Source of the DNA: Spirochaetia bacterium
Lineage (GTDB): Bacteria > Spirochaetota > Spirochaetia > SZUA-6 > Bin103
NCBI GenBank assembly: GCA_965208575.1
Contig: CBDBOV010000004.1
Span: forward strand, 1,312,001 to 1,376,000
Reading direction: 5' to 3'
DNA length: 64,000 nt
Shown piece after piece: positions 1-64,000 of this stretch (the first letter of the stretch is position 1; each line of letters starts with the position of its first letter). The position numbers were made by a program, and so were the translations under genes. Below the pieces are notes generated by a model. The model saw nothing but the letters and a program-made list of their open reading frames with translations, was not told where the DNA came from and did not search any database.

Positions 1-1467
<1,467 letters not shown>

Positions 1468-1492
1468 CGGCGCGCCGGTAAGCGCCGCCGGC

Positions 1493-1526
1493 GTCATCGA
1501 CCGGCAGGCCCTTCGGCCTCGATGAC
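1493..1526 (+). terminator. Stem-loop after ppdK (no U-tract)
   Basis: GTCATCG...AGGCC-CTTC-GGCCT-CGATGAC inverted repeat about 25 nt after the stop. Confidence 0.35.
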
Positions 1527-1688
1527 CTGGCGATTCACCCGCCCAGCGGGTCGCACCCGGCCGGCGTGCGCACCGCCGTTGCCGTTGGCAGAGGCTGCCG
1601 GGGCATGTGCCGCCTCCACTCCCAGCTCCTGGTAACGGCACATTCGGGTCTACTGGAATGATCGGTCGAAGCATGGTATCCTGGCGCC

Positions 1689-2693
1689 ATGGCTGAGTAC
1701 CGCGCCGCCGCCGTGCCGCGCCCGGTCAGGCGCGCGACGCCGCCCTTGGAGTTTCCCGGCTGCCGGGCGGTGCGCATTGCGCGCGCCGACATCGAGCGCT
1801 GCGAACGCCGCATCGAGTACTGGGACGCCGCCACCGAGACCGCCATGATTTGCGATCCGGTCAGCGTCTACCACGAACACCCGGGCCAGCGCCTGCGCGA
1901 GCTCGCCACCCGCATCGCCCAGGTGCGCGGCTCGCCGATCGAGACGTTCGGCGCGGCCGACCTCCTGCTGCGCGATGCCGACGGCGCCTGGCGGCGCATC
2001 CTGGAGGCGGACCAGACCGTCTACCTGCACCCGCGCACCACGCGGCCACAAGGCGCCCGGATCGAAGTGGGCACCGACGCGCTGCCGGACGTGGTGCTGG
2101 AGGTGGACAACACCACCGACGTGCGCCGCGGCAAGCTGTCGCTGTACGAGTCGTGGGGCTTCCCGGAGGTGTGGGTGGAGGTGCCCGAGCAGTCCTCGCC
2201 GAGCCGCCCGGCGGCGCTGCGCCCCGGCCTGACGATCTACCTGCTCGAGGAAGGCCGCTTTCGCACCGCGCCCGCCAGCCGCGCCTTTGCGGGCTGGACG
2301 GCGGCGGAGATCCACCAAGCGCTGAACGAGCCGGAGCTGTCGGACGCCTCCATGGCCGTGTTGCGCAGCATCGGACGAACACTGGGCGCGGCGCTGGGAA
2401 CCGGTCCGGACGACGACCCGCTGCTGCGCACCGAGCGCCGGGAGAGTCGCGCCGAGGGCCTTGTCGCAGGCCGGACAGCGGGACACGCGGAAGGCCGGAC
2501 CGCGGCGCGCGCGGCGACGCAACGGGAGGCCGTCCTGCAGGTGTTGCAGTCGCGCGGCCTGCCGGTGTCCGCGGCGTTCCCCCGCCACCTGGCGCAATTG
2601 CAGGGCGTCTCCACCGCGGCATTGGTTCAGGCCGCGCTGGACTGCCGCGACGAGGACGACTTCCTGCGGCGGACTCGCACCAAACAACACTGA
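1689..2693 (+). CDS. Uma2 (DUF820)-like PD-(D/E)XK putative endonuclease, copy 1
   Basis: RIEYWD, P...HE, EADQTVY, PDVVLEVD, K..LY...GFPEVW pattern; C-terminal AEG-type repeats and a helical tail. Confidence 0.8.
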   Translation: MAEYRAAAVPRPVRRATPPLEFPGCRAVRIARADIERCERRIEYWDAATETAMICDPVSVYHEHPGQRLRELATRIAQVRGSPIETFGAADLLLRDADGAWRRILEADQTVYLHPRTTRPQGARIEVGTDALPDVVLEVDNTTDVRRGKLSLYESWGFPEVWVEVPEQSSPSRPAALRPGLTIYLLEEGRFRTAPASRAFAGWTAAEIHQALNEPELSDASMAVLRSIGRTLGAALGTGPDDDPLLRTERRESRAEGLVAGRTAGHAEGRTAARAATQREAVLQVLQSRGLPVSAAFPRHLAQLQGVSTAALVQAALDCRDEDDFLRRTRTKQH

Positions 2694-2957
2694 AGCGCCC
2701 GACGTTCAAGTGACCCGCTCGCGGCAGGCGCTGCGCTGAGTTCTCAGCACCGGCCCGCAGTCGAGCATCGTGGCAGAAGATGCCGCCACCCGAACGGCGG
2801 TACTGGACCGGCTGCCGCCGTTGCAGCGAGGCACGGCGCCACTCAACTTGCAACTGGGGAAGCACGAAGCGACGGCGACGACGCGGTAGCCCAGATCCCT
2901 TGTACCGCATAATCGGGTCTACTGGAATGATCGGTCGAACCGTGGTATCCTCGTGCC

Positions 2958-3938
2958 TTGGCTGAGTACCGTGCCGCCGCCGTGCCGCGCCCGGTCAGGC
3001 GCGCGACGCCGCGGTTGGAGTTTCCCGGCTGCCGGCCGGTGCGCATTACGCGCGCCGACATCGCCGACTACGAGCGCCGCATCGAGTACTGGGACGCCGC
3101 CACCGAGACCGCCATGGTGTGCGATCCGGTCAGCGTCTACCACGAACAACCGGGGCAAGCGTTGGCGCGGCTGCTCCAGACCATCGCCCACTTACGCGGC
3201 GCGCCCATTGCCACCTTCGGCGCCGCCGACCTCCTGCTGCGCGATGCCGACGGCGCCTGGCGGCGCATCCTGGAGGCGGACCAGACCGTCTACCTGCACC
3301 CGCGCACCACGCGGCCCCCGGGTGCCCGGATCGAAGTGGGCACCGACACGCTGCCGGACGTGGTACTGGAGGTGGACAACACCACCGACGTGCGCCGCGG
3401 CAAGCTGGCGCTGTACGAGTCGTGGGGCTTCCCGGAGGTGTGGGTGGAGGTGCCCGAGCAGTCCTCCCCGAGCCGCCCGGCGGGCCTGCGCCCCGGCCTG
3501 ACGATCTACCTGCTCGAGGAAGGCCGCTTTCGCACCGCGCCCGCCAGCCGCGCCTTTGCGGGCTGGACGGCGGCGGAGATCCACCAAGCGCTGAACGAGC
3601 CGGAGCTGTCGGACGCCACCATGGCCGTACTGCGCAGGATCGGACGAACGCTGGGTGCGGCGCTGGGAACCGGCCCGGACGACGACCCGCTGCTGCGCAC
3701 CGAGCGCCGGGAGAGTCGCGCCGAGGGCCATACAGCAGGCCGGACCGAGGCGCGCGCGGCGACACAGCGGGATGCCGTCCTGCAGGTGTTGCAGTCGCGC
3801 GGCCTGCCGGTGTCCGCGGCGTTCCCCCGCCACCTGGCGCGCTTGCAGGGCGTCTCCACCGCGGCGTTGGTAGAGGCCGCGCTGCACTGCCGCGACCAGG
3901 ACGACTTCCTGCGGCGGACTCGCCCGAAACAACACTGA
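2958..3938 (+). CDS. Uma2-like putative endonuclease, copy 2 (TTG start)
   Basis: Paralog of copy 1 with the same motifs. Confidence 0.8.
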   Translation: MAEYRAAAVPRPVRRATPRLEFPGCRPVRITRADIADYERRIEYWDAATETAMVCDPVSVYHEQPGQALARLLQTIAHLRGAPIATFGAADLLLRDADGAWRRILEADQTVYLHPRTTRPPGARIEVGTDTLPDVVLEVDNTTDVRRGKLALYESWGFPEVWVEVPEQSSPSRPAGLRPGLTIYLLEEGRFRTAPASRAFAGWTAAEIHQALNEPELSDATMAVLRRIGRTLGAALGTGPDDDPLLRTERRESRAEGHTAGRTEARAATQRDAVLQVLQSRGLPVSAAFPRHLARLQGVSTAALVEAALHCRDQDDFLRRTRPKQH

Positions 3939-4014
3939 AGCGTCGGGCGTTCACGTGGCCCGCTCGCGGCAGGCGCTGAGTTCTCAGCATCGGCCGGTCA
4001 CCCAGCGCCGTGAC

Positions 4015-4265
4015 TCAGTAGCGGTACGTGGTCTTGAAATTCGCGGCGTGTTCGGGCAGGGAGTGCGCGCGCTCGCGCCGTTCTCCAGACAACTCGACGT
4101 CCAGGGCGGCTGACGACGCCCTGAAACGGGTGCCGAGCCGCACGTGGCTCGCGCCGTCGGCGAGCCCTGCCTCGGTGAAAGGCGTGAACACCCCCCACGG
4201 CGAGGCGAAACCATAGCCGATGCTCGCTTCGAGCGAACCGGTCTCGGCGCCCATGCTTGCCGTAA
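4015..4265 (-). pseudogene. 3'-end fragment of an autotransporter/beta-barrel-like outer-membrane protein gene
   Basis: Reads ...LEASIGYGFASPWGVFTPFTEAGLADGASHVRLGTRF...FKTTYRY-stop: amphipathic beta-strands and a terminal aromatic residue; no 5' part. Confidence 0.55.
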
Positions 4266-4400
4266 CAGCGAGTTGCCGCGCCACTCCGCTGGCAACTGGG
4301 GGAAGCACGAAGCGACGGCGACGACCCGGTAACCCAGCTCCCGCGTACCGCATACTCGGGCCTGCTGGAATGATCGGTCGAGACATGGTATCCTCGTGCC

Positions 4401-5357
4401 ATGGCTGAGTACTGCGCCGCCGCCGTGCCGCGCCCGGTCAGGCGCGCGACGCCGCCCTTGGAGTTTCCCGGCTGCCGGGCGGTGCGTATTTCGCGCGACG
4501 ACCTCGAACGCTGCGAGCGCCGTATCGAGTACTGGGACGCCGCCACCGAGACCGCCATGATTTGCGATCCGGTCAGCGTCTACCACGAACACCCGGGCCA
4601 GCGCCTGCGCGAGCTGGCCACCCGCATCGCCCTGGTGCGCGGCTCGCCGATCGAGACGTTCGGCGCCGCCGACCTCCTGCTGCGCGATGCCGACGGCGCC
4701 TGGCTGCGCATCCTGGAGGCGGACCAGACCGTCTACCTGCACCCACGCACCACGCGGCCACCGGGCGCCAGGATCGAGGTGGGCAGCGACACGCTGCCCG
4801 ACGTGGTGCTGGAGGTGGACAACACCACCGACGTGCGCCGCGGCAAGCTGGCGCTGTACGAGTCGTGGGGCTTCCCGGAGGTGTGGGTCGAGGTGCCCGA
4901 GCAGTCCTCCCCAAGCCGCCCGGCGGGCCTGCGCCCCGGCTTGACGATCCACCTGCGGGAGGGCGGCGCTTTTCGCACCGCCGCGCACAGCCGGGCCTTC
5001 GCGGGCTGGACGGCGCCGGAAATCCACCGCGCGCTGAACGAGCCGGAGTTGTCGCACGCCACCCTGGCCGCGCTCCGGCGCGTGGGGCGCGCGCTCGGCG
5101 CGGCCGCGGGCACCGGGCCGGACGACGACCCGCAGATGCGCACCGAGCGCCGGGAAAGCCGCGCCGCGGGCCGGGTGGAGACACAGCGGGAGGCCGTGCT
5201 GCAGGTGCTGCAGTCGCGCGGCCTGCCGGTGTCCGCCGCGTTCCCGCGGCGCCTGGCGGAGTTGCAGCCCGTGTCCACCGCCGCACTGGTTCGGGCGGCT
5301 CTGGAGTGCCGCGACGAGGACGACTTCCTGCGGCGCACTGGCACGAAACAACACTGA
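4401..5357 (+). CDS. Uma2-like putative endonuclease, copy 3
   Basis: Paralog of copy 1; most divergent in the C-terminal half. Confidence 0.8.
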   Translation: MAEYCAAAVPRPVRRATPPLEFPGCRAVRISRDDLERCERRIEYWDAATETAMICDPVSVYHEHPGQRLRELATRIALVRGSPIETFGAADLLLRDADGAWLRILEADQTVYLHPRTTRPPGARIEVGSDTLPDVVLEVDNTTDVRRGKLALYESWGFPEVWVEVPEQSSPSRPAGLRPGLTIHLREGGAFRTAAHSRAFAGWTAPEIHRALNEPELSHATLAALRRVGRALGAAAGTGPDDDPQMRTERRESRAAGRVETQREAVLQVLQSRGLPVSAAFPRRLAELQPVSTAALVRAALECRDEDDFLRRTGTKQH

Positions 5358-5416
5358 AGCGCCGGCGCACTCGATTCTACTGGAATGATCGGTCGAAGCT
5401 ATGGTACCCTCGTGCC

Positions 5417-6385
5417 GTGGCTGAGTACCGTGCCGCCGCCGTGCCGCGCCCGGTCAAGCGCGCGACGCCGCGGTTGGAGTTTCCCGGCTGCCGGCCGGTG
5501 CACATTGCGCGCGCCGACATTGAGCGCTGTGAGCGCCGCATCGAGTACTGGGACGCCGCCACCGAAACCGCGATGATTTGCGATCCGGTCAGCGTCTACC
5601 ACGAACATGCTGGGCAACGCCTACGCGAGTTGCTGACGCTGATTGCGCAGGTGCGAGGTTCGCCGATTGCTACTTTCGGCGCCGCCGACCTCTTGCTGCG
5701 CGATGCCGACGGCGCCTGGCGGCGCATCCTGGAGGCCGACCAGACCGTCTACCTGCACCCGCGCACCACGCGGCCACAAGGCGCCCGGATCGAAGTGGGC
5801 GCCGACACGCTGCCCGACGTGGTGCTGGAGGTGGACAACACCACCGACGTGCGCCGCGGCAAGCTGGCGCTGTACGAGTCGTGGGGCTTCCCGGAGGTGT
5901 GGGTGGAGGTGCCCGAGCGGTCCTCCCCGAGCCGCCCGGCGGGCCTGCGCCCCGGCCTGACGATCTACCTGCTCGAGGAAGGCCGCTTTCGCACCGCGCC
6001 CGCCAGCCGCGCCTTTGCGGGCTGGACGGCGGCGGAGATCCACCAAGCGCTGAACGAGCCGGAGCTGTCGGACGCCTCCATGGCCGTGTTGCGCAGGATC
6101 GGACGAGCGCTCGGTGCGCCCCTCGGCACCGGGCCGGACGACGACCCGCTGCTGCGCACCGAGCGCCGGGAAAGTCGCGCCGAAGGCCGGACCGAGGCGC
6201 GCGTGGAGACACAGCGGGAGGCCGTGCTGCAGGTGTTGCAGTCGCGCGGCCTGCCGGTCTCGGCGGCGCTTCCCCGCCACCTGGCGCAATTGCAGGGCGT
6301 CCCCACCGCCACGCTGGTAGAGGCCGCGCTGCGCTGCCGCGACGAGGACGACTTCCTCCGCCGGACTCGCACGAAACAACGCTGA
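5417..6385 (+). CDS. Uma2-like putative endonuclease, copy 4 (GTG start)
   Basis: Start placed by alignment with the other copies; lies within track ORF 4562..6385. Confidence 0.8.
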   Translation: MAEYRAAAVPRPVKRATPRLEFPGCRPVHIARADIERCERRIEYWDAATETAMICDPVSVYHEHAGQRLRELLTLIAQVRGSPIATFGAADLLLRDADGAWRRILEADQTVYLHPRTTRPQGARIEVGADTLPDVVLEVDNTTDVRRGKLALYESWGFPEVWVEVPERSSPSRPAGLRPGLTIYLLEEGRFRTAPASRAFAGWTAAEIHQALNEPELSDASMAVLRRIGRALGAPLGTGPDDDPLLRTERRESRAEGRTEARVETQREAVLQVLQSRGLPVSAALPRHLAQLQGVPTATLVEAALRCRDEDDFLRRTRTKQR

Positions 6386-6540
6386 ACCGCCCGTATTCAA
6401 GCGGCCCGGCTCACGGCAGGCGCTGCGCTGCCATTGCCGATCCGCGTATTCGCGAACCCGTCGGTGAACGAGGAATGGGCTTGGGTGAGCCTATTCGGAC
6501 CTACTGGAATGATCGGTCGAGCCCGTTGTATCCTCGTGCC

Positions 6541-7521
6541 ATGGCTGAGTACCGCACTGCCGCCGTGCCGCGCCCGGTCAGGCGCGCGACGCCGCCCTTG
6601 GAGTTTCCCGGCTGCCGGCCGGTACCCATGTCGCGCAACGAGATCGAACACTGCGAGCGCCGTATCGAGTACTGGGACGCCACCACCGAGACCGCCATGA
6701 TTTGCGATCCGGTCAGCGTCTACCACGAACACGCTGGGCAACGCCTACGCGAGTTGCTGACGCTGATTGCGCAGGTGCGAGGATCGCCGATTGCTACTTT
6801 CGGCGCCGCCGACCTCTTGTTGCGCGATGCCGACGGCGCCTGGCGACGTATCCTGGAGGCCGACCAGACCGTCTACCTGCACCCGCGCACCACGCGGCCA
6901 CAAGGCGCCCGGATCGAAGTGGGCAGCGACACGCTGCCCGACGTGGTGCTGGAAGTGGACAACACCACCGACGTGCGCCGCGGCAAGCTGTCGCTGTACG
7001 AGTCGTGGGGCTTCCCGGAGGTGTGGGTCGAGGTGCCCGAGCAGTCCTCCCCGAGCCGCCCGGCGGGCCTGCGCCCCGGCTTGACGATCCACCTGCTGGA
7101 GGAGGGCGGCTTTCGCACCGCGCCCGCCAGCCGCGCCTTTCCGGGCTGGACGGCGGCTGAGATCCACCAAGCGCTGAACGAGCCGGAGCTGTCGGACGCC
7201 ACCATGGCCGTGTTGCGCGGCATCGGACGAACGCTTGGTGCAGCGCTGGGAACCGGCCCGGACGACGACCCGCTGCTGCGCTCCGAGCGCCGGGAAAGTC
7301 GTGCCGAGGGCCATGCAGCAGGCCGGACCGAGGCGCGCGCGGCGACACAGCGGGATGCCGTGCTGCAGGTGTTGCAGTCGCGCGGCCTGCCGGTGTCCGC
7401 GGCGCTTCCCCGCCACCTGGTGCAGTTGCAGGGCGTCTCCACCGCCACGCTGGTAGAGGCCGCGCTGCACTGCCGCGACGAGGACGACTTCCGCCGCCGG
7501 ACTCGCGGGAAGCAACGCTAA
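6541..7521 (+). CDS. Uma2-like putative endonuclease, copy 5
   Basis: ATG placed by alignment; lies within track ORF 5578..7521. Confidence 0.8.
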   Translation: MAEYRTAAVPRPVRRATPPLEFPGCRPVPMSRNEIEHCERRIEYWDATTETAMICDPVSVYHEHAGQRLRELLTLIAQVRGSPIATFGAADLLLRDADGAWRRILEADQTVYLHPRTTRPQGARIEVGSDTLPDVVLEVDNTTDVRRGKLSLYESWGFPEVWVEVPEQSSPSRPAGLRPGLTIHLLEEGGFRTAPASRAFPGWTAAEIHQALNEPELSDATMAVLRGIGRTLGAALGTGPDDDPLLRSERRESRAEGHAAGRTEARAATQRDAVLQVLQSRGLPVSAALPRHLVQLQGVSTATLVEAALHCRDEDDFRRRTRGKQR

Positions 7522-7854
7522 ACCGCCGGTATTCAAGTGGCCCGGCTCACGGCAGGCGCTGCGCTGCCACTGCCGATCCGCGTATTCGCGAACCCGGGAA
7601 AGCAGGTACCTGCGCTTCCATCTCCACCGCGCGGTCCTGCACAATGGCATCCACCGTCCCGGATCGATAGATGCGCTCGGCAAGCAGACGATCATAGGCG
7701 CGGCTAAAGCCGCGGCAACCTGTCCTCGGACCCGGCACGCGCACATCCTGATCTATCCTGACAAGTCGGACACGTCGGTGAACGAGGAATGGGCTTGGGT
7801 GGGCCTATTCGAGCCTACTGGAATGATCGGTCGAAGCTATGGTATCCTCGTGCC

Positions 7855-8811
7855 ATGGCTGAGTACCGCGCCGCCGCCGTCCCGCGCCCGGTCAAACGCG
7901 AGATGCCGCCCTTGGAGTTTCCCGGCTGCCGGGCGGTGCGCATTGCGCGCGCCGACCTTGAACGCTGCGAGCGCCGCATCGAGTACTGGGACGCCGCCAC
8001 CGAGACCGCCATGGTGTGCGATCCGGTCAGCGTCTACCACGAACAACCGGGCCAGGTGTTGGCGAGGCTGCTCGGGACCATCGCGCACGTGCGCGGCGCG
8101 CCCATTGCCACCTTCGGCGCGGCCGACCTCCTGCTGCGCGATGCCGACGGCTCTTGGCGGCGCATCCTGGAGGCGGACCAGACCGTCTACCTGCACCCGC
8201 GCACCACGCGGCCACAAGGCGCCCGGATCGAAGTGGGCACCGACACGCTGCCGGACGTGGTGCTGGAAGTGGACAACACCACCGACGTGCGCCGCGGCAA
8301 GCTGGCGCTGTACGAGTCGTGGGGCTTCCCGGAGGTGTGGGTCGAGGTGCCCGAGCAGTCCTCCCCGAGCCGCCCGGCGGGCCTGCGCCCCGGCTTGACG
8401 ATCTACCTGCTGGAGCAAGGGAGCTTTCGCACCGCGCCGGACAGCCGCGCCTTTGCGGGCTGGACGGCGGCGGAGATCCACCAAGCGCTGAACGAGCCCG
8501 AGCTGTCGGCAGCCACCATGGCCGTGTTGCGCAGGATCGGACGAGCGCTGGGGGCGGCGCTGGGAACCGGGCCGGACGACGACCCACTGCTGCGCTCCGA
8601 GCGCCGGGAGAGTCGGATCGCAGGCCGCGTGGAAACACAGCGGGAGGCCGTGCTGCAGGTGTTGAAGTTGCGCGGCCTGCCGGTCTCGGCTGCGCTTTCC
8701 CGCCACTTGGCGCAGTTGCAAGGCGTCTCTACCGCGGCGTTGGTGGAGGCCGCGCTGCACTACCGCGACGAGGCCGACTTCCTGCGGCGCACTCGCAGCA
8801 AACAACGCTGA
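7855..8811 (+). CDS. Uma2-like putative endonuclease, copy 6
   Basis: ATG placed by alignment; lies within track ORF 7789..8811. Confidence 0.8.
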   Translation: MAEYRAAAVPRPVKREMPPLEFPGCRAVRIARADLERCERRIEYWDAATETAMVCDPVSVYHEQPGQVLARLLGTIAHVRGAPIATFGAADLLLRDADGSWRRILEADQTVYLHPRTTRPQGARIEVGTDTLPDVVLEVDNTTDVRRGKLALYESWGFPEVWVEVPEQSSPSRPAGLRPGLTIYLLEQGSFRTAPDSRAFAGWTAAEIHQALNEPELSAATMAVLRRIGRALGAALGTGPDDDPLLRSERRESRIAGRVETQREAVLQVLKLRGLPVSAALSRHLAQLQGVSTAALVEAALHYRDEADFLRRTRSKQR

Positions 8812-8872
8812 AGCGCTGGTATTCAAGTGGCCCGGCTACTCGCGCGACGCCGCCGGAACGGAGGCCGATCGC

Positions 8873-8901
8873 TTGCTTGGAGTCCGTTAGCTCGCTATTC
8901 T
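8873..8901 (+). promoter_or_regulatory. Sigma-70-like promoter
   Basis: TTGCTT-17 bp-TATTCT, followed by GGAGG (8932) and ATG (8944). Confidence 0.5.
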
Positions 8902-9031
8902 ATGCAACACGAAAGCGCGTTAGGGCGAGTTGGAGGTATGTCGATGAGTAGCCCCCAACCGAGCAGTGCGTCTCGGCGCCGAGATACAGTTCCACGTTGG
9001 TAACGAGGAATGGGGGCCCGGGCAAGCCTGC

Positions 9032-9060
9032 GCCAGCCGCCGCCGAGGCGGACGGCTGGC
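9032..9060. terminator. Strong GC hairpin between the array and the convergent sigma gene
   Basis: GCCAGCCG-CCGCC-GA-GGCGG-A-CGGCTGGC; no U-tract. Confidence 0.45.
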
Positions 9061-9079
9061 ACACGACTCAGGACAAGCT

Positions 9080-9982
9080 TCAGGCCGAGTTGGCGAAGGC
9101 CTCCAGATGTTGGCTTCGGGAGGGGTGGCGCAGGCGGCGCAGGGCCTTCTTCTCGATCTGTCGGATGCGCTCCTTGGTGAGCGAGTAGCGCGAGCCGATC
9201 TCCTTCAGCGACAGCGGCTGCTTGCCGTTGAGGCCGAAGCGGCGCACGATGATGTCCGCTTCCTTCTCGGTGAGGGTGGCCAGCACCTTGTTGATCTGGT
9301 CCTTCAGCGCGCTGTCGTAGGCTTGGTCCTCGGGCGACTGGTACTCGGTGTCGGCCACGAAGTCGCCGATGCTGGAGGCGTCGCGGTCGGTCCCCACCGG
9401 GCTGTCGAGCGACACCAGGTCACGCGAGATGCTGACCAGCGACTCGACGTGCGCCGGGGCCATGTCCACTTCCTTCGCCACCGAGGCGAGGTTGGGCTCC
9501 GCGGAACGGTCGCCCTGCAACTGCTTGCGGGCCTTCTCGATCTGCACCAGCTCGTTGGCGCGGTTCAGCGGCAGGCGGATCATGCGCGACTTCTCGCACA
9601 CCGCCTTGAGGATCGCCTGGCGGATCCACCACACCGCGTAGGAAATGAAGTGGTATCCCTTGGTAACGTCGAAGCGCTCGACGGCGTTCATCAGGCCGAT
9701 GTTGCCCTCGCTGATCAGGTCGATCAGCGGCAGGCCCTGGTTCTGGTACTTCTTGGCGACGTTGACCACGAAGCGCAGGTTGGCCCGTACCAGGTGTTCC
9801 TTGGCGGCTTCATCGCCGTCGCGGGCACGGGTGGCCAGGTCGACTTCCTGCTCGCGGGTGAGCAGCGGTATCCGGTTGATGTCGCGCAGGTACAACGACA
9901 GCACGCTGTCGTCGCCACTGTCCGTGGTGGAGCGCTGCCGGGTGACGGACTTACGCGCACTGGTAGATTTCCTCTGAGGCAT
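9080..9982 (-). CDS. RNA polymerase sigma-70 factor, short (no region 1.1), RpoS/SigA-like
   Basis: LYLRDINRIPLL, NLRFVVNVAKKY, DLISEGNIGL, FISYAVWWIRQAI, LTKERIRQIEKKAL. Confidence 0.93.
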   Translation of the reverse strand: MPQRKSTSARKSVTRQRSTTDSGDDSVLSLYLRDINRIPLLTREQEVDLATRARDGDEAAKEHLVRANLRFVVNVAKKYQNQGLPLIDLISEGNIGLMNAVERFDVTKGYHFISYAVWWIRQAILKAVCEKSRMIRLPLNRANELVQIEKARKQLQGDRSAEPNLASVAKEVDMAPAHVESLVSISRDLVSLDSPVGTDRDASSIGDFVADTEYQSPEDQAYDSALKDQINKVLATLTEKEADIIVRRFGLNGKQPLSLKEIGSRYSLTKERIRQIEKKALRRLRHPSRSQHLEAFANSA

Positions 9983-10015
9983 AGTTCTTTTCTCTTCCTG
10001 TTTCGGAAGTCGTTA

Positions 10016-10032
10016 AGCAATTTCCATGCCAA
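10016..10032 (-). promoter_or_regulatory. Sigma-54 (-24/-12) promoter of the sigma-70 gene
   Basis: Minus strand TTGGCATGGAAATTGCT: GG-N10-GC matching TGGCAC-N5-TTGCW, about 35 nt upstream of the ATG. Confidence 0.75.
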
Positions 10033-10136
10033 CATTCACCGGCCGCTCCGGTGCCACCTATTTATTTACTATATAAAATCTTAACGAATGACGACAGCAG
10101 CCTGCTCAGGTCACCGTGTCTTGTGCGGTGGGTAAC

Positions 10137-10178
10137 AATGACACAGTTGGCAGGCACCTGTCAGCGAACTGTGTCATT
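10137..10178. promoter_or_regulatory. Perfect 12-bp inverted repeat; candidate enhancer/operator or terminator
   Basis: AATGACACAGTT-N18-AACTGTGTCATT. Confidence 0.5.
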
Positions 10179-10239
10179 CTGATCCAGTACCGGTGCGCCC
10201 GCCGGGGAGAATGCGCCCAAAGTACGCCATGACAACGCC

Positions 10240-10938
10240 TCAGGAGCCGATGGCGACCTCTTCACTGGCCGGAACGCGTCCACAACAGAGCGCGTATGGC
10301 AATGCGCTGCCACACACGCAGGGATCGGCCGCCGACGGACGGCGCCCGCGCACGAAGTCCACGGCGATGGTGTTGCCGGGCGGCTCGCTTGGCAGGCGCA
10401 ACAGCGGGAACGGTATCCGCATGTTCATGAACAGTTCGCGCCGCTGCTCGGTGCTCAGACCCTCCAGCACGCCGCGACGCAGCAACTCGGTGAAATGGCC
10501 CCACAACAGGTCGCGCAGCATGTCCGATTCGGCGGGGCCAAGCGGCAGCCGTCCGCCGACGACGACGTAGCGGGAGAGTTGCAGCGAATGGAATGCCCGC
10601 CAGTCGTCCAGAATCCGGTGGTGCTGGCGCGGCATGCCGTAGTCGTTGCTGCAGCGGCGAATGAGGCGCGCCAGCCGCGCCTGCTTGCGGGTCCGCTGCG
10701 CATCCACCCAGCAACGCAGCGCGGCATCGCGGCGGCCCAGGCGCGCACAGGCGAACCCCAGCGCGCGAAGCGCGGCCGCCAGTTCCGAGCGCGCGTCGGC
10801 GGGACACTCGGCCACGGCGGCGGTGAGCAGTTGCAGGGCCTTGCGGTTGCGGTGACGCCGCAGAGCGCGCCTCCCGTTGCGGAACTGTTGCCGCGACAAC
10901 TGTCGCCGCCTCGGCGCCGTCCGGCGTGGCTCTCCCAC
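10240..10938 (-). CDS. Hypothetical protein with TPR-like N-terminus and C-terminal SEC-C motif
   Basis: DPCVCGSALPYALCCG matches the SEC-C zinc motif. Confidence 0.7.
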   Translation of the reverse strand: MGEPRRTAPRRRQLSRQQFRNGRRALRRHRNRKALQLLTAAVAECPADARSELAAALRALGFACARLGRRDAALRCWVDAQRTRKQARLARLIRRCSNDYGMPRQHHRILDDWRAFHSLQLSRYVVVGGRLPLGPAESDMLRDLLWGHFTELLRRGVLEGLSTEQRRELFMNMRIPFPLLRLPSEPPGNTIAVDFVRGRRPSAADPCVCGSALPYALCCGRVPASEEVAIGS

Positions 10939-11005
10939 GCCCCGAAGATACCTAGCTCATCGTCCGCAGGCTACCGCGACCGGCCCCGGCGCGGCGCGGT
11001 TTCGG

Positions 11006-11035
11006 TTGACGCCAATTTCGCCGCGTCCTTATATT
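11006..11035 (+). promoter_or_regulatory. Sigma-70 promoter of groES
   Basis: TTGACG-18 bp-TATATT; SD GGAGG before the ATG. Confidence 0.6.
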
Positions 11036-11093
11036 GCGCGCGAGCCTTACACATCAAATCAACTTCATTTATTGCTCACAGGAGGGTATAGCC

Positions 11094-11357
11094 ATGACCA
11101 TCAAGCCTCTCGGTGATCGCGTACTGGTCAAGGTCGAAGAAGCGGACCAGAAGACGGCCGGCGGTATCTACATTCCGGATACGGCGCAGGAAAAGACCCA
11201 GAACGGGGTCGTTCTGGCGATCGGCGACGACGAGGAGATCACCGTCAAGGTCGACGACAAGATCATCTACGACAAGTACGCGGGCACCACGGTCAAGGTG
11301 GGCGACGAGGAGCAGTTGATCCTCAAGGCCGCGGACATCCTGGCGGTGTTCAGCTAG
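11094..11357 (+). CDS. groES: Co-chaperonin GroES (no adjacent groEL)
   Basis: MTIKPLGDRVLVK...TAGGIYIPDTAQEK...KYAGT. Confidence 0.97.
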   Translation: MTIKPLGDRVLVKVEEADQKTAGGIYIPDTAQEKTQNGVVLAIGDDEEITVKVDDKIIYDKYAGTTVKVGDEEQLILKAADILAVFS

Positions 11358-11393
11358 AGCCCGCTCCCCGTCAAGAAGCTCGTCTTCTTCAAG

Positions 11394-11421
11394 AAGCCCG
11401 TCAATGCGACGGGCTTTTTTT
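11394..11421 (+). terminator. Rho-independent terminator of groES (possibly bidirectional)
   Basis: AAGCCCGTC-AATGC-GACGGGCTT followed by a T-run. Confidence 0.85.
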
Positions 11422-13986
11422 CTGCCCGCCCGACTCGTCCGCTGCCGTCCCCTCGAACCCGAGGAACTCGCGCACCCGGTCCACCAGTTCCGCCCCCGGC
11501 GCGGTTTCCAGGCGTACGTCCGGCAGCGAGCGCAGAAACGCCGCCCCGTAGCTCTTGCGTGCCAGCCGCACGTCGAGGAACAGCACCACGCCGCGGTCGT
11601 CGTGCCGCCGGATCAGGCGGCCGAACCCCTGCCGCACGCGCATCACGGCGCGCGGCAGCGTGAGCGCCAGGAACGGGTCGGCGCCGCTCTGCGCCACCCG
11701 CGCCATCTGTGCCGCGGCCACCGGGTGGCTCGGAACCGAGAACGGCAGGCGGCAGATCACCACCAGGCTGAGCGCTTCGCCCGGCGCGTCGATGCCCTCC
11801 CAGAACGAATCGGTTGCCAGCAGCACGCTCGCGGTGTCGCCGCGGAACCGGTCCAGCAGGCGGTGGCGGTCGTCGTCGCCCTGGCGCAGGACGGTGATGC
11901 CGGCGGCCGCCAGCGGTTCCTGGAGCTGGCGAAACGAACGGTCCAGCATCGCGTACGAGGTGAACAGCACCAACGCCCGCCCGCGGCTGGCGCGCAGCAC
12001 CGCGACCAGGTAGCGGCCGAGCCACGCCTGGTGTTCGGCGGCGGTGGGCTCCGGGGCATCGATCGGGATGCCGGCCAGCGCCTGCTCCCGGTACGCGAAC
12101 GGCGACGGATACTGCTCGGTGAATACCGGCCGCGAGGTGACCTCGGCCAGCCCCACCCGCCCGCACCAGAACCCGAAGTCGCCGGCAACGGTCAGCGTCG
12201 CCGAGGTCAGCACCACGCTCGGATAGCGGTCGAAAATCGCCGCCCGCATCAGCGGCGCCACCTCCACCGGTGTCACCACGAGCCGCGCCGCCGCCGTGCC
12301 GTCGCGGCGGCGGAAACCCTCCACCCAGCGCACGGCGTTGCCCGCCAGTTGGCCATCCGCGCGTGCCGGCACGCTGCCCAGGCGCTCGCACAGCCCGGCG
12401 GCGGCGCGCATGCGGCGCGCCTGAATACGCAGTTCCACCGCATCGGCGTCATCGCGGTCCGCCGGCTCGGCGGCATCCAGCGCCGCCGACACCGCACCGG
12501 CGAGGCTCGCCAGCGTTGCCCCGGTCGCCTCCAGCGTTTCCACCAGGCCGCGGTCGCCCGGCACGTCCAACACCGCCGCCGGTTCGCCGACGAGCTGGCG
12601 CGCGGCGGCGCGCTCCAGCCGGCCGGCCAGGCGGCGCAACTGTTCCACCTGCGCCACTACCGCGCCCAGATCTCGGCCGGCGCCGATGAACCAGTCAGCG
12701 CGGCGCGGCACCAGCCCGTGTTGCCCGCCGAGTCGTCCGCCACGGCTGCCGCCGAGTCGTCCGCCACGGCTGCCGCCGTGGCGGGCGCTGACCAGCCGGC
12801 CGGCAAGTCGTTCCAGCCCGGTGCGCGCGAGCCGCTGCGAAAAGAACGAGGCGGCGTTGCTCTCGATGGCGTGCGCTTCGTCGAACACGATGCGCCGGAA
12901 CCCCGGCAGCACGGCCGCGCTGGCCAGGGCTTCGCGCCCGCCGCCGCCCGCCAGGCGGATCGCCAGGTCGGCGAACAGCAGGTGGTGGTTCACCACCAGC
13001 AGGCGTGCCGCCGCCGCCTCGCGGCGGGCGCGCAGCACGAAGCACGCCTCCCGGTCGGGGCAGCGCAGCGCGTTGCAGGCATCGCCCTCCGAACACACCA
13101 AGTCCCAGGTGGCGCCGGCGGTCGCAAACGGCAGGTCGCTGCGGCTGCCGGTGGGGCTGGCCAGCGACCACTCGTAGATGGCGCGCACCTCGGCGGCGGC
13201 GTGTGGGTCGAGCGCACCCTCCGCGATGGCCGCGGGCAGGCCCTGCGCGTCGGCATGCACCTCGCGCAGGCGGCGCAGACACAGGTAGTTGCCGCGCCCC
13301 TTGACCAGGCAGCTCTTCACGTCGGTGCCGAGCATGCGCTGCACCAGGGGCAGATCCTGCGCCATGAGCTGCTGCTGCAGGTTGATGGTGGCCGTGGACA
13401 CCACCACCCGCTCGTCGTTGGCGTCCGCCCACGCCACCGCCGGTACCAGGTAGGCGAGCGACTTGCCGATGCCGGTGCCCGCCTCGGCCGCCACGATCAC
13501 CTCGTCGTTGAACGCGTCGCATGCCGCCTGCAGGAGCGAGACCTGGCCCGCCCGCTGCTCGAACCCCGGGTGCAGCCGGTGCAGGGCGCCGCCCGCGCGC
13601 AGCGTGGCGGCCAGCGCGCGCGTGTCGAGCGGCCTGCGCTCGCGGCGCGGCGCCGGTTCGGCGACCACGTAGATGCGCGACACCGCATTGTCGACGATGC
13701 AGAACCCCTTGCCCTGGTCGCCCACCCAGCCGGCGACGGCGAGGTCCGCCTCGCTCGGCTGCAGCAGTCCCGAGGGATGGTTGTGAATCAGCAGGTCGGC
13801 GCCGTCGACGTAGGGGGCGAGTACCGGCACTTCGCGGTCGTTGCCGCGCGCGGCGATGGTCACGCTGCGCACCAGGCCGCCGGTATCGCAGTTGCCGACG
13901 CAGAACACCTCGCGGCCATCCGCCTCCGCGATGGCGTCGCGCAGCGTGCCGGCCGCCGCCGGCGTAAACCAGGCGCCGATCTCCAT
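11401..13986 (-). CDS. DinG/YoaA-family ATP-dependent helicase with N-terminal JAB/RadC-like domain
   Basis: HNHPSG...PSEADL JAB motif; EAGTGIGKS, KGRGNYLC, DEAH, TSATL, SFWEGIDAPG, QGFGRLIR. Confidence 0.9.
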   Translation of the reverse strand: MEIGAWFTPAAAGTLRDAIAEADGREVFCVGNCDTGGLVRSVTIAARGNDREVPVLAPYVDGADLLIHNHPSGLLQPSEADLAVAGWVGDQGKGFCIVDNAVSRIYVVAEPAPRRERRPLDTRALAATLRAGGALHRLHPGFEQRAGQVSLLQAACDAFNDEVIVAAEAGTGIGKSLAYLVPAVAWADANDERVVVSTATINLQQQLMAQDLPLVQRMLGTDVKSCLVKGRGNYLCLRRLREVHADAQGLPAAIAEGALDPHAAAEVRAIYEWSLASPTGSRSDLPFATAGATWDLVCSEGDACNALRCPDREACFVLRARREAAAARLLVVNHHLLFADLAIRLAGGGGREALASAAVLPGFRRIVFDEAHAIESNAASFFSQRLARTGLERLAGRLVSARHGGSRGGRLGGSRGGRLGGQHGLVPRRADWFIGAGRDLGAVVAQVEQLRRLAGRLERAAARQLVGEPAAVLDVPGDRGLVETLEATGATLASLAGAVSAALDAAEPADRDDADAVELRIQARRMRAAAGLCERLGSVPARADGQLAGNAVRWVEGFRRRDGTAAARLVVTPVEVAPLMRAAIFDRYPSVVLTSATLTVAGDFGFWCGRVGLAEVTSRPVFTEQYPSPFAYREQALAGIPIDAPEPTAAEHQAWLGRYLVAVLRASRGRALVLFTSYAMLDRSFRQLQEPLAAAGITVLRQGDDDRHRLLDRFRGDTASVLLATDSFWEGIDAPGEALSLVVICRLPFSVPSHPVAAAQMARVAQSGADPFLALTLPRAVMRVRQGFGRLIRRHDDRGVVLFLDVRLARKSYGAAFLRSLPDVRLETAPGAELVDRVREFLGFEGTAADESGGQKKSPSH
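12725..12778. repeat. 24-bp in-frame tandem repeat (GGSRGGRL x2) inside the helicase gene
   Basis: CCGCCGAGTCGTCCGCCACGGCTG twice plus a partial copy. Confidence 0.85.
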
Positions 13987-14167
13987 CGGGCGCCGGTCGC
14001 CGCTCCTTCTCATCCGTCCTGGCTCCTGGCGCGCATCGGGTGCTGGCACTCTATGGCGTGCGCTGGCCATAGACAAGCTCCTACAGAGCGTGGACACACG
14101 GCCGCGCGGACGCACCGGTGTTGACCCGGACGGCGCCGGCATAGTACTCATAGCGCTACATCACAGG

Positions 14168-14340
14168 ATCAGTAGAGGAGCGGCCTCCAGGAGTAGGCCC
14201 GGCGGATGGTTGGATGCTAGGTCGCCGGGAGCGCCGAAAGGGGCGGGCCGCCGAAGCGGATGGCCGCCAACCCGGCCGTCGCTGGTTGCCGGGGCTAAAT
14301 CCCCGGGACTGTCACCCGCTGCGGGTGGAGCGCTCTGAGG
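14168..14340 (+). ncRNA. Lysine riboswitch (L-box)
   Basis: Conserved elements in order: AGAGGAGCG, AGTA, GAAAGG, CGCCGAAG, CTGG, ACTGTC, GGAGCGCT; directly upstream of asd-lysC-lysA. Confidence 0.9.
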
Positions 14341-14419
14341 CCTGTCTCCGGTGTGGCGAGCCCGCCGCGCCTCCCGCCCGCAGCGAACGCACCCACGATC
14401 CGAAAGCGAGGTGCTCAAG

Positions 14420-15538
14420 ATGGCACGTATTCCGGTTGCCGTGGTCGGCGCCACCGGCATGGTGGGACAACGCATAATCGCCATGCTCGACGGTCATCCC
14501 CAATTCGAACTGCGCGAGGTCGCCTCCTCGGCACGCACCGCGGGCAAGCGATACGGCTCCGCCGCCACCTGGCGCGTGCCGGCGGCGATGCCGGACGGAG
14601 TGGGCGGCATGAGGCTCAAGGAAGGCGGCAGCCGGCTCGACAGCGGCGTCGTTTTTTCCGCCATGCCGGGCGGGCCGGCGACCGCCATCGAGCGCGCCTA
14701 CGCCGCCGCCGGCAAGGTCGTGGTGAGCAACTCCAGCAGCTACCGGATGGACCCCCGTGTGCCGCTGGTGATTCCGGAGGTCAACGCCGATCACCTGCAA
14801 CTGGTGCGCAGCCAGGGAACGCCGGGCGGGATCGTCACCAACTGCAACTGCGCCGCCATGTTTCTGACCATGGTGCTGGCCCCGCTGCACCGCCGCTACG
14901 GCGTCGAGGCGGTGCAGGTCACCACCATGCAGGCGGTGTCCGGCGCCGGCTATCCCGGTGTCGCCAGCCTCGACATCCTCGGCAACGTGTTTCCGCTGCC
15001 GGGCGAAGAGGAAAAGATCGAACGCGAGACCCAGAAGATGCTCGGCTCCGTGGCCGGCGGCGTGGTCACCCCGGCGTCGTTCCCGGTGAGCGCGCAGTGC
15101 CAGCGGGTGCCGGTCGAGGACGGCCACACCGAGACCGTGTCGGTGCGCCTGTCCGGCAACCCGGATGCCGGCGACGTCGCGGCCGCGCTGCGCGACTTCC
15201 GCGCCATGCCGCAGGTACAGGGGCTGTACAGTGCCCCGCCGCGCCCCATCGAGGTGTTCGAACAGGAGGACCGCCCGCAGCCGCGGCTGGATGCCAACCG
15301 GCACGGCGGCATGGCCGCATCGGTGGGCCGCATCCGCGCCTGCCCGGTGTTCACGGTGAAGATGCTCGTGCTCGGGCACAACCTGATGCGCGGCGCCGCC
15401 GCGGCCGCCATGCTGAACGCCGAGGCGATGCTGGCCATGGACCTGCTGCCTCCGCGGCCGGCGGCGGCCACGACATCCCATGCGGAGGCCACGGAGGCCG
15501 GCGTCGGGGCCGCCATGCAGGTGCCGGCGAACGCATGA
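14420..15538 (+). CDS. asd: Aspartate-semialdehyde dehydrogenase
   Basis: VVGATGMVGQR, NSSSYRMDPRVPLVIPEVN, NCNC, MQAVSGAG, HNLMRGAA. Confidence 0.95.
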   Translation: MARIPVAVVGATGMVGQRIIAMLDGHPQFELREVASSARTAGKRYGSAATWRVPAAMPDGVGGMRLKEGGSRLDSGVVFSAMPGGPATAIERAYAAAGKVVVSNSSSYRMDPRVPLVIPEVNADHLQLVRSQGTPGGIVTNCNCAAMFLTMVLAPLHRRYGVEAVQVTTMQAVSGAGYPGVASLDILGNVFPLPGEEEKIERETQKMLGSVAGGVVTPASFPVSAQCQRVPVEDGHTETVSVRLSGNPDAGDVAAALRDFRAMPQVQGLYSAPPRPIEVFEQEDRPQPRLDANRHGGMAASVGRIRACPVFTVKMLVLGHNLMRGAAAAAMLNAEAMLAMDLLPPRPAAATTSHAEATEAGVGAAMQVPANA

Positions 15539-16884
15539 CCGTGATGAAGTTCGGAGGCTCCTCGCTGGCAACGGCGGAGCTTCTGGACCACGCCATCGGG
15601 ATCGCCGCCGGCGCGCTGGCGGACGGCGTCGTGCTGGTGGCTTCCGCCATGGGCGACACCACCGACCGGCTGCAACAGATCGCCAGCCTTGCCGGGGAGG
15701 GCGAGCGGGACGCCGCCGGCCAGGAGGTCGCGCGCCTGGAACGGGAGCACCGCCGGACTGCCCGTGAGTTGCTGGGGGGCACCGCCGCCGGCGCCACCGC
15801 GGAGGACCAGCTCGGCGAGCTGTTCGGCGAGTTGCGCGCCATCGTGACCGGCATGGGGCTGCTGCGCCAGTGGACGCCGCGCAGCAACGACGCCGTGCTT
15901 GGCTTCGGGGAGCGCGCGGTCACCGTGCTGCTGGCCGCACGCGCGCGGAAGCGCGGCATCGACGCCCGCCTGCTCGACAGCCGTGAGCTCATCGTGAGCG
16001 ACGACCGGTTCATGCAGGCCAAAGTCCGCCAGCCGGAGACCGCCGAGCGCATCCGCCGCCGCGGCCGGCCCGCAGCCGGGCAGATGCTGGTCGCGCAGGG
16101 CTTCATCGCCGCCACCGGGGATGGCATCGACACCACCCTCGGGCGCGGCGGCTCCGACTATACGGCCACCCTGTTCGGTGCCGCCCTCGGGGCAACCGAG
16201 GTGACGATCTGGACCGACGTTACCGGCATCATGAGCAGCGACCCCCGCCTGGTGCCGGCGGCGCGCACGCAGCCGTGTATCAGTTACCGGGAGGCGGCCG
16301 AGATGGCCTACTTCGGCGCCCGCGTCATTCACCCCGCCACCATTCAGCCGGCGGTACGGGGCGGCGTCCCGGTTTCGGTACGGAACTCGTGCGAGCCGGA
16401 GGAGGCGGGCACGCGTATCGCAGCCGACGCCGCACCCGGCGTCAAGGCGATCGCCTGCAAGCGCGGCATCACCCTGATCAACGTCACCTCGTCGCGGATG
16501 CTGCTGGCGTACGGATTCCTGCGCCGCATCTTCGAGATCTTCGAACATCACCGCACGCCGGTGGACCTGGTCGCCACCTCCGAGGTGTCGGTATCGATGA
16601 CCATCGACGACGCCGCCCACCTGGATGCCATCGCCGCCGATCTCGCCGAAGTCGGCGCGGTCAACATCGACCGCGACGCCAGCCTGGTGTCGATCGTGGG
16701 CCAGGACCTGTGGGCGCAGCCCGGCTTTCTCGGCACCGCCGTCAGCGCGCTCGACGGAGTGCCGCTGAAGATGATGTGCCTGGGGTCCTCCGACATCAAC
16801 CTTTCGCTGGTGGTGGCCGATGCCGCCACCGAGACCGCGGTGCGGTCCTTGCACCGCCGCTTTTTCGAGGCCTCACCATGCTGA
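15535..16884 (+). CDS. lysC: Aspartate kinase
   Basis: MKFGGSS, TTLGRGGSDYTA, IWTDV, ACT domains; ATGA overlap with asd. Confidence 0.95.
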   Translation: MTVMKFGGSSLATAELLDHAIGIAAGALADGVVLVASAMGDTTDRLQQIASLAGEGERDAAGQEVARLEREHRRTARELLGGTAAGATAEDQLGELFGELRAIVTGMGLLRQWTPRSNDAVLGFGERAVTVLLAARARKRGIDARLLDSRELIVSDDRFMQAKVRQPETAERIRRRGRPAAGQMLVAQGFIAATGDGIDTTLGRGGSDYTATLFGAALGATEVTIWTDVTGIMSSDPRLVPAARTQPCISYREAAEMAYFGARVIHPATIQPAVRGGVPVSVRNSCEPEEAGTRIAADAAPGVKAIACKRGITLINVTSSRMLLAYGFLRRIFEIFEHHRTPVDLVATSEVSVSMTIDDAAHLDAIAADLAEVGAVNIDRDASLVSIVGQDLWAQPGFLGTAVSALDGVPLKMMCLGSSDINLSLVVADAATETAVRSLHRRFFEASPC

Positions 16885-18125
16885 ACCTGGGCGGCGTTTC
16901 CGCCGCATCGCTGGCGGAACGCTACGGCACGCCGCTGTACGTATACGAGGCGGGCCGCATTCGGGACGCGTACGCGACCCTGCAGCGCGCCTTCGACGTG
17001 CCTGACCTGCGCATTCACTTCGCCACCAAGGCGAATTCCAACCCCTGGATCCTGCGCATCCTGGCGCACGCCGGCGCCTGGGCGGATGTCGTTTCGCCGG
17101 GAGAAATCCTCATGGCGCGCACCGCCGGCTTCCCGGCGCGGCGCCTGCTGTACAACGGCAACTCCGCCTCCGACGCCGAGCTGCGCGAGGCGGTCGAGCA
17201 GCGCGTGCGCATCAACGTGGAGTCGCTGTCGCAACTGCGCCGCCTCGGCACGGTGGCGCCGGGAGTGGCGGTCAGCATCCGCTTCAACATCTACGTCGGC
17301 GGCGGCCACCACTCGCACGTGATCACCGGCGGCCCGGAGAGCAAGTTCGGCATCGACTGGGAGCTGGCGGACGAGGCGCGCGCGCTCGCCGGGCAGGGCC
17401 GGCTGCGCATCGCCGGCGTACACTGCCACATCGGCTCCGGAGTGCTGCAGGCGGAGCGGTTCGTGGAGGCGGTGACCAACCTGCTCACGGTGGCGCGCCG
17501 CTTCCCGGACCTGGAGACGGTGAACTTCGGCGGCGGCATCGGTATCCCCTACCGGCGCGGCGACCGGGAGCTGGCCGTCGACCGCCTCGGCGCGCTGCTG
17601 ACCGCGGAGTACGACCGATTCTGCGCCGCCTACGGCGCCCGGCCCGCCCTGTGCCTGGAGCCGGGGCGGTTCCTGGTGGCACGCTCGGGCACCCTGCTGT
17701 GCCGGGTGACGGCGGTGAACCAGGCGCGCAAGTACCTGTTCGCCGGCACCGACAGCGGCTTCAACCACCTGGTCCGGCCGGCCATGTACGGCTCCTACCA
17801 CCACGTGGAGCCGGTCGAGCCGCGCTCCGGGGAGCCGCGCGAGACGGTGCTGACCGGCAACATCTGCGAATCGGGAGACGTGTTCACGCGTGACGAAGAG
17901 GGCATCGTGCCGCGCGCCCTTGCGCCGCTCGAGGAGGGCGACCTGGTAGCGATCCGGGACACCGGCGCGTACGGCTTTGCCATGGCCTCGCGCTACAATT
18001 CGTTCCCCCTGCCGGCCGAGGTGCTGGTCGAGGACGGCGCCGACACCCTGATCCGGCGCCGCGACACGCTGCCGCAACTGCTCGACAACATCCCCGGCCT
18101 GCCGGATGAAGATGGAGAACGATGA
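16878..18125 (+). CDS. lysA: Diaminopimelate decarboxylase
   Basis: YGTPLYVY, FATKANS, SKFGI, HCHIGSG, EPGRFLV, GNICESGD, GAYG. Confidence 0.95.
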   Translation: MLNLGGVSAASLAERYGTPLYVYEAGRIRDAYATLQRAFDVPDLRIHFATKANSNPWILRILAHAGAWADVVSPGEILMARTAGFPARRLLYNGNSASDAELREAVEQRVRINVESLSQLRRLGTVAPGVAVSIRFNIYVGGGHHSHVITGGPESKFGIDWELADEARALAGQGRLRIAGVHCHIGSGVLQAERFVEAVTNLLTVARRFPDLETVNFGGGIGIPYRRGDRELAVDRLGALLTAEYDRFCAAYGARPALCLEPGRFLVARSGTLLCRVTAVNQARKYLFAGTDSGFNHLVRPAMYGSYHHVEPVEPRSGEPRETVLTGNICESGDVFTRDEEGIVPRALAPLEEGDLVAIRDTGAYGFAMASRYNSFPLPAEVLVEDGADTLIRRRDTLPQLLDNIPGLPDEDGER

Positions 18126-19030
18126 TGCAGATTCCATTCGTCAAGATGCACGGCATCGGCAACGATTACGTCTACCTGGACCGTGCCTCGCGCCAGCGCG
18201 AACCGGCGTCGCGCCGCCGCGAGCGCGTGGCGGACACGCCCGAGTGCGCCGCGCCCGAGGTGGCGGAGGAACAGTGGCCGGCGCTTGCGCAGGCGATCGC
18301 CGACCGCCACTTCGGCGTCGGCGGCGACGGGCTGGTGCTGATTCTGCGCGGCGACGCCGAGCCGCTGCGCATGCGCATGTTCAACGCGGACGGATCGGAG
18401 GCGGAGATGTGCGGCAACGCAATCCGCTGCGTGGCGCGCTATGCGCGCGACAGCGGCCTGGTGGAGGGCGATCGGTTCAGCATCGAGACCATGCGCCGCG
18501 CGGTCGCCATGGAAATGCTTGGCGACGGGCGCGTGTGCGCCGACATGGGCGCCCCGATGACGCTCGACAACGGCGCCGAGCTCACGCCCGCGCCGCGCTG
18601 CCCCGAGACACTGACCATCGACGGCGTCGAGCGGGAATTCACCCCGGTGAGCATGGGCAATCCCCACGCGGTGGTGTTCGTGGACGATCTCGACTTCGAC
18701 CTGGCGGCGGTCGGCACGCGGTGGGAACACCATCCGCGCTTCCCGCAGCGCACCAACACCGAGTTTGTGGTGCCGCTGGCCCGCGACCGGCTGCGCATGC
18801 GGGTGTGGGAACGCGGCAGTGGAGAAACCCTGGCCTGCGGCACCGGAGCGTGCGCCGCGGCCGTGGCGGCCGTGGTCACCGGACGCGCCGAGCGCCGGGT
18901 CACGCTGCACCTGCGCGGCGGCGACCTGGAGATCCACTGGTCGCCGGACGACAATCACGTATACATGACCGGGCCCGCGGCGTACGTATTCAGCGGCACG
19001 TTCACCTGGCACACGACGGAGCAACCATGA
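18122..19030 (+). CDS. dapF: Diaminopimelate epimerase
   Basis: KMHGIGND, NADGSEAEMCGN, SMGNPH, WERGSGETLACGTGA. Confidence 0.95.
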   Translation: MMQIPFVKMHGIGNDYVYLDRASRQREPASRRRERVADTPECAAPEVAEEQWPALAQAIADRHFGVGGDGLVLILRGDAEPLRMRMFNADGSEAEMCGNAIRCVARYARDSGLVEGDRFSIETMRRAVAMEMLGDGRVCADMGAPMTLDNGAELTPAPRCPETLTIDGVEREFTPVSMGNPHAVVFVDDLDFDLAAVGTRWEHHPRFPQRTNTEFVVPLARDRLRMRVWERGSGETLACGTGACAAAVAAVVTGRAERRVTLHLRGGDLEIHWSPDDNHVYMTGPAAYVFSGTFTWHTTEQP

Positions 19031-20214
19031 GTCGCAATCCAACCTACGCCAGCCGGCGTCTCGCCGGCCTCGGCAGCTACGCCTTCGCCGAGGTCGGCCA
19101 GGAAGTCGCCAAGCTGCGCGCGCGCGGCATCGAACCGATCGACTTCGGCGTCGGCGATCCGACCGTCCCGACGCCGGAGATCGTGCGCCGCGCCACCGTG
19201 CGCGGAGTCGAGGAGCGGCAACGCGCCGGCTATCCCAGCTACATCGGCGAGGCGGCGTTCCGGATCGCCGTCGCCGACTGGACCGGCCGGAGATTCGGCG
19301 TCGCGCTCGACCCCGAGAGCGAAGTCTCGGCCACCATCGGCGCCAAGGAGGCGGTGTTCAACTTCCACGAGGCATTCGTGGACCCGGGCGACGTGGTGCT
19401 GTGCCCCTCCCCCGGCTATCCGCCCTACAGCCGCGGCACGCTGTTCGCCGAGGGCGAGCCGTACCACCTGCCGCTGACCGCCGAGCGCGGCTACCTGGTG
19501 GATCTCGGCGCCATTCCCACCGACGTCGCGCGGCGCGCGAAGGTGCTGTGGATCAACTATCCCAATTCACCCTCCGGCGCGGTCGCCCCGCGGTCGTTCC
19601 TGCAGGAGGTGCTGGAATTCGCCGCCTCCCACGACCTGATCGTGGCCTCCGACGAAGCGTACTCGGAGATCTACTTCGGCGCGCCGCCGCTGTCGATGCT
19701 GAACGTCGGCAAGGAGCGGGTGCTGGTGTTCAACTCGCTGTCCAAGCGGTCCGCGATGACCACCTACCGGATCGGCTGGGTCGCCGGCGACCCCGAACTG
19801 GTGGCGCTGTTCCGGCAGGTCAAGACCAACATCGACTCCGGTACCCCGACGTTCATTCAGGACGGCGCGGTGGCCGCCCTCGGCGACGAGAGCCACGTGC
19901 GCGCCTTTCGCGAGCAGTACCGCCGCAAGCGCGACCTGCTGTGCGCGGCGCTGGTCGAGGCGGGGCTGGCCGACTGCCGGCCGGACGCGTCGCTGTACGT
20001 GTGGCAGCGCGTGCCCGAGCACCTGAGCTCGGTGGAGTTCGCCACCGCCCTGCTGCATCCGGAGATCGCCATCGTGACCACTCCGGGCGCCTGGATCTCC
20101 GACGCCAACCCCGGCGAGGCCAACCCCGGCGAGGGCTACGTGCGCTTCGCCCTGGTGCCGTCGGAGGAGCAGACGCGGCGCGCCGCCGACCTGCTGCGCA
20201 TGGCATCGTTCTAA
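19027..20214 (+). CDS. Class I/II PLP aminotransferase, probably LL-diaminopimelate aminotransferase (DapL-type)
   Basis: DFGVGDP, INYPNSPSG, DEAYSE, SLSK..AMTTYRIG; lysine operon context. Confidence 0.8.
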   Translation: MSRNPTYASRRLAGLGSYAFAEVGQEVAKLRARGIEPIDFGVGDPTVPTPEIVRRATVRGVEERQRAGYPSYIGEAAFRIAVADWTGRRFGVALDPESEVSATIGAKEAVFNFHEAFVDPGDVVLCPSPGYPPYSRGTLFAEGEPYHLPLTAERGYLVDLGAIPTDVARRAKVLWINYPNSPSGAVAPRSFLQEVLEFAASHDLIVASDEAYSEIYFGAPPLSMLNVGKERVLVFNSLSKRSAMTTYRIGWVAGDPELVALFRQVKTNIDSGTPTFIQDGAVAALGDESHVRAFREQYRRKRDLLCAALVEAGLADCRPDASLYVWQRVPEHLSSVEFATALLHPEIAIVTTPGAWISDANPGEANPGEGYVRFALVPSEEQTRRAADLLRMASF

Positions 20215-20277
20215 CGGCCCGTTCCACCGCGCCGCCGAGCTTGCCGCCGGGCGCCGTCTGCTTCTAGACTGTTGAGC

Positions 20278-20724
20278 GTGGATCGCCTGTTCGACCGCCT
20301 CGGTGACATGCTGCGCGCGGTGCTCGGCGGCGACGGCGCCGGTGCCGCCGAGCGCGGCGCGCAACGCCGGCGGCCGCTGCACACCGACGACCCCGACCTG
20401 GCCGCCGCCTGGGACGAGCTGGAGAGCTTCCTCGACGGGGACGACCAACCCGCGCACGGCGGCCCCTCGTCCGCGTCCGGTACGACCGGGGCCGGCGCGC
20501 CGCATCCACGCGAGCCGCTGCGCGCCGACTACGCGACGCTCGGCGTGGCCTTCGACGCGCCGCTGAACGAGGTGAAGCGCGCCTACAAGCGCCTGATGCA
20601 GGCCCACCACCCCGATCGTTTCGCGCACGACCCCGCCCGCCAGGCCGACGCCACGCGCAAGGCGGCCCTGATCAACTCCGCATTCGCGCGCATCGAGCGG
20701 GAGGTACGCGCCGCGCGCGAGTAG
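20278..20724 (+). CDS. J-domain (DnaJ-like) protein
   Basis: C-terminal J domain with HHPD; promoter TTGCCG-18-TAGACT 7 nt upstream of the GTG. Confidence 0.85.
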   Translation: MDRLFDRLGDMLRAVLGGDGAGAAERGAQRRRPLHTDDPDLAAAWDELESFLDGDDQPAHGGPSSASGTTGAGAPHPREPLRADYATLGVAFDAPLNEVKRAYKRLMQAHHPDRFAHDPARQADATRKAALINSAFARIEREVRAARE

Positions 20725-20815
20725 CGCGCTGCCCCGGCCGCGGCGGCCGCGACGCGACTGCCGCGACACCGGCGGGTGACGGACGGTTACGCCCTGCGCT
20801 ATAGTGCAGGCCACG

Positions 20816-21967
20816 ATGATGACCGGTGACGCCAGCCAAAGCGCGGTACTGGCGGCCGTAATGGCTGCGGTCGTCGTGACCGCGTGGCTGGTCAACGGTC
20901 TGCTCACGCCGGCGGTGACCCGCCTCGCCCACCGCCACAAGTGGTACGACATACCGGATTCGCGCAAGCTGCACACCGGCCTGATTCCGCGCATCGGCGG
21001 GCTTGCCATCTTCGTTTCCATGGCGCTGGCGATCGGCCTCGGGTTCACCGGCCTCGACCTCCTGGACCGGCTGGCCGCGACGCCGCCCGGGCCGCTCATT
21101 GCCGCCGCCGTCGGGGTGGCGATGATCTTCGCCGTCGGGCTGTACGACGACTTCGTACCGCTGCGCGCGCGCACCAAGCTGCTCCTGCAGGTGATCGCCG
21201 CCACCGTCGTCGCCGCCAGTGGCATGCGCGTCGACAGTATCGCCATTCCGCTGCTCGGCAACCTGCACCTCGGCGGCATGGCCGTTCCCCTGACCGTGTT
21301 CTGGATCGTGGGAATGACCAACTCGGTAAACCTGATCGACGGCATCGACGGCCTGGCCGGCGGCATCTCGGCGATTGCCGCGGCCTGCATGGCGATCATC
21401 GCGCTGCTGCAAGGCCACCTGCTGACCGCCCTGGTGGCGTTGGCGCTGTTCGGCGCACTCGGCGGCTTCCTGCTTCACAACTGGCCGCCCGCGTCGATCT
21501 TCATGGGCGACTCCGGCAGCCATCTGCTCGGCTTCGCGCTGGCCATACTCCCGTTCCTGGACATTGGCGGCGCCGCCACCCTGGGCACCCTCGTGGTACC
21601 CGCGACGCTGGTGCTGATCCCGATCGTGGACTGCGGCGCCGCCACCGTGCGCCGCATCCGCCAACGGCGCTCGGTCGGTTCGGCCGACACGGACCACATT
21701 CACTACGTCCTGCGTGCCCTCGGCATGTCGGACCGCAAGATTCTGCTGGCCGTGTACTCGGTGTGCGGCTACCTGGCCGTCGTGGCAATCACCACCACCC
21801 TGCTGCTGCGCGGCACGGCCCTCTACCTGTTCATGTTCATGGTGTCCTGGGCCGGCGTGCTGCTCGCCTACGGCATCCTGGTGGCGCTGCACGCCCATCG
21901 CAGGCAGCGCCGCGGCGAAACCGGCTTTCAACGCGACGCCGGCAGCAACGGCCCGCGGCAGGCGTAG
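20816..21967 (+). CDS. MraY/WecA/TagO-family undecaprenyl-phosphate sugar-1-phosphate transferase
   Basis: RKLH..IPRIGG, GLYDD, NLIDGIDGLA, IFMGDSGS, DHIHY; multiple TM helices. Confidence 0.9.
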   Translation: MMTGDASQSAVLAAVMAAVVVTAWLVNGLLTPAVTRLAHRHKWYDIPDSRKLHTGLIPRIGGLAIFVSMALAIGLGFTGLDLLDRLAATPPGPLIAAAVGVAMIFAVGLYDDFVPLRARTKLLLQVIAATVVAASGMRVDSIAIPLLGNLHLGGMAVPLTVFWIVGMTNSVNLIDGIDGLAGGISAIAAACMAIIALLQGHLLTALVALALFGALGGFLLHNWPPASIFMGDSGSHLLGFALAILPFLDIGGAATLGTLVVPATLVLIPIVDCGAATVRRIRQRRSVGSADTDHIHYVLRALGMSDRKILLAVYSVCGYLAVVAITTTLLLRGTALYLFMFMVSWAGVLLAYGILVALHAHRRQRRGETGFQRDAGSNGPRQA

Positions 21968-22016
21968 CGGCGCGGGCCGTTGCCGCCGGCCGCGGCACCG
22001 TCAACCCGACGGTGAG

Positions 22017-23371
<1,355 letters not shown>

Positions 23372-23375
<4 letters not shown>

Positions 23376-24568
23376 ACCGCCTCCGCTACGAATCCGAGCA
23401 GCCGCTTCTCGGTCTGCGGCACCGGGATCGATATGGCGAACGTGCTGCCCGCGCCCGGCTTGCTGTCCAGCTCGATCTCACCCATGTGCTCCTTGACGAT
23501 CTTGTACACGAGCGTGAGCCCGAGTCCCGAACCGAAGTCGCGGGTCGTGAAGTAGGGCTCGAAAATCTTGCCCTGGATCTCCGGTGGAATGCCCGGCCCG
23601 GTGTCGCCGATACGGATGGTCACCGCGTCGGCGCCGGCGAACGACGACACCGACAACACCCGCGGACGGTCCCCTGACGGCATCTCCACCATCGCCGCGA
23701 TCGCGTTCTTGATCAGGTTGAGCAGCGCCTCGCGCAGGTAGCGCTGATCCAGCAGCACCTGCGGCAGCTCGCGCCCCAGGTCTTCGCGCAGTTCGATCTC
23801 CGCCTCCTTCAATTCGGGGCGCAGCAGCCGCAGCAGCTCCTCCAGAACCTCGTTCACCTCGCCGCTGGCCAGGTCCACGTTCATGGGACGCACCGCGAAC
23901 AGATAGTCCACCACGATCTGATTGAGGCGCGCGACTTCCTCTCCGATCACGTCGACCGCGTCGCGAATCGCCTCCCAGGCAACCGCGCCCAGGTCGTGCG
24001 GCTCGGCGCCGAGGTGCCGCTCGATCAACTGCAGGTGGATGCCTACCGCGCCAAGCGGATTCTTGATTTCGTGCGCCACGCCGGCGGTCAGCGTGGTCAG
24101 CGCGGCCAGCGACTCGGCGCGCCGCAGGCGCGCCTCGGTGGCGCGTCTCTCGGTGACGTCCTCGGCGTAAATCAGGTTGCCGGCCACCTGCCCCTCGTGG
24201 ACCAGCGGCAGCACCCCGAAGCTCAGCGTGCGCGTCGCACCCGCGCTGATCGTGAACTCGCGGTCGCGCACGGTGTCGCGCCGTTGCACCGTGTCGCGCA
24301 GGAACTCCGCAATCTCCTCGTCGGCAACCGCCCTCCAGACCCGCTGCTGGGCGTACTCGTGGCTGCGCAGCGGCACCAGGCGCACCGCCGCGCGATTGGC
24401 CAGCAGGATGTCGCCGTCCGTATTGGTCACCACGATGCCGCGCGCCATGGAGTCGAGCACCATGCCCAACAGGTCATTGTCGGATGCCAACTGGCGGAAC
24501 AGCCCGCGCAACTGGGGTTGGTCGATCTTGTCGAGCCGTTCCACCGCCCGCTGATAAAACCCCCGCAT
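23372..24568 (-). CDS. PAS sensor histidine kinase (Hk2-like)
   Basis: AHEIKNPL H-box, NLIKNA, DTGPGI, GSGLGL; overlaps the response regulator. Confidence 0.93.
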
Positions 24569-24576
24569 CTCTCCCG

Positions 24577-25791
24577 CTACCCTCCTCGCACCGTGCCGGC
24601 GCTGCGCCCGAGCGCGCTGCCGAGGCTCTGCAGCGCGTGCCGCGGCTGGATGCGCAGCGCCGCCACCCGTGCCGCGCACTGATCGACCTGGCGCGCCCAA
24701 CCCTGCAGCAGCGCCGGTGAGCCGCCGCCGCGCAGGCGCACTAGCAGTTGCTCAGCCAACTCGTCCAGGAACACCAGCAGCCGTTCCCGCTCGACCCGCT
24801 GCGGCAGGCCGGCTGCCTCGGCGTAGCCGCCCGGTGGGCCGGCAACCCAGCCGTCGCGATGGTCGCCCGGAACGGTGGCGGCGGCCAGAAAGCGTTCCAC
24901 CTGCTCGCGCAACTCTCCCGTGTCCACCTCTCCCCAGGACAGGAAAAAGCCGCGCAGCGTGGCCTCCGGCGGCTCCTCGGTGCGAAAGATGCGCGCCAGC
25001 ACTTCGCGCTGATGGGCACGGCTGCGCTCGCGCAGCGCGTACTCGCGCAGCCGCGACCGCAGCGTCGGGATCAGGGCATCGGCGCGCCGCGCCAGCAGAA
25101 TCACGTAGGTGTCGGGCGGGGGTTCCTCCAGCAGCCGCAACAGCGCGTTGCGCGACGACTCGCCCAATCCGTCGGCATGCTCGATCAGCACCACCTTGCG
25201 CCCCTCCGGCCCGGCCAGGTGCAGCCAGCGCTCGACGTTGCGGATCTGGCTGATCGGCACGTTGTCGGTCTTGACGGTTGCGGCCAGCCTGGCTGCCTGC
25301 GCCTCGATCTTGTCACACCGCCCGGCAAGGGCGGCGCCGGCCAGCTCCGGGGTCAGTCCTTCCAGCAGCTCGTGCAACTCGGTCACCGGTCCCAGCGCCG
25401 GCCGCAGCCGCGACTCGTCACCCTCCCACAGGATGCGGTCGTAGCGGCGCGTCAACTTGCGCACGGCGCGCACGAAGAAGAAGTGGGCAGCCGGCGAACT
25501 CGACCGGCGCAGCAGGTCGGCGCCGGCGCGGATCTCCGCCAGCCAGTAGCGCCAGCCCAGCAGGATCAGGTACGGGTAGCTCAGGTCGCGCGCTCTCGCA
25601 CACGCCGCACAACTGCAGCCCCAGGCGCCGCTGCGCCGGCACGACAACCCGCGTGCCAGTTCCAGCGCCACCGACAGCTTGCCGCAGTACGCCGGGCCGC
25701 TCAGCAGCAGGGCGCGCGGCAACCGTCCGGACGCCAGCTCCGTTCTCAGCACGCCGGTAACGGCGGCGTGGCCTATGATGTTCTCGAACAC
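24577..25791 (-). CDS. DNA polymerase III delta'-like clamp-loader subunit
   Basis: MFENIIGH, degenerate Walker A, Cys cluster, NALLRLLEEPP, TLRSR. Confidence 0.8.
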   Translation of the reverse strand: MFENIIGHAAVTGVLRTELASGRLPRALLLSGPAYCGKLSVALELARGLSCRRSGAWGCSCAACARARDLSYPYLILLGWRYWLAEIRAGADLLRRSSSPAAHFFFVRAVRKLTRRYDRILWEGDESRLRPALGPVTELHELLEGLTPELAGAALAGRCDKIEAQAARLAATVKTDNVPISQIRNVERWLHLAGPEGRKVVLIEHADGLGESSRNALLRLLEEPPPDTYVILLARRADALIPTLRSRLREYALRERSRAHQREVLARIFRTEEPPEATLRGFFLSWGEVDTGELREQVERFLAAATVPGDHRDGWVAGPPGGYAEAAGLPQRVERERLLVFLDELAEQLLVRLRGGGSPALLQGWARQVDQCAARVAALRIQPRHALQSLGSALGRSAGTVRGG

Positions 25792-25800
25792 GCTAACACG

Positions 25801-26298
25801 CTAGACGAACGGCGCCTCCTGCGCGGACGGCAGCGCCGGGAACGGCATGATGTCGAGCAACCGCGGCACCAGCAGTTCCTGCACCCGCGAGTCGGCAAAC
25901 CACGACTCGACGTCGACCACGGTCTGCACGTGCAGGAGAAACAGCAGCAGGTAGACCACGACCAGCCCCTCGGCGGCCCCCACCGCCAGCCCGAGGATGC
26001 GATCGAGCCCCTTCAGACGCATCGAGTTGAAGAAGCTCTCGAACAGCGCCTCCACCAGCTTGACCAGCAGGTAGCCGGCCACGAACAGCACCAGGGACGC
26101 CACCACCACGTTCCACCAGCCGTCGCCCCACCACTCGGCAAGTTGGCGCGCGGCCAGCGGGTGGCCAATGAAGGCGGCCGCAAGTCCCGCCGCGACCGCG
26201 CCGACGGAGAACACTTCCGCCACGAAACCGCGCACCGCCGCCCGTATTCCCGCCGCCAGCAAGATGACGCCGCACACCACGTCGATGGCCGCCATCAC
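25801..26298 (-). CDS. CvpA-family membrane protein
   Basis: RGFVAEV, LDRILGL..G; four TM segments. Confidence 0.85.
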   Translation of the reverse strand: MMAAIDVVCGVILLAAGIRAAVRGFVAEVFSVGAVAAGLAAAFIGHPLAARQLAEWWGDGWWNVVVASLVLFVAGYLLVKLVEALFESFFNSMRLKGLDRILGLAVGAAEGLVVVYLLLFLLHVQTVVDVESWFADSRVQELLVPRLLDIMPFPALPSAQEAPFV

Positions 26299-27443
26299 TC
26301 CACTCCCGCACCGTGGCCGGGTGCCGCGCTCCCGCCCGCGGCGTGTCCGTCGCCGCCGGTCTGCGCCACGATCGCCGCAATGCGCCGCGCCGCCGCGCGG
26401 TCCGCCAGCGCCGCCATGGCGCGGCCCATGGCGGCGCGCCGCGCCGGATCGGTGCGCAACTCTTCCAACACCGCGATCAACTTCGCCGCCGACGCCTGCT
26501 CCTCCGGCATCGCCAGCGCCGCTCCGCGCTCGGCAAACAGCCGCGCGTTGGCAAGCTGCTCACCGCGGCTCTGCGTGCGCGGCAGCGGAATGAGCACCGC
26601 CGGCGTGCCGGTCGCGGCCAGCTCGCCGAGCGTATTGGCGCCGGCCCGGCTCACCACCACGTCCGCCGCCGCCAGCAGGTCGGCGAATCCTTCGTTCACG
26701 AACGTGACCGCCCGGTAGCGTCCCGCCGCCTCCGGCGGCACCCCGCCGCCGCGCGGTTGCCACGCCGGCCCGGTCTGATGCACCACGAACCAGTGCCGGG
26801 CGACGGCCGGCAGCGCGCCGTGGATCAACTCGTTGACGGCACGCGCGCCGCTGCTGCCGCCGGTGACCAGCAGCACCGGCAGCCCGTCCGGCACCGCGAG
26901 CCGCGCCCGCGCGCGCGCCGCGTCGCCCAACTCCAGGCCGGTGCGCAGGGGGTTCCCGGTAACGCGCACGCGGCCGTGCACGCGCGGCGGCAACAGGGCA
27001 CGGGTAGCATCGAAGGCAACCAGCACGGTACGGGCCATGGTAGCATTGATGCGCGTCGCAAGCGCAGGCGTGGCATCCGACTCGTGCGTGATCACCGGGA
27101 TGCGCAGCAGCCGCGCCGCGATTACCGGCGGCACGCTGACGTAGCTGCCCTTGGCGAACAGCACCGCCGGGCGCAGCACCGCCAGCAGGAGCAGTGCGCG
27201 CGCACAACCGGCCGCCACCAGCACCAGGTCGGAGAGGTTGCGCAGCGACAGGTAGCGGCGCAGCTTGCCCGCCGGAATGGCATGGAACGGCACGCCGGCG
27301 GCGCCTACCAGTTCGCGCTCGGACGGCAGCCGCGAGCCGATCCACGCTGCCTGCCAGCCGTGCCGGCGCAACTCGTCGATAACCGCGAGGCCGGGGATGA
27401 TGTGTCCGGCGGTCCCGCCGCCGGTGAACACCGCTAACGGCAT
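26295..27443 (-). CDS. murG: UDP-GlcNAc:lipid I GlcNAc transferase
   Basis: TGGGTAGHI.PG, HESD, TGNPLR, TGGSSGA, SRAGANT. Confidence 0.95.
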   Translation of the reverse strand: MPLAVFTGGGTAGHIIPGLAVIDELRRHGWQAAWIGSRLPSERELVGAAGVPFHAIPAGKLRRYLSLRNLSDLVLVAAGCARALLLLAVLRPAVLFAKGSYVSVPPVIAARLLRIPVITHESDATPALATRINATMARTVLVAFDATRALLPPRVHGRVRVTGNPLRTGLELGDAARARARLAVPDGLPVLLVTGGSSGARAVNELIHGALPAVARHWFVVHQTGPAWQPRGGGVPPEAAGRYRAVTFVNEGFADLLAAADVVVSRAGANTLGELAATGTPAVLIPLPRTQSRGEQLANARLFAERGAALAMPEEQASAAKLIAVLEELRTDPARRAAMGRAMAALADRAAARRIAAIVAQTGGDGHAAGGSAAPGHGAGVE

Positions 27444-27496
27444 GCCGTGCCGGGCGCCGCCCGCCTGGCTTGCTTCACCCGTGCTCCGCCCGTAGG

Positions 27497-28303
27497 ATGG
27501 CCGCCGTGACCACCGCCCGTTGCCGGCGCCGGCCGGGACCGCGCATCGTGCTGCCGGGCATGCTCCTCCTTGTCCTGACCGGCACCCTCGCCGACGCCGT
27601 GTGTCCATCGCAACTGGCGCGCGTGATACCGGACGGCGACACCCGGGCGCGGCTCCTGGCGGAGGGTCTGGAGGTGCCGCTGACCACCGCCGGTCCGGCG
27701 CTGACCCCGGAGCTGGCCGGCCGGGCGCTCATCGTCGAGTGGCTCAAAGCGATTCCGGTGACGTACGGGGCCGAAGTCCTGCGCCTCATCCCGCACGGCG
27801 GCGGCACAGGCTGCCGGTGGACCGATCTGTACAACCATCTACGCGCGGTGAGCACCTTGCAGGGCATCGAATACTACTCCGGAAGTCGCGGCTACCATCG
27901 TACGCTGTACCACAGGTCGTACGCCATAGCGGGACCCGACGACCGCACGCCGCTGCCCGATCCGGTGGCGAGCGCGGTGCCGGCGAGTGCCACGCTGTAC
28001 CTGGTCCAGGAAGACTCCACGTTCGGCAGCAACGTCTACCAGGCCGATTATCGGTTCGACGGCGCGACCATTACCATGCAGGTGCAAAACCTCACCACCA
28101 TGTGGTGGTCGATTCTTCCGCTGGTCAACCCGGGCGACTTCCGCAGCGTCCTGGCCGTCACTCCCACCGACCAGGGGCTGCTGTTCTACGCCGCGGCAGG
28201 AATCCATACGATCGCCATCGGTGGGGTACGGGAACGCAGCCAGACTTCGTTGCGCAACCGTCTCGATGCGCTGGAGCGCTGGCTGCGCGCACGCGTGCCA
28301 TAA
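27497..28303 (+). CDS. Conserved hypothetical exported protein (spirochete-type, DUF6675-like)
   Basis: Signal-like N-terminus; STLQGIEYYS..R and QEDSTFG motifs; coding-like codon use. Confidence 0.55.
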   Translation: MAAVTTARCRRRPGPRIVLPGMLLLVLTGTLADAVCPSQLARVIPDGDTRARLLAEGLEVPLTTAGPALTPELAGRALIVEWLKAIPVTYGAEVLRLIPHGGGTGCRWTDLYNHLRAVSTLQGIEYYSGSRGYHRTLYHRSYAIAGPDDRTPLPDPVASAVPASATLYLVQEDSTFGSNVYQADYRFDGATITMQVQNLTTMWWSILPLVNPGDFRSVLAVTPTDQGLLFYAAAGIHTIAIGGVRERSQTSLRNRLDALERWLRARVP

Positions 28304-28315
28304 CCCGCACTCGCT

Positions 28316-29956
28316 CTACGCCGCCGCCGGGCCGACCGCCTGCAGGACGATCATCAGCACCCCGATCGCCGCCCCGATCACCGCCCCGAACAGCTTCACC
28401 CACTTCAGGTGGCGCTCCATGACGGTGAGCAGGAGCTGCTCCACCGCGCGCGCATCAAGAGAGTCGATCCTGGCCACCACCATCGCTTCGACGTCCACCG
28501 TGGCCAGCAGCGACGGCAGCCGGTCGGAGAGGAACGCGATGCTGCGCCGGGCCAGGAACCGGTCCAGCTCTTGCGCGGTGTCCGGTGCGACCGACACCAC
28601 GTCCTGCACGGTCGCGGAACCGGCGTCGGCGGCGTCGCCGAGCGCGCCGCTGACCATGCCGGGAATCTGCTCGGCCAGCCGGCTGGCGGTCTCCGGCCGG
28701 GCCAGTGCCGCCAGCAACAGGTTGGACAGGGCATCGGCCACCGCCGCCGGCTGCACGCCGAGGTGGCGCGCCGCCAGTTCAGCCACCGATGCGTCCTCCT
28801 GCTCGCGGTACCAGCCCTCGACCGCGCGCACCACCGGCGACCCGCCCGAGTTCGGCCCGTCGCCGGCCAGCGCGTCGAACACGCGGCGCACCAGGTGATC
28901 GACCAGCGCGTCGAGCTGCTCGGCGGTGTCTCCCGTCAGCTCGCGCACGCCGCGCTCTCCCCACCGGTTCAGGGCGCTGCGCGCCGCCGCCACGATCTGC
29001 TCCTGCACCGCGGGCGTGCCGGTCGCCGCCTCGGCCTGGGCGATCACGTCGGTCACGATCTCGGGCATGCGCTCACGGAGACTCTCGTCGTACTGCCCGA
29101 CGGTCACGAACATCCGCTGCATCACGTTGAGCTTGTCGAGAATGTCACGCAGCAGGGCGCGGCCGCGCACCTCCAGTTGGCGCCTCATCTCGGCACCGCG
29201 CAACCAGGTGAACAGCGCCTCCAGCAGCGCCGGCAGGTTGCGCTGCAACAGTTCGGCCAGCAGGTCGACCGTGTCGGGAGTAAGGAACCGGTTCAGCGGC
29301 GTGTTCTGTTCGCGGCGGCGGCGCAGCCACCGCCGCACCGCGGCAGCGACCTGCGCGCGAACGGCGCTCCCGGTCAGCGCCGGCAGCACGCCGCCGGCCA
29401 CCAGCCGGGTGAGCTGGTCGGCGGTTACCAGGTCGCGCAGCCGGCGCGCGCCGAGGTCGTCCACCAGCCGCTCCACCAGGGAGCGCACCCCGTAGATGAA
29501 CGCGCGCGAGCCGACCAGCCGGCGCAGCATCTGTTCCATGATCCGCCGCACCAGGTGCGGCCAGTCGATCGGGGCGCCGGTCTGCCCCGCGGGCGCCTCC
29601 CCGCCGCCGCGGCCGCCGCCGACCGCGGCCGCCAGGTCGGCCAGGGGCTTGCGCGCGATCGCCTCGCGCACGGTGCGGAACTGCGCCTCCAGCATACGGC
29701 CGAACGCCTCCGACTCAAGCCGCTCACGCAGCGTCTCGGCGGACAGCAGTTGGCGCGACACCATGCGGCCGATGCTGCGCGCGAGCTCTCCGCGGCGGCG
29801 CGGTATGATGCCCGGCGTCAGCGGCACCGGAATGCCGAACAGGTGCTTCCGCGTCAGCGGGCGAAACAGCATGCGGATGGCGAGCGCGTTGGTCAGGTAG
29901 CCGATGGCGCCGCCCCACACCAGCGGCAGCACCCAGTTGAGAATGATCGTCTGCAC
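28316..29956 (-). CDS. DUF445-family membrane protein
   Basis: GGAIGYLTNALAIRMLFRP...GIIP N-terminus; C-terminal GAVIGAAIG. Confidence 0.85.
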   Translation of the reverse strand: MQTIILNWVLPLVWGGAIGYLTNALAIRMLFRPLTRKHLFGIPVPLTPGIIPRRRGELARSIGRMVSRQLLSAETLRERLESEAFGRMLEAQFRTVREAIARKPLADLAAAVGGGRGGGEAPAGQTGAPIDWPHLVRRIMEQMLRRLVGSRAFIYGVRSLVERLVDDLGARRLRDLVTADQLTRLVAGGVLPALTGSAVRAQVAAAVRRWLRRRREQNTPLNRFLTPDTVDLLAELLQRNLPALLEALFTWLRGAEMRRQLEVRGRALLRDILDKLNVMQRMFVTVGQYDESLRERMPEIVTDVIAQAEAATGTPAVQEQIVAAARSALNRWGERGVRELTGDTAEQLDALVDHLVRRVFDALAGDGPNSGGSPVVRAVEGWYREQEDASVAELAARHLGVQPAAVADALSNLLLAALARPETASRLAEQIPGMVSGALGDAADAGSATVQDVVSVAPDTAQELDRFLARRSIAFLSDRLPSLLATVDVEAMVVARIDSLDARAVEQLLLTVMERHLKWVKLFGAVIGAAIGVLMIVLQAVGPAAA

Positions 29957-29984
29957 GAAATCCCGCGGCCCGCCGCCCGCCGCG

Positions 29985-30440
29985 TCAGTTGCCCGCGGCG
30001 CGCACGGCGCGCACCAGGGCCTCCACCTCTGCCGCGGCGGTGCCCGGAGTCACCATCTCGAGGTGGGAGCCGAACACCCAGCCGCGCACGCCCTGATGGG
30101 AGACTTCGAACCAGTGGTCTACGTTGCCGGCGACCCGCTCCTCGAATTCACCGCGCCGCACCACCTCCACCACCTCGCCGCGGCGGAAGTGCGACAACAC
30201 CTCCGCTCGCACCGACGGCTGGGCGCGCACGCGCAGGGAGTCGGCCGCGATGACGGCGCGCTGCTCGCTGGTGGAGATGACTGACGTTGCGGGCAGCACC
30301 AGGTGCCCCGCGGAGGACTCCTGCTTCTGGCAGCCGGTCAACGCCGCGGCCAGCGCCACCGCGGCCAGCACGCCCGCGGCGCCGGCCCCGCGGCGCACGC
30401 ACCCGACGCGGCGCAACCACCTCCTGTTACCCCTCGACAT
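29985..30440 (-). CDS. SH3-domain lipoprotein
   Basis: Lipobox LTGC; LRVRAQPS...WFEV...GWVFG. Confidence 0.75.
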   Translation of the reverse strand: MSRGNRRWLRRVGCVRRGAGAAGVLAAVALAAALTGCQKQESSAGHLVLPATSVISTSEQRAVIAADSLRVRAQPSVRAEVLSHFRRGEVVEVVRRGEFEERVAGNVDHWFEVSHQGVRGWVFGSHLEMVTPGTAAAEVEALVRAVRAAGN

Positions 30441-30455
30441 CAGCTTGACCGGTGC

Positions 30456-32477
30456 CTAACGCGGGGCTGCCGGCGCACCGGCCGGCTGCGCGCCCTCCAG
30501 CTCCCTCAGCTTCTCGATCTCGTCGCGTAGCACTGCCGCGCGCTCATATTCCAGGTCCTTGGCCAGCTCCAGCATCTCTTTCTCCAGGGTCCGGATCAGC
30601 GCCCGGCGCTCCTTCGGCACCAGCACGTTGAAGCGCTGCTTGACCACTTCGACATCGAGCTTCTCCGCGGACGTCTTCTCCTCGCTCTTGCGCACCAGCA
30701 GATCCTGCACCGCCTTGCTGATCGTGGTCGGCGTGATGCCGTGCTCGGCATTGTACGCCAACTGGATAGCCCGGCGCCGCGCGGTCTCGGCGATCGCGTC
30801 GCGCATCGACTCCGACTCCCGGTCGGCATACATCACTACCCGTCCATTCACGTTGCGGGCGGCGCGCCCGATGATCTGGATCAGCGACGTGGTCGAACGC
30901 AGGAAGCCGATCTTGTCGGCGTCGAGGATGGCGATCAGCGACACCTCCGGCAGGTCGAGGCCCTCGCGCAGCAGGTTCACCCCCACCAGCACGTCGAATT
31001 GGCCGGCGCGCAGGTCGCGCAGAATCTCCACCCGCTCGAAGGTGTCCACCTCGGAGTGCAAAAAGCGGCAGCGCACGCCGATGTCGGCGAGGTAGTCGGA
31101 CAGGTCCTCGGCCATGCGCTTGGTCAAGGTGGTGACCAGGGTGCGTTCGCCGCGCCCGATGCGCTCGCGGATGCGCCGGTACAGGTCCTCGATCTGGCCG
31201 GCCGAATGGCACACCTCTATCTGTGGATCCAGCAAACCCGTCGGCCTGATGATCTGCTCCACCACCTGCGCCGAGGTGCGCAGTTCCTCCGCCGCGGGCG
31301 TGGCCGACACGTACACGACCCGCTCCATCAGCGCCTCGAACTCGCCGAACGTGAGCGGACGGTTGTCCAGCGCCGACGGCAGCCGAAAGCCGTGATCCAC
31401 CAGCGCCTGCTTGCGCGAGCGGTCGCCCTCGTACATGGCGCCGATCTGCGGCACGGTAACGTGCGACTCGTCGATGAATACCAGGAAGTCCTGCGGGAAG
31501 AAATCGAGCAGGACCGCCGGACGCTCGCCGGCGTGCCGGCCGCTCAGGTGGCGCGAGTAGTTCTCGACGCCGCTGCAGTAACCGATCTCGGCCAGCATCT
31601 CCAGGTCGTACTCGCAGCGGGTCATCAGCCGCTGCGCCTCCACCAGCTTGCCGTGCGCCAACAGCGCTTCGTGGCGCTCGGTCAGTTCGGCGCGAATCGC
31701 CTGCACCGCGCGTTCGACGCGCTCCTCCGGGGTTACGAAGTGCTTGGCCGGATACACCGCCGCGAACTCGAGCTCGGCCAGGGTGTCGCCGGTGAGCGGA
31801 TCGATGCGGCGCAGGCGTTCGATCTCGTCGCCGAAGAACTCGATCCGCAACCCCTCCCTGGCGTGCGGCGGCAGCAGCTCCAGCACCTCGCCGCGGCTGC
31901 GGAACCCGGCCCGCATCAGCACTGCGTCGTTGCGTGAATACTGCAGGGACACCAGCCGGCGCATCAGGCGGCGCGGCTCTATCTCCATGCCGAGCTGCAA
32001 TTCGACCCGCATGTCGCGGTAGTCCTCGGGGCTGCCGAGGCCGTAGATGCACGACACCGTCGCCACCACCACCACGTCGCGGCGCTCCATCAGGGCCGTG
32101 GTCGCCCCCAGCCGCAGGCGTTCGATCTCTTCGTTGATGGAGGCGTCCTTCTCGATGTAGAGGTCGCGGCTCGCCACGTACGCCTCCGGCTGGTAGTAGT
32201 CGTAGTAGGAGACGAAGTACTCGACCGCGTTGTGCGGCAGAAAGTCCTTGAACTCCCGGTACAGTTGCGCCGCGAGGGTCTTGTTGTGCGACATGACCAG
32301 CGCCGGCACCTGCGCCGCCTCGATGATCTTGGCCATCGAGAACGTCTTGCCGGAGCCGGTTACCCCCTTCAGGGTCTGGTAGCGATGGCCGGACGCCAGC
32401 CCCTTGCTCAGGGCGGCGATCGCCGGTCCCTGGTCGCCGGCCGGACTGAAATCGGAAACAACCTCGAATGCTGGCAT
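30456..32477 (-). CDS. uvrB: Excinuclease ABC subunit B
   Basis: [33 protein letters not shown]-terminal UVR domain. Confidence 0.98.
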
Positions 32478-32484
32478 GCCGTCC

Positions 32485-33714
32485 TTAAGAGAAGTACTCC
32501 TGAACGTGCCGCGCGCGGCGGCTCAACACGACGGTGGTGGCGCGACGCCGCGCGCCGCGCTGGTATACCACCTCGACGCGGTCGCCCGGCTTGTTGTCCT
32601 CGAGCGCATTGAACAGATCGGCGATGGTGTCGGTGGCGGTGCCGTCCACGGCAACGATGATGTCGCCGCCGACGCGGAATACCGAGCGCCCCCAGCGTAC
32701 CGGCTGGTCGCCGCCGCGCAGGCCGGCGGCCGCCGCATTGCCGCCGGCGATTGCCTCGGACACGAGAATGCCGCGCTCCACCGGCAGGTTCAACTGGCGG
32801 ACCAGGCGCGGGAACAACTGCACCGGCCGCACGTCGATCCAGCCGCGCCGTACCTCGCCATGTCGAATCAGCTCCGGGAGCACGCGCCGCGCGGTGTCGA
32901 TCGGCACCGCGAAACCGATCCCGACCGAGCCGCCGGACGGCGAGATGATGGTGGTGGTGATGCCGATCATCTCGCCCCGCGAGTTGAGCAGCGGGCCGCC
33001 CGAGTTGCCGGGATTCACCGATGCGTCGGTCTGGATCATCTCCTGGATGATCGCACCGCTGTCGGCTCGCACCGGCCGGCCGAGCCCCGACACCACGCCG
33101 GTGGTCAGGGTACGGCTGAGGGCGAACGGATTGCCGATCGCCAGCACCTTCTGGCCCACCAGCAGATCGGCCGAGCGGCCGAACGGGATCACCGTGAGAT
33201 GCAGCCCGCGCGGATCGAGCTTGATCACGGCAAGGTCGTTTTCCGGGTCGACGCCGATCACCCTGCCCTCGCGCTCCTCGCCGCCGGCCAGGGTCACGCT
33301 CACCTCGCGGGCGCCGCCCACCACGTGGTAGTTGGTCAGAATGTGACCCTCCCGGTCGATCACCGTGCCGGACCCGGCGCCCGACCCGTACCGCGGCACC
33401 GCGTTCAGGAACCAGTGATGCTCCGGCATCAGGGCGGAGACGTTGACCACCCCCTCGTTGTACCTCTGGTATATCTCGATGTTGTTGGCTTCGTCGTTCG
33501 AATGGCCGGCGGCGGCTGAGCGGAACTGTACCGGCAGGACCGGCGCCGGCGCCGGGCGAGCGGCCACCGCCGCAACCACCGGGGAGGCGCCCGCGGCGCG
33601 CGCTTCGGCGAGCGCCGTGCCAAGCAGGAACCCGATGCCGGCGCCGGTTACGGCGGCGATGCCCACGCTCACCACAAGGTGCCGGCCACGGTGCGATCCC
33701 ATTCCGCGCACCAA
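32485..33714 (-). CDS. HtrA/DegP-like serine protease with PDZ domain
   Basis: [22 protein letters not shown]. Confidence 0.92.
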
Positions 33715-33830
33715 TGTACCACGACACGGGGCATTCGGGGGCGTTCGGATTATCGGGGCCGGCCGCGGCGCGCGCGGTCAGCCGGCGCCGGGCCCCCGCG
33801 GCGGTGGGGGACCGGCGCCGGTATGCCGGC

Positions 33831-35393
33831 TCAGTCGTAGTGCCAGTAGATGTCGACGTCGCCGTAGCGGCGGTATTGCAGCGCCTCGTGGACGTGCGCC
33901 ACCGCGATCCGGTCGCAGCCGTCCAGGTCGGCGACGGTGCGGGACAGCTTGATCACCGAGTGCAGCGCGCGGGACGAGAGCCGCGCGTGACGCATGCCGC
34001 GTTCCAGAGTGCGGAGTTCGGCCTCCCCGAGTTCGCAGTAGCGCTGTACCTCGCGCGGCGGCAGGCGCGCGTTCAGCCGCCACGGACAGCCGCGGTAGCG
34101 CTGCTGCTGGCGGACGCGGGCGTCGCGGACCGCCAGCAGGTAGTGGTCAGGGTGTTCGCCGCCGCGGCCGAGCAGCTCCGCCGGCGGCGCATCGCTCACC
34201 GGGACGCGAATGTCGATGCGGTCGAGCAACGCGCCGCCGAGCCGCTTCCAGTAGTGCTTGACCTCGGTGGTGGAGCAGATGCAGGCGGCGTGACGGCGGC
34301 CCAGGTTGCCGCACGGGCACGGGTTGGCCGTCATCACCAACTGGAAGGAGGAGGGGAAGTTCGCGGTCCGGCCGGCGCGCACCACGTTGACGAACCCGGT
34401 CTCCAGCGGTTCGCGCAGGCATTGCAGAAGCGGGCGCGAGAACTCCGGTCCCTCGTCGAGCATCAGTACGCCGTGGTGGGCCAGCGACACCTCGCCGGGG
34501 CGCAGCAGGCGTCCGCCGCCGACCATTCCCTCCGGCGACGCGCTGTGATGCGGCGCGCGGAACGGCGGCCAGCGCAGCAGGCCGGCATCCACGGGCAAGC
34601 TGCCGGCCACCGAGTGAATCTGCGTCACCGCCAGCGCCTCGCGCCGCGGCAGCGGGGGCAACAGGCCGGCCAGCCGGTGCCCGGCCATGGTCTTGCCGCT
34701 GCCGGGCGGGCCGAACACCAGCAGGTGATGGCCACCGGCGGCCGTCACCGCCAGCGCACGCTTCAGGACGCTGTGGCCGCGGATGTCGGTGATCTCGCCC
34801 AACTCCCGGCGCCACGGCGACGGCCCTTCGGCGGCGCCGTGGCGCGCGCCTGCGCCGGCACCGGGCCGCGCCGCCGCGGGGGCAACCGCCTGGGCCATGG
34901 CGGCGACGGCATCGGTGAGGTTGTCCACGCCCATCACGGTGCCGACGCCGAGCGCCTCCGCTTCCCGCCGGTTGCCGGACGGCACCAGGAACCAGGAGTG
35001 GCCGGCCTCCGCGCCGGCCGTCACCGCGGTCAGGATGCCACTCACCGGATGCACCGCGCCGGCCAGGTTGAGCTCGCCGCATGCCACCACCGGCACCCGC
35101 GGCGCGGGCACCTGGCCGGAGGCGACCAGAATGGCCAGCGCCAGCGGCAGATCGTAGGCGGCACCGACCTTGCGCACGCCGGCCGGCGACAGGTTGACCA
35201 GCACCCGGTCGCGTGGGAACTGAAAACCGCTGTTGCGAATCGCCACCCGCACCCGCTCGCGCGACTCCCGTACCGCATCATCGGGCAGACCGACGATGTC
35301 GACGCCGGGAATGCCGCGGCGCAGGTCGACCTCCACCGCTACCAGATCACCATCCACGCCGAATGGGGCGTGGCCAAAAACCAATGCACGCAA
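33831..35393 (-). CDS. comM: YifB/ComM Mg-chelatase-like AAA+ ATPase
   Basis: ESRERVR, NLSPA, GPPGSGKT, FRAPHH, LAHHGVL, NPCPCG. Confidence 0.92.
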   Translation of the reverse strand: MRALVFGHAPFGVDGDLVAVEVDLRRGIPGVDIVGLPDDAVRESRERVRVAIRNSGFQFPRDRVLVNLSPAGVRKVGAAYDLPLALAILVASGQVPAPRVPVVACGELNLAGAVHPVSGILTAVTAGAEAGHSWFLVPSGNRREAEALGVGTVMGVDNLTDAVAAMAQAVAPAAARPGAGAGARHGAAEGPSPWRRELGEITDIRGHSVLKRALAVTAAGGHHLLVFGPPGSGKTMAGHRLAGLLPPLPRREALAVTQIHSVAGSLPVDAGLLRWPPFRAPHHSASPEGMVGGGRLLRPGEVSLAHHGVLMLDEGPEFSRPLLQCLREPLETGFVNVVRAGRTANFPSSFQLVMTANPCPCGNLGRRHAACICSTTEVKHYWKRLGGALLDRIDIRVPVSDAPPAELLGRGGEHPDHYLLAVRDARVRQQQRYRGCPWRLNARLPPREVQRYCELGEAELRTLERGMRHARLSSRALHSVIKLSRTVADLDGCDRIAVAHVHEALQYRRYGDVDIYWHYD

Positions 35394-35474
35394 ATGCTGC
35401 CTCCCGCCCTGAACAACGGGAAACTATTCGGTACCGCTTCAGAACCGCGTGCGAGCCGCCGCGGCGAAGGGGCA

Positions 35475-35939
35475 CTAGCTCCGGCCGGCGGTGTCCCGGT
35501 CGGCTGCAATGGCAGCCTGTACGAGGGCATGACAGCGCTCGTTGCGCGGGTCGCCGGCGTGCCCGCGAACCCAGCGGAACTGCGCCCCCGTGTCCGCCGC
35601 CACCTGGTCGAGCATCCGCCACAGCCTGGCGTTCTTTACCGGCTGCTTGGCAGCGGTGAGCCAGCCGTTCGCCCGCCAACGGCGTATCCACGAAGTAATG
35701 CCCTGCTGCACGTAGGTGGAGTCGGTGAACACCACCACCTCCGCCGCGGCCGCCTCCGGCTGGTCGCGCGCGGCGCGCAACGCCTGGATCACGGCGATCA
35801 GTTCCATGCGGTTGTTGGTGGTGGCGGCGGCCGCACCGGAGTCTTCGAGCACGCGCCCCGGCGGCAGCGTGAGGTGGAACGCCCAGCCGCCGGGGCCGGG
35901 GTTGCCGAGACAGCCGCCGTCGGTAAACGCTTCGATCAC
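35475..35939 (-). CDS. rnhA: Ribonuclease HI (alternative start at 36029 would include the repeat)
   Basis: FTDGGCLGNPGPGGW, TTNNRMEL, TDS, WVRGHAG..NE. Confidence 0.95.
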   Translation of the reverse strand: MIEAFTDGGCLGNPGPGGWAFHLTLPPGRVLEDSGAAAATTNNRMELIAVIQALRAARDQPEAAAAEVVVFTDSTYVQQGITSWIRRWRANGWLTAAKQPVKNARLWRMLDQVAADTGAQFRWVRGHAGDPRNERCHALVQAAIAADRDTAGRS

Positions 35940-35960
35940 CGGTCGCCGCCGCGGCCGTTC

Positions 35961-36020
35961 CTGACTGTCGGTCGTCTGACTGTCGGTCGTCTGACTGTCG
36001 GTCGTCTGAGTGTTGGTCGT
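35961..36020. repeat. 15-bp tandem repeat x4 upstream of, or in frame with, rnhA
   Basis: CTGACTGTCGGTCGT x3 plus CTGAGTGTTGGTCGT. Confidence 0.9.
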
Positions 36021-36186
36021 ACTGTGCATCGTGCGATGCGCGATCTTACTACGTTCCGGCGGGCGGCGGCCGGCGGGCGGCGCCGATCGCCTGATTGCGC
36101 CCGGGCGTCGACGCGGCCAGCCGGATTCCTTATACTGTGGAAGGTCAGCACGCCGCGCGGGGCCGCCGCCGGCAGGCTGGTATTCC

Positions 36187-36260
36187 GGCGGTGTAGCTCA
36201 GTCGGTCAGAGCAAGCGGCTCATATCCGCTGTGTCAGGGGTTCGAGTCCCTTCACCGCTA
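36187..36260 (+). tRNA. tRNA-Met (CAT), elongator type
   Basis: GGCGGTG/CACCGCT acceptor stem, AGCGG-CTCATAT-CCGCT anticodon arm, GTTCGAGTC T-loop. Confidence 0.92.
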
Positions 36261-36458
36261 GTCGGCGCCGGTCGGCGCAAGGTCGCCCGGCAGCCGCAAT
36301 CAGAATCAACAAGCCCGTTGCATGACAGCCGCCCCCGTCCTCCACCGTGGGGCTCCAGCGCCAGAGGAGCCCTCCGGCAGAGGGCCCACCCCACGCAACA
36401 CCGCGTCCAGCCCGAACACGAAGTCCCGGCCGCCCCACCAAGAACGGCCGCCCCACCC

Positions 36459-36490
36459 AAAAAAGGCCGCCCCACATGGGCGGCCCTTTT
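36459..36490. terminator. Bidirectional terminator between the convergent tRNAs
   Basis: A6-GGCCGCCC-CACAT-GGGCGGCC-CTTTT. Confidence 0.8.
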
Positions 36491-36511
36491 CGCGCAACGG
36501 CGTTGAATGGA

Positions 36512-36584
36512 TAGCAGGGGCAGGATTCGAACCTGCGACCTCCGGGTTATGAGCCCGACGAGCTGCCAACTGCTCTACCCTGCG
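36512..36584 (-). tRNA. Initiator tRNA-fMet (CAT)
   Basis: CGCAGGG...CCCTGCT-A with C1:U72 mismatch; three G:C pairs in the anticodon stem (GGG-CTCATAA-CCC). Confidence 0.95.
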
Positions 36585-36710
36585 TCGTCAGACCGTTAAG
36601 ATAGCAGCTATCGCTCCGCCCGTCAACCGCAAAAACCACCGCGGCGTACCCCTCCCTGGGTCGCCGCACGGAGCCGTTGGCGGATGCCGGTTGGGCCTTT
36701 GGGAGTGGTC

Positions 36711-36920
36711 CTAGTACTTCTTCAGCGCGGTGAGCTTGCGCTGTTTCTTCAGCCGCTTGCGCTCAAGGGCCTTGCGCTTCTTGTTGCGCACCGTCGAGGG
36801 CTTCTCGAAATACTCGCGCCGCTTCCACTCGCGAACGATGCCCTCCTTCTCCACCATGCGTTTGAAGCGCTTCAGCGCTTTCTCAAGCAGTTCGTCCTCG
36901 CCGACGGTTACATGTGCGAT
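36711..36920 (-). CDS. rpsU: 30S ribosomal protein S21 (apparent ATC start)
   Basis: [10 protein letters not shown]...REYFEKPS; AGGAGG 9 nt upstream of the ATC. Confidence 0.92.
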
Positions 36921-36972
36921 GGGTGCAATCCTCCTTTCGGACCAACGGCCGGTTTTCGCGGCCGCGGGTCCA

Positions 36973-38118
36973 TCAGGGAAATAAAGTACCCAAATCGTCC
37001 GGTATGTCAACCAACGGCGTGGTAACCAGCACATCCGGGTCGACCGCGACCCCGGCGGCACGCACCTCCCAGTGCAGGTGCGGTCCGGTAGCCAGCCCCG
37101 TGCTGCCGATCGCGCCGAGCGCGGTGCCGGGCGCGACCCGCTCGCCGAGGGCCACGTTGAGCCGCGACAGGTGGTAGTACAGCGAGTACACCGCCGGCAG
37201 ATGCTCGATCACCACGGTAAGACCCGTGATAATGCGGAACCTGGCCATCACCACCGTGCCCGCGCCCGCTGCCACCACCACGGTGCCCTCCGGCGCCGCC
37301 AGGTCGACGCCGTTGTGTATGGACCGATCGGTGCGGCCGTCGTCATAGCGGTACAGCCGCCGGTCGCCGAACCCGGCGCTGCGGCGGGCGCCCACCACCG
37401 GGTACCGCAACCTGCCCGTGTGGCCACCGTCGACCCGCCGCCAGGTACCGAGCAGGTTCCACAGTTCACGCGCCTGCTCGACGCGCTCGGGGTCTTCGCG
37501 GCGGCGCAGCTCGCCGAGCCCCGTGCGCAGGGGGATTTCCTCTTCGGCGAAGCGGCGGGTACCCACGAACAGGGGTTCGACGGCCTGCAGCACCGGCACT
37601 TCCGCCGCCACCGACTCGGGGCCGCCCATGCCGGTTACCAGCAGTTGGCCGATTCCCGGCTCCGCGGTACTGGGGATGCCGAGCACCGCGACCCACAGAC
37701 GGTCGGACCGCTCGCCCGCGGCGCCCCTGCCGGCGGCGAAGGCTCGGGCGGAGACCAGGGTCCCCGCGGCCGTGCGCACGCTTACCCGCACGCCGGACAG
37801 CGGCTGCGCGGTGGCCAGGTATACACGCAGCGGTGCACCCGGAACGACCTCGCGCGGGGTGCTCAGCAGCGGCGCCGGTGGCGGCGCACCCGCCGGCGTG
37901 CGTACCAGCAGCCCGGCAATCAGCGCCAGCCGGCCGTCCTCGAACCGGTGGCGGGTACCGACGCGCTGCCACGCGGACCAGCCCCGCTCCACGAACGGCG
38001 CGCCGTCGGGGCCGATCACCGGCTCCAGCGCCGCCGGTTCCGCGGCCGCGGGCAGGCCGGTCAGGCAGGCCCACGCCGCGGCGACGGCAGGCAGGGTGCG
38101 CAGGAGTCGCCGGATCAC
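36973..38118 (-). CDS. M23-family metallopeptidase
   Basis: [22 protein letters not shown]; signal peptide; GTGA overlap with recJ. Confidence 0.9.
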
Positions 38119-40223
38119 CGCTCCAGGTCGAGAATGGTCAGTTGCAGGGTCTCGACCTGCGCGAAGTGGGAGCGGGTGACGCGGAACACGATGGTGACCC
38201 GGTCGCCCGCCGCGAACTCGGTACCGGCCTTGTCGGCCGCGTTCCAGTACAGCGCCGGCCAGCGATAGCCGCCCGCGTCGAGCAGCAGCTTGGCGTGCGC
38301 CGGCTGCCCCTTGCCCACCAGGTCCACCTGCAGAATCTCCACGTCGCGCATCAGGAACGCCAGCGGCGGATGGCCCGCGCCGTAGGGGGCAAACAGATCC
38401 GCCGTCTGCCACACCTCCGGGGTCAGAAAGTCGGGCGGGATCTCGGCGTCCACCGCACGCGCGGCCGCGGCCGGGGCGGCCACCGCATCCAGGGTCTCGG
38501 CCAACTGCTCCAGGCGCGCGGCCAGGCTTGCCAGCTCGGAAGACGCCAGGTTGAACCCTCCCGCCATGGCATGGCCGCCCCAGCGCAGCAGCAGATCATC
38601 CACGGGACCGAGAATGTCCGCCACCGGCAAGCCCGGCAGGGTGCGTACCGATCCGCTCGCCTCCTCGCCGCGGTCGGCGACCACGACGGCCGGCGTGTGG
38701 AACGCCTCCATGAGCCGCGCCGCCAGCATGCCGGTGATGCCGCGCGGCACCTCCGGATCGATCACCCACAGCAGCTTGCCTCCGGAGCGCTCGTAACTGC
38801 GGCGGGCACCCGCCTGCACGCGCGTCCAGGCCTGGTCCGCCACGCCGCGGCGCTGCTTGTTGAGTTCCAGCAGCCGCTGCGCGAGCGCGCTTGCTTCCTC
38901 CTGTTCGCGGGTCAGCAGCATGCGCACGGCGGTCGGTGCCTCGCCCATGCGGCCCGCCGAGTTGACCACCGGCGACAGGTGGAACGACACGTCGATGGTG
39001 GACAGTTGCTTGCCGTACAGATTCACGCGGCCGAGCAACTCACGCAGACCGATCCGCTCGGTGGCGGCCAGGGCGCGCAGCCCGCGCTTGACCAGGATGC
39101 GATTCTCGTCGCGCAGCGGCATCAGGTCGGCGATGGTCGAAAGCGCGACCAGGTCCAGCGTCGCGTTGCCCTCCTCCATCAATTCCGGATAGCGCCGCAA
39201 CGCGATCACGGTGAACAGCTCGGTGAGTACGTCCAGCTCGGTCAGCGACTGGTCGCTGTAGCGAGCCCGCTTGCTGCGCTCGCGGAGCTGCAGCAGCGAC
39301 TGTCCGGCGGTGCGCGGATACATCTCCGTCACCTCCGATGCCAGGTCGTGCGGTTCCAGGTCCACGGGTCCGCAGGCACGCGCGATCAGGCTGCGCACCA
39401 GGTCCCGGTCGTATACCAGGATCTCGCAGCCGTCGGCAAACCGCGCGAGGCGCTCCGCGACGGCCAGGCCGGCGCCCGGATTGACCGTTTCGAAAAGCTT
39501 GCCGGCGGGCACCAGGTTGGTCAGCCGGACCGCCTCGATCACAATGCTGTCCTGCAGCGGCCGCGCATTGAGCAGACAGACCGTCTCGCCGAACAGACCG
39601 GTGCGCGCAAAGCGCAGCGCCCACGCCAGTTTCCACACCACGCCGCAGGCGGACAGATCGACGAACGGGTAGGCGGAACCGGACAGCTTGGGATCCACCA
39701 CCAGCGCATCGGGCACCTCCTCCGACGGTTCGTGATGATCGACCACGACCACGTCGATCCCGCGCTGCCGGGCGGCGGCGATCTCGGTGCAGGCGGTTAC
39801 TCCGCAGTCGACGGTGATCAGCAGGCGCACGCCGGCTGCTTCCAGGTCATCGACCAGCGCGCCGGTGATCCCGTACGGCTCATCGCCCTCCGGCAGCCGC
39901 CAGCTCACCGTAGCGCCCATCTCCTGCAAGGTGTCCACCATCAACGCCGTCGAAGTGACGCCATCCACGTCGCGGTCGCCGAACACCAGGATCGGCTCGT
40001 CCCCGGCCACCGCGTCGATGATGCGCTGCACGGCGGCCGCCATGCCGGGCAGGGCGAACGGGTTGTGGAGGTAGCGAGCATCCTCCTCCAGGAGGTACAG
40101 CACCGAGCGGGCGTCGCCGAGTCCGCGGCGCGCCACGATCGCGCTTGCCAGCAGGTTCAGACGATAGCGGCGCGCGATGCGGCGCACCTCGGATGAGTCT
40201 ACGGCGGTCTTGGACCAGTCCAT
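38115..40223 (-). CDS. recJ: ssDNA-specific exonuclease RecJ
   Basis: GDRDVDG, TVDCG, DHH, NSAGR, GGHAMAGG. Confidence 0.95.
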   Translation of the reverse strand: MDWSKTAVDSSEVRRIARRYRLNLLASAIVARRGLGDARSVLYLLEEDARYLHNPFALPGMAAAVQRIIDAVAGDEPILVFGDRDVDGVTSTALMVDTLQEMGATVSWRLPEGDEPYGITGALVDDLEAAGVRLLITVDCGVTACTEIAAARQRGIDVVVVDHHEPSEEVPDALVVDPKLSGSAYPFVDLSACGVVWKLAWALRFARTGLFGETVCLLNARPLQDSIVIEAVRLTNLVPAGKLFETVNPGAGLAVAERLARFADGCEILVYDRDLVRSLIARACGPVDLEPHDLASEVTEMYPRTAGQSLLQLRERSKRARYSDQSLTELDVLTELFTVIALRRYPELMEEGNATLDLVALSTIADLMPLRDENRILVKRGLRALAATERIGLRELLGRVNLYGKQLSTIDVSFHLSPVVNSAGRMGEAPTAVRMLLTREQEEASALAQRLLELNKQRRGVADQAWTRVQAGARRSYERSGGKLLWVIDPEVPRGITGMLAARLMEAFHTPAVVVADRGEEASGSVRTLPGLPVADILGPVDDLLLRWGGHAMAGGFNLASSELASLAARLEQLAETLDAVAAPAAAARAVDAEIPPDFLTPEVWQTADLFAPYGAGHPPLAFLMRDVEILQVDLVGKGQPAHAKLLLDAGGYRWPALYWNAADKAGTEFAAGDRVTIVFRVTRSHFAQVETLQLTILDLER

Positions 40224-40235
40224 GGCGAACGGCTG

Positions 40236-40934
40236 CTACCGGGCCGCCGCGCGCCGGCTGGTCAGCGCCACGTAGCGGGCACCGGCGCGGTGCAGGTGCG
40301 ACTCGAACAGCACCAGTTGATCGAGAACGAACCGGGCCGGCACGGCGCCATGCCCGCGTGGGCGCCGCAGGTCGACGCTGAGGCGAGTATCGCCGTCCGA
40401 CGCGGCGGTGCCGGTGCCGGCCAGGGCCGCCCGGTCGGGCAGCCGCCAGTGGCGGCCGTGCCGCACGCGCGCCACGGTGACGTGCGGCAGCGGGCGGCGC
40501 GCCGGTACCACGAACCCCGCGGCGCCGATACGGTTGCGCGCCGCGGCGAGAAATGCCGCCAAGGCATCGTGTCCCTCGCCGAATACCGCGCACACCACCC
40601 GCGCCGCGCCCCGCGGAGGCAATTGCGCGAGCCCGGCCAGGGCGCAGGGCAGCGCCGCCGGGAGCGCCGCCGCCACCTGCCCGCACAGCGTGTGCGCGCG
40701 GCTCAGATCGTCTGCTGCGAGGGGGCCGAAGAAGTGCACGGTAGCATGGTAACCCACCGGGGCGACCAGGCGCAGGTGGGCTGCATGGGCGGCGAGTGCG
40801 GACTGTGCCAAGGCGGCCAGTTCGCGGCGCGCCGCCGCCGGCAGCGGCAGCGCCAGGAACACGCGCCGGGCTCCGGCCGGCGCGCGCCTCCCGCTCACGG
40901 CCCCGCCGCCGGACCCGCCGCCGGGGCCGCTCAC
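40236..40934 (-). CDS. thpR: RNA 2',3'-cyclic phosphodiesterase (2H family)
   Basis: RVFLAL, HATV and PHVTVAR 2H motifs. Confidence 0.85.
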   Translation of the reverse strand: MSGPGGGSGGGAVSGRRAPAGARRVFLALPLPAAARRELAALAQSALAAHAAHLRLVAPVGYHATVHFFGPLAADDLSRAHTLCGQVAAALPAALPCALAGLAQLPPRGAARVVCAVFGEGHDALAAFLAAARNRIGAAGFVVPARRPLPHVTVARVRHGRHWRLPDRAALAGTGTAASDGDTRLSVDLRRPRGHGAVPARFVLDQLVLFESHLHRAGARYVALTSRRAAAR

Positions 40935-41713
40935 AGGATCCCGGCCGCGCAACGCAACGAATTCAGCGGACGCTCCAGGCCGTGCTCGACCAACTGCTGC
41001 AACGCCCGGCGTACCTGCTCGGCTCCCGTGAACGAGTACGCGCCGGCGGCTGCCAGCGGCAGGCCGCCGGTAGCAAGCAGATAGCGCCGCGCCGCCGCGT
41101 CCATGCGCAACCCGGCCGCGGGCAGGTCCCGGACGCTGCGCGCCGCGGCGCAGTGCCGGCACCAGCTTCCGCCGTGCGCCGCGAGGCGCAGATCCTCGTG
41201 CGCCGCGAGGGTACGGCCGCACGAATCGCACGCCTCCAGGTCGGGCATGATGCCCAGGTGCTGCAGCGCGCGCCACAACACCTGCGCCGACAACGGCCCC
41301 ACCTCGCCGGCCACGGCGGCGTCCAGCCGCTGCAGCGCCTCCACCAGCAGCGCGTACAGGTCGCCGGCGTGGGTGCCGCCGCCGTGGCTGCGCAGGACGA
41401 TCTCCACCCACAGCGAAGCGGTAAAGAACTTGCGCAGGTCGGCCCGGATCGACGGGTGCAGGCTGCGCGCCTCCACGTCCGTGACCTTGAACGCGCGGCG
41501 TACCGGGTCGTGATAAAGATAGGCGGTGACGAGGGCAAACGGGATCGCCGCCGGCTTCAGCCTGCTCACCGCTTTGCCGGCGCCGTGGGCGGTCGCGTAC
41601 ACGATCCCGCGCTCGCCGGTGAACAAGGTGACGCGGCGGTGAATCTCCCCCATGCGTGCCGCCTGCAGCACCACTGCCGACTCGATCGAGTTGCGACGCC
41701 GATCTGACGGCAT
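40931..41713 (-). CDS. recO: DNA repair protein RecO
   Basis: OB-fold N-terminus (TLFTGERG...AHGA), CxxC...CxxC; promoter TTGATG-17-TAAGCT 7 nt before the ATG. Confidence 0.85.
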   Translation of the reverse strand: MPSDRRRNSIESAVVLQAARMGEIHRRVTLFTGERGIVYATAHGAGKAVSRLKPAAIPFALVTAYLYHDPVRRAFKVTDVEARSLHPSIRADLRKFFTASLWVEIVLRSHGGGTHAGDLYALLVEALQRLDAAVAGEVGPLSAQVLWRALQHLGIMPDLEACDSCGRTLAAHEDLRLAAHGGSWCRHCAAARSVRDLPAAGLRMDAAARRYLLATGGLPLAAAGAYSFTGAEQVRRALQQLVEHGLERPLNSLRCAAGIL

Positions 41714-41801
41714 GCGGGGCAGCTTACCGCCGTCCGGCGAACGCATCAACCCCGCGCCGCAAACTTGACTCGACGCGGCGCCGGCAACTAAGTTCAATGC
41801 G

Positions 41802-44180
41802 ATGGAGCACCGGCAAATCATCCCCGCCGATACGGTTCTCCCGCCGAAGCTCATTATTCTGCCGCTGCACAACAGTCCCATGTTCCCCGGCGTCTTTACG
41901 CCGATGATGATCCCCGAGGGACGCGACGAACGGGTGGTGCGCAAAGCCCTCAATGGAGACGGTTGCGTCGGCCTCGTAATGCTCCGTGGCGGCGCCGCGG
42001 CGGAGCCGCAGCGTGGCGCCCAATACAAGCTCGCAGCGGACGATCTGCACGCCGTCGGCACGGCCGCAAAGATTGTCCGCAAGATCAACCTTCCGGATGG
42101 TGGAATCAACATTTTTCTGTCCACGCTGAAGCGCTTTCGGATTGCCAAGGTACTGTCTCCCGAGGCCCCCGTGACCGCCGCCGTAGAGTATCTGGACAGC
42201 AGCAACATGGAGTCGCTCGAAGTACGCGCTCTGACGCGCGCGCTGATCACCGAAATGAAGCAGATATCGGAGAACAATCCGCTGTTTTCGGAAGAAATGC
42301 GGCTCAACATGGTGAACATCGACGATCCCGGCAAGATTGCCGATTTCGTGGCCTCCATTCTGAACATTGACGGTGCCGAGAAGCAGAGCGTGCTGGACAC
42401 CCTGGACGTCCGCGAACGCATGGAGCGGGTGCTCGTGTTCATCAAGAAGGAACAGGAGCTGCTGCGCATCCAGAAGCGCATCCAGGACCAGCTCAACCAG
42501 AAAATCGAAAAGAGCCAGCGCGAGTATTTCCTCAAGGAGCAGTTGAAGGCGATCAAGACCGAGCTCGGCATGCCGGTCGATGCCAAGTCGAGCGAACACC
42601 AGCGCTTGTCGGAGGCGTTCGAGCGGCTTGAACTGCACGGCGAGGCACGCGAGCGGGTCGACGACGAGATGGAGAAGTTTGCGCTGATGGATCCGAGTTC
42701 GGCCGAGTTCGTCGTTACGCGCAATTACCTGGAGACGATTGCCGCGCTGCCCTGGCACGAACCCGATCCCAAGCTGGTCGATCTGGGCCGCGCCGAGCGC
42801 CGGTTGGAGCGCGATCACTACGGCCTCGAAGATGTCAAGGAGCGTGTCCTCGAGTATCTCGCGGTCGGCCGCCTGAAGGCCGGCAACGGAGCCGGCGTCT
42901 GGCGCGGTTCGATCATTTGCCTGGTCGGGCCGCCCGGCGTCGGCAAGACCTCGATCGGCAAGTCGATTGCCGGCGCGCTCGGCCGCGAGTTCTTCCGTTT
43001 CTCGGTCGGCGGCATGCGCGATGAGGCAGAGATCAAGGGCCACCGGCGCACCTACGTCGGCGCCATGCCGGGCAAGATCATACAAGGCTTGAAGATCGCC
43101 AAGGTGCGCGATCCCGTGTTCATGATCGATGAGATCGACAAGCTCGGAGCGTCGTTCCAGGGCGATCCCTCGTCGGCGCTGCTGGAGGTCCTGGACGGCG
43201 AGCAGAACCACGCGTTTCGGGACCACTATCTGGACCTGCCATTCGACATCTCTCCGGTCATGTTCATCGCCACCGCGAACACCGTGGACACCATTCCGGC
43301 GCCGTTGCTGGATCGCATGGAAGTGATTCGGTTGTCCGGCTACGTCGACCAGGAGAAGGTCAACATCGCTCGCCGCTATCTCATTCCCAAGTCGCTTGAG
43401 CGCACCGGAATCGGCAAGAATCAGATCAAGTACCAGGCCACCACGCTGCGCCATATCAGTCACGGTTGGGCACGCGAGGCGGGCGTCCGGAACTTCGAGA
43501 AGGCGCTCGACCGGATTCATCGCAAGGTGGCCAGGAAGATGATCACGGACGACCTCGAACTGCCGATCAGGATCACTCCGGAGCGGCTTGAGGATTTTCT
43601 CGGCAAGCCCGTCTTCGGTGATGAACAGCGCAACCGGATTACCGCGCCCGGCATGGTGATGGGACTGGCATGGACCGCTCTCGGCGGTGCCGTGCTGATG
43701 GTGGAAGCGGTCGCCAACGTTGGTCGCGGCGGCATCACCCTGACCGGAAAGATGGGCGAAGTGATGCAGGAGTCGGCCAACATCGCGTATTCCTTCGTGC
43801 GCTTGGCGGCGTCCCGGCACGGTGTTCGCGCCGACTACTTCGACAACCACAGAATCCACCTGCACATACCCGCCGGGGCGACGCCCAAGGACGGTCCGTC
43901 GGCGGGAATCACGATGGCGTGTGCACTGCTCTCCCTGGTAACCGGGAGACGGGTACGCCGGTCGCTGGCCATGACCGGCGAACTGTCGCTGGTCGGCAAG
44001 GTGCTGGCGGTCGGCGGACTGAAAGAGAAGGTCATTGCGGCGCGCCGCAACAAGGTGCGCGAAATCGTCTTTCCGAGCGGCAATTCCCGCGATCTCGACG
44101 AGATCGCGGACAACATCAAGAAGGGAATCGTGTTCACGCCGGTGGATTCCATGGACGACGTGGTCGAGCGCCTGTTTTGA
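41802..44180 (+). CDS. lon: ATP-dependent Lon protease
   Basis: [33 protein letters not shown]; promoter TTGACT-18-TAAGTT 7 nt before the ATG. Confidence 0.97.
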
Positions 44181-44242
44181 GCCGCTTGCAAGGCTGCCGG
44201 TGGCCGCTCGCAACCGGCGGCGGCACGCGGCGGCGCGCTCGC

Positions 44243-45070
44243 GTGCAACCGCGGTTCGGCTACCGGCTGCCCGGCCCGGGCGTGGCGCTGTGCCTGCTGC
44301 TGGCCGGGTGCGGAGCTTCGTCGGAGCCGGCGGCGCCGCCGGTCCATCCCGACTTCTCGATCACGGCGCCGGAGCTGGACCAGGTGCTGGAGCAGCTCGA
44401 GCCGGCAACCGCGGCCGGCATCCGTTCACAGCGCCAGGTGTTTCTCGACCTGGTGGCGCAGATGCTGGCCGCCGACCGGTCGTTCCGCGTGCTGGTCGAC
44501 AAGCAGCACCCGCTGCCGAAGGAGTATGCGCCCACCGACCTGGTCACGCTCGACAGCTATTCGATCACCATCAGCCGGGCCGGCCATCGCCTGTCCCGGC
44601 GCGTCCTGCCCGACCTCCTGGCAATGGTCGAGGCGGCGCGCATCGACGGTATCGAGTTGATGGTATCTTCCGCCTACCGCTCGTTCGATTACCAGGCGGG
44701 CTTGTACCAGCGGCACGTGGACCGGATCGGGCGCGAGGCGGCAGACCTGGTGTCGGCCCGCCCCGGCCACTCCCAGCATCAGTTGGGCACCGCGATCGAC
44801 TTCGGCTCCATTTCCGATGGCTACGGCGAGACCGCCAACGGGCGCTGGGTGGCACGGCACGCCTGGCGGTTCGGGTTCTCCCTCTCCTACCCGCGCGGCG
44901 CAACCGAAGCGACCGGCTACAACTACGAACCGTGGCACTTCCGCTACATCGGGCGCGTCGGCACGCGCCTGGAACGCGAATTTTTCGGCGGCCAGCAGCA
45001 ACTGTTCCTGGAGTTCCTCGCCGCCTGGGAGCCGTGGTTCGCGGAGCGCCGCGGCACCGCCCGGCGCTGA
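44243..45070 (+). CDS. M15B D-Ala-D-Ala carboxypeptidase lipoprotein (VanY/DacB-like); start uncertain
   Basis: Lipobox LLAGC; SAYRS..YQ, SQHQLGTAID, YEPWHFRY. Confidence 0.88.
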   Translation: MQPRFGYRLPGPGVALCLLLAGCGASSEPAAPPVHPDFSITAPELDQVLEQLEPATAAGIRSQRQVFLDLVAQMLAADRSFRVLVDKQHPLPKEYAPTDLVTLDSYSITISRAGHRLSRRVLPDLLAMVEAARIDGIELMVSSAYRSFDYQAGLYQRHVDRIGREAADLVSARPGHSQHQLGTAIDFGSISDGYGETANGRWVARHAWRFGFSLSYPRGATEATGYNYEPWHFRYIGRVGTRLEREFFGGQQQLFLEFLAAWEPWFAERRGTARR

Positions 45071-45152
45071 CGGTTCGCGGCGACACTGCGAGCGCATGCG
45101 AGCGGCGCGACGCCGGGGTCCACCACGGGCCGGCCGCGCGCGCGGGAACCGG

Positions 45153-45803
45153 TCAGCCCGGCCTGCGCGGCTTGCCCGACCTGCCGGCGAGCTGATCGGC
45201 GGAGATGGCGAGAGCGCCGGCACGCACGACGCGCGCCGGCGACACGGTGGCATCGACCACCGTGGAAGGCTGTGCCGCGGACGGCGGCCCATCGTAGACC
45301 AGCAGGTCGGCGGCGGCCCCGAACGCGCGCTGCAGGGCGTCACGGTCGCGCAGCGGCGGCTCGCCGGCCCGGTTGGCGCTGGTCGAGTAGATCGGCCTGC
45401 CCACCTCGGCCGCGATCGCCCGCAGCGCCGGGTCGCCGGGCACCCGAACGCCGAGCGTCGTCACGCCCAGGCCGCGGCCGCAGCGTGCCACCACCGGCAG
45501 CACGATGGTCAGCGGTCCGGGCCACAGCGCGGCCAGCGCGGGCGGTGGCGCGGTGCCGGTCACGGCCTCCGCACCGGCGGCGTCGGCCACCAGCACCAGC
45601 ATCCGCCGCGCCTCGTCGCGGCCCTTCAGTTCCGCGAGTCGAGTGCCGGTGTCGGGCGCCACGCCGTGCAGCCCATACACCGTGTCGGTGCGCATGACGA
45701 CGATGCCGCGCCGCTGCAGCACGGCGCATATTTCCGCGTGGCGCGGATGATGCGCGTGATGCGCATGATGCGCGTGATGCGGGTGGTGCGCGGCTGGGGA
45801 CAT
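45153..45803 (-). CDS. tsaC: L-threonylcarbamoyladenylate synthase (Sua5/YrdC)
   Basis: TDTVYGL, KGR, WPGPLT, STSAN, PSTVVD; His-rich N-terminus. Confidence 0.9.
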   Translation of the reverse strand: MSPAAHHPHHAHHAHHAHHPRHAEICAVLQRRGIVVMRTDTVYGLHGVAPDTGTRLAELKGRDEARRMLVLVADAAGAEAVTGTAPPPALAALWPGPLTIVLPVVARCGRGLGVTTLGVRVPGDPALRAIAAEVGRPIYSTSANRAGEPPLRDRDALQRAFGAAADLLVYDGPPSAAQPSTVVDATVSPARVVRAGALAISADQLAGRSGKPRRPG

Positions 45804-45811
45804 GCGGCGGG

Positions 45812-46555
45812 CTACAACCGGTAGACCGTTACGTCTCGCCGGCGGCGGCGCGCCCTTCTGCGCCGTCCCGCGGGTTCCGCCTCCGCCTCGCCGCCGGGCG
45901 CGGCCTTGGCCGGCGCTTGGTCATTCTGGCGCGCGCGCGACTCGCCGGTGGCGGACGGCCGCGAAGGGGAGGGATCGGTCGCCTCCCGCGCCGGCGCCGG
46001 GGGGTGCGGCCGGTCGCCGCGGCCGGATGCCGCCCCGGCGTGAGCGCGCCGCCGGAACGCGCGCAGCATGCTGAGCATGGCAAAGGAGCCGGCGCCGAGG
46101 CACAGGCCCAGGGCCAGGGCGTTGAACGGTTCGCGAGGCGCCGGCGGCGTGTGTTGCAGCAGTGGAGCCACGCCCGCAAATTCGCTCCCGGAACGCGGGC
46201 CGGACGCGGCGGTGGGGTCGACCGGCACCGGTCCCACCTCGATGACCGTCTCGCCGGGCCGGAAATACCCGCTCTCGCGCGCCAGCAGCCGCAGTGCCTC
46301 CGGGTTGTCGCGCAGCACGGCGACGCGCTGCTGCAGACTCCGGTGCCGATCCTGCAGCGCCATGATGCCGTCGGACACGTGCGCCTGGTACGCGCGCAGG
46401 TCGTGGTAGTTGGACAACCCGGAGGCGCCGAACAGGAACGACAGCACGATGGCGATCACGAGACCGGCAACGGTGCAGTAGAACAACCGCGGGACACTCA
46501 CCTCACCTCTAGCCACGGCACCTTGCCGCGACTTCTTGAACGGCATCGGCATCAA
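45812..46555 (-). CDS. Septum formation initiator family protein (FtsB/DivIC-like)
   Basis: TM helix, coiled coil, then LARESGY.RPGE. Confidence 0.7.
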   Translation of the reverse strand: MMPMPFKKSRQGAVARGEVSVPRLFYCTVAGLVIAIVLSFLFGASGLSNYHDLRAYQAHVSDGIMALQDRHRSLQQRVAVLRDNPEALRLLARESGYFRPGETVIEVGPVPVDPTAASGPRSGSEFAGVAPLLQHTPPAPREPFNALALGLCLGAGSFAMLSMLRAFRRRAHAGAASGRGDRPHPPAPAREATDPSPSRPSATGESRARQNDQAPAKAAPGGEAEAEPAGRRRRARRRRRDVTVYRL

Positions 46556-46595
46556 CTACCGTAGCAGGAGGCCGATACTCAATGTGAGGGATTCA

Positions 46596-47807
46596 ATGGA
46601 GCAGAATACGCGCCCGGCGCCTGACAATGATCTGGAAGCCTACGGCGACTGGGTGACGGTCGATTCGGCCGCACCACCGGCGGCCGCGGTCCGGCAGCCC
46701 CCGGCAGCGACCGCGGACGTGGACACCGCAGCGGAACTGACCGGCGCCGAGGAGGAATTCCTCGGTCGACTGAGCGATGCCGACCACGCGGCCGCCGGAG
46801 CGTTCGCGCGCGATGCCGGCCACCCGGCGCACAACGGCAACGGCAACGGGGAGGCAGAGACCGGAATCGGTCACCCCGGAGCGCACGCCGGCGGCCCGGC
46901 CGCGGGCGATACGCCCGCCACGCCATTCGCCGATGAGCCGACCCGGTCGCCGGGTCCGGCACGGTCACCGGGCAGCGCCGGCCGCCCGGCTCTTGCGGAC
47001 CAGCCACCGCCATCGGACCGGGTCGCGCTGGCCGCGGGCGCTGCCGCATCGGCTGCCTACCCCGGCGCGGCCGGCGGAGCCGGCCGGGCTGGAATTGCCG
47101 CGTCGGCCGTGCCGGCGCCGCCGCCCGCGGTGGTACCGGCGCCGCTGCCGGCCGTGCCCGCGCCCGCGCCGGTGCGGCCGCGTGCCGTCGTCAACGCGGA
47201 CCACGCAGCCGCGCCGGCGAACGCCGCGGCAGACCCGCCGGCGCCGCCGAAGGAGCAGGCGCCCGAGGCCGGCGGCGGCCAACTGGCAGACCTGGATCGG
47301 CGGGTGGCCGCCCTGGAGAGACGGGTTGCCGCGCTGGCCGCGGACAGCGGCGCAATCGCCGCTCGCGCCGGTCTGTTGCAAGCGGGCGGCGACCCGGGCG
47401 AAGTGCAGGTCTCGATCGAGGAACTCGACGGCGAACCGGCGGACGAAGCCGCCGGTCCCGGGGCGCAGGCGGCCGACGCGGCGCCCGCGGCAGCGGCATC
47501 CGACAGCCAGCTCGCGCCCATGATCCGGCTGGTACCGATCGACGAGGAAGACGAACACGCCGCCCACCTGCCGGCCGAAGGCGAAGCGGAGGCCTCGGCG
47601 GGCGCAGCGGCGACAGCGGGCGAGCCGCCGCCTGAGGCAGCTCCGGCGCCGCCCGACGACTCGTTCCGCAACGACGTCCGCGAAGTACTCCGCTATCTCG
47701 ACCAGTTGCTCGACGATCTGCCGCCGGAGCGGGTGCGCGAGTTCGCCCAGTCGGCACACTTCGCCACCTACAAGGCTCTGTTCACGGAACTGGGCCTGGA
47801 CGAGTAG
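46596..47807 (+). CDS. Hypothetical Ala/Pro/acidic low-complexity protein with a helical C-terminus
   Basis: YGDWV N-terminal motif; VLRYLDQLLDDLP...FAQS.HF.TYK.LF.ELGL C-terminal motif. Confidence 0.65.
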   Translation: MEQNTRPAPDNDLEAYGDWVTVDSAAPPAAAVRQPPAATADVDTAAELTGAEEEFLGRLSDADHAAAGAFARDAGHPAHNGNGNGEAETGIGHPGAHAGGPAAGDTPATPFADEPTRSPGPARSPGSAGRPALADQPPPSDRVALAAGAAASAAYPGAAGGAGRAGIAASAVPAPPPAVVPAPLPAVPAPAPVRPRAVVNADHAAAPANAAADPPAPPKEQAPEAGGGQLADLDRRVAALERRVAALAADSGAIAARAGLLQAGGDPGEVQVSIEELDGEPADEAAGPGAQAADAAPAAAASDSQLAPMIRLVPIDEEDEHAAHLPAEGEAEASAGAAATAGEPPPEAAPAPPDDSFRNDVREVLRYLDQLLDDLPPERVREFAQSAHFATYKALFTELGLDE

Positions 47808-47819
47808 CGCGAAACCGGA

Positions 47820-48929
47820 ATGGGGCAAGAACCAATGCGTAACCGGCAACACACCCGCCTGATCCGACTGTTCGGCATCGCCGCGACCGGGTTCCTGGTG
47901 TTCCTGGTGTGCCTGCTGGCGATACGCGTGTACGTGGCACGCGAAGCCGGCGGGCGCACCGCCGCCAGCCACTTCGAGTTGCTGCACCGGGAACTGGCCG
48001 ACGTGTACGTGGCCAACGGCAGCGTGCAGTCGCCGGTATTCCGGGAGAAGGTTGCGGCGCTGGAGGGCGAGGCCGGGCTGGTGGCGTTGCTGCTGCGCGG
48101 GCCGGAGGGCGTGCGCTACGCGTTCGACAACACCTGGGAGATCGTGAAGCTCGCGGGCGGCAAGCTGGATGAGTTGCGCGTCCCGAGCCTGCACGCGGAG
48201 TACTCCAGTGCGTTCCCGGCCGAGCCGGCTACCGTTCTGACCGCGGTGTATCGCCTGGTCACCCGCGACCATGCGTTCCGCATCGTGCGGGACGCGCTGT
48301 TCCTGGTGATCGCGTTCCTGCTCGCCTGTGCCATAGCGCTGCTGCTCATCATTACCCTGACGCCGCAACGCGCGTCCGAGGACAACACCCCGTGGCCGAA
48401 CGGCCCCTTGGGTGAGGACGTCGAAGTCGAAGCCTCGCCGCCGGCGGCCGCCGTGCACATCACCGTGCTCGAACCGCAGGAGGCGCTTGGCGACCGTTTG
48501 CGCGGCGAACTGGAACGCGCCACGGCGTTCGGCACCGATCTCAGCCTGGCGCTGGGCGTGCTGTTGGCGGCGGACGCCACCACCGACGACAGTTCCGCAC
48601 GGCTCGCCGGGCTGGTGCGCGAACTTGCCGTGCTGCCCGAGCTGGCGTTCGCCTACGGCGCCAGCGGCTTCGCGCTGATCCTGCCGGAAACCAACCTGGA
48701 TACCGCGATTGCGCAACTGGAGCGATGGCGGCGGGCCGCCCTTGACGCCGGCCTGTTCGTGGCGATCGGGATCGGCGACCGCGCCGGGCGCGACCTGGAC
48801 GGCCAGCGGCTGCAACTGGAGGTGGAGCACGCCCTCGGGCGCGCCATGGCGAGCGGAGGCCACAACCTCGTTGCCTTCCGGGCCGACCCGCAGCGCTACC
48901 GCGTCCTGCAGGCAGCCGCGCGCCACTAA
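47820..48929 (+). CDS. Membrane protein with degenerate GGDEF-like domain
   Basis: Two TM helices; L..ELERA...DLSL; YGASGFALILPET in place of GG(D/E)EF. Confidence 0.65.
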   Translation: MGQEPMRNRQHTRLIRLFGIAATGFLVFLVCLLAIRVYVAREAGGRTAASHFELLHRELADVYVANGSVQSPVFREKVAALEGEAGLVALLLRGPEGVRYAFDNTWEIVKLAGGKLDELRVPSLHAEYSSAFPAEPATVLTAVYRLVTRDHAFRIVRDALFLVIAFLLACAIALLLIITLTPQRASEDNTPWPNGPLGEDVEVEASPPAAAVHITVLEPQEALGDRLRGELERATAFGTDLSLALGVLLAADATTDDSSARLAGLVRELAVLPELAFAYGASGFALILPETNLDTAIAQLERWRRAALDAGLFVAIGIGDRAGRDLDGQRLQLEVEHALGRAMASGGHNLVAFRADPQRYRVLQAAARH

Positions 48930-48948
48930 CAGCCGGGCCGGGCGGGCG

Positions 48949-49875
48949 TCAGTCCCGGAACGGGATCGACAGTTCCTGCAGATCGCGGGTCAGGAACGAG
49001 CCGGAGAACTCCCGCCGCGCCTCGCGCAGCAATTGCTTGAGATCGCGCTCCGTGTAGCGTGGGCTGTAGTGAATCAGTCCCATCCGGCGCACCCCTGCCA
49101 CGCGGGCGAGCGCGCCGGCCTGGCGCGCGGTGAGGTGCTTCTTGTCGCGCGCGCTGTCGCGCAGATCCTGGGAGAACATGCCCTCGCAGATCATCAGGTC
49201 GGCATCCGCCACGAACCGGTCGAGGCCGCCCACCATCGCCGTATCGGTAATGAACGCGAACTTGCGCCCCGGGCGGGCGGCCCCCATCACCTGCGCCGAC
49301 TCGATCACGCGGCCGTCGCCCAAGGTGACCGGTTGGCCGCCCTGCAGCCGGCCCCACAGCGGGCCGCGCGGCACGCCCAGCTCCTCGGCGCGTTCCGGAT
49401 GAAACTCGCCGGGCCGATCGTGCTCCACCAGCGTATAGCCGAGACACGGTTTCGAATGACGCAGGCGGCAGGCGTGCACCTCGTAGCCGTCGCCGGCAGC
49501 CAGCCGGCCGCTGTCGAATGTTTCGTGAATGACGATTTCGTAGTCGATGTAGATGTCGAGAATGCGCAGGCTGTGCTCGATGTAGGCGCGTACGCGCGGC
49601 GGCCCGTACACGTGCAGCGGCTCGCTGCGCTCCACCTGCGCGGAAAGCGACAGCATGCCCGGCAGTCCGGTGACGTGATCGGCGTGGGTGTGGGAGATGA
49701 AGATGTGCGAGATCTTCTTCCAGCGCAGACCGAGGCGGCGGAACGCGATCTGCGTCGCCTCCCCGCAGTCGAACAGGAACAGCTCACCCTCGCGGCGCAC
49801 CAGCACCGACGTAAGGCCGCGCCCCGGCAGCGGCATCATGCCGCCGGTGCCCAGAATAAACACCTCAATGTTCAT
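48949..49875 (-). CDS. rnz: Ribonuclease Z
   Basis: LGTGGMMP, DCGEATQ, SHTHADH, exosite P.GP.WG.L, HYSPRY. Confidence 0.95.
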   Translation of the reverse strand: MNIEVFILGTGGMMPLPGRGLTSVLVRREGELFLFDCGEATQIAFRRLGLRWKKISHIFISHTHADHVTGLPGMLSLSAQVERSEPLHVYGPPRVRAYIEHSLRILDIYIDYEIVIHETFDSGRLAAGDGYEVHACRLRHSKPCLGYTLVEHDRPGEFHPERAEELGVPRGPLWGRLQGGQPVTLGDGRVIESAQVMGAARPGRKFAFITDTAMVGGLDRFVADADLMICEGMFSQDLRDSARDKKHLTARQAGALARVAGVRRMGLIHYSPRYTERDLKQLLREARREFSGSFLTRDLQELSIPFRD

Positions 49876-50155
49876 GGCGAATAGTCAGAAAATACCCGAA
49901 AGGCCGAATCGAGCCGCCCGAGTATACCGATCCCACCCTCCCGCCGACAACCTTGACCGGTCGGCGCGGTCGGCGCGTGTCGGCGCGGCGGCGCCTGGCT
50001 TCGTCGTCAGCGGTGGCGACCGCCGACTACGCGACCGTCGGTGCAGACGATCTCCCGGTTGCGTGCGCCCTGCTCCTCCGACACCAGCTCCGGTCGCTGC
50101 CCGTCCGCCCGCGCGCCGCGGACGGGTTCCCGCACGATTCGCACGCGCACGCCGC

Positions 50156-50926
50156 TCAGCGCGTCTTCGGTACCACGAGCATGCGCGGGCGGCGCTGCTC
50201 TGCGACCTTGAACAGCGAGAATGTCTGGTTGACGTAGTTGACCACACTCGCGATGTGTGCGAGGTAGGCTTCGAGCTCCGGCGTGCGTGCGGCTTCGACC
50301 AACTGGATCGGCCGGTCCGGCGGCAGCGTCTCGAACTGGCAGTAGAACAACGGCTCGCCGCGCGAGAGCCGCAAGGTCTTGCCGGTATCGTGCCATTCGA
50401 ACGCCCACATCAGCGGACGCGGCCAGACGTCGATCGGAAAGCGGCCGCCGAAAATGGTGCCCGGCCACGGCTCCGGCCGGTAGTGCATGAACGGGGCGAC
50501 CTGTGCCAGATAGACCGGTTCGTCGGCGACGAACACGTAAGGCAGCGACATCTGGATGGTCGGGCGGTCGGCATGGCGCCACTCCGCCTCGTCGACGAGG
50601 TGCAGCACCGATGCGAGCTTGTTCATCCGCACCGGGGAGCGCCCGCCGAGGAGGTTGCGCAGCCCCGGCCTGCCTTCCTTGCCGCGCACGAAGGAAAGGT
50701 GCAGGTCGAACGGGCACTTGACCTCGAAGTAGCGGCTCTCCAGATTGATGACCGCCGGACACCGCGACGCGGACTTCGCGTGACGCCGGTTGATCTCCGC
50801 GGAACGGACGCGCACCGGCGCGTCGTAGATTACCCCGCCGCGCTCCTCGGTCAGCAACCACCCGATCTTGGCCGGTCCCGACGCGGGCGCGTCATCCGGG
50901 ACCGAGTGCGTAACGCGAATCTCCAT
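50156..50926 (-). CDS. Hypothetical protein (possible dUTPase-like beta-fold, DUF6065-like)
   Basis: RCPAV motif, W.RP, L.RGEPL..; coding-like codon bias. Confidence 0.6.
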   Translation of the reverse strand: MEIRVTHSVPDDAPASGPAKIGWLLTEERGGVIYDAPVRVRSAEINRRHAKSASRCPAVINLESRYFEVKCPFDLHLSFVRGKEGRPGLRNLLGGRSPVRMNKLASVLHLVDEAEWRHADRPTIQMSLPYVFVADEPVYLAQVAPFMHYRPEPWPGTIFGGRFPIDVWPRPLMWAFEWHDTGKTLRLSRGEPLFYCQFETLPPDRPIQLVEAARTPELEAYLAHIASVVNYVNQTFSLFKVAEQRRPRMLVVPKTR

Positions 50927-51215
50927 GCTGACTCATACCTCTGATCGCGCGATTCCCGAAACCGACCGAATCGGCCTCGACGAAACGTGATCCGTCCACC
51001 GGCGCACCGCCGCGCCGGGTGGCAACGCCGAACCGGCAACCGTGACTCCGGCAGCAGAGTAGCCTTCCTGCCCTCGTACATCAATACAACGCATTGACTC
51101 ATCGAAAATCTAACCGTAGCGAAAGCATGCCTCATCTAAAAATCTAACCGAACGGGCTGGACCTTCCGGGTCCGGTTGGAGCCTCTCCGAGGGACGTGAG
51201 GAGGTTCCGGAGGAG

Positions 51216-52490
51216 ATGGGGTTGAAGATGAGTTCAAGGCGAGAGCTCACCGAGCAGCACGCGCAGCGGTATCGTCGGGCGGGCAAGAAGGAGAAGGGGC
51301 GCATACTCGACGAGTTCGTCGAGTCGACCGGGTACCAGCGCAAGTACGCGATCCATCTGTTGACCTGGTGGGGACGGACCCGCATGGTGCGAGTCGACGG
51401 CACACTGGTGAAGCTGGTGGTCGGGCGTCCGCGGCCTGCCCAGCGCCGCGTGCGACCGCGGCGCTACGACCAGGAGGTGCTGGTCGCTCTGAAGCTGATC
51501 TGGTACGTGTTCGACTGCATGTGCGGCAAGCGCCTGGTGGTCGTGCTGCGCACCATGCTGCCGACGCTGGAGTCGTTCGGCGAGATCGAGCTGACCGCAG
51601 CGGTGCGCGGCAAGCTGCAGACCATCAGCGCCGCGACCATCGACCGGCTGCTGCAGCAGGAGCGCGCACGGCTGCGCCTGAAGGGTCGCACGCACACCAA
51701 GCCGGGCACCCTCCTGAAGGATCAGATCGCGATCCGAACCTTCGCTGACTGGGACGAGCAGGAGCCGGGCTTCTTCGAGATCGACTTGGTGGGCCATGAA
51801 GGCGGCAACGCGTCAGGCGACTTCTGCCACACGCTCACCATCACCGACGTTGACACCGGCTGGGTCGACCTGTACGGCGTGCAGAACAAGGCGCAGCGCT
51901 GGACCCACGAGGCGATCGACGCTGCCCGGCAGAGCCTGCCGATCGTGATGCGGGGGATCGACACCGACAACGGCAGCGAGTTCATCAATCATCATTTGCT
52001 GCGCTATTGCGAAGCGCACGGCATCACGTTCACTCGGGGTCGCCCGCATCGCAAGAACGACACCTGCTACGTCGAGCAGAAGAATGGCCACGTGGTGCGA
52101 CGGGCGGTCGGCCACCTGCGTTACGACACCGACCGGGAACTGGCTGCCCTCAACGCGATATACCGCCCGCTGTGCCTGCTGGTGAACTTCTTCTATCCCT
52201 CGGTGAAGCTGGTGAAGAAAACCCGCACCGGCAGCAAGGTGCGCCGCATCTATGACGACCCGCAGACGCCGTATCACCGCATGCTGGCCTCCGAGTCGGT
52301 GAGCGAGAAGGTGAAGAACCGCCTCAAGCAGCAGTACGCGACGTTGAATCCGGTCGCCCTCAAGCGCGAGCTGACCAGGTTGACCGAGGATCTGCTGCAG
52401 CTGAACGTCAGCAAGACCGCCAAGGCCGCACCAAGCACGGTGCAAACACCGAGCGAGGAGCGTGGTGGCAGCGGTCGCACGGCAAAATGA
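51216..52490 (+). CDS. DDE (rve/integrase-core) transposase, ISNCY-like
   Basis: RY..A.KKEKGRILDEF N-terminus; EIDLVGH, IDTDNGSEF, VEQKN catalytic D-D-E. Confidence 0.9.
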   Translation: MGLKMSSRRELTEQHAQRYRRAGKKEKGRILDEFVESTGYQRKYAIHLLTWWGRTRMVRVDGTLVKLVVGRPRPAQRRVRPRRYDQEVLVALKLIWYVFDCMCGKRLVVVLRTMLPTLESFGEIELTAAVRGKLQTISAATIDRLLQQERARLRLKGRTHTKPGTLLKDQIAIRTFADWDEQEPGFFEIDLVGHEGGNASGDFCHTLTITDVDTGWVDLYGVQNKAQRWTHEAIDAARQSLPIVMRGIDTDNGSEFINHHLLRYCEAHGITFTRGRPHRKNDTCYVEQKNGHVVRRAVGHLRYDTDRELAALNAIYRPLCLLVNFFYPSVKLVKKTRTGSKVRRIYDDPQTPYHRMLASESVSEKVKNRLKQQYATLNPVALKRELTRLTEDLLQLNVSKTAKAAPSTVQTPSEERGGSGRTAK

Positions 52491-52614
52491 CCCTCTCAGG
52501 CGGGTCTGACGGTCGATAATCGGAGAATGGGCGGTCAGCGATGAGAAAACGTCGCCTCAGCCGCGCTGTAAGGCCCCTCCACGACACGAGGTGGTGTCTG
52601 GATACCCCCGTGTC
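52480..52614 (+). repeat. Diverged direct repeat, copy A
   Basis: Shares GGCAAA(A)TGAC...GTCGCCTCAGCCGCGCTGTAAGGCC...GACACGAGGTGGTGTCTGGA...CCCCGTGTC with 54455..54586. Confidence 0.85.
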
Positions 52615-52632
52615 TATGCATAACCATGCAAT

Positions 52633-54306
52633 TCAGTGCAACTTTATCCGCGACCGTAAGCCGGGTGGCGGAGTCCCGGTGCCGTCCCTGCAGTGCCTCG
52701 GCGAGGCGATTGCGGACCGCTGCCAGCCGGCTGCGTACCCGCCTGATGCTCTTTTCCAGGGCCCGGCGCACCGGTTCACGACCCGTGCGTCGGGCTCCGG
52801 CGGCGCAAGGTCATGGCTCGGCAGCGCGTCAAGGTTGAACTGCTCGCGCAGGTACTTGAAGAAGTTCTCCTGCGACCAGCGCGAGAACATGGCGCCGGCG
52901 ACCTGCGCCAACGGCATCTGCGGGTGCGTGGTGATCACCGCCACCTGACGACCGTTGGCCAGACGCCGCCGGATCTGGCGCACCACCAGCCCGTTGCGCA
53001 GCATGATCGGCTGCTCGGCCAGATCAACCGCAGTCGTGCTGGTGCCGGCGGGACCATGGATCGGTACCTCGAAGGTGTGGAAGTCTTCCGGCAGCCAGTC
53101 CGCGCCGTTGAAGTTCTTGTGCCAGGTGATGCAGGCGATGCCACGCCGGGCCAGGCGCTTGAACAGGTCCGGGCTCCAGCCCTCGCGGTCGAACACCAGG
53201 GTCAGCTGCGGGGTACCGGCCGGTGCTCCGGTCAGGTCGGGGGCCGCTTCGGTCACCACCCCCAGGTGCTGCAACTGCGGCACCACGTCGTGCTTGATCG
53301 CATTCACCGGCTTCGGGTCCAGCGCCTTGTGCAGGCACAGCAGCGGTGCGCCGCCGAGGGCGTTGATCCAGTAGCTCACCGACGCCGGCAGACACAGCTT
53401 CTGGCGTGCGACGAAGTGTTTCGGCAACCGCCCGTTGCGCCCGGTGTACACCTTCACGTGGCCATCCACGGCCAGCGTCGTCCAGTCGTCGTCGTGCTCG
53501 CTGGCCCAGGTACGCGCCAGTACCGATTGCCAATCGCGCACGGTGTGCTCGGCGCTGGCCAGCAGCCTGATCTTGCGGCGCAGCGTCTTGGTCTCCGGAC
53601 AGCGGTCGAGGCCGAGGATGGCGCCCCACTCGCCGGGTGCCTGGTAGCGCAGGCTCTCGGGGTTGCGCACCCGGGCCAGGGTCATGCAGGCGACGAACAG
53701 GAGGATGGTGGTCAGGCCGTAGAATCCGGCCGGCAGGCGGAACAGGCGGTTGGCGGCGGTGAGCAGGCCCTCGCGCAGCAGCATCGCCAGTGCGGCCAGC
53801 ACGCCGCCGCCAGCGACCGCGTGGGCGGGCTCGACGAACGCTGGTGTGGCCTCGGTCAGCAGGCCGGCTCTGGCGAGCGTGCGGCGTTCCACGTCGCGCG
53901 CCGCGCGGCCCATGGGCGCGTGCTTGTCGCGGGCGTCGCGGCTGGCGCGCTCAGTGGCGACCGCCGGGTCGCTGACCGCGGCGGCGGTGCTGACCGGGTG
54001 ATCAGTGGTGGTGGCCGCCGGCGCAACCTCGGCGCTGGCGGCGGGCTCCCGGGTGGGATCTGTGATGACGCCGGCGCGGCGGTTCTCGTTGAAGGTGCTC
54101 ACCGGGATGCCGAGTTCGCGAGCGCAGGCTGAGCCGCTCATCCCGGAAGCGAGCAGCTTGGCTGCCTGGTCCGCCATCTCGGCGTCGTCCACGGTGGCCT
54201 CCACGGCACCGCGCCGGCTGACTCCGGTCGGGCTACGCCCTCCGTCCGTCAGCGGGGTACAGCATCTCCTCCGCCCCGTTCGATCCCGACGGCTCCGGTG
54301 TCGCAA
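52633..54306 (-). pseudogene. Frameshifted/truncated large putative transposase
   Basis: N-terminal HTH, VDGHVKVY, FDREGWS, RWSQENFFKY; 1-nt frameshift near 52772 (VVN continues as RRALEKSIRR in another frame); C-terminus missing. Confidence 0.75.
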
Positions 54307-54454
54307 CCTCGTCGCCTACCCCGTCCCGGCGGTGGGGAATTGTCATGACCCTGCCCCGGGCAACGCACCTCGGTGCAGTTGTCCGGGGCGCCTCGCTCCG
54401 TGCGCTCCGCAGCAACCTGCGCGCCGCTCGCGGCGTGGGCGGCATCACCCGGCT

Positions 54455-54586
54455 CGGCAAATGACTTCTGAGCGTCTCTGACGCCCGTATATCCGTGAGC
54501 CAGACGGTCGGCGTCAAGAAATGTCGCCTCAGCCGCGCTGTAAGGCCTCTCCGCGACACGAGGTGGTGTCTGGACATCCCCGTGTC
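54455..54586 (+). repeat. Diverged direct repeat, copy B
   Basis: See copy A. Confidence 0.85.
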
Positions 54587-55201
54587 ACCAGCACCGAAGT
54601 CGCCTCCAGACCCGTCCGCCCCCTCTTCGGTCAGCGACACGACACGGCACCGACCACCTCCCTGCCGTTGACGCCTCCTCATCCGCGCCGACCAACCAGA
54701 TACGCCCCCGGTCGCGTTGGTGTGCTTGAATCAACCCGGCCGGTCGCCCAGCAGCCTATCCACTTATCCACAATTTATGAGTCTCCCCCCTCGCGCTCCC
54801 CCCTCGTTCTCCGCCTCCCTTTCGGTTAGATTCTTACGTGAGGCACGCTCACCGTAAGGTTAGATTTTTACGTGAGGCAATAGGTACAACTACCCTTCGT
54901 GTGGATTGTCAGTGGGGCCAATGAGGCAACCTGCCTTGATGCTCCCGATGCCGCCTGACTCTGCCCATGATCGTTCGCTTCGGCTTACACTGTGGCTCGT
55001 GGCGGACCACACGGCCTACCTGCCCACCCGACCGCCGGAAGTCGCAGCCACGCGTTCTTCGATGGGACCCGCCGCGTTCGCGACGCTCACCATCGAGATG
55101 GGACTCCTGGTGCGCGACCGCACTCTCGCTGCGACCACGGTGCTGCACTTCCAGACCCTGATCCAACAGGGCCTGCTGCACCTGCTGCCGTCTTCGTGAA
55201 T

Positions 55202-56233
55202 ATGGACCGGGGCGGTCACGACAGCGTGTCACTGTTGCGTGTGCGGGCGCGGATGAACCGGTGTGTGCGGGCGTTCTTTGAGGAAGCGGGGTTCGTGGAG
55301 GTGGAGACGCCGCTGCTGGCGGCGCGGCTGATTCCCGAGCCCTCGATCGGCATCTTTGCCACCGAGCAACACCATGCCGACGGCTCCGCCCGCGAGCTGT
55401 ACCTGACGCCGTCGCCGGAGCTGTGGATGAAGCGGCTGGTGGCGGACGGCATGCCGCGCGTGTACCAGTTGGCGCGCTGCTTCCGCAACGTGGAGGAGCA
55501 GGGACCGTTCCACCGCCGCGAGTTCACGATGCTGGAGTGGTACGCCACCGGCGAGGACTACCACGATGCGCTGGCGCGCATGGAGCGGCTGTTGGCCGTG
55601 CTGCGTGCCGAGTTGGCGGCAGCGAGCGACGGCGGCGGCGTATCCGGATGCGATGGAGGCTCTGGAGGCGACGGTGAGGCTGCCGCGGCTGCCGGCGCGC
55701 GCGCGCAGCGCGTCACGATGGCGCAGTTGTGGCGGGAGGAGGTGGGCTGCGATCCGGCGCACGCGTCGGCGCGGGACTTGGCGGCACTGGCGCGGCGGCT
55801 CGACATCCCGGCCACCGAGTCGGACACCTGGGAGCAACTCTTCAACCGCATCTTTCTGACCCGCGTGGAACCGCGCATTGCGAAGCGCCACCCGGTGGCG
55901 GTGCTCGACTACCCGGCGCGCATCCCGACCCTGGCCGCCACCGCCGGCAACGGCGTGCATGCGCGACGCTGGGAGCTGTACCTGGGCGGCGTCGAGGTGG
56001 CCAACTGCTTCCAGGAGGAGACCGATCCGGGGGCGCTCGGCGAACTGCTGGAGAGCGAGGCTCGGCGCCAGCGTACCGCCCGCGTGGTACCGCGCCCGGA
56101 TCTGGCGCTGGCACAGGCGTTCGGCTCCGTCGCCGCCTGCTCGGGAGTGGCCGTGGGCATAGACCGGCTGTATGCGCTCCTGCTCGGGTTGCCAGCCATC
56201 GCGCCGCTCATGGCGTGCGCCGACACCGGCTGA
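55202..56233 (+). CDS. epmA: EF-P lysine aminoacylase (EpmA/GenX/PoxA)
   Basis: FVEVETP, LTPSPELWMKRL, CFRN.E...H..EFTMLEWY, SGVAVGIDRL; adjacent to efp. Confidence 0.92.
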   Translation: MDRGGHDSVSLLRVRARMNRCVRAFFEEAGFVEVETPLLAARLIPEPSIGIFATEQHHADGSARELYLTPSPELWMKRLVADGMPRVYQLARCFRNVEEQGPFHRREFTMLEWYATGEDYHDALARMERLLAVLRAELAAASDGGGVSGCDGGSGGDGEAAAAAGARAQRVTMAQLWREEVGCDPAHASARDLAALARRLDIPATESDTWEQLFNRIFLTRVEPRIAKRHPVAVLDYPARIPTLAATAGNGVHARRWELYLGGVEVANCFQEETDPGALGELLESEARRQRTARVVPRPDLALAQAFGSVAACSGVAVGIDRLYALLLGLPAIAPLMACADTG

Positions 56234-56323
56234 GCGGCTCGCCGCCGGGCCGTAGCAGCCGGCCGCGGCCGGCTGCTTGAAGCGCACAGAAGCGCGCGGT
56301 TCTGGTATGCTGGGTGCGGAGAC

Positions 56324-56884
56324 ATGGTAAAAGCGGGCGCAGTGGACAAGGGCATGTATCTGCTCGTCAAGGGAACTCCCCACCTGGTGACGGAGCGGGA
56401 GTTCGTGAATCCGGGCAAGGGGTCGGCATTCGTGCGGCTGAAGCTGAAGAACATTCGCACGGGACTGGTGGTGCGGCAGGTGAACAAGAGCCAGGAGCAG
56501 GTGGAGGACGTGGAGATCGACACCGTGCCGGCGCAGTACCTGTACAGCGACGGCGACGGCTACGTGTTCATGAACGCCGAGACCTACGACCAGTTCACGG
56601 TGCCGCTGGACGGCCTGGAGGATCGCCGCCACTACCTGCTCGACGGCGAGACCTACCAGATCGTGGTGTGGGACGAGACGCCGCTGGACATCAAGCTGCC
56701 GATCAAGATGGCGCTGGAGGTGACCGACGCGCCGCACGCCGAGCGCGGCGATACCGCCACCGGCGTAACCAAGGTGGCCACCACCGCCACCGACCTGAAG
56801 GTGAAGGTGCCGCTGTTCATCAAGGATGGAGACCGCATCGTGGTGAACACCGAAACCGGGGAGTATGTCGAGCGCTCCTCGTAG
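56324..56884 (+). CDS. efp: Elongation factor P
   Basis: VNPGKGSAF, YLYSDG, GDTATG, VPLFI..GD, GEYVER. Confidence 0.97.
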   Translation: MVKAGAVDKGMYLLVKGTPHLVTEREFVNPGKGSAFVRLKLKNIRTGLVVRQVNKSQEQVEDVEIDTVPAQYLYSDGDGYVFMNAETYDQFTVPLDGLEDRRHYLLDGETYQIVVWDETPLDIKLPIKMALEVTDAPHAERGDTATGVTKVATTATDLKVKVPLFIKDGDRIVVNTETGEYVERSS

Positions 56885-58196
56885 CGCGCATGATCCGCCC
56901 GGGCACGGCGAGCCCTGGCTGCGGGATTACCTGCACAAGTCGGTCTCGTTCACGTTCGCCGGGCATACGCTCCGGTTCGCACTCTCCCAGTCGCTGTTCA
57001 GCAGCTTCGACGTCGACACCGGCTCGCGGCTGCTGCTCGCCAGCGTGGCACAGCAACTGGCCGCCGACCCCGGCGAGCGCGGCCGCCTGCGCTCGATCCT
57101 CGACCTCGGCTGCGGCACCGGCGTGCTCGGCCTGGCGCTGGCCAAGCACTACGCCGCCGACCTGACCGCACGCGACCGCGACGCCCTGGCGCTCGCGGTC
57201 ACCGCCCACAACGCCACCCGCAACGGTGTCGCCTGCCGCACCGCCGGCGGCGTGGACACCGGCAACCTGGACGGCAGCCGCGAAAGCGGACCCTTCCAAC
57301 TGGTGGTGTCCAACCTGCCGGCCAAGGCCGGCGAGCCGGTGCTTGCGCACCTGATTGCCGAGGCGGTACGGGTCACCGACCCGAGCGGGCGCGTTGCCTT
57401 GGTGGTGGTGAGCAACCTGGCCGCGCAGACCCGCCGGCAGCTCGTCGAGGTGGCCGAGTTGATCCACGAGCGCGAGGGCACCCGCCACACCGTGTTGCAC
57501 GGCCGCCCGCGTGCCGGCAATGCGACCGCGGCCACCGCGCCGGATGCCCCGTTGGCCGCATACCGGCGCCGCCACGCAGAGATGGCCATGGCCGGAATTC
57601 CCTATGCGCTGGAGACCTGCTTCGGACTGCCCGACTTCGACCGCCCGAGTCACCTGACCGAGCTGGCCGCCGCAACCATGCAGCGCCGCCTCCTCGCTGC
57701 CGGGGCGCCCTCCCCGGAAACGATCCTGGTCTGGAACCCCGGTCAGGGCCACCTGCCGGTGTGGCTGGCGCGCGCCACCGCCGCTGCCACGGCGCCGAAC
57801 ACCGAGCGGCGGCCACGCTTCACCCTGGTGAGCCGCGACGCACTGCAGCTCCTGGCCGCGCGCGCCAACCTCTGCCGCCGCGACATTCCGCCGGAAGCGG
57901 TCGCCTTCCACCACCAGGCGGCGCTGCACCGGACGACCGGCCGCCATGACCTGGCGCTGCTGCGCCCCGACGACGATCTGCCGGCCACCGCCCGCGACGG
58001 CTTGTTCTCCCAGGTGGAGCCGCTGATGAGTCCCGGCGGGCACGTCGTGCTGTACGGCGGCGCGCCTGCCATGGCGCCGCTGCTCGCACGCCGCCGCCCG
58101 TTCACGCTGGTGCGCGAGGCCCGCCGCCGCGCCCTTCGCGTTGCCATCCTCGGCGCACCGCGCGGCGCCACCTCCGATACCGATCCACACCGGTAG
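56865..58196 (+). CDS. Class I SAM-dependent methyltransferase (RsmC/MTS-like); start uncertain
   Basis: LFSSFDVDTGSRLL, ILDLGCGTG, SNLP. Confidence 0.8.
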   Translation: MSSAPRSAHDPPGHGEPWLRDYLHKSVSFTFAGHTLRFALSQSLFSSFDVDTGSRLLLASVAQQLAADPGERGRLRSILDLGCGTGVLGLALAKHYAADLTARDRDALALAVTAHNATRNGVACRTAGGVDTGNLDGSRESGPFQLVVSNLPAKAGEPVLAHLIAEAVRVTDPSGRVALVVVSNLAAQTRRQLVEVAELIHEREGTRHTVLHGRPRAGNATAATAPDAPLAAYRRRHAEMAMAGIPYALETCFGLPDFDRPSHLTELAAATMQRRLLAAGAPSPETILVWNPGQGHLPVWLARATAAATAPNTERRPRFTLVSRDALQLLAARANLCRRDIPPEAVAFHHQAALHRTTGRHDLALLRPDDDLPATARDGLFSQVEPLMSPGGHVVLYGGAPAMAPLLARRRPFTLVREARRRALRVAILGAPRGATSDTDPHR

Positions 58197-58345
58197 TTCG
58201 TTATGCTCGGGCACGTTAGCTTGGCCACCGGCTGCCTGACGATCCACTCATCCGCGGTCGATGAGACTCCTCAACGGCGTTGGGCCTTGCGTGAGCGCCG
58301 ATACCGTAGTTTGCAAACGCCCCTATCGTGTTGCCCGGTCGGGGC

Positions 58346-58765
58346 TCATATCGTCGCATGGCCAAGAGGGTTGTGTACCCAGTCCCGTTGCCGCGCCGCG
58401 GAGGTGAGAGCTCGCGCCGCGGCTCGTCTGGACGGTTTGTCGGGCAAGGCATTGAAGTCCAGGACCATGTGGTGCGACCAACCGCATATCGGGGCCTTAT
58501 TCACTGGCAACTTCTCGCTGGCTGCTTCACCCGCGGTGACGGCAACGACTCCGATTGTTGCCAACCCCTTCGATTGGTGATGGAGGTAGGCGCCACTCGC
58601 TGATGTCCCACTTCCATTGTCCACCGACGCCTCATAATTCTGCTCCCTGCTCGGGTTGAAAGCCGCGATGCTCAACTCACCCTTCACAAACCAGTGGGGA
58701 TTGACCTGTCGGAGGAGGAGCGTGTCGGTGCTTAGCTGAGAGATTGAAGGCGTTGAATCACCCAC
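58346..58765 (-). CDS. Hypothetical protein, possible ADP-ribosyltransferase/RES-like toxin fold
   Basis: LLRQ..P...AF.P...SV...GV.AV...H pattern; lower GC; GTG start overlaps the upstream gene. Confidence 0.55.
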   Translation of the reverse strand: MGDSTPSISQLSTDTLLLRQVNPHWFVKGELSIAAFNPSREQNYEASVDNGSGTSASGAYLHHQSKGLATIGVVAVTAGEAASEKLPVNKAPICGWSHHMVLDFNALPDKPSRRAAARALTSAARQRDWVHNPLGHATI

Positions 58766-59247
58766 TCCCAGTCCTGCTCGTCGTTGATGTTCAACGAACG
58801 TACCGTCTCCACCTTCGTTCGGAGGTGGAAATCGGACCATTCGGCGGGGCTTGTCCCATCAAGGAATACCTCAAGGACGGCGTTGTAGTTTCCTACCCAC
58901 CATTCTGCTTGGACATTTCCGTCCCCGGTCGGATAGAGACGCAGTTCGGGTGCGTCGAAAGGGTAGTGGCTGACAAGCTGATCTTCCAGATTCGCCAACC
59001 CCCTGGGTTCGCAAGCCTTCCCGGATCCGTCCAGCCAACCGTCCTGCAGTTGGCCCAGGTTGCAGATCTGCTCTCTGATGTCGTCTTCATGCGCCTTGGT
59101 CGACCAGATGATGATTTGATGATCCAAGGACGGGTCGAGAGGAACCGTCCCGCCTGCGTCCAAGAGTATCGTGTCGCCCATCGGAGGTAGTGGAGATTCT
59201 GGTCGCACAAAGGGCGGACGATAGCTCGGTGTGACCAAAGAACTCAT
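58732..59247 (-). CDS. Hypothetical protein (L..GW.DG...YPT.DG..Q.EW type)
   Basis: Intact lower-GC ORF; ATGA overlap with the upstream gene. Confidence 0.65.
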   Translation of the reverse strand: MSSLVTPSYRPPFVRPESPLPPMGDTILLDAGGTVPLDPSLDHQIIIWSTKAHEDDIREQICNLGQLQDGWLDGSGKACEPRGLANLEDQLVSHYPFDAPELRLYPTGDGNVQAEWWVGNYNAVLEVFLDGTSPAEWSDFHLRTKVETVRSLNINDEQDWEWVIQRLQSLS

Positions 59248-59636
59248 CGTTGCTCAGCCGTCAATCGTTGGATCAAGGGCTTCTGCACGGGCTTCTTATC
59301 AGGGGAGAGGACGGTCGTCTGGATCTCGTATTCGACGCCCGACTCCAATCCGGATACCTCCACCCCGGAGAAAGGCAGGACTACGCCGAATATCCAATCT
59401 TCTTCCCCGGCCTTCCTGATTCGTATGTCGTAGAGTACCGGCATCGGCAGATTGAATTTGTATCCCTGCTTGGGGTCGTCGATCTTCCTCAATTCGATGC
59501 CCATGAGGGTCAGCTGGAAGGCGCACTTTGCAGGGTCCCAGGAAATGCTCGGCGTGTTCTGAGTGACCGTGCCCCTGATGGGCCCATCAGCCATTGGCCT
59601 CCCCCTTGGCCGGCGTTGCCCGCTAGCCACCGCCAT
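59244..59636 (-). CDS. Small fibronectin type III-like protein
   Basis: YDIRIRKAG..DW...VSGLESGVEYEIQ FN3 signature. Confidence 0.6.
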   Translation of the reverse strand: MAVASGQRRPRGRPMADGPIRGTVTQNTPSISWDPAKCAFQLTLMGIELRKIDDPKQGYKFNLPMPVLYDIRIRKAGEEDWIFGVVLPFSGVEVSGLESGVEYEIQTTVLSPDKKPVQKPLIQRLTAEQR

Positions 59637-59719
59637 AGTGTACTACACTCGCTCGAAGTTGTGCCGTACTCGCGCCGCATGGCGACCGCATGGCGCCACG
59701 CCGAGGCGTATCGAAGCGC

Positions 59720-62700
59720 TTAGTTGGTGTCGGATTCCGGGGGGAAGTAGTTGGCGGCTTGGGCGGCCCAGGGGCTGTCGGGGAAGCGCTCCTGGAGCTG
59801 GGTCGCGAAGCGGGCGGCGGCCGCGTCGTCGCCGGCATCGCGCCATGCCTCGGCGCCGCGCAGCCATGCTTCGCCGGCCACTTCTTCGTTGTCCGCGAAG
59901 CGGATGGCGGCGGCGCCGTACTCCTCGCCGGCGGCGGCGGGGTCGCCGGAGGCGGCCAGGGAGCGGGCCGCGCCGAGCGCGCCGCGGCTCGCCACCTCGG
60001 TCTCGTCGGCCAGCGCCAGCCCGCGGTAGAGACTGATCGCGCGCGGCCAATCCTCGACCGCCTCGTAGGTGCGCCCGAGCAGCAGGTAGGCGGCGATGCG
60101 CGCAGCGTCGCTGCCCTCCTCCACCACTTCCAGCAGTACCGGCTCCGCGGCGCCGGGGTCGCCGGCGATCAGCGCCTCGCCGTACGCCAGGCGGGCCGCG
60201 TCGGCCGCGGCCGGCGTCGCCTCCACCGAACCCTGCGCCCCGGTGGCGCGGCGGTAGTAGCCGCGCGCCGTGTCCGCTCCGGCGGCGGCGACGACGGCAC
60301 GGAAGCGCTCCGCAACCTGCTCGACGCGCGCCCCGGCCGGGTGGTGGTTCAGGTAGTGCCACGCCTGCTCCGCCATGGCGGGGATGTCGTCCAGCTCCGC
60401 AAGCACCTGCACGACCGAGTAGCGTGCCAGTTCCGCTACCGGGGGTCCGGCTTCCGTGTCGCCCGCGCCGGCGGCAGCGATTGCCTGCTCGTACGCGGCG
60501 ATCGCCGGGCGCAACTCGCCGCGCATGCGCAGTGCGTCGGCGAGCTGCAGGCGTCCGATGGCGGCCAGCCGGTGGCCGGGCTGCGCGGCCGCCAGGCGCT
60601 CCAGCCACCCCTCGGCGGCGCGCAGGTCACCGCCGGCAAGCTGCAGCCGGGCCAGTTCGAACTGGATTGCGGGCCGCAGCGGGTCGCCCGGCGGTACCGC
60701 CTCCAGCGCGGCCAGGAACTCCTCCTCGGCGGCGCCACGCTCATTCAAGAGCGCCGACGCCAACCCCGCGCGATACCAGTGCGCACCGCTCTCCCGGTCG
60801 GCGGCAAGCCGCCGGAACAGCATGCGCGCCGCCTCCAGGTCGCCGTCACGAAACAGGGCCAGCGCCTGCCAGGTTCTCGCCAGGGCCGCGGAACCTTCCG
60901 CGGCCCCGGCAATCAGCTCTCCTTGCGCCTGGCGCGAGCCGTACGCTACCGCCGCCAGCCCGAACGCCGTGGCGGCGTCGGCCGGACGCCCCAGCCGGTA
61001 CAGGGTGGCCGCCTGTGCGAAGTGGGCGGCTGCCAGCCACGACCCGCTCGCCGCGGCCGTGACTTCTTCCAGCAGCGCCAGCGCCGAGGCGTACTCGCCA
61101 TTGTTGAAGTGGCTTACCGCCAGCGCGTATCCCGCGCGCCGCCGCAGCTCCCGGTCCTCTCCCGCCTCGTCGAGGGCGGCGCGGAAAAACGGCGCCGAGC
61201 GGGCGAACTCGCCGCGCCGGGCGTACACCGCCCCGATGCGGTACTGGTTCTCGGCGCGCGCTTCCGGCGGCAGCTCCGCGGCGCTCTTCGCCAGCGTCTC
61301 CAGCGCCGTGAGCTCTTCGCCGCTCTCCAGCAGCGCGATACCGCGGCGCTGTTCCTCTGCCGCCGTAAGCCGGCGCCGTTCGGCGACCTGGCCCAGGACG
61401 CGCAACAGCGCCTGCTGGTCGCCGGCGCGCTCCAGCACGTCCATCAGCAGCGCTTCCACGGCGGCGCGGTGTTCGCTGTCCGGGAACCGGTCCAGGAACT
61501 CCTGCAATGCCGCGGCGGCATCCTCGATGCGCTGCTCGCCGGCCAGCAGCACCGCGCGATTGAACAGCGCCACCTCGGTGAGGCCGGCATCCGGGCCGCT
61601 CGCGGCCTCCTCGAAGCTGGCGATCGCCTGCAGCGGCGTGCCGTTCTCCACCTGGGCGAGCGCCAGGTTGACGTTCAGCACCTGGCGCAACTCGGGCTGC
61701 GTGGCACTGCCCAGCCCGCGGTCATAGGCGGCGGCGGCCTCCACCCAGTCGCCGGCCGCCGCCGCCAGGTCGCCTTGCAGCAGCGCGACGGCCCCGGCAA
61801 CGGGCGCGGTGCCGGCCCTGGCCGAGGCGGCATCTGCCGCGCCGGCCGCGGCAGCCAGCTCGGCTGCCACCTCCTGCGCCGCGGCGAGGTTATCCCGATC
61901 GAGCAGCAGCCGTGCAAGGCGGAACAGCGCGCCCTGCCGGTGCGCGGCGCCGGGAAACAGTTCCAGGTAGCGCCGGTAGTCGGCCGCGGCGGCCTCCAGG
62001 TCGCCCTGGAAGTACTTGGCCTCGGCAACGAAAAACAGCACGTCGGCCGCCAGCGGCGAGTCGGGGTAATCGCTCAGAATACGGCGGAAACGGTCGCTCG
62101 CCGCCGCGTAGCGGCCGTCCGCCAGGAGCAGCATGCCGGCCCGCTCCAGCCACCGGGCCGGAGCGCCGGGATCGCTCTCCGCGCCGGCCGCTGTCAGCAG
62201 CGCATCGTAGGCCGCACGCGCTTCGTCACGGCGGCCCAACTGCTCGAGCGCACGCGCCTGCGCCTCGCGCGCCGCGGTCAGGTAGGGCGGCGCCGCGCCG
62301 GGGGGTTGATCGACGTGCCGCTGCAGCGCGTCCACGGCCTCGGCCGCGTCGCCGGCGGCCAGCCGTGCGGTGCCGATCCAATACCAGATCTGGTTTGCGT
62401 AGGGAGTATCGGAAAAACGGCGCTGATGGGCGGCGAATCGCTCCGCGGCAAGCCGATAGCCGTCAACGGCACCGTCGGCGGGGCCGCTCGCGGCGCCGTA
62501 GAACAGGCTCAGCGGTTCCAGGAACGAAGCCAGCACCGCCTCGCGCGCTCCCGGCGCACTGCGCACCACGTCGCGAAAGTGGCGCGCGGCAACATCGTAC
62601 AAGCCGGCCTCGAATGCCGCTACCCCCTGGTTGTACAGGTCGACCGGGGCGACCTGCGCCACGGCAGCGCTGGTGGCCGCCAGGCCGACAATCGCTGCAC

Positions 62701-62749
62701 ACAGCACACACAGCGGCGTGGCGCGGCCGCGACGCCGCCCGGCAGCCAC
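59720..62749 (-). CDS. Large exported tetratricopeptide-repeat protein (BamD/YbgF-like repeats)
   Basis: Signal peptide; many TPRs with YPDS/FPDS/FPG motifs. Confidence 0.88.
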   Translation of the reverse strand: MAAGRRRGRATPLCVLCAAIVGLAATSAAVAQVAPVDLYNQGVAAFEAGLYDVAARHFRDVVRSAPGAREAVLASFLEPLSLFYGAASGPADGAVDGYRLAAERFAAHQRRFSDTPYANQIWYWIGTARLAAGDAAEAVDALQRHVDQPPGAAPPYLTAAREAQARALEQLGRRDEARAAYDALLTAAGAESDPGAPARWLERAGMLLLADGRYAAASDRFRRILSDYPDSPLAADVLFFVAEAKYFQGDLEAAAADYRRYLELFPGAAHRQGALFRLARLLLDRDNLAAAQEVAAELAAAAGAADAASARAGTAPVAGAVALLQGDLAAAAGDWVEAAAAYDRGLGSATQPELRQVLNVNLALAQVENGTPLQAIASFEEAASGPDAGLTEVALFNRAVLLAGEQRIEDAAAALQEFLDRFPDSEHRAAVEALLMDVLERAGDQQALLRVLGQVAERRRLTAAEEQRRGIALLESGEELTALETLAKSAAELPPEARAENQYRIGAVYARRGEFARSAPFFRAALDEAGEDRELRRRAGYALAVSHFNNGEYASALALLEEVTAAASGSWLAAAHFAQAATLYRLGRPADAATAFGLAAVAYGSRQAQGELIAGAAEGSAALARTWQALALFRDGDLEAARMLFRRLAADRESGAHWYRAGLASALLNERGAAEEEFLAALEAVPPGDPLRPAIQFELARLQLAGGDLRAAEGWLERLAAAQPGHRLAAIGRLQLADALRMRGELRPAIAAYEQAIAAAGAGDTEAGPPVAELARYSVVQVLAELDDIPAMAEQAWHYLNHHPAGARVEQVAERFRAVVAAAGADTARGYYRRATGAQGSVEATPAAADAARLAYGEALIAGDPGAAEPVLLEVVEEGSDAARIAAYLLLGRTYEAVEDWPRAISLYRGLALADETEVASRGALGAARSLAASGDPAAAGEEYGAAAIRFADNEEVAGEAWLRGAEAWRDAGDDAAAARFATQLQERFPDSPWAAQAANYFPPESDTN

Positions 62750-63999
62750 TACTGCTTGCTGCTACCCACCAGCTCGGCCGGCCTGTTCTCGGGGCGGTCG
62801 GCGGCGCTGCCGTTACTGTTGCTGCGCTTGCGGCGGAACAGCAGCTTGCCGTCGCGCATGTAGCCGACCACCGTGCTGCCCGGGAGAAACCGGCCCTTGA
62901 GGATGTCGAGCGACAACGGATCCTCGATATCCTTCTGCAGCACGCGGCGCAGCGGACGCGCGCCGTACCTCGGATCGTAGCCCTTCTCCATCAGGTACTC
63001 GCGGGCTTCCTTGCGCATCTCCAGTTCGATGCGCTGATCGCGCAGCCGCTCCTGCACCTCACCAAGTTCCAGCGTCAGAATGCGCTCCAGTTCCTGCTTG
63101 CTAAGGGCATGGAACACGACCGATTCGTCGATGCGATTCAGGAACTCGGGGCTGAACAGGCGCTTCATTTCGGCCAGCACCTGGGAGCGGATCTCGGCGA
63201 ACTGCTTGCCGCCCTCCTCGACCTGGAACCCGAGCGAGGTCTCGGCGCTGATCTCGCGCGCACCGGCGTTCGAGGTCATGATCAGCACGGTGTTGCGGAA
63301 CGACACGGTGTGGCCGAGCTGATCCTGCAACTGGCCCTCTTCGAGCACCTGCAGCAGCAGGTTGAACACGTCCGGATGCGCCTTCTCGATCTCATCGAGC
63401 AGAATCACGCTGTACGGCCGGCGCCGAATCCGCTCGGTGAGCATGCCGCCCTCCTCGTAGCCGACGTATCCGGGCGGTGCCCCTACCAGGCGCGAGACAT
63501 TGTGTTTCTCCATGAAGTCCGACATGTCGATACGCACCAGGGCGTCTTCGTTGCCGAACAGGAACTCCGCGAGCGTCTTGGCCACGAGCGTCTTGCCGAC
63601 GCCGGTAGGACCGAGGAACACGAACGACCCGAGCGGGCGCCGCGGCGACGACAGGCCGGTGCGGGAACGGCGAATGGCGGCCGCGATTACCTGGATCGCC
63701 TCGTCCTGTCCCACCACCCGCTTGTGCAGTTCGTCCTCGATGTTCAGGAGGCGTTCCGACTCGGTCTGCACGATGCGCGCCAGCGGGATTCCGGTGATGT
63801 CCGAAATCACCTGCTGGATGTCCTCCATGTCCACCAGGCGCTGTTCCGCCTGCATGTCCTTCTGCCAGTCGCGCTCACGCGCCTCCAGGTCCGACTTCAA
63901 CTGGCGTACCTGGTCGCGCACCGCGGCGGCCTTCTCGTAGTTCTGGCTGTTGACCAGGTTGCTCTTCTCGACGGTGAGCCGCTCGATCTTCTCATCCAG
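62749..63999 (-). CDS. clpC: ATP-dependent Clp protease ATPase subunit ClpC (5'-partial)
   Basis: UVR-like segment, VVGQDEA, GPTGVGKT, RIDMSDFMEKHNVSRLVGAPPGYVGY, GARPLRR. Confidence 0.93.
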   Translation of the reverse strand: MDEKIERLTVEKSNLVNSQNYEKAAAVRDQVRQLKSDLEARERDWQKDMQAEQRLVDMEDIQQVISDITGIPLARIVQTESERLLNIEDELHKRVVGQDEAIQVIAAAIRRSRTGLSSPRRPLGSFVFLGPTGVGKTLVAKTLAEFLFGNEDALVRIDMSDFMEKHNVSRLVGAPPGYVGYEEGGMLTERIRRRPYSVILLDEIEKAHPDVFNLLLQVLEEGQLQDQLGHTVSFRNTVLIMTSNAGAREISAETSLGFQVEEGGKQFAEIRSQVLAEMKRLFSPEFLNRIDESVVFHALSKQELERILTLELGEVQERLRDQRIELEMRKEAREYLMEKGYDPRYGARPLRRVLQKDIEDPLSLDILKGRFLPGSTVVGYMRDGKLLFRRKRSNSNGSAADRPENRPAELVGSSKQ

Positions 64000-64000
64000 G

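Follow-up and report, generated by a model that had tools for sequence, protein, structure and literature searches.

Six tandem genes for Uma2-type putative nucleases between ppdK and a sigma factor gene in a Spirochaetia bacterium

Six closely related genes stand in a row at one locus of a Spirochaetia genome, within a stretch of 64,000 nt that was analyzed as a whole (the window). Do they represent a nuclease cassette that is still accumulating at this site, as was suggested by the original prediction, or an array that was built long ago by duplication on the chromosome and has been kept since then?

Layout of the array

Six co-oriented, intact paralogs of 318–334 aa are located on the plus strand between ppdK and a sigma-70 gene. 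This arrangement had been predicted, and both flanking genes were confirmed:

1..1467, plus strand: 3' part of ppdK (pyruvate, phosphate dikinase; C-terminal 488 aa), left flank; TIGR01828 with 730.6 bits, PEP-utilizers and PEP-utilizers_C domains
1689..2693, plus strand: g1, 334 aa, ATG start, helix class A (codons 54–90 = 1848–1958), longest 4-residue repeat tract (~2454–2514)
2958..3938, plus strand: g2, 326 aa, TTG start, helix class C (3117–3227), the copy used for the structure models
4401..5357, plus strand: g3, 318 aa, ATG start, helix class A (4560–4670), without extra repeats
5417..6385, plus strand: g4, 322 aa, GTG start, helix class B (5576–5686)
6541..7521, plus strand: g5, 326 aa, ATG start, helix class B (6700–6810)
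7855..8811, plus strand: g6, 318 aa, ATG start, helix class C (8014–8124), without extra repeats
9080..10012, minus strand: sigma-70 family sigma factor, right flank; Sigma70 r1_2, r2, r3, and r4, RpoD/RpoS-type models

The proteins encoded by g2–g6 show 87–92% identity to that of g1, and the nucleotide identity of the six copies is 85.4–93.1% in pairwise comparison. A tblastn search of the 64 kb window matched only g1–g6 and revealed no seventh copy. The neighbors of the array are housekeeping genes. The intergenic gaps are, in order, 264, 462, 59, 155, and 333 bp, which agrees with the range of 59–462 bp given before.

A conserved stretch of about 46 nt directly precedes the start codon in all six copies, as expected from the original prediction. 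Its 15-nt core TGGAATGATCGGTCG is exact in 6/6 copies and has no other exact occurrence in the window. When up to 3 mismatches were allowed, the core had 8 matches in the window versus 1.57 expected, and none of 100 shuffles reached 8. The core is also unchanged in the relative L001, despite a synonymous divergence (pS) of 0.27–0.42 over the first 141 codons. We infer that the leader is promoter-like, with one leader per gene, and that it gives leaderless mRNA. Each copy appears to be an expressed unit. A trailer follows five of the genes, with a short form of 24 nt after g6, and is reduced to about 10 nt after g3, again as described earlier. The trailers folded no better than shuffled sequences (z −0.92 to +1.41). 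The elements between the genes are as follows:

1643..1688, plus strand: g1 leader; core TGGAATGATCGGTCG at 1654–1668, followed by TGgTATCCT and, after 6 nt, the ATG
2694..2755, plus strand: g1 trailer; 62 nt common to the g2 trailer, 82%
2767..2828, plus strand: ppdK-like relic; 62 nt, 85% identical to ppdK bases 577–638 in the same orientation, encoding IVAEDAATRTAVLDRLPPLQ
2817..2957, plus strand: g2 extended leader type A; 85% identical to 4259–4400, core at 2923–2937
3939..3995, plus strand: g2 trailer; matches the g1 trailer
4015..4266, minus strand: relic of an autotransporter beta-barrel gene, of which the 3'-terminal 83 codons and the stop codon (4015–4017) are left
4259..4400, plus strand: g3 extended leader type A; core at 4366–4380
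5358..5416, plus strand: g3–g4 gap; trailer of about 10 nt fused straight to the g4 leader, core at 5381–5395
6386..6460, plus strand: g4 trailer type B; 75 nt, 96% identical to 7522–7596
6453..6540, plus strand: g5 leader type B; 88.6% identical to 7767–7854, core at 6505–6519
7522..7596, plus strand: g5 trailer type B; counterpart of the g4 trailer
7597..7766, no strand assigned: 170-bp insert exactly at the trailer/leader junction; GC ~62%, missing from the otherwise equivalent g4–g5 gap
7767..7854, plus strand: g6 leader type B; core at 7819–7833
8812..8837, plus strand: g6 trailer type B remnant; 24 nt, 96%

Gene-like scraps, which had been reported for the spacers, were found in two of the five gaps (ppdK and autotransporter), and a third gap contains the 170-bp insert. 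The view that the spacer DNA is foreign was not supported. The ppdK-like scrap copies the immediate neighbor in the same orientation, and its position is the one expected for a copy left by a local tandem duplication that broke within ppdK. The autotransporter relic has 63% identity to residues 305–387 of the protein P0272 (387 aa, PF03797; E 8.7e-24). It looks like a duplication-junction remnant; a source gene was not found in the window, where P0272 had no further match at E below 0.4.

The nuclease domain and the C-terminal module

In the AlphaFold2 model of g2 (pLDDT 91.6, pTM 0.80), residues ~25–195 have the PD-(D/E)XK fold of Uma2/DUF820 proteins. As anticipated for this family, the six best PDB matches in a Foldseek search were all Uma2/DUF820 proteins (6okh, two chains of 9y1l, 3ot2, and 1wdj; E 4.9e-07 to 3.2e-03; target TM-score 0.57–0.72). 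None of the six window proteins reached the gathering cut-off of Pfam PF05685 (17.2–23.5 bits vs. 27). All 46 aligned relatives matched this model at E ≤ 1, the best at 9.3e-09, and the relative L004 scored 29.9 bits. The Uma2 assignment, which stays below the Pfam cut-off by sequence, was confirmed by the predicted fold. D108, P133, E138, V139, and D140 are invariant in the 46 aligned relatives, and conservation is 90% or higher at D134, K149, and E63. Judged by this conservation, the putative active site PD-ExD-K is intact and of the relocated-lysine type. Such a PD-EXD-K variant was described for one lineage of COG4636 (PMC551604).

In the accessible text of two papers, Uma2 proteins are only putative nucleases with no established function, and Uma2 expansions lacking a known function are common (PMC1274311; PMC551604). 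Like the window proteins, the family is expanded, with a patchy distribution and tandem runs (PMC551604); four consecutive Uma2/COG4636 genes were reported for one cyanobacterium in 2005 (PMC551604). Apart from their lower Pfam scores, the window proteins differ from the known members in being about 150 residues longer than the solved chains (150–190 residues) and in carrying a C-terminal helical module with 4-residue repeats that is predicted to dimerize. A further difference is that six genes form a run, with a conserved leader before each and with mosaicism structured by class; we found no description of these features in the accessible parts of the Uma2/COG4636/DUF820/DUF4351 literature.

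The C-terminal module (residues ~237–326) consists of one long helix and three short helices following it in the model of g2. The length differences between the proteins (318, 322, 326, and 334 aa) are all multiples of 4 residues, and the corresponding indels (4, 8, and 16 residues) fall within the long helix (244–280). In the relative L001a, a 12-nt unit is repeated 10.8 times. When residues 236–326 were modeled as two copies, the ipSAE was 0.73 in three runs, compared to 0.01 for the best of three controls. The partner pLDDT did not fall below 83, and 96% or more of the contacts agreed between the runs. The mark applied for a dimer was passed by 20 of 30 proteins solved as one-chain pairs and by 1 of 23 solved as single chains, and these counts are only rough because our own alignment was used. 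The predicted interface comprises residues 245–280 and 300–310 and therefore takes in the repeat tract. The long repeat-bearing helix is thus the predicted homodimer interface. The module reached the mark for a dimer, which may reflect a likeness to the solved RpnAS dimer, if there is one.

Rpn proteins combine a PD-(D/E)XK toxin with a C-terminal three-helix module that dimerizes via its long first helix, in which a variable number of 4-residue repeats tunes the pairing; their arrays go back to tandem duplication and are accompanied by neither inverted repeats nor target-site duplications (Zhong et al. 2023, PMC10400941, as far as the text was available). The window proteins share with Rpn/RpnS the order of a PD-(D/E)XK nuclease and a small helical C-terminal module, the variable 4-residue repeats in a long first helix that forms the dimer interface (predicted in the window proteins), and the patchy distribution across phyla. 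[quoted passage not shown] In contrast to Rpn, the window nuclease is of the Uma2 type and not Transposase_31 (PF04754): no scan of the window proteins and their relatives gave a match to PF04754, for which the control RpnA scored 305.9 bits. The window genes also differ in having no evident internal start. An in-frame ATG is present at codon 222 (M222) in five of the six copies, and g3 has an ATG at codon 246 instead. The ATG at codon 222 lacks a well-spaced Shine-Dalgarno sequence for the internal start of a separate small protein. On other contigs, 33 short predicted proteins correspond to the C-terminal part alone, and these may be truncated relics.

The relationship of the C-terminal module itself to RpnS/DUF4351 is a weak link. 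An hhalign comparison with four E. coli RpnS sequences gave a probability of 6.8% and E 0.0053 for an alignment that covers the repeat tract and the helix after it. In the ESM Atlas, values of 0.86–0.87 to clusters named or annotated DUF4351 were obtained, which is under the line of 0.9, and Foldseek with the C-terminal model had 0 matches at E ≤ 0.001. PF14261 (DUF4351) did not match any of 10 C-terminal fragments; this weighs little, because three genuine E. coli RpnS sequences had no match at E ≤ 1 either. By analogy, the window nucleases may resemble the Rpn toxin/antitoxin nucleases in function.

Age of the array, selection, and mosaicism

Among the 61 proteins of a phylogenetic tree (6 window copies and 55 proteins from elsewhere), the window copies do not form a single clade. 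They need 4 label changes, at least 3 of which are forced by the starred branches, and g3 belongs to a clade (99%) that otherwise comprises 8 proteins of other genomes. The paralog lineages are therefore common to other genomes, and we concluded that the array is an old one and that its accumulation is not recent. A genome scan for relatives revealed at least six loci, none of them syntenic among the matches listed; the chromosome-level MAG L001 has two copies in tandem (L001a and L001b). dN/dS was 0.19–0.44 in all 15 copy pairs at dS 0.14–0.33, and none of the 20-codon windows showed pN/pS above 0.83. These values are those of purifying selection on all six copies.

Synonymous divergence varied strongly along the gene, from 0 (codons 141–160) up to 0.53 (codons 61–80). 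The 84 informative sites yielded 21 different partitions, with 1819 of 3486 site pairs being incompatible, and none of 2000 permutations in a PHI-like test had a score as low as the observed one. These site patterns indicate that the array copies are mosaics. Identical runs between copies extend over 53–157 nt, so that part of the mosaic could be an assembly error if the contig stems from short reads.

The mosaic has a clear structure. Codons 1–53 and 91–141 group by genome: L001a and L001b are 93.7% and 96.7% identical to each other there, versus 79–89.5% between the window and L001. Codons 54–90, which encode helix alpha-1, group by class across genomes, as L001a has 86.5–87.4% identity to g2/g6 and L001b 87.4% to g1/g3, compared to 76.6% between L001a and L001b. 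Four motif classes take in 120 of 123 sequences (C 48, B 31, A 27, D 14), and the order from g1 to g6 is A, C, A, B, B, C. Concerted evolution of multigene families with protected variable segments is known, e.g., from the shuffling of specificity subunits of Type I restriction systems. There, as here, conversion homogenizes most of the gene and discrete specificity segments persist; the window array differs in having no invertase, shufflon, or silent cassettes.

Possible origins of the array

We lean toward the explanation that this is an old chromosomal array, formed by local duplication and by gene conversion with protected segments, and that it holds a set of nucleases that restrain themselves, as opposed to a mobile cassette. 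Six paralogs of a two-domain nuclease would have arisen in a series of local tandem duplications whose breakpoints differed, each paralog keeping its own promoter-like leader, and the ppdK-like and autotransporter pieces would be leftovers of the duplication junctions. Gene conversion would homogenize most of each gene within the genome, with helix alpha-1 and the repeat number as the two features that escape it. Because purifying selection acts on six copies that differ in just these features, we read the array as a maintained repertoire of non-equivalent enzymes. As in Rpn, the C-terminal module may pair and thereby restrain a DNA endonuclease that could be toxic. Which molecules pair may depend on helix class and repeat number, and this would allow several variants to coexist.

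It is unlikely that the genes are an ordinary expanded paralog family that serves in housekeeping or repair, with the array as a by-product of duplication and the helix classes as old subfamilies without meaning for pairing or defense. The location among core genes, dN/dS below 1 throughout, and the frequent Uma2 expansions that lack a known function (PMC1274311; PMC551604) would fit such a family. However, the discrete classes persist across genomes amid homogenized flanking codons, which is hard to keep without selection on codons 54–90. The variation in 4-residue repeat number falls precisely on the helix that is predicted to dimerize, and six intact copies were kept at dS 0.14–0.33. A role in defense found no convincing match, a point in favor of the ordinary family: PADLOC gave only 17-bit matches to one candidate model in two of the four copies scanned. 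Of the diversifying nuclease defense array considered originally, a limited diversification (discrete helix classes and repeat number) was retained, but selection was purifying. The absence of any sign of defense, with housekeeping neighbors and only these PADLOC matches, also counts against the preferred reading.

A selfish or mobile nuclease, to which we assign a low probability, would cut near its own gene, and repair would copy the leader-gene-trailer unit and drag in foreign DNA, so that units accumulate at the locus. Exactly this was proposed for COG4636 by Feder and Bujnicki in 2005 (PMC551604), so that tandem Uma2 genes and the idea of a selfish nuclease are both already known from that time. 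The unit boundaries are sharp, and three different, unrelated fillers are found at three of the five trailer/leader junctions. One of them, the autotransporter relic, is without a local source in the window, but the ppdK filler is local and positioned as a tandem duplication would leave it. The family also occurs in different phyla with about 60% identity and in unrelated contexts (Spirochaetia and Vicinamibacterales MAGs, among the matches listed). Against mobility, a search of 72,556 plasmid and 50,697 phage records gave no homologs. The units are not flanked by inverted repeats either: of the 25 longest inverted pairs, which show 74–88% complementarity and mostly fall within coding sequence, none connects a leader with a trailer. 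By this measure, the units lack the terminal inverted repeats of an insertion sequence or transposon, and no transposase is adjacent. Together with the unstructured trailers, the missing adjacent recombinase, and the age and purifying selection of the paralog lineages, this argues against the nuclease-driven mobile element proposed before; the comparable Rpn arrays were likewise judged to be duplication and not transposition (PMC10400941). The leader-gene-trailer unit with its own promoter-like leader is real, as originally described, but the array is old and features of a mobile cassette were not found.

The array resembles integron cassettes in its co-oriented genes in a row and in the short conserved sequences at the unit boundaries. 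It differs from them in lacking an integrase, attI, and an attC-like imperfect palindrome, and all of its genes are paralogs, each with its own promoter-like leader. An attC-like structure or an adjacent integron integrase was not found in the trailer folds, the inverted pairs, and ~40 kb around the array. The earlier statement that no integrase or reverse transcriptase is nearby held for ~40 kb. Two transposase-type genes are located at 51120–54315.

An assembly artefact, in which scattered paralogs were collapsed or chained into a false array, is very improbable: the identical runs could mislead a short-read assembler, but the copies differ in 7–15% of their nucleotides, every junction is unique, the longest contig carrying these proteins has 1,387,874 nt, and a tandem pair is also present in the chromosome-level MAG L001.

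Organization of the array and its flanking sequences

The six paralogous Uma2-type nuclease genes, g1 to g6 in window order, were intact and co-oriented and were located between the 3' part of ppdK and a gene of the sigma-70 family. The G+C content of the window was about 70%.

1-1467, + strand, ppdK, 3' part
1689-2693, + strand, g1, 334 aa, ATG start
2958-3938, + strand, g2, 326 aa, TTG start
4401-5357, + strand, g3, 318 aa, ATG start
5417-6385, + strand, g4, 322 aa, GTG start
6541-7521, + strand, g5, 326 aa, ATG start
7855-8811, + strand, g6, 318 aa, ATG start
9080-10012, - strand, sigma-70 family gene

The proteins encoded by g2-g6 showed 87-92% identity to g1. Pairwise nucleotide identity among the six genes was 85.4-93.1%, with 231 of 1002 columns variable, and no seventh copy was found across the 64 kb window. 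The gaps from g1 to g6 measured 264, 462, 59, 155, and 333 bp. The original prediction had described six intact, co-oriented genes with leaders, trailers, and gaps, and this description was accurate. The array had housekeeping neighbors, which included genes for a DinG-type helicase and asd, dapF, uvrB, lon, recJ, clpB, and efp. Against a PADLOC model of the DinG associated with type IV CRISPR, the DinG-type helicase (11401-14160, minus strand) scored 381 bits; with no cas genes seen near it, it is probably of the ordinary kind.

About 46 nt upstream of each start codon was conserved in g1-g6. The core of this leader, TGGAATGATCGGTCG, was exact in all six copies and had no other exact site in the window. 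When up to 3 mismatches were allowed, 8 matches were counted versus 1.57 expected, and none of 100 shuffles reached 8. The core was followed by 17-18 nt, the motif TGnTAnnnT, 6-7 nt, and the start codon. The same layout (TGGAATGATCGGTCG ... TGATAGGAT ... ATG) was kept at L001, a locus with two tandem copies (L001a and L001b) in a Spirochaetia MAG, despite a pS of 0.27-0.42 in the adjoining coding sequence. No Shine-Dalgarno sequence was found 5' of the six window starts. Judged by its sequence, the leader may be a promoter that yields leaderless mRNA; a promoter consensus scan did not flag the leaders. Four copies start with ATG, while g2 starts with TTG (2958) and g4 with GTG (5417), and these two may be poorly translated if the mRNAs are leaderless.

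The trailers were of two types, one common to g1 and g2 (62 nt, 82%) and one common to g4 and g5 (75 nt, 96%), with remnants of 24 nt at g6 and about 10 nt at g3. Leaders, trailers, and the short gap did not fold better than shuffled sequences (z -0.92 to +1.41), and we no longer considered the trailer or leader to be a terminator, an attC site, or a structured RNA. Terminator-like sites were not enriched (3 found, 2.6 expected from shuffles), and a search of bases 1-12000 against Rfam at E <= 0.1 gave no match.

The gap between g4 and g5 consisted of trailer and leader and nothing more. The g5-g6 gap had a trailer of the same type and a leader, with 170 unrelated bases precisely at the junction. 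This insert (7597-7766) had a lower G+C content (about 62%) and a single open frame whose base composition was coding-like; a sigma-70-like promoter match was present on its minus strand (7718-7691). The g1-g2 and g2-g3 gaps had the trailer in common, as well as an extended leader of 142 nt with 85% identity; their middles were unlike each other. The middle of the g1-g2 gap contained 62 nt with 85% identity to bases 577-638 of the adjoining ppdK, in the same orientation and still encoding a ppdK-like peptide. When the spacers were compared with the window and the homologous loci by translated search (tblastx), only this match stood clear of what was mostly high-GC noise. On the minus strand, the middle of the g2-g3 gap comprised the end of a gene for an autotransporter beta-barrel, with its final 83 codons and stop codon. 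The encoded residues matched positions 305-387 of a PF03797 protein (387 aa) with 63% identity (E 8.7e-24). Pfam on this relic alone returned nothing, and it was identified only when longer proteins were searched for; no fuller autotransporter copy was found in the window.

If a tandem duplication had its left breakpoint inside ppdK and an internal deletion came next, the ppdK scrap would lie where it is and in this orientation. The autotransporter piece would result from a duplication with its right breakpoint inside a convergent downstream gene. Duplication junctions would thus explain both relics without a special mechanism. The spacers had been taken for foreign DNA, a view that is weakened by the ppdK scrap, which copies the neighboring gene in the same orientation.

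The idea of a mobile cassette also lost ground. No inverted repeats bracketed the gene units, the trailers were unstructured, and tblastn detected no relatives on plasmid (72,556) or phage (50,697) records. The only transposase-type genes were about 42 kb away, in a stretch that otherwise had housekeeping genes:

51120-52490, + strand, transposase-type gene with an rve integrase core domain
52633-54315, - strand, Transposase_29 gene

The array is neither an integron nor an insertion sequence nor a transposon. A selfish-nuclease hypothesis and tandem runs of up to four Uma2/COG4636 genes have already been published (PMC551604).

Divergence and probable gene conversion among the six copies

Of 8000 candidates scored, at least 3517 proteins belonged to the family at E <= 0.001, and 893 clusters were counted at 50% identity. 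The few source names were "hypothetical protein" from Spirochaetaceae MAGs and one "Uma2 family endonuclease". A tree that joined the six copies with 55 close relatives did not place the window copies in one clade. Their placement needed 4 changes, at least 3 of which were forced by the starred branches, and g3 fell within a 99% clade together with 8 outside proteins. For all 15 pairs of window copies dN/dS was 0.19-0.44 and dS was 0.14-0.33.

Synonymous divergence was very uneven along the gene: every pair had zero at codons 141-160, whereas codons 61-80 reached 0.53. The 84 informative sites gave 21 partitions, 1819 of 3486 site pairs were incompatible, and none of 2000 permutations attained the observed value in the clustering test. 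From the uneven synonymous divergence, the site incompatibility, and the permutation result we concluded that the copies are mosaics. Codons 141-160 (2109-2168 in g1), just 3' of the catalytic motif, showed no synonymous difference in any of the 15 pairs alongside 8 non-synonymous differences, which indicates either very recent conversion or constraint at the nucleotide level.

We also compared the window copies with the two tandem L001 copies over the first 141 codons. In codons 1-53 and 91-141 the copies were most similar to their genome-mates: L001a and L001b shared 93.7% and 96.7% identity, versus 79-89.5% between window and L001 copies. In codons 54-90, which encode helix alpha-1, the copies were most similar to those of the same motif class in the other genome. 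L001a was 86.5-87.4% identical to g2 and g6, and L001b was 87.4% identical to g1 and g3, while L001a and L001b shared only 76.6%. Of the 123 sequences classified (the six window copies, the two L001 copies, and 115 others), 120 could be assigned to one of four motif classes of this helix (A-D). Several classes were present per genome, with contigs of equal length serving as the proxy for one genome. The class order in the window array was A, C, A, B, B, C.

Since conversion homogenizes the gene but spares the helix alpha-1 segment, the sequence pattern points to selection for keeping the helix types apart. Identical runs between copies reached 157 nt, and some of the mosaicism could be a product of short-read assembly. 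The pattern across genomes, seen in a chromosome-level MAG, argues that the main mosaic signal is genuine. Altogether, we consider it fairly probable that the array arose by old local duplication and is subject to purifying selection and to gene conversion with protected specificity segments.

Fold, active site, and C-terminal module

All six copies matched the Pfam Uma2 model below its cut-off (17.2-23.5 bits versus 27). A match at E <= 1 was obtained for all 46 aligned relatives (best 9.3e-09), and one relative exceeded the Pfam cut-off. The AlphaFold2 model built from 46 sequences reached a pLDDT of 91.6 and a pTM of 0.80, and its six top PDB matches were all Uma2/DUF820 structures. Invariant or near-invariant residues were E63, D108, P133-D134, E138-V-D140, and K149, which correspond to the "PD-EXD-K" variant given by Feder and Bujnicki for one COG4636 lineage (PMC551604). 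The window proteins thus agree with Uma2/COG4636 in fold and active site but not in Pfam score.

C-terminal to the nuclease domain the model had two helices (205-213 and 219-236), one long helix (244-280), and then three short ones. The length differences among g1-g6 were multiples of four residues and all fell within the long helix, with repeat tracts of +0 residues in g3 and g6, +4 in g4, +8 in g2 and g5, and +16 in g1. At the equivalent place, L001a had 10.8 repeats of a 12-nt unit. When two copies of residues 236-326 were folded together, the ipSAE was 0.73 in three runs, compared to 0.01 for the best of 3 controls. The partner pLDDT did not fall below 83, and the runs agreed in at least 96% of their contacts. 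The ipSAE mark was reached by 20 of 30 solved same-chain pairs versus 1 of 23 solved single chains (rough counts, own alignment). The symmetric interface was predicted to comprise 245-280 and 300-310, including the repeat tract. By the confidence of the model, the C-terminal module is thus predicted to homodimerize via the long helix; the score could also reflect likeness to a solved dimer. The best hit of the C-terminal profile in a PDB sequence search had an E of 2.9, and comparison of the C-terminal model with PDB folds gave nothing at E <= 0.001.

A FliH match (NCBIfam, three copies scanned) stayed far below threshold (18.5 bits, cut-off 180) and was put down to repeat composition. PADLOC returned only 17-bit matches to PDC-S17 in two of four copies, and this name was not found in the literature searched.

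No internal start was evident. Elsewhere, 33 short predicted proteins consisted of the C-terminal part alone; these, like forms with a deleted nuclease core, may be relics. Two proteins from other contigs (P0255 and P0264) had a clean internal deletion of about residues 52-206, with the N-terminal tail and the C-terminal module kept. Either decay or a role as free-standing partners could account for these two proteins.

Comparison with Rpn nucleases and with homologs at other loci

Rpn toxins are PD-(D/E)XK nucleases followed by a small helical module, whose long first helix dimerizes and whose variable count of 4-residue repeats tunes pairing; their arrays are described as tandem duplications without inverted repeats or target-site duplications (PMC10400941). 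The layout of nuclease and helical module, the repeat-bearing dimer helix (predicted for the window proteins), and the arrays formed by tandem duplication are common to both. In contrast, the nuclease domain of the window proteins belongs to another family than Rpn, with RpnA used as control. Pfam DUF4351 did not match the C-terminal module of the window proteins, and genuine E. coli sequences of RpnS, the small C-terminal antitoxin, also gave no match to it at E <= 1. Alignment of the module with RpnS by hhalign gave a probability of 6.8%, and an ESM Atlas lead to DUF4351 clusters scored 0.86-0.87, under the 0.9 line. The array is thus a member of the Uma2 fold family that would, on paper, resemble Rpn in its workings; the comparisons did not establish membership in the Rpn family.

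In the literature consulted, Uma2/DUF820 proteins appear only as putative nucleases of unknown function. They are strongly expanded in some genomes, and in one cyanobacterium they account for over 2% of all genes (PMC551604). That the window proteins are self-restrained, possibly defensive nucleases is a tentative reading with the odds against it. It is rather doubtful, by analogy, that this Uma2/DUF820 branch is a functional counterpart of Rpn, in which a toxic endonuclease is curbed by a C-terminal dimer module, two address codes decide pairing, and a six-gene repertoire probably acts against phages or invaders. The two independent codes would be the helix alpha-1 class and how many 4-residue repeats the dimer helix carries, and jointly they would set which molecules pair. 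The array would then be a maintained repertoire (A, C, A, B, B, C with four repeat-tract lengths), likely for use against phages or other invading DNA, and gene conversion would refresh it without erasing either code.

The array represents a natural set of six near-isogenic variants, which differ mainly in one helix and in repeat count. It provides a concrete, testable model. The protein architecture parallels that of the experimentally characterized Rpn toxin/antitoxin nucleases. If the parallel is true, a mechanism would be assigned to a large orphan family, and a nuclease plus repeat-tuned dimer module would have arisen in, or passed between, two different PD-(D/E)XK lineages. If it is false, the array remains a clear case of concerted evolution in which some segments are protected.

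A pattern scan of genome contigs gave at least 590 matches, and at least 6 homologous loci were confirmed among the matches listed, none of these syntenic. At L001 (11076-12872 of that locus) the second copy was fused to the end of the first without a leader, with a ATGGCTGA overlap within the stop region of the first copy. It ended right after the catalytic EVD codons at about 11495, where the G+C content dropped. A tyrosine integrase gene (Arm-DNA-bind_3, Phage_int_M, Phage_integrase) followed from position 11625, and no tRNA gene was found near it. The nuclease gene was apparently interrupted when an integrative element inserted.

The other five loci (L002-L006), from Acidobacteria/Vicinamibacterales MAGs, had single copies with 45-61% identity. 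The neighbors at two of them, L004 and L006, were unrelated to each other (TonB receptor, RNase H, and AcrB at one locus; a PQQ dehydrogenase and a VWA protein at the other). The Vicinamibacterales homolog at L002 (10658-11152) lost its reading frame directly after the EGRA/EGHA repeat tract and looks like a pseudogene frameshifted by repeat slippage. In the C-terminal module of L002-L006 the same EGRA repeats were present, followed by a different sequence.

Follow-up and report, generated by a model that had tools for sequence, protein, structure and literature searches.

How does a short piece of ppdK come to lie in the spacer between two genes of another family, and does it have any role there? 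The question is raised by a 64,000-nt stretch of DNA from a Spirochaetia bacterium (contig CBDBOV010000004.1, positions 1,312,001 to 1,376,000 of the forward strand), called the window below, in which six head-to-tail paralogous Uma2-like genes form a 7.6-kb array directly downstream of ppdK (Table 1). An earlier, sequence-only reading had pointed to a diverged ppdK segment in the spacer between the first two of these genes; it is referred to here as piece A.

The array is an insertion between two conserved convergent genes

The ppdK product matches the Pfam families PEP-utilizers_C (9.8e-85) and PEP-utilizers (4.7e-23), and the window PPDK is identical to the 890-aa protein P0001. The closest genome fetched, among the best 80 of at least 590 stretches, is a Spirochaetia MAG chromosome (locus L004), whose ppdK is 85% identical to that of the window in protein and matches it at 1264/1464 positions in DNA. 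In L004 the sigma gene (11491-12400, 86% aa identity) is the direct neighbor of ppdK: the two stop codons are ∼30 nt apart (11459-11495), the array (window 1468-9079) is absent, and synteny continues beyond. Uma2-like genes were found at none of the 80 ppdK loci, again the best 80 of at least 590 stretches (tblastn, E up to 1e-3). Because the array is missing from L004 and none of the 80 loci carries a Uma2-like gene, the 7.6-kb array is an insertion specific to this lineage, located between two conserved convergent genes and containing piece A. At the left edge of the insertion, the first ∼26 nt of the ppdK-unit 1 spacer resemble the short ppdK-sigma spacer of L004 when the sequences are compared by eye; 1468-1620 is not significantly similar to either ppdK or piece A.

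Table 1. Features of the window from ppdK to the sigma-70 family gene.
Feature	Positions	Strand	Remarks
ppdK, pyruvate, phosphate dikinase; 3' 488 codons	1..1467	+	Parent gene of pieces A and B
ppdK-unit 1 spacer	1468..1688	+	Short leader common to all units at 1621-1688
Unit 1 (u1), Uma2-like gene, 334 aa	1689..2693	+	
Unit 1 trailer	2694..2755	+	Palindrome 2735-2748; 82% shared with unit 2 trailer 3939-3995
Piece A, decayed copy of ppdK 577-638	2767..2828	+	Start possibly 2758
Unit 2 long leader	2829..2957	+	Similarity to unit 3 leader 4259-4400 begins within piece A (2817); the short leader makes up the last 68 nt
Unit 2 (u2), Uma2-like gene, 326 aa, TTG start	2958..3938	+	
Piece X	3996..4258	-	263 nt; occupies the spacer 2 slot equivalent to that of piece A in spacer 1
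Unit 3 (u3), Uma2-like gene, 318 aa	4401..5357	+	No trailer
Unit 4 (u4), Uma2-like gene, 322 aa, GTG start	5417..6385	+	
Unit 5 (u5), Uma2-like gene, 326 aa	6541..7521	+	
Piece Y	7597..7766	Not assigned	170 nt; in the unit 5-6 spacer, missing from the otherwise matching unit 4-5 spacer
Unit 6 (u6), Uma2-like gene, 318 aa	7855..8811	+	
Piece B, second ppdK-derived piece (ppdK 1164-1187)	8833..8856	+	23/24; joined to the truncated unit 6 trailer
Lower-G+C (62%) unique sequence before the sigma-factor stop codon	8857..9079		223 nt
Sigma-70 family gene, convergent with ppdK	9080..9982	-	Pfam Sigma70 r1_2, r2, r3, r4

The Uma2-like units

The five other copies share 83-89% protein identity with unit 1, and all six are 86.5-93.6% identical in DNA. 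The Pfam Uma2 model scores unit 1 at 19.8 bits, below the cut-off of 27, yet all of the 23 family members compared match it at E up to 0.01, the best at 7.9e-6; given the sub-cut-off score and the 23 weak matches, the genes are named Uma2-like. A few database relatives of the units bear a precomputed PF05685 label. The Pfam match spans only about residues 103-166 of the unit proteins, and their conserved C-terminal region of ∼130-170 aa has no family match. NCBIfam returned nothing meaningful for the six unit proteins, and a profile search against solved structures gave weak matches, with E 0.046 to a putative restriction endonuclease domain protein. Among 8000 scored candidates, 3437 are relatives of unit 1 at E up to 1e-3; the named ones are called 'hypothetical protein [Spirochaetaceae bacterium]' or 'Uma2 family endonuclease'. 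Two Uma2-like proteins putatively from the nearest relative (the P0012 genome) share no more than 90% identity with any window copy, as against 98.65% for ppdK. If the compared proteins do come from that genome, the units turn over or evolve much faster than their neighborhood.

A leader of ∼55-68 nt is conserved at every unit and a trailer at most of them. The leaders (1621-1688, 2890-2957, 4333-4400, 5363-5416, 6489-6540 and 7803-7854) end in TGGTATCCT, a few bases before the start codon, which varies among ATG, TTG and GTG. By its letters TGGTATCCT looks like an extended -10 box, and it lies so near the start codon that leaderless mRNAs are conceivable.

Apart from the Uma2-like one, no protein family was found in the units. 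They lack terminal inverted repeats, and no inverted repeat pairs leader with trailer. A transposable element with defined ends was considered and rejected, since the units contain neither terminal inverted repeats nor a transposase family. Neither the unit 1 protein nor the spacer 1 DNA had a match in the plasmid collection.

Piece A is derived from ppdK

Piece A aligns to its ppdK counterpart without gaps at 53/62 identities (85.5%), and the two agree in strand and codon phase; they translate as IVAEDAATRTAVLDRLPPLQR and IVADDAATRKAALDRLLPLQR, respectively. When 2756-2890 was compared by blastn with the array-masked window, the match scored 72.5 bits, against a mean of 28.1, a standard deviation of 2.5 and a maximum of 41.0 bits for 300 dinucleotide shuffles of this 135-nt query. 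Against the remaining 54.9 kb of real window sequence, ppdK never scored above 36.5 bits. Short matches are inflated by high G+C, but the shuffles and the comparison with real sequence refute chance similarity in this 70% G+C genome, whose probability is practically nil. The ppdK origin of piece A is certain.

Extending piece A leftward by nine bases to 2758 gives 58/71 identities, and the homology may thus reach back to 2758. Several particulars of the sequence-only reading hold up here: the ungapped in-frame match itself, a start ∼18 nt past the trailer palindrome, a 3' end that overlaps the long leader shared by copies 2 and 3 (by its last 12 nt, from the alignment of 2817-2957 with 4259-4400), and four synonymous and five third-position differences among the nine, as counted in a codon comparison.

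Cut off at both ends (2758/2767 and 2828), piece A cannot encode the enzyme. The in-frame open stretch across it, read by eye, covers only 2740-2886. A 61-aa frame across piece A (2780-2962) was also searched against 1.84 billion representative proteins and gave one marginal match (E 8.9e-4, 45%), which is uninformative.

Decay of the coding signature in piece A

The nine mismatches between piece A and ppdK fall at codon positions 3, 3, 3, 2, 3, 2, 3, 2 and 1, and four of the differing codons are synonymous. The excess at third positions (5/9) does not reach significance (binomial p=0.145). Of the nine differing sites, six have G/C in the gene and A/T in piece A. A/T occupies the third position in 5/20 codons of piece A, compared with 20/488 in ppdK (Fisher p=0.0018) and 0/20 in L004; expressed as third-position G+C, piece A has 15/20 and the gene segment 19/20. 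With L004 as outgroup, five differences are assigned to the branch of piece A, among them a Leu to Pro change, one to that of the gene, and three are ambiguous.

The residues of piece A were compared with those of 120 PPDKs, the best 120 of 7998 scored and the closest in this region, all of which could be mapped. Pro17 of piece A occurs in none of them (114 have Leu and six Met) and Thr10 in two. Val12 occurs in 29, including the nearest relative P0012 and P0014, and Glu4 in 102. Piece A therefore shows the signs expected of relaxed constraint, an excess of A/T at third positions and a Pro at a site otherwise restricted to Leu or Met. It no longer has the coding signature of its clade and carries a residue that no PPDK tolerates; on the strength of the A/T third positions and Pro17 we read it as a decaying relic. 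At 85.5%, its identity to ppdK is close to the values for the non-coding sequence of units 1 and 2 (leader 84%, trailer 82%). The sequence-only reading had taken the substitution pattern as a sign of a functional ppdK in a related organism. This is not supported, given the p value of 0.145, the G/C to A/T direction of the changes and the five that fall on the piece's own branch.

A second ppdK piece and the junctions of the array

Spacers 1 and 2 have a common trailer up to 2755 and 3995, respectively (82%), and a common long leader from 2817 and 4259 (85%). Between the shared trailer and the shared leader, spacer 1 holds piece A and spacer 2 the unrelated 263-nt piece X. The last 12-14 nt of piece A overlap the shared leader, matching ppdK at 11/12 and spacer 2 at 12/14 positions (hand count in a three-way alignment); either spacer 2 has retained the tail of piece A, or a stretch of chance similarity served as the joining site. 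The left join of piece A has no clear microhomology overlap. To its right, 2829-2889 resembles neither ppdK nor the ppdK-unit 1 spacer.

Piece B, at the far end of the array, also lies on the same strand as ppdK. It starts where the unit 6 trailer breaks off, with a 5-nt overlap, CGGCT, common to trailer and ppdK, and matches the trailer sequence that it replaced at only 10/24 positions. Its score of 43 was reached in none of 500 pooled dinucleotide shuffles of the six spacer pieces against both ppdK strands (maximum 38). The homologous place of the L004 ppdK likewise matches it at 23/24. Pieces A and B thus share the ppdK strand, each follows a unit trailer, and the two are colinear with the gene (577-638 before 1164-1187), bracketing units 2-6. 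The order from trailer to ppdK fits a tandem-duplication join for both, and in each case the sequence that follows is not the ppdK continuation. No weaker ppdK copies were found in 1468-1620, 2829-2889, 3996-4332 or 7597-7766, where the scores were reached by 32 to 160 of 200 shuffles. When the spacer pieces were compared with the 80 related loci (the best 80 of at least 590) by blastn and tblastx, only A and B matched ppdK and the rest was noise.

Piece X is coding-like in minus frame 1, with a third-position G+C of 0.83. It has no Pfam family and one partial protein match: the final 27 codons and the stop agree, at 26/27 residues, with the C-terminus of P0241, a 146-aa fn3-domain protein. 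P0241 lies putatively on the same 3,243-nt contig as the Uma2-like protein P0138, which suggests that unit flanks travel with the units. The fifth spacer corresponds to the fourth plus piece Y, as 6386-6460 is 96% identical to 7522-7596 and 6453-6540 is 89% identical to 7767-7854. Piece Y has a lower G+C (62%), no family match and no Atlas match. The only sigma-70-like promoter match in the array is located inside it, on the minus strand (7718-7691). Unlike at all other junctions, unit 4 begins 59 nt past the stop codon of unit 3, with no trailer between them.

Every junction of the array differs from the others. Pieces A and B, taken with the other junction inserts, show that the six genes were brought together beside ppdK in several illegitimate joins and not by one clean amplification. 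The sequence-only suggestion that units were once inserted in or near ppdK is borne out in part: the location of the array directly downstream of ppdK and of piece B at its far end ties its rearrangement history to that gene.

A proposed local history for pieces A and B

We favor, with a probability of roughly 55%, the reading that piece A, together with piece B, is what remains of a partial ppdK copy of the organism's own lineage, a decaying relic without function that was left at a unit junction as the array grew. The comparisons establish the ppdK origin of piece A, its junction position, its lost coding signature and its place within an array-specific insertion; the order of events, and the descent of A and B from one segment, we infer. 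A Uma2-like unit would have landed between the convergent ppdK and sigma genes. A local illegitimate duplication could then have put a 5'-truncated ppdK segment (from ∼568-577) directly after the unit 1 trailer. The interior of that segment may have been lost by further unit gain and microhomology-mediated deletions, leaving only its ends, of which A (577-638) now precedes unit 2 and B (1164-1187) follows unit 6, and both would then have drifted neutrally toward A/T.

This local reading is supported by the fact that A and B are both significant ppdK matches on the same strand, colinear and each preceded by a trailer. It also draws on the local gene being the nearest of all DNA compared (53/62 identities to piece A, against at most 47/62 in 76 orthologs from the best 80 of at least 590 stretches), on the CGGCT microhomology at piece B, on the A/T decay and on the absence of the array from L004. 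The identity of piece A to ppdK, being like that of the leader and trailer of units 1 and 2, is a further point in its favor, and bacterial amplifications are reported to have junctions that show microhomology or lack homology, at least in the accessible part of the source (PMC11721125).

Several observations weigh against it. A simple single duplication does not predict piece B after unit 6 with neither the ppdK 3' end nor a unit behind it, and because the sequences to the right of A and of B are not ppdK continuation, single-duplication models need extra deletions. The right junction of piece A is left unexplained, as 2829-2889 is unlike ppdK. The colinearity of A and B has a prior of only about 1 in 8 under independence, and the two pieces, with 9/62 and 1/24 differences, need not be of the same age. 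Finally, the eight closer peptides among 120 PPDKs described below, together with Val12 in P0012 and P0014, also fit import from a close relative.

Alternative sources of the ppdK pieces

According to the sequence-only reading, piece A derives from the ppdK of a related organism or from an old local duplication, and an ortholog closer to piece A than the local gene would support lateral origin. At the DNA level, 76 of the 80 loci (the best 80 of at least 590) could be mapped to the 62-nt segment, and none was closer to piece A than the local gene; the best ortholog was L004, at 47/62 vs 53/62 for the local gene, and PPDK relatives of the P0012, P0003 and P0014 type, which are closer in protein, are absent from these 80 loci. 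Over the peptide, eight of the 120 listed PPDKs are nearer to piece A than the local gene, which matches it at 17/21 residues: P0014 at 19/21, and P0003-5, P0012, P0022 and P0067-68 at 18/21. These closer matches result from retention of the ancestral Glu and in some cases of Val as well.

P0012 is 98.65% identical to the window PPDK over 890 aa, P0003 97.4% and P0014 93.5%. In a maximum-likelihood tree of 42 of these PPDKs the window protein is placed beside P0012 and then P0003, and parsimony on the tree indicates that Glu4 is ancestral and that the local Asp4 arose on the window's own branch. Piece A would then either have left the ppdK lineage before the Asp4 substitution or have come from a close relative still with Glu. 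Since Glu is ancestral and the local Asp derived, an older local copy accounts for the closer peptide matches. Of the sequence-only proposal, the derivation from ppdK stands; on a foreign source the orthologs point both ways, with 0/76 closer in DNA and 8/120 closer in peptide.

It is therefore possible, though unlikely in our estimate, that a closely related strain or species donated piece A from its ppdK, together with one or more incoming Uma2-like units. Besides the peptide matches, the Uma2-like proteins putatively from the nearest relative, at most 90% identical alongside a 98.65% identical ppdK, would be consistent with fast turnover or exchange of units, and piece X resembles P0241, from another genome and seemingly near a Uma2-like gene, at 26/27 residues. 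However, the additional peptide matches reflect ancestral states of the clade (Glu in 102/120), which an older local copy explains equally well, and no closer DNA was found among the 76 orthologs from the best 80 of at least 590 stretches. The A-ending codons of piece A are atypical for any gene of this high-G+C clade, which argues that most differences post-date the copying, whatever its source. Moreover, the array adjoins the very gene that piece A resembles.

A further alternative dispenses with any longer copy: A and B could be two independent templated patches, short ppdK stretches copied into the joins by template switching or break repair. We consider this improbable, although both pieces are short (62 and 24 nt) and located exactly at unit junctions. 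The 5-nt microhomology at the join of B would suit such patching, and the overlap of ppdK, spacer 1 and spacer 2 at 2818-2831 can be read as a near-identity patch used for a switch. Unrelated filler (X and Y) is present at other junctions, and all junctions are different, which is not expected from plain unequal crossing-over. Nevertheless, independent patches do not predict the shared strand and colinear order of A and B. Templated filler is documented mainly in eukaryotes, which counts against it here, and the 14.5% divergence of piece A points to an old event of which no mechanistic trace is left.

A bolder variant, which we regard as decidedly doubtful, is that Uma2-like units are self-propagating nuclease cassettes, and that break repair at the installation of each copy patches in nearby or donor DNA. 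Were this true, pieces A, B, X and Y would be a readable record of single cassette insertions, and there would be a mechanism for the unexplained expansions of Uma2-family genes.

Tests for function of piece A

A functional role for piece A, whether as a guide-like spacer, as a small RNA or as a regulator of ppdK or of unit 2, is very improbable. Its location between a trailer hairpin and a leader and the occurrence of two ppdK-derived pieces in one array could be taken to favor such a role. No Rfam 15 covariance model matched 1-9500 at E up to 1, though, the fold of spacer 1 RNA is unremarkable (z=-0.87), and spacer 1 contains no consensus promoter or terminator. The spacers are irregular, ranging from 59 to 462 nt between genes of ∼1 kb, with junction inserts from none to 263 nt, and only the last 12 nt of piece A are common to the sister spacer. 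In addition, piece A is oriented sense to ppdK and its substitutions look neutral. The sequence-only idea that the spacers are captured, guide-like sequences thus finds no support in their irregular lengths, the lack of an Rfam match and the ordinary fold.

Comparison with known systems

The likeness of the array to CRISPR-type or other spacer-capturing arrays is limited to a superficial alternation of repeated and unique segments. In contrast to those systems, its 'repeats' are genes of ∼1 kb, there is no short regular repeat, the inserts measure from none to 263 nt, and no RNA family matches.

The array is closer to lineage-specific expansions of Uma2 (DUF820, PF05685), which comprise many paralogs of a predicted PD-(D/E)XK nuclease. 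The accessible parts of two sources describe copy-number expansions in Thermosynechococcus (PMC9403480) and a variable, mobile-element-associated Uma2 context in gamma-proteobacteria (PMC3424549); gene fragments at Uma2 junctions are not mentioned in those parts of either paper. The present case differs from those expansions in belonging to a spirochaete lineage and in forming one tight head-to-tail array. The array proteins exceed the Pfam core match by ∼130 aa, and most of them score below the Pfam gathering threshold.

Alone, piece A is a small relic with no consequence for ppdK or the cell. Considered with piece B and the other inserts, it is a modest marker of the way in which Uma2-like arrays form. 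Should these junction pieces also turn up in close relatives, the events could be dated, and local duplication could be told from strain exchange in the spread of Uma2-like genes, a matter that the literature, as far as its accessible parts go, leaves open.

The closest parallel is with the gene relics found at bacterial duplication and amplification joins. Like them, piece A is a truncated piece of a neighboring gene, in the orientation of that gene, located at a repeat boundary and with its coding signature lost. One junction of the array, that of piece B, has a short microhomology; the accessible part of PMC11721125 describes bacterial amplification joins both with microhomology and with no homology. 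Unlike in a fresh, uniform amplification, the repeats here are old (86.5-93.6% DNA identity), all junctions are different, and two pieces of one gene survive. We conclude that piece A is a further instance of a known feature, a gene relic at a rearrangement junction.
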